Source: Lytechinus pictus
Taxonomy: Eukaryota
DNA: 64,000 bases
Assembly (NCBI RefSeq): GCF_037042905.1
Contig: NC_087245.1
Location: forward strand, 35,342,001-35,406,000
Direction: 5' to 3'
In this document: positions 1 through 64,000 of the stretch, one piece after another
Layout of the letters: each line of letters starts with the position of its first letter
Numbering within the stretch: the stretch's first letter is position 1
Notes under the pieces: model-generated
Told to the model about the DNA's origin: nothing
What the model saw: the letters and a program-made list of their open reading frames with translations, nothing else
Databases searched by the model: none
Made by a program: the position numbers and the translations under genes

Positions 1-205
1 CACTCACTCACCCACCCAATCACTCACCACACTCACCCACTCACTCACCACACCCACCCACCCACTCACACTCACCCACCCACCCACCCACCCACCCACT
101 CACTCACTCACTCACTCACTCACTCACTCACTCACTCACTCTCACTCACCCACCCACTCACTCACCCACCCACCCACTCACTCACTCATCCACCATTCAC
201 TCAGT
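1..205. repeat. (CACT/CACC)n tetranucleotide microsatellite
   Basis: Directly visible. Confidence 0.95.
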
Positions 206-228
206 ATCATCATAATCTATAGTGATAC

Positions 229-344
229 CTTGCAGGGCTCTTGGCTGCTTTCTCTGAAGCAAGCTTAGCCTTCTTGGAACTTGGCATTCTACGAATACTG
301 TTTAATTCTGCAAGACACTTCTCCTTTTCACCTGGTGGTAGTTT
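229..344 (-). CDS. UBTF: UBF exon (KLPPGEKEKCLAELN...SPA)
   Basis: CAG acceptor, AG|GTATC donor; resembles the LPEEE.. segment after UBF box 3. Confidence 0.8.
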
Positions 345-3300
345 CTGGAGAAAACAAAACAAAACATGATGTTGTTCAAGAAAACCTGATGATGGTAACA
401 CTAAGCCTTTTCCAGAAACAAATGAATTCAGATTATAACTATTAATTTTGTGTTAGAAACTGGTTTCTTTTTCATGCTTTCTCAATAGCAATGAGGAGAC
501 TATTTCATGAAAGTTGTCAGCACTAACAAGTTGCCTTTGTATGACAGAAATACATGAGAAATTAAAAAAGTAAAAAATAAAATTTTTTTTTTTTAGTACA
601 TTTGATAAAAACCTACGAAGAGTCTGTGAATAAAAACTTGGCCTTTTTGAGTCTTTATTTAGTCAATCAAAGCAAACCTTTGATTTTAGGCATAAATTAG
701 CATAATAAATTAGTCACAAATTTTTTCAAAGAAGTTGATTCAGCGGTTTGGTAGATTATGCCATGGGTAATGTACGTGCCCATCATGCGAGTGACAATCG
801 AGATGAGTCTTCTTAGGTGTAAAAACATCCCAGTACTTATAAGAAACTATAAAAAATAGTTCTGTAAGTGTAAATTTATTCACATACCGTAGAATGTGAA
901 TATACAATACAAAAGTATTGTAGTGAGGGACTGGTAATATAAGTTATTACAGGGGAAGACACTGGTATGTATATTTACCTCAATATATTTCTCAAGTTCT
1001 CTTTCATAATGCTCCTTCATCTGTTGATCATGGAATAAAAATAATACAAATTACTCATTTATGACAAACAATCCACCATTGCATTCATGAACTACCTACA
1101 GCCTTATTGCGTATTCAAACCCTTGTGCCAAGGGATTTTTACACACATGTCACAAACATAAATTCACATGCATATCACTTGAAGTTCAACCTATCTTTTC
1201 ACACCGACTATGAATTAAATAAATTCATCTTCCCCATCAACTCACACCTCAAGATATGCTTCAGTAAAGCAACTGTTTCTTCAGTCATTAAAACTAAGTG
1301 TCATCCCAATCTCCCCCAAACACTTTCTTCTGTAAGTTGCCAATTTGAATTTAAATGATCTGTAAGTTGCCAATTTGAATTCAAATGATCAACCCCAATA
1401 CAGACAAATCTCAGGGAGAGCACCATCTATAAGCCTGTTCAGGGTTGTAAACTGCGCACGAGCAGAAAAAGGTCATTGGAGACAACCATGAAGGTGGCTT
1501 TCAAATTCACTGACATAGGCATTTGTGATTTGATTATTATTCATGTATTCCTTTCAAAATATTTATCACATCAAAGCTGAAGAGTAATAAATAGAGCTTT
1601 CATAATCACTGGTATTTGACAGTAGCCTAAACAATAGTCAAATGTGTCAAAGGCAGACAATGAAACAGATTTCCAAACTTTATCCCTGATGTACTATTCT
1701 AGTCACCTGGTCTATACAATGCCTTTTGTTCTTAGAATTTGAATACTCTACCGGTAAAGCTTACGCAACATGTACATTTGAAAATGATAGTGCTTATCCT
1801 AATGAAAAATCTCAAAGGTCATTTGAGAAAAGTTGATCATGAGCTAACCGTGAACTGGCTTATTGTCCACAGGCAAAGATTTCAACATTAAGGTGCTGTT
1901 TGTGAAGTAGGGGGTATGAAGAGTGTAGAGTAATCCTTCAAACTGACAACATGGCCCCGCCTTACAAAGAGTTCCGAATGTACAATCAATCATAACTCTA
2001 TGGAAATCCATCAGAGCCATCATTTTTTCTACAGGAACAGGAAATTTGCAAAATATCCTTTGTAAACAATGGAGAACACACCAAATTGTCAAGAAATCAA
2101 TGAATTAATGGACATACATTCATATCAAGATTTTTTTTTAAACGAACATGCATTTTATATGTTGACTTTGCTGGCTTTCCATAGTTACGATTGATTGGAT
2201 CAATCGCAACTCTTTGTCAGACGGGACCTTGGTCTGTCTGGTGTAAGATTTGTCCATGTGACTATGGCATTGTTTACTTACCCTAGCTGCCTTCATCTTA
2301 TATTCTGCTTTACCCTTGTCACTAAGCTGGCTCCATCTTGTGCTACACTGCAACATCTTTTCCTTTGGAGAGACATCTTCCATCTGTTTGAGCATCTCGG
2401 AACAAAATAAACTGTATGCAGTCCTGCCAAAAAACACAAAATTTAACTCTTTGTTTAATAATATTGATGAAATGTAATACAAAAAAAAAAAAAACAGACT
2501 CAAGTTTGGGTAAATCCCCCACCCCAACAGGAAATGTCACTTTTTCAATTCATTACTAGATTTATATGAAAGTGAGTGCCTTAAGACAGTTATAAACTGT
2601 ATGCAGTCCTGTCACAAACACAAAATGTAACTCTTTGTTAAATAATATTGATGGAATGTTATACAACAAATACCGTGTTTACACGTGCATCGCCTTTTGG
2701 TTCAGAACCAAAAGCCGATGCAGAATTGGCGTTTGGTTTATCTTGCACCTCGTTTACACGCTGTCACAGCTCGCGGTGCAGAATTGACTCGCCTGGCAAA
2801 AACCTGAAATGATCCGCGCACCATCAATATACGTCATAATAAAGACGCTAGATCCGTGCGCTTACAAGTACGTCATAATGGTAAAGTAAATGAAATGCGC
2901 GCTAATTGCCGATGCAGAATTGGCTTTCTGTTTACATGTTTTAAAAAAGCCGATTCTGCATCGGCTCGCGGTTCTGAACCTACTACTTTGGTGGTGCAAA
3001 ATTGCCGATTCTGCACCGAAAGCCGATGCAAGTTAATCGCGTTTACATGAAAAAAAAAAGGTTCTGAACCACAAGCCGATGCAGCGTGTAAACACAGTAA
3101 AACAGACTCAAGTTTGGGTAAAATCCCCCACCCCAACAGCGAATGTCACTTTTTCAATTCATTACTAGATTTATATGAAAGTGAGTGCCTTAAGACGGTT
3201 ATAATGCAAAGGGTATGAAATTTCTAAAGCATGGAATTGACTGAAATTTAATGTTATAATCTTCATAGCATTCTGATATATCCAATCCCTACAATTGTAA

Positions 3301-6300
3301 GATGAACGCTCAAAGGCCATTTTGAAAGAAAAATAACAACATTACAGAGAGGGTCTCTCATGCCTTAAATTGAGGATTCCAATCTCCATGAAGTTGTCCG
3401 TTGAAAAAAATTTAATTGCCATTAAACTTGTAAGATTGGTCTTAGATACTCTATGATGATTTACACAAATGACCATTCACTAAAGATGGGTTTTACAAAA
3501 TGGATAAAAAAACTAGTTTTCTTACATGGGTGGTTTAGATGGCCTGCCCTCTTGATGTTCTTTGATACCAAGCTCTTTTTTGGTGAGAAGAGGTTTCTGA
3601 TTTGTAGGGACCTTGAAAGCAGGATGGTTCTCTATAAATGTCACCATCGCTTTCTGTAAAATAAAAAACATCAATTCATTTATCGACAATGATGCTAAAT
3701 GTAGATATTACAGTTTCATTCAACATTGCAGGTAACATTATATATCAGGTGAAGAAAATTTTTCTAACGACTGTTAGAAAGGTTCATAAAACATAGGATC
3801 CTCCAATAAGATGAGAAAAATGATTAGAGAGAAGAGTGTCTTTGCAATTGTTTCTGTCAAAACAAAGCAAAGAAGTATTATGCCTTTATTAAAAGAGAGA
3901 TTTTCATATTTGTTTGATGGACAAATGCTTTAAGTTACAGAACAGATTTTTTCATTTAGGTATAAATGATTCAATAAATAATTCAAGACATTTTTCAAAC
4001 AAGTTGGAATAAAAAAGCAATCAAATAATTCAACTGATCTAATGACACAACCAAAATGACTGACAGATTTCACATAGGGAAATGTACGAAAGGGAAAGTG
4101 AAACATTTTCTCCTCTAAATAGATCAAATGTAACAATGAGAGTAATGACCAAGCTGAAGTTGGTTAAGAGTGAACAAATATCTCAACTCTACAGAAAAAT
4201 AACAAGAACAAACTGATAACACCATAATCTAAATATTCTGACAATTTTTTTTTCACTCTTCAGAAATGATTTGAATCCTTGTGCAATATAGCATCGCTGG
4301 GCTGTTAATAACATCTCAACATCTGTAAAGTTTGAGGTCATCTCAGAAAAAGGTAGAAATATGTCAATGATGGCAACCTCATAATGTATGAAAACAGACT
4401 CATATAAACTCCTGTAGAGAAACAAGCTTGCTACTTGTGTCATTACTCTCATATCAACTTTTTCTAGCTCTTTTTTATTTATTTTTATTTTGAGATACAA
4501 GTTTTTTTTTAACCAGCCCAGCAATGTAAGAATTTTCCCCTGTACTCACATCGTAGTTTGGTTTCTCTGCAATGGAGGCAAGGATCCATTTCATTCTCTT
4601 TCGTTCAGAGAGAGCATTCCATTCTTGTCTCATCTTTGATTCAGCTTCTCCTTTGGTCACCTAGTTAAATGAATGTATAATACAGTTGCTTTGCATCATT
4701 TTTTCGTACGAAAAGCAACAGTGTTAAAAATAACAATACAGATACATTTTATATAAGGTATAAGAAAAGAGAGCCTAGGACATGATCATAATACACACAA
4801 AGGACAGATTAAGCCAAAATAAAGAAATAAATAAGAAATGCACTGTCGCCAAAGACTATGAATTATCAGCCACTTTTCAGGCCTGTATTTCCTTTATCTA
4901 GATTTGTATATTGAAACTTTCATATATTTCCAAACCTTAAATTTAGTTTAGTTCAGTTCATTTATTTTCCATTAAAAACTGAATCAAAATAAACACATAC
5001 AAAATTCATGAATAGAAATCGGAAGGACCCAAAAAAGCATAGCTTGCGAGGATGGGGCCCTGTACAATAATTGACAAAACAAAACAGATCTTAACCCTAA
5101 AAGGACTGGGCTATTTGAGGTGTTGAGGACGGGGGGGGGGGGCCATGATGGCCCCCCTTCTGATCTCGGCCGCCGTTCGTGCGATCGCGCCGAAATTTGG
5201 CACGCACATTCTTTACCACATAAACTACAAGATAGTATAAAAAAAGTCTGAAAATAATTATTTTTTATTATTATGAATAAAATATGCAAATTTATTAATG
5301 TAGGGACAGTGATTTTCCGTTTCAAACAAGTGGAACCCCTCTGGCAGTCTCGCCTGCATTACGCGATTTATACCAGCAGTGCTGACTTTGAAAACAGCTA
5401 TAAAATAATTACTCATAAAAGAAAACACTCATATGATAACAAGATACTATGTCCATTTACCCAACATGACCTTTGAACATGATCATGTGACCTCAGACAT
5501 GTGCAAAACAACTCGATTACCCTTATGTCTATGTTTCATGAACTACATGTGTAGATCCATAAACTTTCTAAGTTATGATGTCAATTCAACAATTCCCCCC
5601 AACACGGCCAAAGTTCATTGACCCTAAATGACCTTTGATTTTGGTCATGTGACCTGAAAAAAGCACAGGATGTTTAGGAATACATAATTGCTCTTATGTC
5701 TAAGTTTAATCAACTAGATCCATAAAATTTCAAAGTTATGATGACGATTACACAAATACCCCCAACATGGTCAAAGTTCGTTGACCCTAAGTGACCTTTG
5801 ACCTTGGTCATGTGACCTGAAACTTAAGCAGGATCTTCAATGATACAATATCACCCTTATGTCCAAGTTTCATGAACTAGGGCCATATGCTTTCTAAGTT
5901 TTGACGACATTTCAAAAACTTAACCTTGGTTAAGATTTCGATATTGATTCCCCCAACATGGTCTAAGTTCATGTGATTGTAAACAAACCATCCAAAATGC
6001 CGATTGAGAGCTGTGCAACACGTGCATCTACTCTTTCGGCCAAGGCGAGTAAGCAATGTGTGTTTGTGAAGGTTTGTTTACAATCACATACGAGCTACGC
6101 ATGTTGGGGATGATATTTCACATCTAATTCAAATTTACCTCAACGTTTTGCTTCAAAAAAGGTTTTATCGTAATTTAAAAATAGTACGAGGTGTTACTAT
6201 ATTTTTATATAGATATATAATTCCCCGAGTTTCGTAATTTTGTCAAAATAATGAGATAGAAATCATATCTCACAGAACGAGTGACAATTTATGCCAGCCA

Positions 6301-9300
6301 CGTGAAGTTTATCGTCGGTAAAATATCGTCTGCTGCTAATCGTTGAGTTGATTTGCCTTCAGATTCGGATATATTCACTTGTTTGTAAGTACAGTTATAT
6401 CATTATTTTCCTTCTTTAGAGCCTTGACAGAGGGAAGAGACTCTGTATGGATGGTCAGGCTGGAATTTTCATGGATTTATTTTGGCCCACGTGCAGCTAG
6501 CACTAGCAGCTGCATGAGTTGGTAGCTAATCGGCATGCAAGTTGAATTGTTCGACTCATCATCATAGACGTAATTCCCCTAATTTACCTCCATCCACGTC
6601 ACTAGAGCTAAAAACTTCATCATCATTCTCTTCATCTTCAAAATCATCAATTTGAAAATCCAAAATCTGGATAAACTTCTGGGTTTTCTTTCATTTTGTG
6701 ATCGAAGTATTCAGTGACAGTTTGGGGAAAACGTACTCTCGCAACAGGTTTTGCATGCAAGTGAAGCTTGACGTGGGAGAGCCAATCACGTCTCTCGTAC
6801 ACTCATACATGTCATCAAATTCGAGTCAATTCAGAGACCGATGGGAGGCGTATTTCGGAGAGGCATTTTAGCGCTTTTTAATTGGCGATTTCCACCTTAT
6901 GTATTACATTTGTTATTTTTGAATGACCAAATGATAAACCCCACATCATGACCTTTCCACTGATATATAATAAGGCCATATTCATAATCAATATATTTCT
7001 CCTTTAAATTCTGTAAAAGTCATTTTGAGATCGTCCCCACAACTGGAATTTATCTTTAATGAAAAACATTATTTGCATATTTAACACCCTATTTCACTTC
7101 AAATTTTCTTCTTTTTTTGTGCAGATTTCATCTTTGTAATCTAATTTAAAGGTTTCCACAAAGAAAAATTGCGAAACGTAATTTTTTCCACATGTATTTC
7201 TTTGTTTTTAGAATTTCTTATGTATTTCCCTGTTTTTTCATCTTTTGTTTTTCATTGTTTTTTTCAATGGAAATTATTACAGACCATTTAACAAGTAAAT
7301 TAAACCCTAAATTAATTAAGCAGACCAATTAGAACTAAAAATAATCCCCCTTTTATGAATTTCATCTCCCATAGACTTTGTACACAAAGTATAAAAATGA
7401 GCCATTTTTTAGCATGACACTGCCTCATAAAAAGTCACATGACGTCGCGATGGTATACCCGTATGTCGCGAGTTCGGTCTCAAAAGTTGCGCGAGACTTC
7501 AAAGAAAAAAGTCATAACATTTTGCGGCGCTATCTTTTTGCGTTTCGGAAATATCGCGCGAAGCGTCGAGGGGGGGCCAGCATGGCCCCCCCAGTCCTAT
7601 TAGGGTTAACCATTAAGAGCTATGAAAATAATAGTACCAAGGAGTATTTCTCAATTTTCTTGCTTAAATTTTTGGACCAAACAGTATAATCACAGCTGCA
7701 ATGCATCCATTTTGTTCTGTTTTGTTTACTCCACTACAGAATTGCCGCGATGGCAAACAGAACGAAATGGTTGCACCCGTGCACAGGGATTTTAACTTAT
7801 CATTACGATTAAGAGATTTGGATTACCTGTGGATTATCTGTAAGCAATTGTGCATGTCTCTTCACTGAGTATAACTTGTATGGGGTGGGCAGGGGAGGGG
7901 GCTTAGATGCCCCTTTGCTTGCCTTCAACTGGGCTTTGTAATCCGGATGGTCGTCACTAAAAAAAAAAACCAGAGGAAATAATTGTTATAACACTGGCTA
8001 GTATGGCTAGGATACGAGGCATATTAGTAGCAATATTAATAGAAGTTGAATGAATTTGAAATACATATCACCAGTATCCAAATCAAAAGAGCGAGATTCC
8101 TTGTTAAAAGGATTTTTGCGATACAGTCAAAACTGTATGTGTGTAAATATATATCTATGTCAATCTCAATAAGAGAAATAAGGCTGATATATGATCTATA
8201 TTCCTAAGTCATAATTGACAAGACCCCTCTCTAAATCAATTATTTCTTAACCCTATCCACTAAGCGTGGACCAGTGATTTACAGAAATTTGTGTATATAT
8301 CAGAGTGTATCAATTATTGATAGCCAAATTGAATTGGGGCAAATTTCACTTAACACCAATTCACAGAGTATCTAATTTTTCATTGTGTTACCATTTTAGC
8401 TGAAACTTTTAGATCAAAATCACTTGAATTTTCAGAATCATTAGAGGGTAATACTCACTAAAACTTCTCCATAGCTTGCTCATATGCCCTCGTCTCGATC
8501 TCATACCTCTGAAAATATTTATTCTGTGGATGCAAGGGACAACAGAGAGATAAATATTTATCAGAATAGTAATTCTGCAGGAAACTGTAGTTTGAAATAC
8601 TAGCTTCAATCTACTAAATTCCTCAAATTTCTGTTCCCATATGCTCAGTACCTAATATGGACAAAGAACTGCTGGCTTTTCATAGGTGTGATTGATGGGA
8701 TCAATTGCACTACTTTGTAAGACGGGGACAAGATGTTAACTAAATTAAACAACTAACACAGCTCTGAAAATTTACACGACAGCCAGTGTCATGAATAATT
8801 ACAAGTCACTCAAAACCCAGAGGAAACATCACGTTGCACAAACAGCAGGGGCCCGTAACACAAAACTTGGCAATGATCGTAGAAATCAAGCTTACGATCA
8901 ATTGCTAACCTTTGTATTACGGAACCCAGATCAATGCATTGTCACCTCTATTTTATGCCATGATCCTATCACAGCCCTTCAGAGAAACGACATTGACCAA
9001 TTATCTGGGCTATGTTAAAAGAGCTTGATCATCAGGCTGGTTTGATTACATTGATCATTATGTGCAATCAAACATACAAATCACATGTACGATCAACCAC
9101 CAAGTGCTTTGTGTTACAGCCCTCTCTCGTGACTACCCCAGAGCTGCCAACCTTGTGCAAGCAAAAAAAGGAATCATTATGGCCAAAAAAAGGAATTTCC
9201 AACCAAAAAAAAGGAATGTGTTAAAACGAACTTTAAAACCACACGCGACAAATATCCAATGCAAAAAGTATGTATGCAGTGAACAATTAAAAAAAATTGA

Positions 9301-12300
9301 ATCTCTAGGCCTAGTCTGGGCCAAGTAACCGAGTGTTACAAATTGGACCCTTAGTCTTGGGCCTGTTTTGACAAAATCTACCAACTTTAATAAAGTCAGT
9401 AGCAGGGCAAGAATTGAGAGGGGCAAGGCCATTTTTAGAAGGACACTTTCAGCTTGGGGCAACCGGCAAAGTGGCCTTGGATGCCCCAACATTTCAAGGG
9501 GCATCAACACCATTCTAAAGGGCATGAAGGCCACTTTTATTCTAGTCAAAAGGGCACCAAGGCAAATTTTTCAAAAAAAGACAAGTAGGACTTTAATTTT
9601 GTAGTGCAACCTACTCCGGCACTTCCTTATCAGAGTAAAGATCTGTCTAGAAAAAATTCTTTCAGGGGCACCAAAATCAGTTCTGGTGAACATTTTTAGG
9701 GCTCCATTTTTCTGGGGCTACCTTTCCACTTTTAAAATAATACATTGTTTTGTGTTGACTTTCCTCACAAACTACCAAACTGTAGACTAAGAGAAATAAA
9801 AAAAAAGTTCACATCAATTCAGCCTTCTCTTCCCAAGTAACATTGTTTTTGCCAAACAGTACCCTTTAAAATTAAAGTGTCATAAAATGGAAGAACATGT
9901 TACATTCCACAAATATAAAAAAATTATTCATAAATCAATCTAATCTAAAATTCAATAAATCTAGAAGTTGAAATCATTCCACAAAAGTACCATCGTAGAT
10001 CACTTCACGATGTACACAGCTCAGCCTCAATCACACTGCACGCACACTCAATCATCCCCAACAGTGACAGCACTATAGAGCAGACATCTAGGCCGCCAGA
10101 ACCGGGGAAGAAATCTTCCCATTCCTGCTAAACTGAATGCTACAGTGCCGACTTTTTAAAAAGAATTCCAAAAGCAGTAGGACATCTCTCTAGTATAAAC
10201 CATGTGAAACTATCAATATCATCCAGAATTAGTACTTCAGGGGACAATGAAGAGCTTTCAAGGTCTTTTCAAAGCCGAATTTCTCGTATTTGTTTGATAC
10301 GAGTTGATGAAAATTAACCAGACAGTACCATTATCCGAAGGGAATTTATGTTAATCAATTCAAGAAAATAGCCTCAAAATTTCATTTCTTTATCACAATT
10401 AATTTAAAAGTATATGAAAAATATCTTTAGATGATTCCATCTTTTAATATATATATGATGAGTATTTTTGTAAAATTTTGCAAATGGAATAATAATTTTC
10501 CCTCAAACCTCCAAATCCCCCTCCATTATAAATGGACTCTTCTCTTACTACATTTGGGGAACTACCCTACCCAATTCATCGTACTCCTCGCTCTGCGCTG
10601 CAGAAAGAACGTACAACGTATTAGCAGTAGCGTTAGATCTATCATTCGGCGGAAATCCGATTTTCGGATCGTTTTTTTGTACATAAAACATCACTTTATA
10701 GGAAAGAAATTACATGCAAATTTAAGATAAGATATATAAACTTCATAAATATCGTACCTTAGACCGCAGTTACTGCTATTTCCTTTCAAATGATGATCAA
10801 AACATAATCATCCTCGATCCTTTCGTTGGTCAACGTAAGTTGCCATCTTGAATGACGTCATCATCCTTACAGACGTATTTACCAGTCGCTATACATCGCG
10901 ATTCGTGCCATGCATGCCGCTTGCATGTTCAACTATAAACGTATATGTACGCGCGCTATCAAATTATTAAAGTGCGTTGGAAAACCGGCCGGCGGGCGAC
11001 TACGCACGCGCAAGTACCAGGCTCATCTCGGGCTCAACACGCACTACACATACATACAATTATGTACACACATTATCAAAATTGTCAAAAAACGTAATTT
11101 GAAAAGAAAAAACATAATGCCGTAAATTGAATGAAAAAAAGTTATGATTACGGCATAAACGTAATGGTTGGCAGCTCTGCTACCCACCCTCTTCTTCTCT
11201 TGCAATTCTTTGAACTTGATGGACAGCATCTGTGTGATCTGGACTTGAGACATGGTGGAATGTTTCTCCTTCATCTTCTTGTTCTTCTCCTTGTAGAACA
11301 TGAAGAACGGCGTCAAGGGCTTCTTTGGCATGTCTGGATGGACCTGTAAATTCAAGTACAGTAGACTATGTTAAGTTCATCTTCCATTACAATTATGCAA
11401 ACTTGTGTTCATTACATCATCAAAATTGAATTTTGGCTTAGCCAAAAAGATTTCAGAGGATGAGAGGTTCCCAAGAGATTCAACATAAGTAGATTAAACT
11501 ATTTGTATATTCTTTGTAAAAGCTTTAATAGTTGGAGGGAACACACTTAGGAAACTAGCTGCTTGTGTGCAAAAGTGTTTTGAAAACTGATCAAGGGTAT
11601 TCCTACTTTAATCATTGTCACCTGACACCATCATCTTGGCTAATCACCATTGTAAGCATCATCCCAATCGCTATTATAATTATGACCAGCACCATAATCA
11701 TCACAACCACCACCACCACCACCACAGTCATCATCATCATCATCATCCTCATTTATATCGATGATTGAGAGAGTATAGTGGATGAAATCTTACCAGTTTT
11801 TTAATAATGTAGTTTGGAGTTTGGACCAGGGCTGCTGCTTCATTAGCAACATCTGCCAAGGTTTTGTACTTACGGATCTGGAAGATGTGAGAAAAATACA
11901 GGATATAAGTAGGAATAGACAATACTGAAGTCAAAATAACCTGTCATCATTTTACTTTGGGAACAGTTTTTATCAAGTGACAATTTTCTTTCTTTGGTCC
12001 GGCAAAAAAATGTGCTGGCCGGAAATCCAAGATGTTCGCCACTCACCCAGAAAATCACGTTTTTGGTCAAAACATTGACATTTTGTGGAATTTTCACATG
12101 CTTTTTATGCATACAGGAAGTGTCACAGATGATTAGAAGTTGACTCTATACAATGATTTACGAAATTTCATAATTTTTCTTGCAGATATATTGCATTGAC
12201 GATCGTGAATACATGGTCATGGTTTGATCCAAAGTTTTGATCCCACGTACACACCACATGCACAAGCCAGAAGAAAATATTAGGATCACTAGACGGTGTT

Positions 12301-15300
12301 GGGGGTACTTTTTCATCTTATTCGGAGTGTGTTGAATGATGGGGAAATACTAGTATGTGGAGCGCATACATGTTCTTTTTATTATTTTTTTAAATTTAAA
12401 AACCTGGAGGTCTTCTGAGAATTTTTTTAAATCTGGTTTCCGCACAATAATGTGGTGTGATAAATCACTAAAAAACACAAAAGAGAAAAATATTGGTGAA
12501 GCAAAAATTTAGAATGTTGTTACTTTCTTATTTTGCATCCTATTTTAATGAAATTTTCAGCGTTATGCTCGTTTAATTTTTCTCTATTGTGATTCAAATC
12601 AACATTTTTCTGGGGTGGACGTGACCTTCAATTTTTGCCTGCCCTAAATGACCTTTGACCTTGGTCATGTAACCTGAAACTCAAGCAGGATATTTGCTTA
12701 TTTTCATTTCATGAACTAGATCCATATACTTTAAATGATGGCATTTCAAAAACTTAACCTTAGATAACCCTAACAAGGCAAAAGTGATTTTGTGTCTCGC
12801 CCACTTATGAAAATAACCAGAAATATCGTGATTTGCGAGGGCACGCAACAGACTTGTATGATAACTTGATTGTGAAATGACTGGGATGGAATAACACTTG
12901 TCATAAGAGTCTTGCACATAAACTTCAATGTTACCCTCAAATGAACTTTGACCATACCATGTGACCTCCCAACACAATAGCATGCAGGTCCCCTAAGTAC
13001 ATCTACCATCCAAGTTTGGTTGAAAAGTGATTTACGGTTGCATAGTTGTGTCATAAGAGTCTTGCATGTAAACTTTAACGTTGACCTGAAAATGACCTTT
13101 GACCTTACCATGTGACATCTGAATGCAGCCTAACATGCAGGTCCCCAAAGTCCATCTACCATCCAAGTTTGGTTGAAAAGTGACTTACGGTTGTGAAGTT
13201 AGGTGTCATAAGAGAGTCTTGCATGCAAACTTTAACGTTGACCTAAAAATGACCTTTGACCTTACCATGTGACCTCCGACTGCAGCATAACATGCAGGTT
13301 CCCAAAGTCCATCTACCATCCAAGTTTGGTTGAAAAGTGACTTAGAGTTGCAGAGTTAGGTGTCATAAGAGAGTCTTGCATGTAAACTTTAACGTTGACC
13401 TGAAAATGACCTTTGACCTTACCATGTGAACTCCGACTGCAGCACGACATGCAGGTTCCCAAAGTCCATCTACCATCCAAGTTTGGTTGAAAAGTGACTT
13501 ACGGTTGTGGAGTTATGTGTCATTAGGTTTGTGACGGACGGACGTCATTTGGATCCCTAAGTCTCGCCTTCACCTCTGGTGGGCGAGACAATATAACTGT
13601 GGGAGGGCTGATTCAGCCCCCCTCGACATTTCTCATGATCCACTGTGCGAATTTTTTGACTGCGTCGCTTACTGACCTTTTACTTTCAAGTCTAACGCAA
13701 CTTTTGAGACCAGGATTGTGACCTCCGCGTACCCGGTTCCGAAATTACTCAACATTTCATAACCCTAAGTTGTTCAAAATATAAATTTGTGAACAATCAA
13801 ATGCAAATAGTGTTTTTAGACAAAATTCATAAATGTATGATTATTTCTCATTTTATTGATCTTTTTATGGTCAAAATAAAGTCCTTAACAATTTCCATTA
13901 AAATAAAAATAAAAAAACAAAAAGTCTAAATACAGAGAAATACAAAAAACTTAATTTAGTAAGCAATAAAATACATAAGAAAATAATTGTGATATTGAAT
14001 TTTTTTCAGGGTACATTTGATAAGAATCCAAATAAGAGTCGAACACAAAAATAGCATCTTAAGAGCCTTATTTAGTTAATTAGAACTAACTTTTGATTTT
14101 ACGCATAAATTAGCATAATTTATTAGAAATGAAATTTTATGAAGAATTTGATCTTACGGTTTTTAGATTATGCCATGGGCAACAGGTGTGCCAATTTTTG
14201 TCAAGATTGCGCAATTATGGCAGAGATCAGGGGGGGAGCTGATTCAGCCCCTCCAGTAATCTTAGGCATCGAAATAGTTTTATTAGGGCTAAGAATTTAA
14301 GATTTTGATGTTGATTCCCCCAACATGGCCTAAGTTCATTGACCCAATATGACCCTTATGGCCAAGTTTCAGGAATTAGGTCCATATACTTTCTAAGTTA
14401 TGATGATATTTCAAAAACTTAACCTTAAGTTAGGTTAAGATTTCAATGTTGACAACACCACCATCACCATCAGGAAGTAGCACCTATAGTCTCGCTATGC
14501 TATTCAGGCGAGACAAAAACCAGACATAACTGGCCAATGGGTGGTACTGAACTTATATGCTTTCAAGACTTTTTTCACCATGCAAACCCAATAAATACAA
14601 GTTGAATAATATTGGTATTAAAGGTACATGCAAGAAAGTGATCTACCTCTGCCTGTATGCTGTTCCATTCATTCTTACAGTCCTCTGCAGTGTAGGTACC
14701 AAATTGGACTAAGTTCCAGTCTAACTTTGAGACCCTGGACTTGTAGGACTGGTTATCCTTCTTTGGAGCCTGTTTCTTGATGCTTGCTATCAAGGTCAGT
14801 CTATCCTGAAGCAAGAATTTCAGACCTACATGTTGAGTAGACACAATGGGAGGAAATGAGAATGGAAATGGGTACAATGAAGAAATCCCGAAATATGTCA
14901 CTTGAAGTCTCTACGAGTCACCTTGCATTTCTATGTCATGATTGTCATCATTATTCCAATACTTAACATCATTTGGCTCTTCTTTCTTTAGACGAATACA
15001 AAACATACACATTTTCATTTGTTTCACTAAACAATGAAGTGGTTGTTGATTCTTAATACAACATGTTTTAAGTCAGCACCATCATCATCTTCATTTTTAT
15101 TTCCAAATTTGTTATCAGTGGTCTTTTGTTGATAATGATGGTATTAATATTGTAATTTTTGTTAATGACTTTATTCTCTCCATAATAACATCCTTGTCAT
15201 TATTCATTATGCTGATTATGCTGTCCAGTAGTGAACACCATGCCTACGAAGTATCCATACTTACCTATTCCCTTAAATGCCATCCGATGGCCACGCTCAA

Positions 15301-18300
15301 ATACACGGGAAAAATCAAACTTCTCCTATAAAAGGAGAAAAGTTTGCGATGCAGACTAGACTCTTCTCCTTTTATAGAAGTTTGTATTTTCCGGTTTATG
15401 CGAGCGTGGCGATCGAATGGCATTTAAGGGAATAGGTAAGTGCGGCGCATCTGAAGTAGATTGAAGATGATGCTGAATACAGTCAAATTTATATGATCAA
15501 AAACATCTTACCATTTTCTGTTTTGATCTTCTTCACCCCCGTTTCTCCTCCCTCTGTTCCCTCCTCCTCTTCCATTTTGCGTTTGGGACTTGCAACTGGA
15601 GATACAGAAGAAAAAAATAAGACAGTTTTGATTACTTACTTATTAAACTACCGGTATACTGATTATGGAAGGGAAGAAAAAAGATATTTAACTTCCATAG
15701 TGATTTGGATGTTGGTATTTTTATGGAGTGAAGCTGAGGAAAGACAACATATTACCAGGGTAGTATGTAGTAATACATGTAAAATTTGGTCATCATACCA
15801 GAATTCAGAAGGTTAATATTTGTTATACATCACAGAATTGTTTTCTTTATAAAATGCACATAGCAGTTTTGCATATCAGATTTGATTGTTAATTTGTAAT
15901 ATTGTGAAAATATCTCGGTCAATCCATGTCAAATCAACCAATTTTCAGACAATTTGTCACCCGACCACTCAATTTTTTTTTAAAACTCACAACAAATATT
16001 CTCCCAAGTGTCTGACAGAAAATTCCAAAATATTTCGCCCCAAGGTCAAATGGTTGCTGAGATGCAGCCTCCCTTAGCATGGTCAAAGAACTGACCAAGC
16101 AAGTGGAACAGATATTGAATAAATATTCACAAAAGAAAACACTCATATGAAAATAAAATACTCTGTCCATTGACCAAAATGACAATTTACCATGATCTTG
16201 TGACCTAAAATGTTTGCAAAACAATCATTCATACTTGATTGTCCTTATGTCTATGTTTCATGAACTACATGTGTAGATCCAATTCTAAGTTATGATGCCA
16301 TTCAACAAATACCCCGAACACGGCCAAAGTTCATTGACCTTAAATGACCTTTAATCTTGGTCATGTGACCTGAAATGCGCACAGGATGTTCAGGGATACA
16401 TGGCTACTCTTATGTTCAAGTTTCATGAACTAGATCCATAAACTTTTAAAGTTATGATGACAATTTCAAAAATACCCCAACATTATCAAAGTTCTTTGAC
16501 CCTAAATGACCATTGACCTTGGTCATGTGACCTAAAACGTACATAGGATATTCAGGGATACACGGTTAATCTTATGTCTAAGTTTCATGAACTAGATCCA
16601 AAAAACTTTTTAAGGTATGATGACAATTCCCCAACATTATCAAAGTTAATTGACCCTAAATGACCTTTGACCTTGGTCATGTGACCTGAAACTCGCCCAG
16701 GATGTTCAGGGATACATAATTGCTCTTATGTCTAAGTTTCATGAACTAGAATTCAAATATTAAAGTTATGATGACCATTCCACAATTCCCCCAACATGGA
16801 CAAAGTTCATTGACCCTTTGACCTTGGTAATGTGACCTTAAACTAAGGCAGGATCTTCAGTGATACACTATTACCCTTATGTATAAGTTTTATGAACGAG
16901 GTCCATATACAGTCCGACCTCTCCTATTTTACTGACTGTAGGCTCAAACATGATAGATGGCGCTGTCCGTATTGGACCTAGCGCTAGCTAGCGAGACATG
17001 TGTTATTTTTTACCAGGGGAAAAAAGAGAATGTGATGAAATGTTTGCGCTGCGCCCTGATTTACTGGAAAATTATCCTGTCTAATTTATTTTGGTGATTT
17101 GGGTGAGATTTTTTCATGGAAAATAATGTGGTTGTAAGTAGACTATTGAAAAATATAAGTAATCAAAGTGAGTTTGCGTAGGATTGAGTTAAGATTGAAA
17201 TCTCATTTCCACATGCATTAGATTGAATTGAAAACAAAAATCTCAGCAAGTGAGCGTCCGGAAAATAGAGAGATCCGGATAAGGGGAGGCCGGATAAGAG
17301 AGGTCGGACTGTAATATCAAAGTTATGACAACATTTCAAAATTTTAAGCCTCGGTTAAAGAATTCGATATTGATTACCCCAACATGGTCTAAGTTCATTG
17401 ACCCTAAATGACCTTTGACCTTGGTTCAGTAATACTTGATTTCTCTTATCAGGGGTGTGAGTGGTCGCAAATAAAAAGATCTGAAAAAAGCTGAGGAGTG
17501 TTGAAAAAGTCTGAAATAGAAAGAGCTCCCATACTTTTTGTACAGAGGAAGGCCAAAAATAAGCCGAAATTAAGCTGAAAATCAAAACAACAAAAATCTG
17601 AAATCAGATACAAATCTGAACTCTCACACCCCTGTCTTATGTCCAAGTTTCATGAACGAGGTCCATCTACTTTCTAAGTTATGATTACATTTCAAAAACT
17701 TAACCTTGGTTAAGATTTCAATGTTGACGATGCCGCCTCCGCTGAAAAAGCGGCGCCTATAGTCTCGCTCTGCTATGCAGGCAAGACGATAAAACCCCTG
17801 CGAAAATAACACCTTCTACAGCACCCCAACATGGCCAAAGTACATTAACCTTCAACTTATGCAGGATGTTCGCTGATACTTGATTACTCCTATGTCCAAG
17901 TTTCATGAACTAGATCCATTTAATTTTAATGTTATATTTCAAAATCTTAACTTTGATTTTGTTTTGATTCCCCATACATAATCTACGTTCATTGACCCTA
18001 AATGACCGTTGACCTTGGTCATGTGACCTTAGATCACACAGATTCAGTGATGCTTGACTACTCTTATTTCCAAGTTTTCTGAACTACAGTAGATCCATAA
18101 ACTTTAAGAGCTATGATGAAAATTAAGTCTAATACGACTCAAAATGACCTTTGACCTTGGTCATGTGACCTAAAACTCTGGCAGGATGTTAAGTAATTAC
18201 CCTTACATCCTAGTTTCATAGGTCCATATACTTATGACAACATTTCAAAAACTGAACCTTACAACTGTAGGTTAAGATTTCAATGTTGACAAAGCCAAAA

Positions 18301-21300
18301 ATAACAATAAACAAAATACAAAGAGGTTCATAAACAATAGTGGGTGATTTTGCGATCAATGAAACGCAATATCCTTTTTTTTACCCATAGATGATCATGA
18401 CCGCTGATGTAACCTTTGTAGTTATCAAGATAATTTGTTCCAATTAATAATAAACCCTTTTTTAAAACCAAGGTTAGCCAATTAAGTTACAACAAGAGTG
18501 TCGCTAAGGCGAGCACATGGGCAGTTCCACGGTTACGGAGTGACATTCAGAAACAAGTTTTTAGCACTCAAACAAAGATATCACCCATATTTAAATAGTT
18601 CTTTGCAAAGAAATGGTGCCTACATGTAACAGTAGTTGCTGAAACCCACTTTTCAAAATAATAGCATTTGTTATTTTGATCCACTGAATTAATGAGATAT
18701 GAATATTCATAAACATGGTTACGGAGTGACGTAAAATGGACATGCATATTTGAGGAGAAAACATATTGCTCAAACTCTGTGAACTTTAAATGGCTATCAC
18801 AATGTTGAGTTATTGATTGGATTTTATGTTGTTCTAGCTTTAAAGATCCAGACCGGACCCGAAAATGAAATTGATAAATTATATACCAATCGAAAGCTTA
18901 TAAGCTACTAAATACAGCAAGGTATGCTTTATGCATTTTCACCGCTTCCCAGCTGAGTATTTTGCTTGTGAATATTCCAATTATCGGGCTTCGAACCCCG
19001 CTTAGAAAATAGGCTTTATTGTGCTTTTCACCTGCCTCGAGACCGTGACGTCACGTTGTGTAAGAAGCGTCGTGATTCCATAGGTTTGTACACAGAAAAA
19101 CTGGGTGATTTTTTTGCTTTCCAGATAACGCATTTCATTCTCTTCACTTCTACCACAGAGGGATATCACATATATTTTTACCCACAAGCTTGAATTTATG
19201 AAATCTACAGTTTTGAACTAGTTTTTGCCATATTTTATTTCCTGCTTATTTGGCGCAGATTTCAATTCTATCTGCATTTAGATTATGTATAACAACTTTT
19301 CCTGACATAGCAATTTAGGCCCAATAAGAGCCAAACAAAGAAATCACAAAAAAGGTAGTGAATAGTTGTAGGTTTACAACAATTTGAACAGTGAATAATT
19401 TTGAGTGCCATTTTCATCTGAAAACGAAAACAAAATATGGATTCATAACATGGAAATGGAAGGAAATACCCAATGCTTTTGTACACAAACCTATGGAATC
19501 ACAACCCTCCTGACACAACGTGACGTCATCATTTCCAGGCGACGTGGGGGTGCTCAATCGAAGCGTACTTTGGAGGAGCAGTTTCTTTGATTTTTATTTA
19601 ATATTTGTCAGAAATGGAAGGATATATATGTAATATTTTTGGTATATTTGTATTGTATGAATCATTACCTTTATTTTGATATATGACTGTTTTTACACCG
19701 GTCAGGGTCTTTAATATGCTGCATTACATTAAAAAATTTGTGTATTTTTTCATTAATTACAACTTAAAACATAAACCCATACCCGGTTACGGAGTGACAT
19801 CTGAAATATTCACACACAGGCAACGTAAAATGAACTTATATTTTAAAATTTTCTTTTGATATGATGTAAAATGATGACCTTCAGATTATCCAAAAGAAGA
19901 TTTTACAAAACAAGCAATAGTTTTCTGTTAAATTGAAATTAAGTAAAAAACAATATGTAGTCCCATGTATAGATTTTTTGTATGGTTTGGATTCTCCTAT
20001 AAAGAGATACGTAAGAAAAAAATTTGTAGCTAATTATGTTCCCCTTTTGTATTTATGAAATCCCATATGAGTTTTGATAGAAAAATTTGATCCAGATTTG
20101 AAATAGAGCCAATATGGAATTTTGGAAAATGTCCCCTTTTGCTTGGAATTGCCCACATAATACGCCTGCCTGTAACGTGGAAAATTGAGTTATTGGTCAA
20201 GCAAGAAAAGTGGACGGTGGCAACTTCACATTTGACCTTCTGACCTCAAAATCAATAAAATGGCTAAAATCTATGCTAGTATCATACACACCAAATAATA
20301 TGAGCCTAGGTTAAGTTAAACTAAAGTTATTGCATTTACAAGGACTTCAGAAGAGTAAGATGAAAACATGTCAGTGTGACCTTGACCTTTTGACCTCAAA
20401 ATGAATAGACTTCCTGGGATACATGCTAGTATCATACACACCAAATTATATGAGCCTAGGTTAAGTTTAACTGAAGTTATCACGTTAACAAGGACTGCAG
20501 GGTATTGATAAAAACATGTCAGTGTGACCTTTGAACTTTTGACCTCAAAATCATTGGCTTCCTGATATCCATGCTAGTATCATACACACCAAATTATATG
20601 AGCCTAGGTTAAGTTAAACTGAAGTTATCGTGTTTACAAGGACTGCAGAAGGGTAAGATGAAAACATGTCACTGTGAGCTTGACCTTTGACCTCAAAATC
20701 AATAGGCTTCCTGGGATCCATGCTAGTATCATACACACCAAATTATTTGAGCCTAGGTTAAGTCAAACTAAAGTTATCGCGTTTACAAGGAAAAGTTAAC
20801 GGACGGACAGCGAGCATGATACCATAATACGTCCCTCTAGGACGGGCATATAAAAAAAAGTTCAGGAAAAGTTATATTACTAGGTATGAAGCTTAGATTA
20901 GGCGGGAGATTAGAACATTATTTTTCAAACATTGTTATGATTTTAAAATGATAAAAAAATCCCCTAAAATAACAATACAGTCTACATCTACCTTTAGCTT
21001 AAAACATTTTATTTGTAGTAACATCTTTAAAAATCAATTTCAGAACAAAACTAGAAATTTGATGTGTCCAGAGGACACAGATGCCCCTGCTTAACATGAT
21101 CAGAAATTCATTCAATATGATTGAACTTAATATTGTGCAAAAAAAAAATTGGAAAAAAATAATGAACAAATTTAGACCTTTGACCTGAAGACTCACCCTT
21201 TCCATAATAATCTCTCACAGAAGATATGACAGTCAGGTCATTTGATGTGACCTATCTTTTGGTGTCATCTACCCAGACACGTAACATTTTTAATATCTGG

Positions 21301-23381
21301 TGAATATTTCCAAAGTTATCATGAGGAAACCAACTCGCATATATAATGAGCTGTGACCTATTGAATTGAATTGGTATGGTTTATTGAAAGAAAAAAAATC
21401 AAACAGGCAGCTCACAGGCTGAAAATGTTCAATTTACAAGCAAAAAATCAACAGATATAGTATAATTATACAACGGTAGAGATAAAACATAAATTGAATT
21501 AACATTGATAAAATGTCAAATGCAATTGATAGAAATGACAATAAATTGATTCGAACATAGCCTGTATTTTGGTGTCATCTACCTACACACCCTAATTTTT
21601 TAAAAATCTGTTGAATACTTCATAAGGTGGAAACAAACTTGCATATTTAATGAGCTGTGACCTTTGACCTGCGGACTCAGAATTCAAACTTAGCCTGGCT
21701 GTATTTTGGTGTCATCTACCTACACACCAAATTTTTTAAAAATCCATTAAATACTTTTTGAGTTATTGCGCAGAAACCAAGTGGGGGACGGACGGACGGG
21801 GGCAATGCTTAATGCCCCTCCAGACTTCGTCTGCGGGGGCATAAAAAAGTAAAGGAAAAGTGATATTACTAGGTCTCTGCCAAACTTTGTTCAGGTGAGA
21901 CAAAAAATGAAGCTTAGATTAGGCAGGAGATTAGAACATTATTTTTCAAACATCGTTATGATTTTACAATGAAAAAAAATCCCCCAAAATAACAATACAG
22001 TCTACATTTACCTTTAGCTTAAAAGCAACATCTTTAAAAATAAATTTCTAAAACAAAACCACAAAAGACAAAGTAAATTGGACATGTTGAATGAATTATT
22101 TTATTCTAGACTAAGCCTAGATCTTTATTTCAATTATTATGACATAATTTAACCCCCCCCCAAAAAAAAAACATCAAGTTTATATATCATGATGATGATC
22201 TGTATTTAAAAAAGGGGGAGGCCAAAATTCAAGTAGATCTAATGATCACTCCAGTGATGCATTTGAAGTTTGAATTGAAGCAAAGCAATAGAATTGAAGT
22301 TGATTGTAGTTTCTACCTCAGTTAGACCCTGCTCAAAGAATAAATAATGGTTTTGCCCACAAAACGGGGGGTTGACTGCCAGAACGGTACCACAACGCAC
22401 CGCCCGACGACGGAGGAGGAGCCGATGAATGAATGGGCAGTACAGGGTCTACTGACCACAAAATATTTCTTACTGGTCACTTCCAACAAACAATGTCAAA
22501 ACCTAACGAATAGAGCACTACAAAATCGCTCCAACAATACCTAAAATCTTAACTAGCGATAGTATTCGAGAGTCAAAGGCAAAGCTGAAAGTAAACATTC
22601 TGAAAATGAGAACATTCGCGAACAACGTCACGTACCGGTATGAGAAAATACCACACGACATTCACAAGGATATTCTGTTCACGTCATAGCCGCGCCATCG
22701 CACGAGAGTAAGCCCCGCCCGCCCGGGGGCTGCTACTCCCTGGCATTGAAAATAAGAACGGCAGCGACATGGCTGACAAACAAGCTCGTTCGATAATGCG
22801 GCGACCATGCCGCAGCACTGCGGGCTTTTCAGCTCAGCCCGTTACACAGGGATGCCCGGGAATTTGATCAAGTCACGGGTTTCACGACTCGCCAGCGTGG
22901 GGCGACGTCCGCGCCGCTACACACGCGGCGTGCGTCAATCAAACTTGCTGGCTCATTAACAAATTCATGGAAGAACATCAATATTTGCAAGTCTTAATCT
23001 CAACATGCTCAAAATATTAAGAAACAGCAACAATTACTGATGGATACATAACTACCATAGATATGATTAGAATATAAACAAATTGTAATTTCTGATAAAA
23101 TTAACAGAAAACGGTCTATTTCCATACCGGAACTTCGACGCACAAAAGCTGATGAGCGGATTCCTATGCTAACATACCCGAGACTTACCCGGCCATCTTG
23201 ATTGCTGAATCGGCTAATAAAATCGCATATAACATAAAAATGACGAAATATTTCTAAGAGGGAATGTAGCGAAAATGACCTCACAAATATGAACTACAAT
23301 CTGGTAATAATGAAGTAAATATATTTCACAAACACACGCAAAAATACGGAATTAAAATGTCCACTTACTTTCAGCGTCCAT
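229..23381 (-). CDS. UBTF: Nucleolar transcription factor UBF (HMG-box), 5' part. Exons 23369-23381, 15512-15595, 14647-14825, 11794-11877, 11188-11343, 8459-8523, 7827-7956, 4550-4660, 3526-3653, 2282-2423, 979-1020, 229-344; gene continues beyond the left edge
   Basis: All introns are GT-AG with matching phases. Peptides SKLDWNLVQFGTYTAEDCKNEW-IRKYKTL, HPDMPKKPLTPFF, DDHPD, WNALSERKRMKWI and GRPSKPPMTAYSLFC follow the vertebrate UBF dimerisation domain and HMG boxes 1-3 in order. Confidence 0.93.
979..1020 (-). CDS. UBTF: UBF exon (MKEHYERELEKYIE)
   Basis: HMG helix-3 pattern; CAG acceptor, GTAAAT donor, phase 0-0. Confidence 0.85.
1950..2232. mobile_element. MITE, same family as 42772-43050 in opposite orientation
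   Basis: TIR GGCCCCG.CTTACAAAGAGTT / AACTCTTTGT.AGACGGG. Confidence 0.75.
2282..2423 (-). CDS. UBTF: UBF exon, HMG box 3
   Basis: TAYSLFCSEML...WSQLSDKGKAEYKMKAAR; CAG acceptor, GTAAGT donor. Confidence 0.92.
2673..3097. mobile_element. MITE with TA flanks
   Basis: ~38 bp TIR CCGTGTTTACACG..GGTTCAGAACC; absent from the duplicate copy of the host sequence at 2408-2594. Confidence 0.85.
3526..3653 (-). CDS. UBTF: UBF exon, linker to HMG box 3
   Basis: KAMVTFIENHP...LLTKKE...GRPSKPP; CAG acceptor, GTAAG donor. Confidence 0.9.
4550..4660 (-). CDS. UBTF: UBF exon, 111 bp, distal HMG box 2
   Basis: VTKGEAESKMRQEWNALSERKRMKWILASIAEKPNYD; phase 0-0; GTGAGT donor. Confidence 0.92.
5095..7605. mobile_element. 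piggyBac-like non-autonomous element with nested insertions
   Basis: TTAA on both flanks; TIR CCCTAAAAGGACTGGG / CCCAGTCCTATTAGGG; subterminal GGGGCCA..TGGCCCC hairpins. Confidence 0.8.
7827..7956 (-). CDS. UBTF: UBF exon, linker and start of HMG box 2
   Basis: DDHPDYKAQLK...PTPYKLY...NPQ; TTTAG acceptor, CAG|GTAAT donor. Confidence 0.9.
8459..8523 (-). CDS. UBTF: UBF exon, HMG box 1 helix 3 (NKYFQRYEIETRAYEQAMEKF)
   Basis: Too short for the ORF track; CAG acceptor, GTGAGT donor, phase 0-2 bridges its neighbours exactly. Confidence 0.88.
11188..11343 (-). CDS. UBTF: UBF exon, HMG box 1
   Basis: VHPDMPKKPLTPFFMFY...KFKELQEKKR; CAG/GT boundaries. Confidence 0.93.
11794..11877 (-). CDS. UBTF: UBF exon (IRKYKTLADVANEAAALVQTPNYIIKKL)
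   Basis: CAG acceptor, GTAAG donor, phase 0-0. Confidence 0.9.
12768..14288. mobile_element. piggyBac-like MITE carrying a nested modular element
   Basis: CCCTAA...TTAGGG ends, degenerate TTAA flanks, repeated GCTGATTCAGCCCC motifs. Confidence 0.6.
12772..13590 (+). mobile_element. Helentron-associated (pearl/DINE-like) modular element
   Basis: AACAAG start with subterminal GTCTCGCC, ~5 tandem ~120-bp GACCTTTGACC core units, (GACG)n, 3' hairpin GTCTCGCC..GGCGAGAC. Confidence 0.75.
14647..14825 (-). CDS. UBTF: UBF exon, N-terminal dimerisation domain
   Basis: GLKFLLQDRLTLIASIK...DWNLVQF...CKNEWNSIQAE; TAG acceptor, GTAGAT donor. Confidence 0.9.
15259..15441. mobile_element. Palindromic MITE
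   Basis: ACTTACCTATTCCCTTAAATGCCAT / ATGGCATTTAAGGGAATAGGTAAGT; near full-length fold-back. Confidence 0.8.
15512..15595 (-). CDS. UBTF: UBF exon (IASPKRKMEEEEGTEGGETGVKKIKTEN), NLS-like basic clusters
   Basis: TCCAG acceptor, G|GTAAG donor, phase 1-1. Confidence 0.8.
16910..17311. mobile_element. Tc1/mariner-pogo-like MITE
   Basis: TA TSD; TIR CAGTCCGACCTCTC. Confidence 0.85.
17450..17634. mobile_element. hAT-like MITE with a 6-bp TSD
   Basis: TIR CAGGGGTGTGAG; TCTTAT duplicated on both flanks. Confidence 0.8.
18519..20154. mobile_element. Non-autonomous DNA transposon with a 4-bp TSD (Sola-like)
   Basis: TIR GGGCAGTTCCA / TGGAATTGCCC; TSD ACAT at 18515-18 and 20155-58. Confidence 0.7.
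18844..19710. mobile_element. TTAA-flanked MITE (Kolobok-like) nested in the Sola-like element
   Basis: TTAA flanks; TIR AGATCCAGACCGG / CCGGTCAGGGTCT; internal ~55 bp inverted repeat at 19045-19100 / 19477-19530. Confidence 0.7.
20852..22060 (+). repeat. ~200-bp direct duplication (20852-21050 and 21843-22060)
   Basis: atgaagcttagattaggc.ggagattagaacattatttttcaaacat...cctttagcttaaaa occurs twice. Confidence 0.85.
21049..21846 (+). mobile_element. Helentron-associated modular element
   Basis: AACTAG head with GATGCCCC, core repeats, (GGAC)n, hairpin atgcccc..ggggcat, A tail. Confidence 0.65.
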
Positions 23382-24760
23382 GATGGCTGTCTCTAGAACT
23401 TCTTGATTCGCCCCAACGCTCTCGGGTCCCGACCCGCTTCCTCCGCGCCCGCTATCCAGCGCGGTGTCTATCGGCTGCATAGGCGCCAGGATCATCACGG
23501 TACGCACCGAGAACAAAAAATAGTACCCTTGAAAAAATTATATAATAACAAATCTAATGAGTGTTTATGACTTTGGGTAGTTATTGACTTAATTAATTCC
23601 ACATCACTGATTTCACACACAAAGATCTTCGGCTGGCAGAGTTCAATATTTAATTTTGATCCCCTCGGCTAGCTTTACTCACGTGGACTATATTAATTAG
23701 GCCGCTATCTACAACCTCGTTCACGAATATTGTTTTGATTTATATTTAAAACACGGCATGCACAACGCAGCCCGTCAACTAATGTTTCAATCGGAGTGAC
23801 CAAGGATGACACTCTTGTTTACGAAATCGATCAGTAAACACGCAACGACCAATAGAATCTCAAAGATTTACATAAATTATCATAAATCATTCAAGCGAAT
23901 GTGACGTACACAAGATCGCGCATTTACATCGTTTGTCGTTGATAAGCAGCCGCACCACCGCCTAACCATCAGGCAGGCGTCAGGCTAGGCCAGGCGGGCA
24001 AACCATGAGACTCGTGATATCTGCCCGCCTCAACTGCCCGCGCCAAAAATCGAGGGAGTGCGATAAGAGGTCAACCAACGTCATGTCATACGAGCAGCAG
24101 GGTCGTCTGCTACGCACCCTAAATGGAAAACGTTGTCAGAATTTACCGTAGAGATCTAACTTACTATATGCTTAACGTTAGTTATTTCTAAATCCTACGT
24201 AGGACGGTCTGGTACATGTTTAACTTTTTTCAGTTCTGAAATAAAACATGCTAATTCCCTTACATAAAAAAAACCTCCATTCAGTTGAGCTGCGCTTGTG
24301 AGGAGCGCATCGCATCATGCAGCTAGCCTGCACTGTCGATGTCGAGCTGTCCCACTCCCAGCTGGTGCCTACTTCAGTACTGTACGTATACAGGCATGCA
24401 GCTGCAGTGACAGTGCAGAACCAACAATACACTAACAGTTCGAGCACTGTACGGTATCCCCTGACCCTTGGACAGGAGCGCGAGCGAGCAGGGAGCGCCC
24501 TTGGACTTGTTGTAGTGGCGAAAGGGAGGAGGGACCCATCTTAGCTTTCCTGGGAATGGGCACGGCTTGGCCTTGCCAGGCGGACCGCCTGGCCCTGGAC
24601 GTCGGACTGACTGATGATCGCCGGCCTAAGCCGAGGCTAAGTAAGGGCTTAAGCAGAAGAAGGCAAGACATTTCACGATAACTGCCTGGATAATAAATAA
24701 GATAAGATATCTAAATTGTGAAGTGTGATCTAAAAACTTCTGGAGTTTTGCTGGACAAGG
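22350..24760. promoter_or_regulatory. CpG-rich bidirectional promoter region shared by the UBF and GGT7-like genes
   Basis: Marked CpG/GC enrichment against an AT-rich background; GC boxes, CCAAT (~23849) and CRE-like TGACGT; divergent ATGs at 23381 and 24763. Confidence 0.7.
23369..23381 (-). CDS. UBTF: UBF first coding exon (MDAE)
   Basis: Strong start context GCCATCATGG, donor A|GTAAGT, phase 1 matches the next exon, lies in the CpG-rich region. Confidence 0.75.
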
Positions 24761-24762
24761 AC

Positions 24763-24892
24763 ATGAAGAACTCTGGAACTGGAAGTGAGATGAAGGAGGT
24801 TAACTTCTCTTTGTTGAAGCAGGATGAGGATTCTGATGATCTCCTTTATGACTCTGTCAATTCTCTTGAAATTGATCAACTGAATCTATCAG
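24763..24892 (+). CDS. GGT7: GGT7-like exon 1 (acidic cytoplasmic tail)
   Basis: ATG in an open frame at the edge of the CpG region; CAG|GTATG donor; phase 1 matches exon 2 22.7 kb downstream. Confidence 0.7.
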
Positions 24893-27800
24893 GTATGCTC
24901 TAACTTTTTTCAAGAATATGTTAACAATAACATTTTTTATGCTACATCTGAATGGCTTGTGCCATCACACTGGGTTATCGCGTCGGGTCGGGCAATCGCG
25001 AAACATGACCATGCGAGGAAACTGCCCCATTCGAGAAAAGGGCCCCCTAACTTTCCGAAAGGTTCGGTCCAATTTACCCGATGTTTTGTGAAAACTGAAA
25101 ACTTTTTGAATGGTTGGGTATTTATATGTACTTGGGTTTAAACTGACCCGACATTTCAGGAATTTAAGGGGGCCTTTATTGAATGGTTGGGTATACTTGA
25201 TTGCCTGACCCGATGCGATAACCCAATGTGATGGCCCCAGGGGACCGGGGGACCACTTCCATTGACAAGTGGATACCCCTTCCATTGACAAGTGGATACC
25301 CTGCGCGACCATGTCCATGGTGTCTCGAAAAGCACCCTATAGAAGTTTTAGAAGTTGTGATTAGCTTTGCAATTGATACCATTGGAAAGAGGAACTCTTC
25401 CAGCTCTCAGAAAACTTTGAATTTTGAAAATTGACCCAATGATTTGTTAGTTATGCCCAATTATGTTTCGGCAATTGGACATGATATACCAAAGGTCAAA
25501 GGTCAAAGGTCATTCTTTTATTTTACTTTGTTGTGAGAATGGCACCATGAAAAACATGACATGTTTTCAAACTTGTGTTATTCCCATGTTTTTTGTATTA
25601 CAGGTATGAAACTTGGCAGGATGCTAGTAGATTTTGCTTTGATGTATTTTTTTGCATGCCCAGGTCAAAAAACCAGTTAAGGACCAGTTCATCCAACTGG
25701 TACTGGTACCAGTTGATTCCAGTTAGCGAACTGGATTCAATATGGAAATTGGAATACTGGAATCAACTGGAATCCAGTTGACAAATTGTAACTGGTACCA
25801 GTTGGAAATACCAGTTGGCAACTGGTCCTAACTGGTACCAGTTAGCAACTGGTACCAGTTGACAACTGGTCCTAACTGGTACCAGTTAGGACCAGTTGGA
25901 AACATGAGTTGTCAACTGGTGCCAGTTAAAACCAGTTGGAAACACCAATTGTAAACTGGTGCCAGTTAGGACCAGTTGGAAACATGAGTTGTCAACTGGT
26001 GCCAGTTAAAACCAGTTGGAAACACAAATTGTCAACTGGTGCCAGTTAGAAACATGAGGTGTCAACTGGTGCCAGTTAAAACCAGTTGGAAACACCAATT
26101 GTCAACTGGTGCCAGTTAGGACCAGTTGGAAACATGAGTTGTCAACTGGTGCCAGTTAAAACCAGTTGGAAACACCAGTTGTCAACTGGTGCCAGTTAGA
26201 ACAAGTTGGAAGCACCAGTTAGGACCAGTTGGAAACATAAATTGTCAAGTGGTACCAGTTAGAAACACCCTGCAATGTATAGCATAAACAAAAATGAATC
26301 ATGTGGATATGTACATTCCCGATCTTTTACTCTTCTCATATAATCACTCCTTCGTTTTCCTTGCGCACACACACATTAGAATATTGGTACCAACACCCCC
26401 CCCCCCCCTCTCAGGCGGTTATTTCAATTATAAATTATCTTCAATTATCTTTACATTGAATGTCCACTCCTGTTATAACAATGTGCATGGACAAGTGAAA
26501 TAATTATTCTTGCACATAGGACTGATGAAATGAATCAAGGTAAATTTGTAGCATTGTATTGAAACCTTGTTAATTTCCACATGCACAATATAACAGGATT
26601 GGACTGTAAACTTGCTCTGGTAAATCAATCCCTCAGTCTCTTGAAATCTGTACCAAAAATCATCAGAGAATGACAAAAGTCACAAAAAACATATATATGG
26701 TATTTAAACTAGGAATTTAATGAAAGAAAATTATGTTACAAACTGTAACATGCTGTGTATAATTCTTGTATTATGTGTCAACAAAGATCATTAACTTACA
26801 CAGTAAATATGTAGTCAATCCAATTTTTACATGCTAGCTTGGAGACAAAATTTGAATATAATGCATCTAAGCATTTACCTTCAATAAATAATATGTACTA
26901 TTTTTAAAGGAATGATAAAGGAGTCTTTTTTTAATTATTATTTATTGAGATCTTGGGGCCCTCACTGGCTCTGAAGAGGAAACGTGAAACAGGTACCTTC
27001 CTTTCCTGTAGTGGCACTTGATCTTTGCTGGTAGATGCGATGTATCTGAAGATTAGAAAAAAAAACAATGGAATGAAAAATAATAAGTACAGTGAATACC
27101 GTAATACAAAATTTCAGTGGTGTAAAATTATATCTGCACATAAAGAAAATACATGGGATAGTGAAACTTCTCTAAGTTCCATATTTCAATGATTCAATTA
27201 TAAATGATAGACAGCACATCATCATTTTTATTACAACATGTATAGTAAGTTCACATGGTCTTGGGAATACTTCTGAAATTGACATCGCAGAGATGAAATT
27301 GCCTCGACCTTATACCTATACATTTATTTTAATAATAAAGACTTAGACTATGTATGTTTGCATATATGTATCTAGGAGTCTATGTTGCACATTATCTGCT
27401 AACATCTGATGGGTATTTCATGATTGTCAGTGCCGACTATTTCAGTGAAATCATTGCTTTTGATTGGCTGAGAAGCACTGGCCTCTGACTGTTACTATGG
27501 TAACTGTCGGAAAAAGACAACTTGTTAATGCTGACAACTTTCAAAAAGCAGTTCCCAGAACAAGTTTAAAAAGCAAAATGATGAAAATTTCATCAAAATA
27601 GGATAACAAGAAGTTATTGAATTTTAAAGTTTATCAATATTTTGTGAAAACAGTTGTATGCACTTCGTCATGAATATTCATTAGGTGGGCTGATGTCACA
27701 TCTCCACTTTCCTTTTTTTTATGTTACTAGATGAAATCATAAATGTTTGATTTTTTCATACATGTGTAAATGATGCGTCTCCATTGTAATGAAATAAGTT

Positions 27801-30800
27801 GCGTCAATAACTAATGCACCTTATCAGTTGTCAATCCAATTGTCAATAGTTCTTGGTTAAAAATATCTTAATAAACCTAATCTCATATAATAAAATACAA
27901 AAGGGCAATTGGGATATGACATCATCAGCCAACCTAATGAATATTCATAAACATGATAAAGACATGCCTAGAACTATTTCACCGGAATAATGCAAATCTT
28001 TAAAATTCAAAACCTTAATTAGTTATCAAATTTTGATCAAGTTTTCAGCATTTTGCTCTGTGAATTTTACTCTATTTATTGAGATATGTTTCCAGCCTGG
28101 ACCATCCCTTTAATTCTACTTCTACGGTACCCCCACACATACTGGTAAGTCAGAGGTAAAAAACAACGAGAACCAATTTAATTTCAAAGATAAAAAAATA
28201 CTTCGGCCTCCAGATTTAAGAAAAAATTCAGGAAATGTTATTTTAGTTCAGACTAATTGTGCACGTTTCATTTTGGAGGTCAATCTGAAATTATACTTCC
28301 AGTTCCAAATTCACGCCATTTGGTTATGCAAAAGCATGAATTAAAATTGATGGGCATGGGCCCATGTCACTGGCTAGCCTAGAGGACTCCATGAAGATAA
28401 TTTTATCATTTTTACATTGTATTTTCATCACGGAGCCTAGACAAGCCTCCTATAAGGTTGCTCGTACAACTGTGTAAACAAAGATAGATTTCCCTCGGAA
28501 ATCCACCTTTCCCATAATGATTTTTGGGCAAACATTAAATTTTTACATTTTGTAAGCCTTGATACTCTAAATGTGTACAAAGGCTTAAAAAAAAATTAAT
28601 TGTAAAATGTACAAATTGGAAATTTTCTTACAAAAAGGATCACTTGCTTGCAGATCTTGTCCTCACTGCCTCTGAAGAGTTCACGTGCGACAGGTACATT
28701 CCTTTCCTCTACTGGCACACATTCTTTGCTGGTAGATGCGATGTATCTGAAGAATTTTTTTCAAAAACAATGGAGAGAAAAATAATCAGTACAGTGAACA
28801 ACAGCGAATAACAAATACGTATATATTACAGTGAATAGCAATACATGTCTACACCTAAGGCGGGCAAGGGTTACTACAGAGTGTTGTAAAATTCAATTTG
28901 CACTTTAAGAAAAATACATGGGATTGTGAATCAATTTTTACATTGTATTTTCATCACGGAGCCTAGACAAGCCTCCTATAAGGTTGCTCGTACAACTGTG
29001 TAAACAAAGATAGATTTGATTTTTCCTCGGAAATCCACCTTTCCCATAATGATTTTTGGGCAAACATTTAATTTTTACATTTTGTAAGCCTTGATACTCT
29101 AAATGTGTACAAAGGCTTTAAAAAAAATTAATTGTGAAATGTACAAATTGGAAATTTTCTTACAAAAAGGATCACTTGCTTGCAGATCTTGTTGTCCTCA
29201 CTGCCTCTGAAGAGTTCACGTGCGACAGGTACATTCCTTCCCTGTACTGGCACACGTTCTTTGCTGGTAGATGCGATGTATCTGAATAATTTTTTTTTAA
29301 ACAATGGAGAGAAAAATAATCAGTACAGTGAACAGTGAATAAAAATACGTCTATATTACAGTGAATAGCAATACATGTCTACACCTAAGGCGGGCAAGGG
29401 TTACTACAGAGTGTTGTAACATTCCATTTGCACATTAAGAAAAATACATGGGATTGTGAATCAATGATTCAACTATAATGATAAACAGCACATCATCATA
29501 TTTATTAAAAAAATGAGTAAGTTCACTTGGTCTTGGGAATACTTCTGAAATCGATGTCGCAGAGATCAGTCCTTCATGTTTATAATTCCATGGAGCTCAA
29601 TAAATGGCTCTCCTTATGCCTCCGAATTTGCTTTCCTAGACACACTCAATTTTATAAAATGCTCAATTGTTGTAGATTGTTATTAAAATTGTAAATGCAA
29701 CAGATGTGTAGCTATTAATTAATCTGTGGTGAAACTAGGCTTGGGTCATGTAAAAAAAGATCGCGCTCCTCAAAAAAAAATTATAAGTAGGGTGTCCGAA
29801 CTCATATTAGGCCTAAAAAAAGTGCTAGAATTTCATATTTTACATCTTTAAAACCATTAAATCACCATCTCTTTTCCATAATTCTCATAATAGAAGATAC
29901 ACAAAGACCCCAAAAGAAAACTTGACATCTGAATTACCTAACTTACAGCCTCCTCATATGGAGGGCAGCAACGAAGCATTCGGATCTCCACTCCTGAGTC
30001 CTGGCGGTTCTGAGCTGGGCCTTCTTCTGGAAACTACCGGTACCCCAGGTCATGTTCACTGACTTCATCTCCTCCTCGAGGCTCAGTATGACTCCAGGTG
30101 GTTTTGGGTCTCCCTCTCTCCTGAAATACACAGTCAAAAAGTGATAAACAGCTATTCATGAAAAAATCACTCTTAAAATGGTGGAAAAAATAATGAATTT
30201 CGATTTTCGGCATTTCAAAATCTCATCAAAATCCTCAAATCGTGTGTAAAGTGATTGGTGCGCAGACACGAGGCGCTGGCCACTATCATAATGTTAAATC
30301 TGAAATTGAAAATCATAACTGGCTGAGTCTCACTCTCACTCTCAGATTTTTTCCAAGACCAAGAAAATCAGTTTCACATTCGATCACATATCTCTCTCAT
30401 TTACTTATAACAATATATGGAACAATATCAACTGAAAGATTTTGTGAAATAAAAAGAAATTCATGTTAAATCTTAACACAAATCGTAAGGTCAATGTGAT
30501 GTATGTGCGCAGACTTGCACCGGCATGGCAGCCACACATCCACGCCCGGCTAGTCGCGGCCGGCAGGCAGCGCTGAGGGGCAGTAACAGGATGTCCTGAC
30601 GAACTAACGTTACAGCTAGCCCCGCAGCTAGCTGCGAGCCGCGCCATTTAACAAACTACGAAAAGAAAATCATAGAAAATTGTTAACTTACCTGTAGAGC
30701 CTACTGCGAATGTCTTAGCTTTCAAGTCATTGTCCAAATCTGGTCCGTGTGATTTCAGTGGTTGAATTATTATTAAAACGGCCTTCTTTACCCTTCTTTA

Positions 30801-33800
30801 TTGCACTAGCACTCGATAAAAGTGCGGTGCAAATTAACGGCGCGGCGAAGATGGCTCTTTCAAATTCAAATTAGATTGGCGGTTTGCGTTTGGCGGCGCT
30901 GGTTAATTTGCATAATTATACGGACGATATAGATAGCGATCAGTGGCACTCAGTGCGCATGCGCAGGCCCGCCCGCGCCCGGTGATTGAAGGAAGATCTG
31001 CTGAGTCAGGAATAACGAAGGGGGGGGGGGGGGGGGTCTAAAGCAAGAAAGAAGTTTTAAAATAGAAATACGAACTTCTTAACATACAAATTTCTTCTTG
31101 TTTGGTTTTGGTTGGCAACCAGTCAAGAAATGACGATTTTCGCCTCTGCTTTTGGAGCTTTTTTTTTTTTCTTTGAAAGTTTAAGAATGAATTAGCTTAA
31201 TATTTGTTCTTTATTTCTATTTTATTTATTTTCTTTTTATTTGAAAGATAAAGATAGCCTTGCTTAACATGGCAAGGTTGTAAACTAGCAATAAATATGC
31301 GCGTTATAAATAGAAAAAAATAGCTATTCTATTCACCTTCAAAAATATTTTTAAAATATCAGTGAGTTAAAAAAAGAAAAATACATTAATTTTTATGTGA
31401 TTTGTAAAAATAGTGTAAAATAGTCCTCTTTAACTTAAATTAGAAAAAAGGGATTAAATAGGAAGAAATTTTTTTCTCGCAACAAATATCTAGGATAACA
31501 ATTTTTTTAATGTAAACTAGAAAATTTCACTGAGAATAACATGTTTCGATTTAAGTTATATGGTAATATCGAACCACATACTTTAATGAAACTTTTCAAG
31601 GTGGAAATATTAAAATTAACATAAAGAATAATTAAGTTAGTTATTATGTAGATATTTTTTTCCTCTTATCCTCAATCGAGCTGTGTATAGGATGGATAAA
31701 TGCATGGCATTTATTGTGGTAAAAGGCTGAATTACATGAATTTGTACAGAGCAAAATTTCAGTAAACAAATAAGCAACGAAAAAATAACAAAGTATACTA
31801 ATGTATAATATTGGAAAGGGGATACAAAAAGAAAAGTATACAGGGAGGGGGGGGGGGGGAGTAATGTCAAAAGCAGGAACAGGCAAAGGTTTGGAGTAGG
31901 CTTAATGTATATACCTTTAACATAATGAACATTTTCACATAAATATATATTTAACCAATGTTGAATGAATAACAATACATGTAGATTAAAGAGTGGATTG
32001 TATGAAATAATACTTGCTTTTTTTTTTAGAAAAGTAACGCTTTGTTGATGGTAACAATAATAATAGTTATAGGAAACACATTCATGAATGATAATCATAA
32101 AGAATTATCTCAAAAGGAATTAAAAACAAAGATAAGAGGACTTTGAAGTAATATGATCTGTACAAAAAATATAAATATTAATGTAAAGTTGGTTACAGCT
32201 ATATTGAGCCAGTGACTTGTCGGATAAGAAATTTGAATGATTACTGCAGATATCAACAATTACAAAAATATTTCAAAAGTCAGTTTAAGAGAAGCGACAA
32301 ATAAAACAACAAAGGTATGAAAACATAGTTCTTATATAATATATATATATATATATATATAAACTCTGTTGGAAATAAGTACAATGCATTACCACTATGC
32401 CTCTAATATACATATATATATATGTATATATTATATATGTATATACTGGTTCTTACTAGAATCAACTGGTAAGTCCTATTGGTTCTAACTGGTATCATTT
32501 GGTTTGATATTCCAGTATGGTTAATGGGTTTCAAGTGGGTTATGGGTGGCCTATGGGTTCCAACTGGTATAATCTGTTCCAGTTTGGTTTATGGGTTTAA
32601 CTGAAATCAGCTGGTAGATATATACTGGTAATGCCTATTGGTTCTAACTGGTATCAATTGGTTTGATATTCCAGTATGGTAAATGGGTTTCAAGTGGGTT
32701 ATGGGAGGTCTATATTCCAGTATGGTAAATGGGTTTCAAGTGGGTTATGGGAGGTCTATGGGTTCCAACTGGTAAAATATGTCCCAGTTTAATTGATTTA
32801 TGGGTTTTAACTGGAATCAACTGGTAGTATACCAGTAATGTATGTTGATTTTAACTGGTATCAATTGGTTTGATATTCCAGTATGGTTAATGGGTTTCAA
32901 GTGGGTTATGGGAGGTCTATGGGTTCCAACTGGTAAAATATGTTCCAGTTTGGTTTATGGGTTTTAACTGGAATCAACTGGTAGTATACCAGTAATGTAT
33001 GCTGGTTTAACTGGTATCAATTGGTTTGAAATTCCAGTATGGTTAATGGGTTTCAAGTGGGTTATGGGAGGTCTATGGGTTCCAACTGGTATAATCTGCT
33101 CCAGTATGGTTTATGGCTTTTAACTGGAATCAGCTGGTAGATATGCCAGTAATGCCTATATTGGTTCTAACTGGTATCCATTGGTTTGATATTCCAGTAT
33201 GGTTAATGGGTTTCAAGTGGGGTTATGGGAGGTCTATGGGTTCCAACTGGAACACTCTGATCCAGTTTGGTTTATGGGTTTTAACTGGAATCAACTGGTA
33301 GGTATACCAGTAATGCATGTTGGTTCTAACTGGTATCAATTGGTTTAATGATATACCAGTATGGTTTATGGGTTTAAGGTGGCATTAACTGGTATATACA
33401 CCCATTGGGTTTCTATGGGTTCCAACTGGCATCATATGGTCCAGTTTGGATAATGGGTTTTAAACTGGAATCTATTGGTAGATAAACCAGAAAGGCCTAT
33501 TGGTTTTAACTGGTATTAACTGGTGTACTAATTTATACCAGTATAGTTAATTGGTTTCAACTGGAATAAACTTGTATGTTTTCAGCATGTCCAGTTGAGA
33601 CAATGGGTTTCAACTGGAATATACTGGCATGGTGGGAGTTTACCAGTTGTGCCAATTGGTTTCAACTGGTACCAGTTGACTCCAGTTGAAACCAGTTAAA
33701 ATTTCAACTGGTTTCAACTGGTTTTTTTACCTGGGTGGTCAAGGTCATTAGTAATAAATATTAAATCATAATTTTTGCATATTTTTCAATATTTTTGCCT

Positions 33801-36800
33801 TTCTGGTCAATTAAAGTGGAAATGTTTAGTTGAATATGATGTGTAATGCTATTAAAAAGTATGGAAATATATTTCATATATATATATCTCTTTTTATTCA
33901 AATCAACTTTTGTTGGGGTAGACTTGTTTGTACAATTTGCTTGAACTGGTATAAATTTGATGGAACTGGTTTCCAGTTGATTTTTACTGGTCCAGTTAGA
34001 AATCAACTGGCCCAGTAGAAATGTACTGGAAACCAGATACTGGTCATACTGGTCCATCGTACCATGCAGTTTGATGAAAAACAATTTAACTGGTATTAAT
34101 ACTTTGCTTGAACTGGTATACATTATGATCAAATGGCATTGTGCATAGAAGCATGAAAATTGCAAAAGTTGTGCCAATTTTTAAGAAAGGCAACCCTGAA
34201 TTGTTGACCAATTATCGTCCAATTTCTTTGTTGACATCTTTTTAAAAAATCCTTGAAAAACTCATATATGCAAGGGTCATACATTTCTTTAAAAAGTCAA
34301 ATATCTTTTCGAATGTTCAATTTGGGTTTCGTGAGAAGCATACAACTACACATGCCATTTTGCACTTTGTTGATAAGGTTGCCACTGCCTTGGATAATTA
34401 CTTGAGCACAATTGGTATATTCTTGGATCTTTCCAAGGCTTTTGATACAGTTGATCATAGAATTTTGCTACACAAGTTATCCCATTATGGAGTGAGAGGT
34501 GTTGCCCTTGAGTGGTTTAGGAGTTATCTCACTGACAGGAGACAATTTGTATCTTTGAATAGAATTAATTCCAGCTTGCAAACTGTTACATGTGGTGTAC
34601 CTCAGGGGTCTCTTCTAGGACCTCTCTTATTCATACTGTATATAAATGATTTTCAAAATTCATCAAACAAATTATCCTTTATTATCTTTGCTGATGATTC
34701 TAGTGTATTTTTTTCACATAGGAATCCTCTAACCCTGATAGAAACAGTGAATTGAAGAATGTTATCTTGTGGGTTCAAGCCAATAAATTATCACTTAATT
34801 TTCAAAAGACAAATTATATGCTTTTTAGCAATTCCTTAAAAATGTTGCCTGGCAATGTAATGTTTAATAATGTCTGTCTTGAAAGAGTAACCTTTACTAA
34901 ATTTCTTGGGTTATTTATTGATGAGAAATTGAACTGGAAACTTTATGTAAATCATCTCTGCAAACTGTTGTAAAAAAATACTGGTGTTATACAAGTTGAG
35001 ATCAGTTTCCCCTAAAGAAATTTTATTTATATTATATTCCTCATTAATAGTTCCTTACTTAAATTACGGTGTGCTTGCCTGGGGCAACTCACTTAAAACG
35101 CAATTGCAAAAATTATTCATTGTTCAGAAGAGAGCTATTAGAAGTATATGTAATGTCAGTTATCGTGCCCAACTGCCCATACAAATATTTTATTTTTCAA
35201 AATTCAAATTCATTTATTTCACATCTGTAAAAAACATACAAGATACAATATATCGAGATCAATCAAAATGATTCCATAGTAAAGGAGTAATGAATATTGT
35301 AAAATGACAAATTAACAAAAATAACAAAATACATAGGGTAATGAATGCGATGTGGGGGAATAGCAAAAGCCAAATAGACCTATCTAGGCTACTCCCTGAT
35401 TAACATTCATTACCGAAAAAAGACCATCCTGCAATTAATTGATTAGATTGCAAGAAACACACATTTCAAAATAAATGAAAAAAAATAGAAAAAAAATAAC
35501 AACTATATTACAAAAAAATATGTTTAAAAAACATACACATAAAAGCAAGCAAGCTTATTCACTGAGAACATGGTGAAGTATACATATTTAGAAGGTAAGA
35601 CTTACATCTTACTTTAAATGAATTTAGCGAAGGACTTTCTTTTATTTCAGGGGGCAAACTGTTCCATATGAGTGGTCCACTATAACTTATGACTGTTCTT
35701 GAGAAAGAAAAGCGGTAAAAAGGAATGTATAAATTATCAGAATTTCTTGTATTATATTTGTTTACACTGCGATTTGTTTTAAAATAACTGTTGAATGTGT
35801 CAGGCAACTGATTCTTGTAGTATGAAAACATAAAACTTGCAGTGTGAAGGGTATGTATATCATAAATTTTCAGAATCTTTAATTTACGGAATAATTGATG
35901 AGAGTGAGCTAAATATGGGGAATTTGTTATTATTCTTATTGCCCGTTTTTGTAAGCGAAATAATTGTAGCATTAAATAATTTGCACAGTCCCCCCATACG
36001 ATATTGCAATAGCTGAGATGCGTGAGTATCATTGTATTGTATAATTGAACACGAATATGCAATGGTAAGTCACCTTTATTTCTATTAAGTAAACCAATGG
36101 TTTGAGAAATCTTCATAGAAATATTATTTACATGTTGTTTCCAACTCATGCTATCGTCAATTGTGACACCTAGGAATTTCGTATATTGCACTTTCTGAAT
36201 TTCAAAAATCATTAATATATAATTTTATGGAGTTTTCTTCAATTTTCTTATTTTTAGGCTTAAAAATCATAAAAGATGTCTTCTTAGTGTTAATTTGTAG
36301 TCTGTTGGCTTGGAACCACATGTGAACTTTTTCCATTTCAGAATTTAAAATATTATTTAATTGAATGGGATCCTTACCAGATAAAAATAAACTTGTATCG
36401 TCTGCAAATAAGGTAGTACTTAGTTAAAATATTACTTACATGTTGCAGGTCATTGATGTACAATATAAAAAGAAGAGGGCCTAGGTTAGACCCCTGGGGT
36501 ACCCCTACTCTAATGTCCTGAAAGTCTGAATGAATTTTGTTGATGCATACACATTGTTTTCGATTTCTTAAGTAACTGATTAACCACTTCAATACTGTCC
36601 CTCTAAACCCGTATGATGATAGCTTATCAATTAAAATATTATGGTCTATACAATCGAATGCTTTAGATAAGTCTAAAAATACACCAATCATTATTGCTTT
36701 GTTTTCATATTCCTTAGCTATTTTTTTCGGTTAAATCATGACAATCACTTATTGAAAGTGGAAGATATTTACTTTATGCAGCTAGGATCTCTTATGTATG

Positions 36801-39800
36801 ATTTTGATTCAAGAAGTCTCCCTTCAGCCCTGGCACTGATATTTAAGAAAAATAGTCAAGTACACAATTACAATACTAGACAATCTTCCACTCTCCATAT
36901 ATCTCGTGCAAGAACAAAGTTCACTTTGGGCACTCTAGTTTGCACTGGACCCAGGTTTTGGAATGCACTTGACCCTGACATTACACATGCTGTCAGTTCT
37001 ACAGTGTTTAAAAGAAAATTGAACTATGGAAGTGATTCGTAAAGCCTATTTTTCGTGTGTTATTTATCAGTTAATGCTAAATTATCAATACGTTTCATCC
37101 CCCCCTTTCCCGAGCCTGGCTGGTCTCTGTCCTCATGTCCCCTTTTTTGTCCCTTTTGTACGTAAATGTGTCCCTCTTCTCTCCCCGCCTCTCTCTTTAG
37201 TTATCATTTTATATTATATTGCCATTTCTGTGTTGTTTATCCAATGTTCTTTGAATTCGTAATGAGGAACCTTAATTTACAAGCATTGCTTCACTTAGGT
37301 CTCCTCGTCTTCCTTTGAAATTATTTCTTTTCTGTATAATGTATTAAAAAACAATGTTTTCTGCATACTCTGTTTTATGTATACCTGTTTGTTTTATCAT
37401 GTACTCTGCTTATTGTTTCATACACACTTGTATGTTTGTCATGTATTCAAACTCAAAGTTGGAAGACAAATAAAATGAACTTATAATCGAACTGGTTTCC
37501 AGTTGATGGTTACTAATCCAGTTAAAACTCAACTGGACAGTAAAAATATAGGGGTGATTGGGGAAATAAGGCCACCTTTTTTATAATTCCAATTATTATC
37601 TTTTTAATGTAAAACAAGAGAAACATGATTAGATGTCTATTACTAGGTCTAGAGACTAGAGTAGACAGACATTATCCATTAGTTAAATGTTAGAATGAAT
37701 CAGCCTAAGTTGCATATTGATGAGCCGTGAATGTTTTTGTCTGGCGGCCTTATTTGCCCCACCGAAATGGGCAAATGAGGATGCCTGATCAAAACCTACA
37801 TGTATGTTATGTTGCTGTATTGAAAGTAAAAATAGTTCAGTTTTTTTTAATACAATCACCTACAAGTATAGTATTAACAATTAGTTATTAACCAAAACAC
37901 CCCCATTTTAGGATTAATATTAATCCTATCCAATATTACGGGAAAAAGGATTCTCGGATTATGTTTTCTACTGTCACAATTATATTATGGTGTATCTATG
38001 TGTTTTATTGGTAGTGGACACATATATTATATACCATAATAAAGTGTGGTAATGTCTACACTGCATTGTAAATTTTTAACAGATGTAACCATAGAGTTTT
38101 TAATTATGTATTAATCCGGGGGGCCTTACTTGCCCCATCGGACATGTTGAGTTCATAGGCATCCAGTCAGAAAAATACGAAAAGTGGTGAAATTTAGTAA
38201 TTTACTACAGTTCTGACATGCACAATAATACCTTACACAAGTAAACTAAGATAAAAGTTAATACACATTACTGGGTAGGTAAAGTGGTAAATTGCCAATT
38301 CGACTACTGCCAACCTGTTTACCCGAGGGGGGGGGGCAGTCAAATGTATTGCTGTACACACGCATGGCCAAACACCTCCTAAACGACTTTTTCTCTGTAT
38401 GCAAAATAACCCCCTAAACAAGTTTTTCGCAGGCTGTATTTACACATTTTGGCCCCTAAACAAGTTATCGCCAGAATATGACCCCAGGGAAAAAGCTTGA
38501 GGAAAAAAAACATACCCTAAACACGTTTGGCTAGTCTTAAAAAAAAGCTTCGGAAAAAAAATACCCTAAATCGTTTGACCCTGCGATTGACCATTGACCA
38601 GTCTTTCAAAACTACCCCTTTTTTGGAAAATCAGTGTTTTTGATTCCCTTAACGAGTGCATGCGCATGCAGCCCGCGTCCAAACTGAATAAACACCCCTT
38701 CAAACGTGATTTTTTTTTTGGTCATGCGTGTGTACAGCAATATATTTGACTGCCCCCCCCCCCAGGCTACTCACCACATGGTCTACTTTCATTTAGTCTA
38801 ATGGCATTCCATTTATAAACATTTCATCTTAAAACCATTTGGTTCGCACCTGTTATCCACTCGTCAATGGAAGTGCCCCCCCCCCCCCCTTCCCGTGGCA
38901 ATGCTACTTTAAAAATTTTGATTTTGAGGTGCTGCTGAGTTTGTGCTCCTCCTGGCCATGTGCACTGTGCTGTGAGATGTTCTCTATGCTCAAAATCTGT
39001 GCTAGCACTATTAAAGGAACTGTCTCAAATACTACACTAACAGTAATCCATTTGACCCTCCGATTTTTTAGCCAAACCCACTCTCCCCTTCTTGAAACCA
39101 GTAAATAAAGATTTGGACTTAAGTCTGGTTTTTCCTTCTGGGTAATCTTGGTTCAGGCTGGATGCACTTTCAGCACAAGAACTGACTGGAGCATGGAGTT
39201 GCTGAAACTACAAAAGAAACTATGCAGCTCTAACAACTCATATTCGAGGAGATGTATTTTATAGCACAAAATGTCCATTGACTGGAATTCTTGCAGTGGA
39301 AACATTTAAAGCTTTACACTGGCTTTACGTCTTCAAAATTTGGTGTGATCGTCAATTCAAACACTTTCACTATTTTCTAAATGAGACATGCAACCACCTC
39401 TTGTCTTTGTGTCTCCATGGCCTATTTAATGACCATCAACTTATACTGACAACTATTTAATTTGGAAACCTGACTGCTTCTGTTCCTATGGGTATTTTCA
39501 GGAAAGCAGGTAAATTATGTTTATATACAGTATGTAGTTTGTATGTGTGAGTTGTGCCTTTGTTTGCCTCCCAGCTTGATAGTTTGAACAATCAAAATTC
39601 CTGGATTATCAGAAATCACAAATTGACCAGTGGTCACACATAGTGTAACTCGTAACTTTGACAAGTACCTACTATTCAGTGGTATTTTCTTTTGGGAATA
39701 TTGCAGTACTTAATTTGCTTCCACACTGCCAAAATTACTTGGTATTTTTTGATAGGAAATTTACCCTGATCTATCTGTACCCCTGATCAGAAAAAAACCC

Positions 39801-42624
39801 AGGAACTGACAAAGGTAGTTTGAAAACACTGATTGACTGAAACAACCAGAAAAAAGATTTGGCCTAGTTTTGGAGTGGTTGAGACGTACGGTATATGTGT
39901 GTGGTACATGAAGAGTTTAAAATAAGCTATTTTTAATAAGAGCAGAAAAATTTAAGTAAAATATTAGTGAAGATTTAATGAAAGTTCATCAAAGAATAAC
40001 AGAGTTATGAATTGTGAATTTTTCTATTTTGTTACGTCTCAGAAGAGCAGCTCCTCCAAATGTCATGTGATATAAATTCCCCCAAATAACATTTTCCCAA
40101 AAGTTTGAAGTGATTATGTTTGTCCAGTGGATATATCATCAGACACATTAGTTCACTACTACCCCTTTTATATAAGGAAGAAAATAATTGAAATGAATTT
40201 AGATATGGGATAGCTGCCCACATGATTATGACATCACTATTTAAGCATTCTTATTCCTAAATGGATTTTCATTTGTTATGTATAAGAATTGTAAAGAGCA
40301 ATTACATTCATTAGTTATATCCTCTATAAGGATATTCATAACATATAATGATTAATAATATTCCAGAATGTCTCAGTAAAGCTTTGTTAGGCATTCCTAT
40401 TTAATGAGGTTGAGTAGTTTTTGTTATTTCTGGAATGTACATAGACAATGTAGAAATAGATACCCTTCTTTCATTATTTTTGTGTTTTTTGACACCCTTA
40501 TCACGTTACGTATGTAACGTGCCCTATCGTGAAAAAGACATCCTTTTTACGTGTTTTTTTGGTCGCGCATGGTATCCACTCGTCAATGTAAGTGGCCCCC
40601 CCGGGACCTGAGTACATGAAAGGGTAGTCCTTGCCTTACATCACTATGACATCCCATATGCGGCCAATTTGAAGTCTCCATGGTTATAGTGATTACCAAT
40701 ATTTACAACTTTTAAAAATTCATACCTTTCTTGTTGTTTGTCCAATATTGTTCAAACTTTCACCTATCAACTTGTCCGATTTTTCTTTTCCTTATAAAAA
40801 CAAGTTTTCATTTGGGTTGGATTCCCCTTTAATTTCACTGAGGTCATTGAAGAGTCTTCTAGAATGCTCTAGAAAGAAGGAGAATGTTCTTTTTAAAGAC
40901 AAATACTTGAAGCTTCCAGAATAGTGGAAATTTATCTATATAAGCTGCCAGTTAGTATCATATGAGATCAGAACTGGGTTTTGAAATTTTGCCTGTCCGC
41001 TGTATCCGTTAAAAGTACGTTTTGTGTCCGTCAGCCTTTGGGTTCAGGCCTGTAGTGAGCTACCATCATATCATCAGATGAAATGTACAAATTTTTGCTT
41101 GAACAGCCCCTTCATTTTTTTTTGGGAGGGGGAATTTTAGACATTTAACAGTGAAATTTTCCAAACCATTTATTGTACATATGTACTGCATAACTTTAAC
41201 AGAGACCAGACACATAGAAATGTTAAATTGCATGGGTAACAGCTGTTGACAATATTGATCCAGGGACTCAGTGCAGCTTTAGCCCTGTGATATATTGATT
41301 TGTATTATGGTTCAATTCTCTCAAATAATTACAAGCCATGTAATATCTCCGGATTTCACCACTGTCCAACTGCTTGTTGCATTGAAACCCCCGGCATCTT
41401 GCATTGTTTATTTTGCATGTACAGTATACAAGATGAGTTCGCCATAGAGCTTTCCTATTAGCATAAATTTACACAAATTTAATTAAGGTATATAGGAGAT
41501 TGATAATGAGAGGGGAGGTTCACTTTTGTTTCAGCAGTCATTACATCAGGATTTCCTTTAGTTGATAACACTTGTGTTCTGCTTCGTGTACCCTAGTTGG
41601 GATGCCCTATATTTTCAGAGTACCTTGTATTGAGAAGAAAAAGGATATTAAGTTTTTGGGAATCATTTGATTTCTTGAGCAATATGGCCAATGTTCAAGG
41701 GGGAGTGGAACAGTCGAATGGTAAGATCTGTTGCATGCAGAATTGTTTTGTTGGGGTACATGTACCTCCGGGCTGAAATATCTATAAAGCAAATAGAGTG
41801 AAGTTCACCAAGAAAAGTGCTAAAAATTTCATCAAAATCTCATAAATAATGGTTACCCGTATTGAATTGTAAACTTAAGCAATATTTTGTGAAAAATTAC
41901 AAGGTAATTGATCAATACTGTATGTAATTAATTACATTTTTTGAGTAATTGTAATGTTTTGAAAAAGAAAGTAATTGTAATTTTAATTGAAAAAAAATGT
42001 AATTGACTTCAATTACTGTCAATTACTTTTAATTACATTCAATTACTTTACAATAAACTTACTTATTTATTATTTAATTTTTGTTTTCATACACAGATGT
42101 ATGACATGTCTCTCATAACAAAATAGGAAGCAGCAATGAATACAGTATCTAATGCATCATATTAGTTATCAAACGTTTTAGTCTCGATGCTTGCCTGCAT
42201 CGCAGAGTGAGACTGCTACATGTACATGTAGGCAAAGCCGTGCCGACGGTGTTGTCATCAACATTGAAATCTTAGCCTAATCTGCAATATTGGATTTAAG
42301 TTATTTAGAAAGTTTATGGACCTAGTTCATGAATTTTGGACACAAGGGTAATCAAGCATTACTGATCAATATGCATGAATTTCAGGTCACATGATGTCAA
42401 AGGTCATTTTGGTTCAATAAACGTAGAACTTTATTATCATAGGAATTTTTGTTGTAAATAATCATATTCATCTCAGTTTTTTTCAATGTGTGCACTGCTG
42501 CAGTCTTGAATCGTGTATGAGTTGTACTTCTCATATTATAAGATTTCATATTTTTCTGACAAGATATTCTCTGTTTGGGGTATCATTGTATTAGTTTTTT
42601 CATGTTTTTTTTTTTTTTTAATTG

Positions 42625-42659
<35 letters not shown>

Positions 42660-45600
42660 TTTTTTTTTGGGGGGGGGGGCGGGGGGCTACTTTTCACGAC
42701 GTACATGCACGCCTTTTTTGCCTAAATCTTCAACATTGGATAACAATGAAGGAATGGGGTTTGTCCAGACTCCAGGGCCCCATCTTACAAAGAGTTGCGA
42801 TTGATCCGATCAATCACAACTATGGACGGCCAGCAACATCAACATCTATTATGCATGTTTGTTCAAAATATTTTTCTAGCTATGATGTAAATTCATGCAT
42901 TCATTGTTTTCTTGAAAATTCACTGTGACTCTCTTTGATTACAAAGCACATTGTGCAAATTTCCTGTAGAAAAAATTATGACACTGATGGATTTCCATAG
43001 AGTTTCGATTGGTTGGATCAATCGTAACTCTTTGTAAGACGGGGTCCTGGGCTCCTTTTTTTTTTTTATAGTTTCCAGGGTTCTTTTTTATTATTATGGG
43101 GGCAAAATTACCTGAGCCCCTGTCCCTGTGTAATTTTCCCTGATATATATCCTTATTTTTCATTCCCAGTTCAATACAATATTACAGTACATAAAGGATG
43201 CTCTCTCCGATATCCATCTATTCACTACATTCTATTTGGTCAATCCTTGGAGGCACACGTCAACTATGAAAAAGAAAGGAAAAGAAAACAGAAATGGGAA
43301 ACAACATAATCAATGTTGAGTTTTTTAGTACTCCTTTGGCTTTAGTGGTGCGTTGGCCCATGGCATCTATTGTGGTCTTTCTATTCTTCCCACAGCTTAC
43401 CGGGCATGTTGATTATATTGACTCCTACAGTGACACCTTCACAGAGTGAGCGGTTCAAAACACGTATTATTACGTCTACTGTAGTGGGGAGTAAGAGAAA
43501 GAGATAGAGGCAAGTGTGTTTTGGGGTATTTTCCAGGCTGTCGCACCCGAGATGTTTCAGAAATGGAAGTTTGATTTAGTGTATGGTATATCAAGCCTTG
43601 ATGCAGACATTCAAGTTAGCTGATGGCATGCATTACATTATGCTTTACGGATGTTTTATGGGAATTCTCATGTCTACGCACCAATCATTGGAACCTTGTC
43701 AGTGAATATGTTTTGTGGATTCTCTGTGGTATGTGGAGTATATTATGTATCACCTGCAAGCTTATGGACTATTTTGATTTGCACTGTAGTGGAACACTAC
43801 CTGTACTGAACTTGAGAACCTTTTTTGCAAAGGAGATTCTGTTTGGTTTCTAAATGGGACATTGTATTGTAGTAGGGTAAATATCATGTGAAGGTAACCT
43901 GAACTTGTCTTTAATAAAAGCATTCCACAGCTTGGTAGAATGACCCAACCTTTTTTACCTGGGAAGATCTTCTAAACGTCGTAAGAGACAGAAGTCTTCA
44001 AGCCGGTTGTCTTGATCTTGGTTGGCTACCAAAAGGGTTCTAATAGCACCATTTTCATATAGTCATATAAAAAAATATAGACCCCTGGGAATTTGATGAC
44101 TAAATACATTTTCTCAGTAAATCTTTCCGACAGAATTACTCCATATCAATATCATGTCCCTTTTATGCTGGTACGGAGTAGAATTACTCAATATTTAAGT
44201 GTTGCTTCACACACTGTCTTTAAAACCCTAGCTACTGTACTGACCCTGGTGCACTGATCACACACAACACACCTGCAACGCCACTGATTGCATTACCATC
44301 TCTCTGTACAGCTTCCTTGAATAATTTTAATCAATTGCTGCACTCGGCATAGTGCATGCAATACATCTATGGGATACAACACATTCAAGATCAGCATCTC
44401 TTAAGCCGAGTGAGACATTGTGGAGGCATGCTGTGGACACCACAAAGCAAAATTCTGTGATACCACAACATTATTTGACCCTTTAAGGGAACGTTGGACA
44501 TCTTCTAGCGGTATTTCTCTTTAAAAAATCGAAGAAATCACCCTGCTCCAAGATTGTTAATTTGTCTGCAATCTCTGTTGCATCATCAGTGATCGACAAA
44601 CGTGTGGGGAAGGAAGAAGAGAGATACAAAGCATTGATGGTCTTACATGTATAGCAGTAAATTCAGTCTTTGTAATATTTGAAGGAATCTTTGAGCACAA
44701 ACCAATAATGGCAAGTGGAGATCTAGGAATCCCATCATCTTCTTCCCTTAACGCAGAAGGTTTGGAAATACGCATAGCACCTCCAAAACAAGGTACATAG
44801 TATGCGTGTGGTGTATTTCATTGGGGTGATTTCAAGTTCAGTGTTGCATGGTGTTGGTGTTGTGAGCGAGAAAGGGCTCTTTAAGGGAGAAAAATGGGCT
44901 GGGTTTTGAATTACGCGATACTGATCGCATTATCAATAGATTGTGATGTCACGCCTCTGCCCCGCCAATCAGCTCAATTTTACACGGAAAGTCCGGAGAA
45001 GTCTCGACGACGAAAGAGAATTGGAGGAGAAATTAATTGAAGTAAAATCTTATTAAAAAGTACAGACTGCAAAGGTTGAAATCACTGCAAGACTCAGAAA
45101 GAGTGAATATTATTCATTAAAATGTATAAAGATCTGATGATTTACACACGTCTTAACTTAAAAGCAAATTTTTATGAGAATGTTTCATCCTGTAATGCTG
45201 AAAATTTCACCGAAATCAGATGTAAAATAAGAAAGTTACACTTTAACTTTTTGCTTATTTTTCACCTAGTACAGGTATATATGCACAACTCAGTGATATT
45301 TTTTACAGATCTGACAATAAGTATGAACTTGACTGAATCACAAATTGTTGAAACAATGGTAATTCCACATGTTCAGGGAGGAGTAAAAAAATAGGACTTT
45401 CACATGACATTGAGGAGAAAATTAAAATATTTCATATCATAAAATATAAAAGAGATAGTGAGTGGATAATGTCATTACTCGCCTCATTTTCATACCAACT
45501 GTTCAAGATGTGCATATAGCCGTTTTGATGAAAATTTCAGTGATTTATGCTTTTTGGATTTTCCCTTTTTATTCAAATCAACTTTTTGTTAGAGGTAAAC

Positions 45601-48600
45601 TTGTCCTTAAAAAATGTTACATCTCTCAAACAAAAAATTATCAATGCATAATTGCTTTTGTTTCTATTGAGTTTATAATGAAAAAAAAACATGTTGGCAA
45701 AATAGGATTTTTAACCCCAAATCAAATAGAGATTTAAAAACATATCATCTGCATAGTGCATGTTTTTTTTTCTCTTCTTTTATTAAGTGGCTTTAATGAC
45801 ATGTAACATTGGCGGTCATCAAAACCATTTGTATCACGGTACGACCCATTTCTGAGAAAACCGACATAATGTATGGAACCTATGACACATTGAATAGTAT
45901 AATTCAGTTGTATGATAAAACCATCTTCATCAGATGTGAATACACTGTATAATATAAGCTGCATGTGAAGTCCAAGAGATTTTGGGTCTCACTCTCAAAA
46001 GAGGGCCAAACAAATATAGAGGCTGTTCTCACTACGTTCCTAAAACTTGTTTACTGGAAACTACATGTAGTTTAGTGGAAACTAGTTTAACGCGTAGTGA
46101 GAACGGTCAAAGCGGTCTTGGAAGCGATCTTCCAAACCAGTTTGGAAAACCACCTCGCGATGTAGTTTTCAAGATCGCTTTGCCTCGTTAAACTGGTTTT
46201 AGCGTAAGTGAGGACACAACCGTTCTTCGGGAAGTGATCTTCGCACATTTTGAGCGCGCTACTCCACACGACAGGTGTAGAATGCCTATGCTGCGGTTTC
46301 AAATTTCGCGCGAAACGTGTCACCCCACTGAGAGCGTTTCCATAGCAACAAGAGCGCTTTACGTGAAGTGATTTTGAAAACCACTTTCGTGTGATCAAGT
46401 GGGAACGCTAGCAAAGCGATCTTCCAAAGTGGTTTCCTGAATCGGTTTCCAGTAAACTAGTTTAAAAAAGCGTAATGAGAACGGCCTCTATAGTTGAACT
46501 AGACTGTTAGATGCCTATAAACTTTTTACAGTCTTGCACCCGATTCCAATATATGATGGTATCAGAGACATTTTACGTTTATCGACAGGTCCAAGTTATT
46601 TGACTAAGTTTCAATATTAGTTTGATGATTTTTTAAATCGGCTGCTCACAAATTGAAACGATCCCTTTAAGTCATACTTAGCTCTTTGTGAAACACCTCC
46701 CTAGTCCTCTACCTTTCATGAATGTGAACTGTCTGCACCCAGTTGGATCCACATCCATGAATTTAAGCCTGCCACTCATGGTAAAAAAAGTACTTTGCCA
46801 CCTGCCACAAATTCCCCCTAAACTGCTTGAGAAACATTCACACAAATGAGCTCAATCAGGTCATTTAATGATACAGGATTCTCAAGAATTGGGTTCTTCA
46901 ATTGATTACAGAATTCACCCCTCAATTTGAAGATTGTAAGGCACTAATAATCCTGAAACCCTGCCCCTAACTCTTCGCCATGGGGTGAGCGCTTCATTTC
47001 CTTTGCTCATGCCACTTTGCGGTTTACACTTTGCCCGGCACTAAAAATGGTCTAGCTACAACACTCTCTGCGTCCTTGAATTATTAAAATAGATATCAAT
47101 GCTTAGAATGCTCATAGGTATCATAGCTTTAACAGGATGCTCCAATGCAAAATGCTCTCTCCTGTCTTGGTGTATCAACTCTGATATCCTTGAAGGAACA
47201 GAAATCAAGAGGGGATGGAGGATATTATTATTTTTTATTTGAATCAGTATCTATGGAAATTTGAAGCTCTTATGATTACATCCATCCCTTCTCCCAGTTT
47301 TATATCTGTCAATTGGTAAGCATCTCATCAATTTAGACAGGTTGATGGGGAGAGTGAGAGGGTGTATACTTTAGTGTAAAAGGAGAGATGAATGGATGAG
47401 GGGGGATTTATTTTGTTGAAATTTCAGTTCTCCAAAGTCAATAATATACCAGACATCAAGATTTTAAACTTAGCAATCAGGGGGTTAAGGCATTGCCCAC
47501 AAGCTCAGATCATATCAATTTTGTTAATTTTTTAAAATTATTTCTTGACAGATAAACATGCCCTCATCAATCCAAAGGAAAGAGCACCATTGAAAGAAAA
47601 TGTAATTGTCCAACAGGAGTTGATATGTGGTTATGATGGCCTGCGATTCATCATCGTGACATCTCTGGTGTTTGCTTTGGCCGTGACTATTGGCATGGTC
47701 ATATCTATCATTGCTGGAATTAGACAGGTAAGGGATCATAGCTACAATATAAATTTTAGTGACGAAAATCCAGATTATTGACATCCAGAAATGATGGAAA
47801 GATACCTGTAAGGGACTGAAATACAACAAAATGTGCAAATATTTTGTGAGACTATGCATGTTTCATCTGAAAATTTACCATATACATGTAGGAACTATGA
47901 TTGTCAGTCAATCAAAATCAAGGAAAGTTGTAGGATTTGCCAACTTGTAGGAAAATAAATGTTGATGAAATGCTCCCCCGAACAGAGCTTAGAATCCTTT
48001 GATGAAATTTTGTTTCAAAGTTAACAAAAATGGCTTTTGCAGTGAGCAGGGTGGTAGATATGGTTTCTTACTGCAACAACCGACATTCATCTGTCATCAA
48101 TTATTCTTGTCAAATCATATACTCTCAAATGAGACCGATATATTTTGTTTCTAAACTATGTGTAATGTCTGTTTGGTAAACAACTGTGGCTTCTCTTTGA
48201 TTGAAAATCATGTTGCGTCTGATGTAATATTTGGTTTTATTAAACAACCTATGAGAAGTGGTGTTGATTCTTTCTTGAAACCAACAAATGCATGTTGAAG
48301 TTGATTTGCAATAATAGCAGATCCAACTGCTCTGTTCATACTTAGATAGACCCGCATGGTGCGATAGCTACTGATGTTGAAGTGTGTTCGGACATCGGAG
48401 CAGACGTGCTGAAGCGTGGAGGGCATGCAGTCGATGCAGCGGTTGCAGCAGCGTTTTGTCTTGGAGTAGTACATGGTCATTACTCAGGATTAGGAGGGTA
48501 AGAATTCTCTTAAATTCTTATGTTATCAACATTAATGCTAATAATATTCATGTTAATAATTCTTGCCTCTTTTATTACACATAACTCCTGAGCTGATGGG

Positions 48601-51600
48601 CTCCATCACAGCCTAGGTTATGCCCCTGTATTTTGGTTCATGTATTTTTTTATTTTACTGTTACTACATTAATACAGAAACCCTTACTTTACAAATACTG
48701 TCATGTTTATCAAGGCCACTATTTCAACTTAGACAGATTTCATTATCTGTATAAAACTCTTCACTGATTAGGTGAACCCCCAACACAAATTCAGATATAT
48801 TTTACACATTATGGCTTTCTTTGGCTTTACATGATTATTTTGAAAAGTTTTATTTCATCCAGGGACCTGTTACATAAAATTTTATTTACACTTATCACTA
48901 CTATAAAATCTGTGATACAGTTTAGTGTTCACTTAAAGGAGAATGAAACTCTTGGAGCAAGTTAGCTTTTGTGAAAGCAGAAAAATCAAAGAATAAGATC
49001 AACAAAAGTTTGAGTAAAATAGGACTAGCAATAGAAGAGTTATGAGCATTTGAATGTCGAGATCACTAATGCTATGGAGATCCTCCCATTGGCAATGCGA
49101 CCAAGATCTATGATGTCACAGATGAACAACTCTCCCCTTTTGGACACTGAAAATATACCCCAAAACATCTTCTTTTACTCATTCTAATCATATGACAAAC
49201 GATTCATCAATGATATAATGTTGTGAAACCTCTGTACTTGTCCTCTCATAAAGAGAACACCTCACCTTGTGAAATACTCTATAAAAGTGAGAATATAAGT
49301 GAAATAAGTACTAAAGTAATGAGGGAGTTGTACGTCTGTGACATCACAGATCTTGGTCGCATTGCCAATGGGAGGATCTACATGGCATTAGTGATCTCAA
49401 TATTCAAATGCTCATAACTTTCTTATTATTCATTCAATCTTCCTCAAACTTTCAACAATATGTTTCTTTGATTTTTTTCTTTGATATGGATTCAGCTGGT
49501 TTCAAGGGTTTCATTCTCCTTTAAGTCAACATCCTAGAGGTAAAAAAATTATACCCCAATTCAAAGGAATCTTTCAGACCAATGCAGATTATGCAAGACA
49601 TGTTTTATTTGCCTCTCTCGTACTGTCTTCACACTGGCCTCAAACACCACTACAGTCCCGGGACTGTCCCGAGACTGTAGCGGTGTTGCCTTCAGTGTTA
49701 ATTCTCAGACCCGCAATAAACCACCCTGAGATAACCTTGCCTTGCTATAACTCTGCAACAAACTTTTGCGCTCAAACTATAGTCATAGCAGCGAGGCAGT
49801 CCTGCGATTGTCCCGCTCTGCTTTTAGTGTGAAGGCACACTACTACAACACTGGGATAAACCAATCGTGATTGGTTAAGCTGACCAATGTTTTCTCTACA
49901 ATGGGTGTATAAAGTGAAATAGAACAAAAAAAGCAACCAATGGATTCAAGTCGATCTTATTTGTGAATGTTAAATTTGATGAAATTATAATATTTTGCAC
50001 TTCAAATAATAATGCAATTCTGACTCGGAGCCAATAAATAAATAATGATTGAAATAATAAATGACCATTTTTAAAAGTTAAGATCGAGGATCCAGCGAGC
50101 AGAGATGTGTTTCTGGCGCTGATCTGTATAAAAGATCAGCGGTTTCCTCATTTTCCTGTCATATCGGGATCGCTCATGTGGTCACAAGCTTATGTGATTT
50201 TGCAGAGACGATTAAAATCACCCCCTGCAGTGTGAATGGGCACATAGAATGTATCCCGGAACTGTATCCGGATAACTCTTCTTCATTTATAGCTGGTTTA
50301 TAGTGGTGGACATTGCTGTCCTGTGACAGCACTCACTGGGAAAAGTTTGAAACCCACTGTGAAGATGGTATAAGTTAAACTTCGCCAAGGTCCATGCAGA
50401 TTATTCCAACGTACAGTACAGTGTACATGTATGTGAGCAATCGATCATTTGGGATGATCCATTCAAATCAAACATACACAAAGTGATAGTCAAGATGTAA
50501 TAGTAAAAACATTGGTTATTTTTGTAAATATATAAACATTTTTAACTGCATGGTAATTCATTAATATGACTCTTTGTATTCACTTGTATAAAAAAAAAAT
50601 CATATCTGCTTGTATTAAGGGAAATTAAATACTGCTCTGCAAAAATAAGCCCGGAGTATGAGGCCTTCAAAAGTGCATATTGTGTTTGTGGTTGACATTG
50701 CTTTTACTGATCATTAACTCTAGGATCAATATCAAATCCTGACTCACATGACATTGTACTGCATGTGAAGGTCAAATTCATATCCTGAGCACTGTTTCAC
50801 AAAATTTCAAAGGAATGGCTGTCGTTTTATTTTACTGAAATTGTGTCATCTGGTTGGCCAAACCGCCAAAGGCCTGTTTGTCATTGGAATCTGGTATCTC
50901 TTTAAATGTTAAGTTTTATGAAACAAGCGCCAATCAACCTCACCAACGCTATACACTATGCATTATTTGAACTGGCAATAGGCCTATAGTATGATGTAGG
51001 CATACAATTAGTTTTATGTCAGTGTTTTTATAAATATGTACAGTATATCAGTAATGTAGAACTGATTGGATTTGTTCAAGGATATTCTATTCAAATAGAA
51101 TCTCCCTGGCTCGTTCAGATAAGAAGATAACATCGCTTTATAATTTTGTTCAAATCTTGAAGCCCCCTTTATACAGAGACAAACTGCTTCTGGTAGCGGG
51201 GGGGGGGGGGGGGGGGGGGAGGTATGGCACATTTCACCAAAGAAATTATGTGATAGTACAAAATTTAACCTGGGAAAAATAACCCTAATTACACTGTAGA
51301 AACAATTTTTTCTGACGATCATCCGCTCTAAAGACACCTTTGGTTTAAAATTTAAATATGTGATTTATGATCAGATTAACTGGCTTTTTCCTCTTTTTAA
51401 AGGAAAAAAAAGTGTTATTACAAAAATTCAACTTGGAAAAATAACTCTTAAACAGTAATAACATATTTATAAAGACCATCCGCAGTCCTACATGTTTTAT
51501 TGTGTCCTCTGAGTATAGGCCTGGCTATTGGCCTCTATACGTAGGTTTCTGTGATTTAAATCAAATTAAGAATTTTCTTTATTTCTTTTGTGCAGTGGTG

Positions 51601-54600
51601 GTTTTCTGCTGGTAGGTAACCCTATTACCAATGACCTGAATGGGTTTGATTTCAGGGAGACAGCACCAGCTGGTAGCAGTGCTAACATGTTTGAAAACAA
51701 TCCACAAGCAGCTCTACAGGTGAGATATCTTGTGTAGCATTTCATTTAGAAGAAATTCATTCAATGTACATGTATACAAAGAAGTTGTTTATTTTCAAAT
51801 GTGTCCTGGTTCTACGTCTCATGAGGCTGTTACATTTACATCGTTGCGTTTACGAAAACGTCACCAGGCACGAAACATGTGTGGCATCTAGGGTATCAAA
51901 ATATGAGACATTTGGAAAAAAATGGAAAGAGGATATAAAGGGAAGCATTTTGAGTGACAAAACTGTTTTCCACAAGGGCCCTAGCTGTCCGCATAACATA
52001 CAATTTGTTATAATTAAATCAGTATTTACACAATAAAGAGCACAATTTTTTGGATAAAGAATCAGAAAAAAACCTACAAATATATCTGCTGATAGTTAGA
52101 TAACACTTTCAGCTTTTTCACACATGATGTACATGTACGGAAAAGTGATCTGTTTAAACCTGTCATCTGTCCCTATGATGTTGGGCAGATACAAACTTGC
52201 TTTCTGCAAACTAGTCGGAGCAGTCTGCAGGTATGAAGTTCATTTGGAGAGACTATCCGCCCTTCACACGGGGAAAAGATTGTAATTTGAATGATGATTC
52301 CAGTGAAAAATAAGGCTAATGACAAATTCTAGCACGTGTGAAACCAAACAAGAACATGATTAGAATCATGAATGCTATAAATCACAATCACGAATTCAAA
52401 TTCTACTCTGGAGGGGCATTCCAGTTAAGTTTCACTCAAATTATGGTACGAATTTGCGTGTGAAAGGCTTGACCTCCAAAACATCTTTTGGTGGGCGGGG
52501 CTTACGTGAACTTTCAAGCACTTCCGTAGATAATACTATTGTTATGTACTCATCGTAGTTTGTATTTGCGATGCAGTTCTTTGATTGACAAGTCACCAAG
52601 GACACATACCGCCTTCGCTCAGGAATTCGAATTCAAATCACAGTTTTCGAGTGAGCGTGTGAAAGGTCCGATGATTCTAAAGACGAGTTGCAATCATCTT
52701 TACAATGATTCAAGATTCATGTGTGAAAAGGCCCTATGAGTTTTCATGTATGAAAGGATATTTGTCTTAAATACCTCGGTCACGTTTGCTCTACGGTGGC
52801 TGTACGGCGATTCAAAACAGCTGTTTTAACAATTTTTGTACCAGCTATACATAGGTGGTTTGAATAAAAATGAATAAAACGGCTGTTTTTGACTCGCCGT
52901 ACGGCCGCCGTAGAGCAAATGTGACCAAGGTATAACTGCGCAGAGCTTTGACTAGTGGACGATCTTCACTCAAAATAAGTGCACACACCAATCTGTCTGC
53001 TTGTAAACACAATGCACATTGTACTTACTGCGCATAATATCTTTAGACTAATCTGCTTGAAGGAATTATACGAATGTGTGAAGCAGAACTAGTATTTATG
53101 TGGAAAACAACTTAAATTATTTTATTTGTTTCAAAGGGAGGCTTAGCTGTTGCAACACCTGGTGAGCTGAAAGGATTAGAAGCAGCGTGGAAACAATATG
53201 GAAAGTGAGTGGTATAAACCGTGTACATAGCTTCCTATGACAGTCAACATTAATTCATGTTTGCTCCTCAAATTTGGCAACAATCATTAATTTTCCATTC
53301 ATATTTTTGGTTTGTAGAAATTAAGTATTGATAAAACGTGAGTAATAAATAATTATTGAAATTACTGACTGCACTTTTCCAAGGGCACATTTCTTTATTA
53401 CATCACAAAAGGATAATGTGAAAAATTTCACACAAAGAAATAGATATACTATACAAAGCAACACATTAATAAAGATATATATGCATTAGGGCCTAATATG
53501 CATAAGTTCGAATTAGTTATGTCGTGAGTTTGATGAGTCAACACTCCAAGAAAGCCTCTTCTTTCTTAAGTATGGGTATTTCTACTTTATTTGGTCATCA
53601 TTCAATGTCTTGTCATCAAAAGAGAGAGAGAGAGAGAGTGAAGCGAAGCAAAGCCTTGCAAATGCAAAGAAAGCATAAAAAAAGAAAGAGTAAGATCCCA
53701 AATTAATCACAGATATTCTAAAGAGAATCAAAATATAATTTTCCTCCCCATAATCAATGAATGAACCATTATTTTACATCATTTAGAACCTTGATTAGGA
53801 TCATTAGAAATTAATATTATATTCATTTCAACATTAAAAGTTCCATTTCTCCATACTACAGATTATAATGAAATAGATTAGCAATTATTGCAATTCTATT
53901 CAATTATAATAATATTGATATTTGTCCCGTAGGTTGAAATGGTCAGAGTTGGTAGAACCATCAATCGAACTGGCTGAAAATGGATTTCAAATCACTCAAC
54001 AGCTTGGTAAGACATTTTAAACATCTTTATGTTACTAGACTTTGCTCTATTTTGTCACTGTTTTTTTTTTCTGTAAGTCCTTCTGTCGTTTTTTTTATAT
54101 TTTCACCTCACATCATGGAACTACATTCTCTTCCTCCTTTTGAATTCTGGTATATGACCTTAACTGAAGTGATGGTTTGCACTTGCTTTTAAAATTTTCT
54201 ATCCTTGGCCCTGTTGCATAAGATTTTCTAAAAAATTGTAACTTTGCCAATTGCCTTTCAATGATAACATCATTTGCATGTACTGTTCTAATTGTATTCA
54301 TTAGGAACTATTCTTAAATCTTCATTTTTATTTATTGTGTTTTTCAGTCCCCCCCCTCTTTTTCATGGATTAAATTCAATTGTCCTTCTTGTATTTCTAT
54401 CCTTGTCAATATTATGAATTATCCAACTGAACGTGGTTGCGATGAATGACTCGGAATAAATAAACATGTCCATATTCTTTTTATGCTATTTCCTAGCTGC
54501 TGACATCAGCGAGACAGATTTCTCTTGGATGTCGGAGTCATTACGTGAGCTCTTTGAAAAGAAGAAATTCAATGATACCATCCACAGACCATCTCTTGCC

Positions 54601-57600
54601 AATCTCTTGAGGTTAATCGCTAAACAGGGATCAGATGTACTCTACAACAACGATACCATTGCACAACAGATCATAGATACGGTAAGGTATATCATTTTAG
54701 ATGACACCTAGATAGATCCTTGTCACTTGATTGGTTGGTCGATATCGATCATTCAGCCCATTTTACAATGACGTCGCCAAACCGTGCAATTTTGGATCCA
54801 TACGATTTTGTCCATTGCACGCACCCACCCACCCAGACTGCAGGCACCACTCGTGTTTGCAGCGCACATAATCAACAGACTGAGCTCGCACTGCATGAGC
54901 ATTTTTTGCATCGAAATTCACAAAAGTTGGAGGTGCAGGAGGCATCCTAAAATGAACCCAGTACCCTGTGGTAAAAAATTTCTTGAGGGATCTAGTCCGT
55001 AACACCTCCTTTTTATTCTTGATGCACCATCAAGTGGTGCCTGCAGTCTGGGTGGGTGGGTGCGTGCAATGGACAAAATCGTATGGATCCAAAATTGCAC
55101 GGTTTGGCGACGTCATTGTAAAGAACAAGAATCCTTTTTAGCATCTTAACCTTATTATATATCTATTTTTTTTTTCTCTCCTTTTGTTTCTTGTAGATTA
55201 GTATATCCTATGTTTTATGTTAATAATCATAAGTATTCCAGGGCACTATTCACAAGCTTTGCTTTTAAAGGGGTCCTAAAACCAATTCGTCTATGCTATA
55301 ATCTAATCGATGTATGTTCATGTACTCATTTACGTTGTATGTATATCTATTTTGATTATGATGTGATTTTTTTGGTTTTGAATAAATAAACTTGAAACTT
55401 GGGTTTTTTTTTATCCAGGTTGGAGGTGCGGGAGGCATCCTGAGTCTTGAAGACATACACAAGTACACCAGCCAGCCAGCCACGCCCATCCAGTCTTCCT
55501 ACAAACTCCATCATATCTTCAGCATGCCAGCCCCCAGCTCAGGGGCATCCATCCTCTCTTCCCTACATACCATGTCTGCTCTCAACCTATCCATCTCGAG
55601 CGACACGCCCGCATCGAGCTACCATCAAGTCATTGAAATATCCAAATTCATCGCCGCCATGGCACGCCAACTCGGTGACCCTCGGCAGACACCCACGACG
55701 GCAAATTTGACAGATTCTATGCTGAGCGACAATACCACAGAGCGAGTCCGAGATATGGTGAACGATACAGCAACGTACGATTATACATATTACTTTCAAG
55801 GGGACGTCTTCCAGCAGCTATATGCAACTCGAGCCACATCTTTGGTGTCTGTTGCTGATGGGAATAACAACCTTGTGTCACTTACAAGGTAAGATTTACA
55901 CCCTTTATAGTATTTTAGCAGTAAAAACAAAAAAGAAGGCATGGACAAAGTTGCCAACTAATACGCTTTAACGATATTTGGTATGTTTCTTCTTAATCAA
56001 AAGTGACAAAATATGATTTTTTTATTGCAAAATGTGGTTTTTTGTTAAATTTGATTGGCATGCTTCATATGTGTAATTTTTCAATTTTTTGTACCAAAAT
56101 GTGTTTTTTGGCAGCTCTGCATGGATAATATAAGAGACTTCCTTGTCCCTCAGCATACATATATACTCAAATTCATATTATTGATTAATCTGTACCAAAG
56201 CTTTATACATGATTTAATATGAGCTACCATATGGTACCAAGGCTGCAGCAGATATTGTACTTTCATTTCTACAAGGTTCCCATATATAAAGAAAACATGT
56301 GTACATACGTGCTTATGAATAATGGTAAAATTTACTCTTGGATAGATTTGTAATACTTGATACATGTCTATCAATATACAATTTTCCCATGTAATTAATG
56401 TTAACTTTGTATGTGCCTTGTTTTGTTTTTTATGATGAATGGAATAAATGATATCAAATAAAAAAATATATTGTTATCTTTGACATCATCAACATAATTT
56501 TGTGCATTTTAGTTAATTGAGTGTTTTGTGGTGAAAAGAACTATTTTGGAATTGATGTTAGACCAAATGTAGTGTAGCTCATTTAGCAATTAGACAGTAT
56601 TGATAGTAGTACAGGTGGGAGTTTCATAAAGCTGTTCGTAAGTTAAGAGCGACTTTAAGAACGACTGTGAACCTTTCTTACGTGCTAAATAATCACCAAT
56701 GGACATTTAACGGTGAATATCATTTACCACAAGAAAGGATCACTAGTCGTTCTGAAAGTCTTTCTTAACTTAAGATCGGATTTATGAAACGGGCCCCGGA
56801 TAGTAGAAGACCAAGTGGATATCTATAGCAATGAGTAGATTTTGATTTGATATTACTTTATTGAAATCACAGTAAAGGAAAGAAATTTACAAAGTCAATA
56901 CAAAACATAATAAATATTAAGATAGGCCCAGGTCATGACGCATTACTGCCGATGTAGGGCAGTAGTGTAAAACTTAATGTACAATTTTGATGTAACAGGT
57001 ACATAACATATACATATCTTTAAAAAATGAGTATGTGAAATAATAATAACAGACAAAGTTGGGGGCCAATCACCACAGCGTAGGCAAATATCGGGAATGA
57101 TTGCGACCACAATACTAAATCTGATGGGACTACCATTGAAATAAAAGTTATTATTCTGACTGGGATTAAACTTGATGGAAACATTGGACATTTGATTAGT
57201 TTAATCCAGTAGGATGGGTTCTGTTGTCTGGTCATTAAAGGAAACCAAAACCCAAGAAGAGAAGCAATCTTATTAGAAAGAGTAATATGAGAGGAACAAT
57301 TTAAAACAAGTTTCATCAAAATCGGTTATGAAATAAGCAAGTTATGGACGTTTAAAAAGTCTTGTTGTACTTTCTATGGGGATCCTCAAATTGGCAAACA
57401 TGCTTCAAAATGGCTGATTTTGTGGACAACTCACCATTTGTTTTGTACACAAATTTTCAGATTTTTTTCCTTTATTTTACATATTTCACATTATCTCCTC
57501 CTGACCTTGACATATGTGGTGTGAAGCATATTTTCCCATGACATGTTGTGCTCAGAAGGAGGCACGATGCAATTTGAAAGATAATGAGGAATATCTGAAA

Positions 57601-59927
57601 ATTTGTGTACAAAACGAAATGAGAGTTGTCCACAAAATCAGCCATTTTGAAGCACGTTTTGCCAATTTGAGGATCCCTATAGAAAGTACAACAAGAGTTT
57701 TCAAACTTCCATAACTCGCTTATTCTATAACCGATTTTGATAAAACAGGTTTTAAATTGCTCCTCTCATTTTACTCTTTCCAATAAGATTGCTTCTCTTC
57801 TTGGGTTTTGGTTTCCTTAAAATATATGAAGATATATCTTGCTCTGGGTTTTCTCAACACACGTGCCATACATGGAGTAGAACTATGAAGGTTTCATATT
57901 TCGTCTTTTTTTCTATCAGTACTCTCAACTCTCCGTTTGGTTCTGGTTTGATGACACCTGATGGGATTATTCTAAACAATGCAATGAACAGCTTCAATTG
58001 GGATGGGAAATACTTGACACCAAATACAGTCGTTCCTCAGGTGAGGTTTATTTCCACCATTCGGTCATTTCAGTGTTAGTGTTTCAGTATAGTATTGTTG
58101 GTGTTGAGAGCACAAATAAGACCTCCACCACCTAACACTAAAACCAGTTGTTCTTGGTGAGGTTTATCAGTTTCAGTTTCGTTTATTTTTTCAATTATCT
58201 CACATAATATAACATTCAACAAGAAAGAATAAAGCAATGATAGAATACTACAATACAATCAATAATTGTATTTTGATGAAATTTTCAGTGTAAGGCTTGT
58301 TGGATTTTTCTCTATTTATTCAAATCAACATTTTTCTGGGGTGGACATGTCCATTAAGTCACTAGTGGATGATTTCAATGTTAGTGTGAACCCTAACTTA
58401 CCCACACCAAATACAGTCTTCCATGAGGTGAGGTTTATGGGATGATTTCGGTGTTAATGCTGGTGTTGGTGTTAAGAGCACAGAAGTGTTGAGAGCACAG
58501 AAGTGTTGAGAGCACAAATGATTCCATAGCTCCCACACCAAATACAGTCTTTCCTGAGGTGAGGTTTGTGGGATGATTTCAGTGTTAATACTGGTGTTAT
58601 TGTTAAGAGCACAGAAGTGTTGAGAGCACAAATGATTCCATAGCTCCCACACCAAATACAGTCTTTCCTGAGGTGAGGTTTATGGGATGACTTCAGTGTT
58701 AATACTGGTGTTATTGTTAAGAGCACAGAAGTGTTGGTAGCACAAATGATTCCATAGCTCCCACACCAAATACAGTCTTTCCTGAGGTGTGGTTTATGGG
58801 ATGATGTCAGTGTTAATGGTGGTGTTGGTGTTACAAGCACAGATAGGTTACTGGATTCTGCCCTTGATATATACATGTAGCACCAGTGGTGGTTCTAACA
58901 TGCTCATTTACCTTATTCCATACATGTAGGCTAACGCAATATCACCAGGTCGACGACCAATGTCCAACATGGCTCCATTGCTCACATGGAGTGAAGAGAG
59001 TCCTTGCCTCGCTCGGTATGCCATCACCGGAATAGGACCAACATCCATTCAGTCAGCACCAATAGATGTAGCTCTAAAGCTCTTATCATTAAATGTGTCT
59101 CTCTCGAACGATGTCGAACGCGACAACAGGATATTTCCCTCGCTTTACCAAAACCTAGTGAATGTTGAAGGTAAGACAGTTCAACAAACTTTTTTTGAAA
59201 ATTGCATTCTATCTGTCGTCTTATTTAAATCTGTATGACCATAGTGTTCGAACTGTACTTCATTTTGTAAGTCTGTATTTATCCTTTATATTGCTCAAAT
59301 ATATGTTCATGTGAAAAATGTTCATTATGTTAAAATGATATACATAACTTCAGTCTACTCCTAATCCCTTCCCATTTTTCGTTCTGACATTACTTCTTTT
59401 TTTTGGTATACATTTCTCTCTGTATCCGCTTCACTATATCTGTTGTATACTGAATTTTACCACACTACACTATACATGCCCGCCTGCCCCCCCCCCCCCC
59501 ACCCGTCTGTATGTCTGTCTGTCTATCTATCTCTATCCATCCATAAATTGAGGAAAAAATAATAATCATTGCTTGATTGCTAACTTACACGACCTTGTTT
59601 GTATCAGCCTAATGAACTGGTTTTAAATACTTTTAATGTAAGCAATTTTTGAATGCTCAAAAAAGAATCCTGTATATTCTATCATCTACTTAATGTTGTA
59701 CATGATAAAACTGCATTTGGAAAATTAATAATTTCTGTTTCCTTCTTCCATTCTTTCATCTAGATGGTCTAAGTCCTTCGATACAGGAAGGTTTAGAAGA
59801 GCTAGGACATGTAGTGCAATCAAAAAGATATCGTCTAGGTGTTGTCAATGTTGCTTCTGAAGCCAAAGATAAACTCACAGCTCACTCTGATACCAGAAGA
59901 TTAGGTGCCAAAGCATCAGATTTTTAG
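24763..59927 (+). CDS. GGT7: Gamma-glutamyltransferase/glutathione hydrolase 7-like type II membrane protein, 634 aa. Exons 24763-24892, 47552-47727, 48346-48497, 51596-51719, 53137-53204, 53933-54006, 54497-54681, 55419-55888, 57920-58040, 58930-59170, 59764-59927
   Basis: Eleven GT-AG exons sum to 1905 nt in one frame. Motifs: DGLRFIIVTSLVFALAVT (GGT7-like TM), GHAVDAAVAAAFCLGVV..SGLGGGGF, DFRETAP, PGELKGL, TSTLNSPFGSG, PGRRPMS, SDTRR. Family is secure; GGT7 orthology is inferred from the long cytoplasmic N-terminus and TM segment. Confidence 0.9.
24959..25238. mobile_element. MITE
   Basis: TIR GCCATCACACTGGGTTATCGCGTCGGGTCGGGCAATC and its reverse complement. Confidence 0.75.
25670..26265. 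repeat. Left subterminal array, ~39-40 bp units built on the palindromic AACTGGT(A/G)CCAGTT motif
   Basis: Directly visible tandem units such as ccagttggaaacatgagttgtcaactggtgccagtta. Confidence 0.9.
26931..30068 (-). CDS. Hypothetical 145-aa spliced ORF inside the CMC element (exons 29947-30068, 29180-29281, 28648-28746, 26931-27045)
   Basis: Good CAG acceptors; donors are GTAAGT and two AA|GCAAGT (GC type); phases 2-2-2 join without a stop; no homolog recognised beyond the RTE-derived start. Confidence 0.35.
27560..28109. mobile_element. Truncated TTAA-type MITE inside the CMC element
   Basis: Right end CCATCCCT|TTAA; internal inverted repeat atgaatattcattagg / cctaatgaatattcat. Confidence 0.55.
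28405..29463. repeat. ~530 bp tandem duplication inside the CMC element; a third, diverged copy lies at ~26950-27300
   Basis: ttttacattgtattttcatcacggagcctagacaagcc... appears at ~28410 and ~28936, near identical. Confidence 0.9.
29947..30115 (-). mobile_element. RTE-clade LINE ORF2 C-terminal fragment
   Basis: GRPKTTW (shifted frame) followed by EEEMKSVNMTWG..QKKAQ..QEWRS..FVAALH resembles the RTE ORF2 C-terminus. Confidence 0.6.
30845..30985 (-). promoter_or_regulatory. Internal promoter of the CMC element
   Basis: YY1 GCCATCTT (30848-55), two TTTGAA CHR-like motifs (30859-70), CCAAT (30875-79), E2F-like TTTGGCGG (30889), octamer ATTTGCAT (30906-13), NRF1 TGCGCATGCGCA (30954-65), GC box; perfect CAG|GTAAGT donor downstream at 30691. 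Confidence 0.55.
32445..33735. repeat. Right subterminal array, ~155-160 bp units with AACTGG/CCAGT motifs
   Basis: gggtttcaagtgggttatgggaggtctatgggttccaactgg recurs at ~32526, 32686, 32731, 32892, 33048 and 33208. Confidence 0.9.
34136..37475 (+). mobile_element. 5'-truncated CR1/L2-clade LINE (RT domain), split by a nested LINE; pieces ~34136-35200 and ~36749-37475
   Basis: KIAKVVPIFKKG, YRPISLL, DLSKAFDTVDH, GVPQGSLLGPLLFILYIND, FADD, with stops and frameshifts; ORF resumes as LLKVEDIY after the insert; 3' stem-loop and AATAAA tail. Confidence 0.9.
35200..36748 (-). mobile_element. Second 5'-truncated CR1/L2-clade LINE inserted antisense into the first
   Basis: DLSKAFDCIDH, GVPQGSNLGP, LQKRAIRII, YSGPLIWNSLP; 3' tail AATAAATGAATTTGAA near 35200. 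Confidence 0.9.
38322..38766. mobile_element. MITE with poly-G/poly-C termini
   Basis: GGGGGCAGTCAAAT.TATTGCTGTACACACGCATG and its reverse complement. Confidence 0.8.
42772..43050. mobile_element. MITE
   Basis: ~55 bp TIR CCAGGGCCCCATCTTACAAAGAGTTGCGATTGATCC. Confidence 0.8.
46019..46488. mobile_element. MITE; partial copy at ~62260-62430
   Basis: TIR GAGGCTGTTCTCACTACG / CGTAATGAGAACGGCCTC, TATA flanks. Confidence 0.8.
47552..47727 (+). CDS. GGT7: GGT7-like exon 2 (transmembrane anchor)
   Basis: Hydrophobic FIIVTSLVFALAVTIGMVISIIAGI; CAG acceptor, GTAAG donor. Confidence 0.9.
48346..48497 (+). CDS. GGT7: GGT7-like exon 3
   Basis: HGAIATDVEVCSDIGADVLKRGGHAVDAAVAAAFCLGVVHGHYSGLG. Confidence 0.95.
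48937..49520. mobile_element. TTAA-flanked fold-back MITE (Kolobok-like)
   Basis: TTAA|AGGAGAATGAAAC ... GTTTCATTCTCCT|TTAA with long internal inverted repeats. Confidence 0.85.
49623..50368. mobile_element. TA-flanked MITE
   Basis: CTGTCTTCACACTGG / CCACTGTGAAGATGG. Confidence 0.6.
51596..51719 (+). CDS. GGT7: GGT7-like exon 4
   Basis: GGGFLL...FDFRETAPA...MF. Confidence 0.95.
52774..52930. mobile_element. Small palindromic MITE, TA flanks
   Basis: CCTCGGTCACGTTTGCTCTACGG / CCGTAGAGCAAATGTGACCAAGG. Confidence 0.85.
53137..53204 (+). CDS. GGT7: GGT7-like exon 5
   Basis: GGLAVATPGELKGLEAAWKQYG. Confidence 0.93.
53933..54006 (+). CDS. GGT7: GGT7-like exon 6
   Basis: LKWSELVEPSIELAENGFQIT. 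Confidence 0.93.
54497..54681 (+). CDS. GGT7: GGT7-like exon 7
   Basis: RPSLANLLRLIAKQGSDVLY; TAG acceptor, GTAAG donor. Confidence 0.92.
54762..55122. repeat. 90-bp perfect inverted repeat (54762-54851 / 55033-55122) in GGT intron 7
   Basis: Base-by-base reverse complementarity of the two arms. Confidence 0.9.
55419..55888 (+). CDS. GGT7: GGT7-like exon 8, including the predicted autocleavage Thr (codon 55836-55838)
   Basis: GGILSLEDI...PAPSSG...LGDP...A-TSLVSVADGNNNLVSLT. Confidence 0.93.
56612..56799. mobile_element. Palindromic MITE
   Basis: GTTTCATAAA..TAAGTTAAGA..AGAACGACT and its reverse complement. Confidence 0.7.
57239..57817. mobile_element. Fold-back MITE (Kolobok-like)
   Basis: AGGAAACCAAAACCCAAGAAGAGAAGCAATCTTATT and its reverse complement; ~230 bp arms. 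Confidence 0.85.
57920..58040 (+). CDS. GGT7: GGT7-like exon 9
   Basis: TLNSPFGSGLMTPDGIILNNAMNSF. Confidence 0.93.
58404..58845 (+). repeat. 114-bp minisatellite (4 units) derived from the exon 9/intron 9 junction
   Basis: Units start at 58404, 58535, 58649 and 58763. Confidence 0.9.
58930..59170 (+). CDS. GGT7: GGT7-like exon 10
   Basis: ANAISPGRRPMSNMAP... Confidence 0.92.
59764..59927 (+). CDS. GGT7: GGT7-like exon 11 (terminal)
   Basis: LEELGH...AHSDTRRLGAKASDF*; TAG stop 59925-59927; candidate AATAAA at 60267-60272. Confidence 0.9.
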
Positions 59928-62900
59928 GTTAGCTTAGTTAATAATAATATTTTTTATTCATCCATACATGTAAAGTTACACAGGTTTTGTCTTCTTTTGC
60001 TACTCAATGTGGCAAAAATTGTTGATTTTTTATTCATTGTCATAATTTTAAAATTCAAAATGAATAGTAATATGTGGAATTAAAAAATGTAAACTGAATC
60101 ACATTTTGAATGTGTGTAATGATACTAATGATTAGCTTATTAAAGTTAAATGTGTTTTTTTAGACAAGGGTTACTCCAATTGAAAAGGGTTTTGTTGTGT
60201 TTTCTTTTTGTTTGTTTTTGTTTTTGTTTTTGTTTTAATCATATTCCTTGTGTGATTGCCAACATTAATAAAACTTAGACATAAGGGAGCATCCTGCTAA
60301 AGTTTCAGGTCACATGACCAAGGTCAAAGGTCATTTAGGGTCAATAAACTTTGACCATGTTGGGGGTATTTATTGAATTGCCATCATAACTTTGAAAGTT
60401 TATGGATTTAGTTCATTAAACTTGGACAAGTCTTAGGTCACATGATCGATGTCAAAGATCATTTATGGTCAATGAACATGTTATCATATGAATGGTGTTT
60501 TTCTTAATAGTTATTCTTCAGGACTAGTTGATTTCAAAGTCAGCACTGCTGCTATATTGAATTGCCTTATGCAGGCAAGACTGCCAAAGGCATTCCACTT
60601 GTCTAAAAATAAATGGTAGGGATACATAAATTTGAAGAACAAACATAAACACACACACAAAATGGAATTATGGAAGTATTCATTGTACTAAGTGTAATGA
60701 AGTCATGAAATTTGCAATTTACATGAAATTATTGAGTTAAAATTTTAAAAAAAGTTAATACGTATATGAAAAATTTGATTGGGCTATTATATTTGTTGTG
60801 TGCAGTTAACGCAATTTTTTTTGAAAACTTACACACAAGCCAAAATCGTATTTTTTAATAGAAAAACTGAATTGTTAATAATATGGTAATAATTTAATAT
60901 TCATACTTTTCTATTAATTTGATAGAAATTATGGGTAGAGAATTGGATCCAGTCACTGAGATATTCAAGAATGTGTAGCAGTACATATAGTGCAATCTGT
61001 GGAAACCATTCAGTTATGCACTTTTCTGCAAAATTAGTAATATTACACTTATTCTCAATTTCTATGGTAATTAGTCCTGCTTGAGTGAACACAATAAATC
61101 ACTTCAGTTATCAGGCAGTTGCCACTGTTAGTCTCTTACAACAGGAGTTTTTACAACATGAAAGACTATTTAATTACAACTGTTAACTGCCTTTATTCGA
61201 ATCAATCTGAAACTATCAAGAATCAGAAAATTTGCTTTATAAACATTACAAGTACGCCCTTTTTTTTCTTGAAAATATGATTATCTTCTTTAATCAAATA
61301 TGATTTTCCCACTAGAATCTTTTTAGAATTATCCTTTGTGAAACCAAAGAGCCATCAGGCTATGAGTAGTTTCAGAGGGCTGATTATTTGATACAACCCA
61401 GAAATTTATGACTGAGTGAAACAAGCAAGCTGAAACAATTATATTTCTTTAATAGGTAATGATTTTTTTAATGAAATATATAGTGAAATCACCCTTTCAG
61501 ACATTCAAGGTAAATTCAACGAGAAAAATGAATGACTGCAATTACTTATTGCCTTTTTTTTAATTTGGGGGCAGCTCGAGGGAGTTGTTTCTTCAAACAA
61601 TCTTTGTGGAATTCTTGACCCCTTCAGTATACCAATGTAGATGATTTAACAATTTACATGTATTATGATGCAATAACGGTGAAATAGCAGTGAAAATGCA
61701 GCAAGTGTACACATAATGAAATACCTCATGTGCTATCATTTTATCCAGGTATTATGTTTTGAAAACTAGAGGTCTTTATTGTATTCAATTAGTAATTTTC
61801 TCTTTGCCATAACTCTGAGGTATTTGAAACATCCGAATGATGCATAATATGGGGTAAAAGATATCTCCCAGTATGCGTCACTAAAAATACTGCACAAATT
61901 CATGTTTTTACTGCATTGAATATACTTACTGAAATCTTAATATTTTTATTTTACAGAAACTGTCACATTTATTATTCATGTGCAATTTGTTTAGGATTAT
62001 TGAAGATATTGGGTAGCGATCATTTTTATGTGAATAAAGATAAATTAAGATTGCACTTATATAAGATACACAATATTTTATTTTGTCTTCGCAACATGAC
62101 AATTACAAAGAAAGTTGTTCTATTTTCTTTGTAATCCTATGCATATATATTGCAGTTTAAAACCTGTGTGTGATAGAAGGAAAGATAGGCATCTGTGGAC
62201 CTAAAACACAAACTTGATGGTAGGCCTGATTAACATTGATTGTTTAATCAAGTGTAATAGAAACTAGTTTAACACAATCGTATTAGCGGTCTTCCAAAAC
62301 AGTTTGGAAAACCACCTTGCGATGTGGTTTTTCTAGACCGCTTTACCTCCTTAAACTAGTTCAAGCATAGGTGAGGACACAACTGTTCTTCGGGAAGCGA
62401 TGTTCACACGTGTTGGGCGTGCTATTCCACAATTAATTTCTTATGGATTTTATTGTTTTTTGAATTCTTATGCATTTCTTTGTTTTTTCAAACCTTTGTT
62501 TTTCTGATGATTTTTGTCAGGGACCCTTTTGCGATCATAAATAGCATAAAATGAATACATTTAAACCAACAAAAGTAAAAATAATCATACATTTATGATT
62601 TTTGGTTGAAAAACACAATGTGCATTGACTTTGTACACGGAATCACGTCTTTTGAGCAGAAAATGCAATATTTCAAATATACCACTTAAGCATAATTTTA
62701 CACTTAGTGAAACACCCCCCCCCCTTGTCTAATCTTTGCCAATCAAATCACAACCAACATCAGCATCTAATAACATACAATGCAACTTGTTATTGATGTC
62801 AAGTTTAGTGAAACCATGAAGCTATAGCTTCATGGTGAAACATTGCCTACATGTACCAAAATTGTTGCACTTTGAGAATGGGGCATTATTTATAGTGTGT

Positions 62901-63599
62901 ACTTAAAACTAGGACAATTATATATCTATATGTCTCTCATTATTTTTCTGGAAATTTAACTTAGTAGCTCTCAGTCTCAGATAGAGTGATTGCCATGATG
63001 GTGTTGTGTATTGTTTTATACCCCAATATATTCTATATTGTCATTGAAAACAACTTGCTACATGTATGTTATGTTTCTGTGGGTTTTTTTTATGTGTGAT
63101 TCATAAATTTGTATTTCTCCCTTATCACAAACTGATCATTGTATTCTGTGAAAATGCTTGGCTTGTCCTTTCATAGGTTTTTAGTTTTATATTACTGCCT
63201 TGGATAGTTTCATTAACTATACCATACATTAGAATTAATAATTGTTTTTATTTTATATTGATGTTTTTTATGTACATATCAACAATATGAAACAATCAAG
63301 AAGTGATGATATGTATGTATTTCAGTTGGAAAATGAAAATATTTCATGGAAAAGGTTATTTAGAAAATTTCATTCATTGAGAAATCACTGTGTGATATTT
63401 GAAACAACAAGTACTCTACCCCCCTTTAACAGTTTTGAGCAAACTTCTACTACTACTCCTAGTTCCTACTACTACTATTGATAATAAAGTAATATCAATA
63501 ATAATGAAAATCTATATTTTATTGTTCGAAATAGAAATCTTCCAAAAAGTAATTTTGGCCAGTTGATCGTGGGCCTGGCAGCCACTGAGCCATTAATGC

Positions 63600-63755
63600 T
63601 ACATTAAGTTGTTCTTTCCCCTAATGTAAAATCGTTGAACGCCAAACCGGGAAGCAGCAACTCCCATCTTTAAATATCTTTCGGTCTGACGAAGCCAGGG
63701 CTTGACTGCCCGACCTCCCGGCTCTGAGAAGGATACTCTACCAACTGAGCCCAAC
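63600..63755 (-). mobile_element. tRNA-derived SINE
   Basis: A box GGCTCAGTTGGTAGAG, degenerate B box CAGTCAAGCCC, then CAGACCGAAAGATATTTAAAGATGGGAGTTGCTGCTTC, which from memory resembles a MetaSINE/MESC-type core. Confidence 0.65.
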
Positions 63756-64000
63756 TTACCTGTAAAGAAAATATTCAAATTAATTATACCCCTGCAGAAG
63801 GAAGTTTGAAGGGGGTAATGTAGAATCAGCGTTTGGTTTGGTGCATGGGCGGTGGGTCGGTCCATCCATTGCAAATCTTGCGGGTCAAACTACTTTCTGA
63901 TTCTTATAAATGAAATTTGAAATACTAATTTGTCTTGGGGTAAAGATGTGTGAGACACATTTTTCGCATATGTCAGAAATTGTGTTGCCATGGTAATGGT

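Follow-up and report, generated by a model that had tools for sequence, protein, structure and literature searches.

A promoter and first exon found beside four kinds of transposon end in the sea urchin Lytechinus pictus: a possible cis-acting module of CMC/EnSpm-like elements

In Lytechinus pictus, the same promoter and first exon adjoin at least four CCC-type transposon ends, at roughly 110 places, and this association, drawn from sequence comparisons, appears to be new. One carrier lies in the window, by which we mean the whole 64,000-nucleotide stretch analysed (NC_087245.1, positions 35,342,001 to 35,406,000), and it is a real, young, mobile, transposase-less CMC/EnSpm-like transposon. 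We tentatively favour, at somewhat under an even chance, the reading that a non-coding promoter module, open in the germ line, has been re-housed between CMC/EnSpm families and acts in cis for its carrier. A literature search (Repbase reports and supplements lay outside it) returned nothing on a promoter module common to CMC families, nor on these elements in sea urchins.

The element extends from 25659 to 33735. Its terminal inverted repeats, at 25659-25678 on the plus strand (beginning CCCAGG) and at 33716-33735 on the minus strand, agree at 19 of 20 nt, and a TG target-site duplication stands on both sides, at 25657-25658 and 33736-33737. Inside the ends lie subterminal arrays of AACTGG/CCAGTT units, with a period of 40 on the left (25679-26270) and of about 160 on the right (32450-33715); these units are presumed to be transposase binding sites. 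In CMC/EnSpm elements a short motif is repeated in subterminal arrays, in one orientation and the other, the duplication of the target measures 2-3 bp, and CCC is a variant start of the ends. In the excerpts available to us, CMC/EnSpm ends are described as beginning CAC (PMC12730594) and the zebrafish elements as duplicating 2 bp of target (PMC13189230). The element in the window combines CCC inverted ends, a 2-bp duplication of free sequence and subterminal arrays in two orientations, the features by which we assign it to this group.

The sequence-only reading had proposed a mobile element whose interior belongs to its ends, and genome searches bear this out. Exact left ends (30-mers) occur 45 times and exact right ends (21-mers) 56 times in the genome, with none for either reversed control; the CCCAGG ends recur in copies, and the core is matched at 95-100% in at least 40 places (40 of 1259 candidates were scored). 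From 39 copies fetched, nine of them with no recognisable end in the stretch, all 30 that had both ends inside it show a 2-bp target duplication; nine different dinucleotides are represented, and a 3-bp match is found in only one of the 30. The copy number is about 55, made up of 47 main-group and 8 sister-subfamily copies, and main-group copies are 0.8% apart (mean pairwise distance 0.0084 over 465 pairs from 31 elements). In the complete copies compared, the interior is colinear with both ends, and cargo and ends travel as a single unit. The proposed antisense position in an intron of the host GGT gene did not hold for the coding introns: the coding exons of the GGT7-like gene lie at 44708-59924 on the plus strand, which puts the element some 11 kb ahead of the start codon. 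The element may lie within a 5' UTR intron of that gene.

The interior carries a cassette on the minus strand, headed by a promoter block recognised by its motif content (30845-30990) and a candidate non-coding exon 1 with its donor (30692-30860). Two CHR-like TTTGAA motifs lie at 30859-30870, and the start site of exon 1 is probably near them. Further motifs are a palindrome at 30954-30965, which we take to be NRF1-like, and two sites at 30906-30913 and 30874-30879, presumably octamer-like and CCAAT-like. Promoters of the CHR (DREAM/MuvB) type bind MuvB and vary in activity with the cell cycle. As described in the accessible parts of two studies, CHR promoters have TTTGAA at or near the start site together with upstream GC-rich, CCAAT or NRF1 elements (PMC4176359, PMC3874167). 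The motifs ATTTGAAA, CCGCC and NRF1-like keep the same order, as matches of sequence, in all six aligned sequences from the four sets of ends (hereafter shells, shell 1 being the window element); the NRF1-like site is further upstream in the window element and has one change in shell 4. NRF1-like 10-mers were absent from 231,424 control bases outside the family.

Mutations among the copies give independent support to the promoter-like block first proposed from its motifs. In a CpG-rich core (30400-31050), CpG transitions affect 7 of 78 sites (9%), compared with 37 of 88 (42%) in 26300-29950 (Fisher p 1e-6), whereas non-CpG transitions are equal in the two regions (12/225 and 69/1127; p 0.76), so that the core is protected from CpG decay. 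Over 45 copies, substitutions are flat throughout the element (105-109 per kb), but non-simple indels reach 85 per kb in a hot region of short duplicating insertions and nested transposons (29950-31100), as against 17.5 and 24 per kb elsewhere. The corresponding densities for insertions of 4-13 nt are 40.9 per kb and 4.7 and 9.1; 19 of the 47 in the hot region are 5-nt duplications, and at the promoter region short duplicating insertions are about nine times as dense. The sister subfamily repeats the hot spot (23.9 versus 6.3 and 5.6 per kb; seven copies, one reference), and in a shell-2 pair, a weak replicate, 5 of 8 indels fall in it. Five nested insertions lie within 30551-30925. In humans, according to the part of the source at hand, sites that are open in the germ line, those of NRF1 above all, bear the same insertion pattern (PMC8559717). 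The built-in promoter bears marks of germ-line openness. The insertions may instead be excision footprints of a 5-bp-duplicating transposon, but the nested elements resolved in the hot region have 9-10-nt overlaps or no terminal repeats, and none has 5.

Exon 1 is 67-76% alike in shells 2, 3 and 4. Shell 2 has CCCTAGT ends and AAAATAG arrays, with a TG duplication in L110, while shell 3 (L125) and shell 4 (L126, L127), each known from one end, bring other CCC ends and arrays beside the same module. A shell-3 end is found within 5 kb at 27 of 50 further module places, and at another 12 a shell-4 end is as close; about 0.0005-0.001 each would be expected by chance. All module places examined adjoin transposon ends (39 of the 50 further places were assigned, and 100 of 182 exon-motif matches were listed). 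An unrelated 13.5-kb CCC-ended element is without the promoter module, which counts against a cis benefit. Inside the window element, a decayed right end of the shell-2 family, array and terminal repeat, is enclosed at 31278-31492 (72% over 244 nt, E 8e-25); between this old end and the new one lies a spacer, AT-rich in composition (31500-32440), that is possibly former flanking DNA. Shell-2 remnants also occur inside shell 4. Since four end types stand beside the module and an old end is enclosed in the window element, the module is taken to be older than its present ends. Of the proposal that the cassette was assembled inside this transposon, one part stands, the interior travelling with its ends, but the promoter and exon 1 are older and are found with three other end types.

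To account for these observations, we suggest that CMC ends newly inserted on both sides of an older carrier, or next to it, then moved the composite. Wherever a copy landed, the module would, in cis, protect it from methylation and hold it open in germ-line cells, and this openness would ease mobilisation of the copy and draw in further transposon ends. The module would then most likely have persisted because of its cis action on its carrier. A bolder version, which we find rather doubtful, makes the promoter and first exon a transferable cis fitness module of non-autonomous DNA transposons: a CpG-island promoter, of cell-cycle or germ-line type, that holds its carrier open and free of methylation, raises transposition and, by acquiring new CMC ends, outlives any one family. 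If true, selfishness would here operate one level beneath the transposon, whose ends would serve the module as replaceable vehicles.

Less probably, the module might be a neutral passenger, an open promoter that attracts CMC insertions and forms composites by chance, with no advantage to the carrier and copy numbers that reflect the ends. Nested insertions do gather at the promoter, and family-conserved blocks vary near background in young copies (2-5 changes per 31 nt versus 3.3 expected). Shell-4 ends also far outnumber matched module places, at least 13 of the 100 listed having been matched to one (40 candidates scored per search). What makes this account doubtful is that the order of NRF1-like, CCGCC and TTTGAA motifs is kept in families that are 67-76% alike and have rearranged spacers, that the module has been amplified by four separate end types, and that the new right end of shell 1 lies about 2.7 kb from the promoter, beyond the hot region.

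No transposase was found in the element, in which the longest open frame is 86 aa (consensus of 31 elements), and a profile search of the genome gave no PF02992 match inside any copy. The mover would be a transposase supplied in trans that recognises the AACTGG arrays. An element at G000:C19 has a 774-aa open frame (PF02992, E 5e-9) whose translation contains CGLC and HSLLH motifs, of the C(2)C and H(3-4)H type of DDE transposase. It carries AACTGG arrays at its downstream end and a CCCAG...AACCAGTT end that is related to the end of the window element, differing at positions 6-12; its upstream end was looked for and not found. Reading the flanks of 3 of the 12 PF02992 matches yielded no complete autonomous element with exactly the ends of the window element. 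A transposase hidden in some copy was also sought in seven extra left ends, 13 unpaired right ends and the longer copies, all of which are the same element with nested insertions, the sister subfamily (8) or truncated ends (5). A zinc-finger frame beside one orphan end was rejected as a transposase, being by its translation a host gene of the PR/zinc-finger type.

The G000:C19 element bears on a further explanation, that an autonomous CMC element lost its transposase exon and left the rest of its transcription unit (promoter, small 5' exons and 3' end) as the cassette, later passed between shells. The two layouts are alike, with small tandem-duplicated exons before one large catalytic exon and AACTGG arrays downstream in G000:C19, and the cassette is oriented towards the end that resembles that of G000:C19. 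Compared by blastn, tblastx and an exon-1 profile, however, the cassette is unlike three transposase loci (with 9-13 kb of flank) and nine short ones, the nested MITE alone being matched, and by eye no listed module place is near a transposase match. We consider an origin by deletion unlikely.

Behind exon 1, splice signals define candidate exon 2 (29947-30120, ATG at 30068), exon 3 (29164-29281), exon 4 (28632-28746) and exon 5 (26879-27045), all on the minus strand, and a 3' cassette part (26297-26865, minus strand) with a candidate last acceptor AG at 26648-26649 matches the shell-2 family at 74-82%. A nested MITE with long inverted arms and ends that we take to be Kolobok-like occupies 27572-28120, about 110 bp of its left end being missing in the window copy. 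The splice signals listed in the sequence-only reading are all present on the minus strand, but the donors after 29180 (exon 3) and 28648 (exon 4) are GC, not GT; a GT donor lies 16 nt beyond each, after 29164 and 28632. Exons 3, 4 and 5 of the five are tandem copies of one repeated unit: exon 4 duplicates exon 3 and is gone from some copies, and exon 5 is the copy nearest to shell 2 (77%). Three RefSeq models have junctions other than those first listed, using the GT donor after 29164, with exon 4 skipped or absent. In one RefSeq model exon 2 is linked to a reverse-transcriptase frame downstream. The predicted 145-aa join from ATG 30068 was obtained, but it is not stop-free, a stop codon lying inside exon 5 beside AATAAA signals at 26946 and 26935; exon 5 may be the terminal exon. 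The cassette probably gives rise to a spliced, non-coding transcript.

Such a transcript might help the family in trans, for example as a small-RNA silencing decoy or a transposase regulator, which we judge quite unlikely, and no better a prospect is that the conserved blocks beside its splice sites are its working parts. A 24-nt block following the acceptor is identical in exons 3, 4 and 5 and in shell 2, the rest being about 77% alike, and the exon-1 donor is preceded by an 18-nt block that hardly varies. Conservation beside splice sites equally fits splicing signals, however, and no 24-nt block was seen in the fetched stretches of L125-L127; downstream exons are unlike between shells. The 11 splice dinucleotides have no substitutions in 45 copies, a weak point with about 2 expected. 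An exon-1 alignment of six sequences gave compensatory change at none of 35 predicted pairs, and the five Rfam matches in 25659-31100 all fall far below the gathering score.

The sequence-only reading had taken the cassette for a cargo mini-gene or lncRNA, and random frameshifts in other copies were to count against it. Among the 47 main-group copies 21 have the 145-aa frame open, as does one of the eight sister copies. The frame is opened by a recent 7-nt insertion near 29992-29998 in exon 2 (a 5-nt duplication plus 2) that is missing from 20 main-group copies, all eight sister copies and L127; copies without it reach a stop within eight codons of the ATG. With 26 of the 47 main-group copies, the insertion-bearing clade outnumbers the other; in 5 of these 26 the frame is broken again. 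On a tree of 41 of the 55 copies, which has low support, the insertion needs 2 changes versus 13.1 with shuffled labels; since the tree is midpoint-rooted and includes no sister-subfamily row, its ancestral state rests on outgroup sequences. Between exons 3 and 4 there are 3 nt of difference. The pN/pS is 0.64 and is not specific to the frame (0.58, equally low, in the +1 frame), exons 3 and 5 differ at 1 synonymous and 8 non-synonymous codons, and 14 of 19 indels in exon 2 shift the frame. The three RefSeq models yield 104-107 aa from cassette exons. The 145-aa protein matched no Pfam family and had no relatives beyond this species' own gene models, and no reading frame common to the shells was found. 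Because other copies carry frameshifts, the mini-gene is not supported, and the frame looks accidental, a by-product of the mutational hot spot. That the spliced exons encode a 145-aa (or 104-107-aa) protein under selection is very unlikely, and the conserved-protein reading is largely refuted.

Non-autonomous DNA transposons are usually viewed as a pair of ends enclosing inert sequence. If which of them multiply is decided by an internal promoter that passes between families with different ends, a cis benefit to the carrier that we infer here, this would help to explain how some transposase-less elements stay at 8-13 kb. About 110 germ-line-type promoters with splice donors can rewire neighbouring genes. 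On the bolder version above, the near-identical copies would also document, many times over and in a natural setting, how open chromatin mutates in the germ line of an invertebrate, and such mutation would here have given rise to a new 145-aa frame. The approach is transferable: insertion and CpG patterns over young copies can locate a working promoter without RNA data.

Several known systems share parts of this arrangement. The plant counterparts of animal Pack-TIRs are Pack-MULE and Pack-CACTA, and in a share of Pack-TIRs the cargo is transcribed. Like Pack-TIRs such as Drosophila Ssk-FB4, in the portion of the report available to us (PMC8277862), the element is a multicopy TIR element with upstream sequence, exons and introns, amplified by repeated transposition. 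Pack-TIRs are defined there by a host parent locus, whereas none was found for the cassette among the module places examined; the cassette, unlike their cargo, is without a conserved protein and has passed between transposon families. In an amphioxus composite flanked by Zator-1, an enclosed cargo likewise moved as a unit and gives non-coding RNA, as is predicted here, but that cargo is a host gene copy with host promoters at few places, as far as the excerpt describes it (PMC12905397), rather than one with its own promoter at about 110 places. Non-autonomous spread of a germ-line promoter in an animal genome is also described, in the part accessible to us, for the Caenorhabditis CERP2 and CELE2 MITEs (10.1101/2022.01.21.477252); these are short elements whose promoters were co-opted by host genes, whereas the sea urchin promoter is set 2.7 kb into a large element and is followed by exons of its own. 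Fungal TET/JBP genes, in the accessible text of PMC12730594, have been passed between DNA transposon lineages, EnSpm included, and are similarly accessory modules handed between lineages, thought to aid methylation escape; their product is a trans-acting enzyme and their carriers are autonomous, while the module here is apparently cis-acting, non-coding and non-autonomous. Lastly, the zebrafish EnSpm-N49/N49B elements, in the available part of PMC13189230, have short terminal repeats, a 2-bp duplication, no transposase and movement in trans, as here, and their most active form is a hybrid of two families transcribed in early embryos. The sea urchin element differs in its length of 8 kb and in ends that begin CCC rather than CAC, and where the zebrafish hybrid joins two sister families, an internal promoter and first exon are here found with four unrelated sets of ends.

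The terminal inverted repeats and the flanking TG duplication described in the sequence-only reading are present: the ends at 25659 and 33735 agree at 19 of 20 nt, and TG lies on both sides. The copy-number check that it proposed matched the core at 95–100% in at least 40 places in the species' own genome (812 Mb), where exact left ends numbered 45 and exact right ends 56, with none in the controls. Among 39 fetched copies, all 30 that show both ends carry a 2-bp target duplication and have a colinear interior; the mean pairwise distance among copies is 0.0084. A sister subfamily of 8 copies is 87–96% alike, and more diverged members are also present. No open frame in the consensus exceeds 86 aa, and the window element has the CCC-type inverted termini, 2-bp target duplication and subterminal arrays of a non-autonomous CMC/EnSpm element. 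We conclude that the family is young, moves by cut-and-paste and lacks a transposase.

The element had been placed antisense within an intron of a host GGT gene. This location was not supported for the coding introns: the coding exons of the GGT7-like (glutathione hydrolase 7-like) gene, 12 segments matching the RefSeq protein at 90–100%, occupy 44708–59924 on the plus strand, which puts the start codon ∼11 kb downstream of the element. Just beyond the element's right end, a short patch rich in AACTGG and containing an inverted repeat (33880–34120) may be what is left of a related element, and two LINE-like reverse-transcriptase fragments, labelled from their translations, follow at 34246–34755 (plus strand) and 35559–36224 (minus strand). 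Elsewhere (L093, L102 and L103; G000:C8 ∼7.55–7.58 Mb), a truncated right end of the family is found just downstream of one of two tandem PR/zinc-finger-type host genes.

The interior module, with a putative promoter (30845–30990, minus strand) and a candidate exon 1 (30692–30860, minus strand), also occurs beside other ends. Through a search with an exon motif, an older family of 4.3 kb (shell 2) came to light in three copies, with CCCTAGT ends and AAAATAG arrays; L110, the sole copy with both ends intact, has a TG duplication. Shell 2 and the window element (shell 1) share, at 70–82%, the promoter and exon 1 as well as one repeat exon and the 3′ region. A decayed shell-2 right end is enclosed in the window element (31278–31492, 72%, E 8e-25), and on its left side the old shell-2 array has been replaced by a new array. 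Among the candidates scored, a search with the shell-2 promoter returned 7 shell-2 places and, beyond these, exon 1 at 33 others; the 9 rows belonging to the old family were removed before counting. Directly upstream of the module, L125 shows a CCCCTTAC end with TGTGGTA arrays (shell 3), and L126 and L127 a CCCTGATAG end with TGACGT-type arrays (shell 4); in these three places, the ones read, the promoter-side end alone was seen. Pieces of the shell-2 array are retained in L126. Outside shells 1 and 2 the searches gave 50 distinct module places, 27 of them at most 5 kb from a shell-3 end, 12 more equally close to a shell-4 end and 11 near neither. With 40 candidates scored per search, module places total at least roughly 110, shell 1 contributing ∼60 and shell 2 another 7. 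Exon 1 is 67–76% identical between shell 1 and the others, compared with 92–93% between shells 3 and 4. Across shells, the order of the NRF1-like, CCGCC and ATTTGAAA motifs is constant and is also that of CHR-type promoters in the available text of two reports (PMC4176359; PMC3874167). Four end types adjoin the module, an old end is enclosed within a new shell, and sequence comparison indicates that the module is older than its present shell. Beside one module place, a shell-4 end (G000:C6:19724585) and a shell-3 end (C6:19725580–19728094) stand back to back, 1 kb apart.

Mutations among the copies provide two indirect signals of putative promoter activity. CpG transitions affect 7 of 78 sites in 30400–31050 versus 37 of 88 in 26300–29950, other transitions being equal, and the observed/expected CpG ratio in 30400–31050 is 1.12. 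Low CpG decay in an island and high decay in the body is the trace left by an unmethylated island within a methylated body, and 30400–31050 appears to behave in this way. Secondly, in 45 copies, non-simple indels reach 85 per kb in 29950–31100 versus 17.5 and 24 per kb on the flanks, peaking at 34 events in 30800–31000, while substitutions are flat at 105–109 per kb throughout. These indels are mainly private short duplications, most commonly of 5 nt plus one base; the sister subfamily shows the same pattern and a single shell-2 pair repeats it weakly. The NRF1-like palindrome in the promoter block had no occurrence in 231 kb of control DNA. In humans, according to the available part of one study, open binding sites of the germ line, above all those of NRF1, show an excess of short duplicating insertions (PMC8559717). 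Alternatively, the insertions may be excision footprints or reflect sequence-intrinsic breakage. Five nested insertions lie in 30551–30925. One foldback or Mutator-like element entered the promoter region twice independently (L072, window-equivalent 30551; L058/L101, near 30925), with identical long terminal repeats and, in one case, a 9-nt duplication.

Within the element lies a module that combines promoter-type motifs with protection from CpG decay and a hot spot for insertions. Our best explanation, held tentatively, is that the element would be mobilised in trans via its arrays, that its module would be transcribed and spliced and would be re-housed when new ends land around an older carrier, and that staying open in the germ line would confer a benefit in cis. 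That the module is instead a passenger of no advantage to its carrier, sitting where insertions are frequent, seems somewhat unlikely.

Twelve PF02992 matches were found in the genome and the flanks of three were read. A 774-aa open frame lies on G000:C19, with a broken copy on C2. The C19 transposase element terminates in an AACTGG array and CCCAG...AACCAGTT, resembling the end of the window element; since this terminus is not identical and the other end was not found, we consider it a candidate mover or close relative. Small tandem-duplicated exons like those of the cassette precede the catalytic exon of its gene, a layout that would fit a cassette left over from an autonomous gene; however, no sequence similarity between the two was found, and we think this origin unlikely. 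Seven CCCAGAAGG-type ends resembling that of the candidate element (G000:C2:3516023, C2:63102762, C4:27597898, C8:18360448, C8:36872941, C9:8036916 and C9:14534971) are probably its derivatives. On C19, a second gene upstream of the 774-aa frame is apparently head-to-head with it (L123:1300–1660, minus strand, and L123:3537, plus strand), and the pair shares a putative promoter with TTTGAA-like motifs; the first exon gave no Pfam match. A divergent frame of similar kind precedes the C14 transposase. The terminus pattern also recurs in six identical matches spaced ∼10 kb apart (G000:C8:20214237–20441280), which probably belong to a different repeat arranged in tandem.

No covarying structure common to the shells was found, which argues against a trans-acting RNA and leaves that reading quite improbable. 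As for a protein, the splice signals listed in the sequence-only reading were all located on the minus strand, two of the donors being GC, and the join from ATG 30068 did yield 145 aa; it had been described as having no stop, but the frame terminates at one in exon 5. Nor is the frame intact across copies: with the originally proposed junctions, at least 105 aa are open in 21 of the 47 main-group copies (2 not scorable) and in 1 of the 8 sister copies. All 21 open-frame main-group copies have 7 nt inserted in exon 2, made up of a duplicated 5 nt and two more bases; this insertion is missing from 20 main-group copies, all 8 sister copies and a 68% homologue in L127, which meets a stop within eight codons of the ATG. 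Of 19 exon-2 indel events, 14 shift the frame, and the proposed frame has a pN/pS of 0.64, versus 0.58 and 0.96 in the other two. Searches found no relatives in other species, no Pfam family and no reading frame common to the shells. We take the 145-aa frame to have arisen by accident in one sublineage. Although three RefSeq models (XP_063957255.1, XP_063956393.1 and XP_063964517.1) predict 104–107 aa from the element's exons, running from exon 2 through one repeat exon to exon 5 with a GT donor 16 nt past the GC donor, the tie to an insertion missing in relatives and the want of a common frame make protein cargo very improbable. Another gene model (XP_054755266.1) opens with an exon-2-like peptide followed by a reverse-transcriptase-like frame, which suggests that splicing may join the module to DNA lying downstream.

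An unrelated 13.5-kb element (L028/L087/L086; G000:C8 ∼16.19–16.20 Mb) is nested in one copy at a position matching 29604. It has CCC...GGG ends, an AA duplication and AACCATGG arrays, and lacks both transposase and module. Since it carries a block of its own that is rich in GC and CpG, with a GTAAGT resembling a donor site ∼3.8 kb in, internal promoters may be common in large CCC-ended elements, which would make the window element less unique and the question wider. In the literature searched, Repbase excepted, no account turned up of a promoter module that is non-coding and common to several CMC shells. The window element works like a multicopy Pack-TIR, as far as the available text describes these (PMC8277862), but no host parent was found here and it is therefore not filed as one. 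Within the accessible portions of the respective reports, hybrids between non-autonomous EnSpm families (PMC13189230), cargo handed between transposon lineages (PMC12730594), germ-line promoters borne by MITEs (10.1101/2022.01.21.477252), composite cargo units (PMC12905397) and enlarged En/Spm elements (PMC6431247) are all known.
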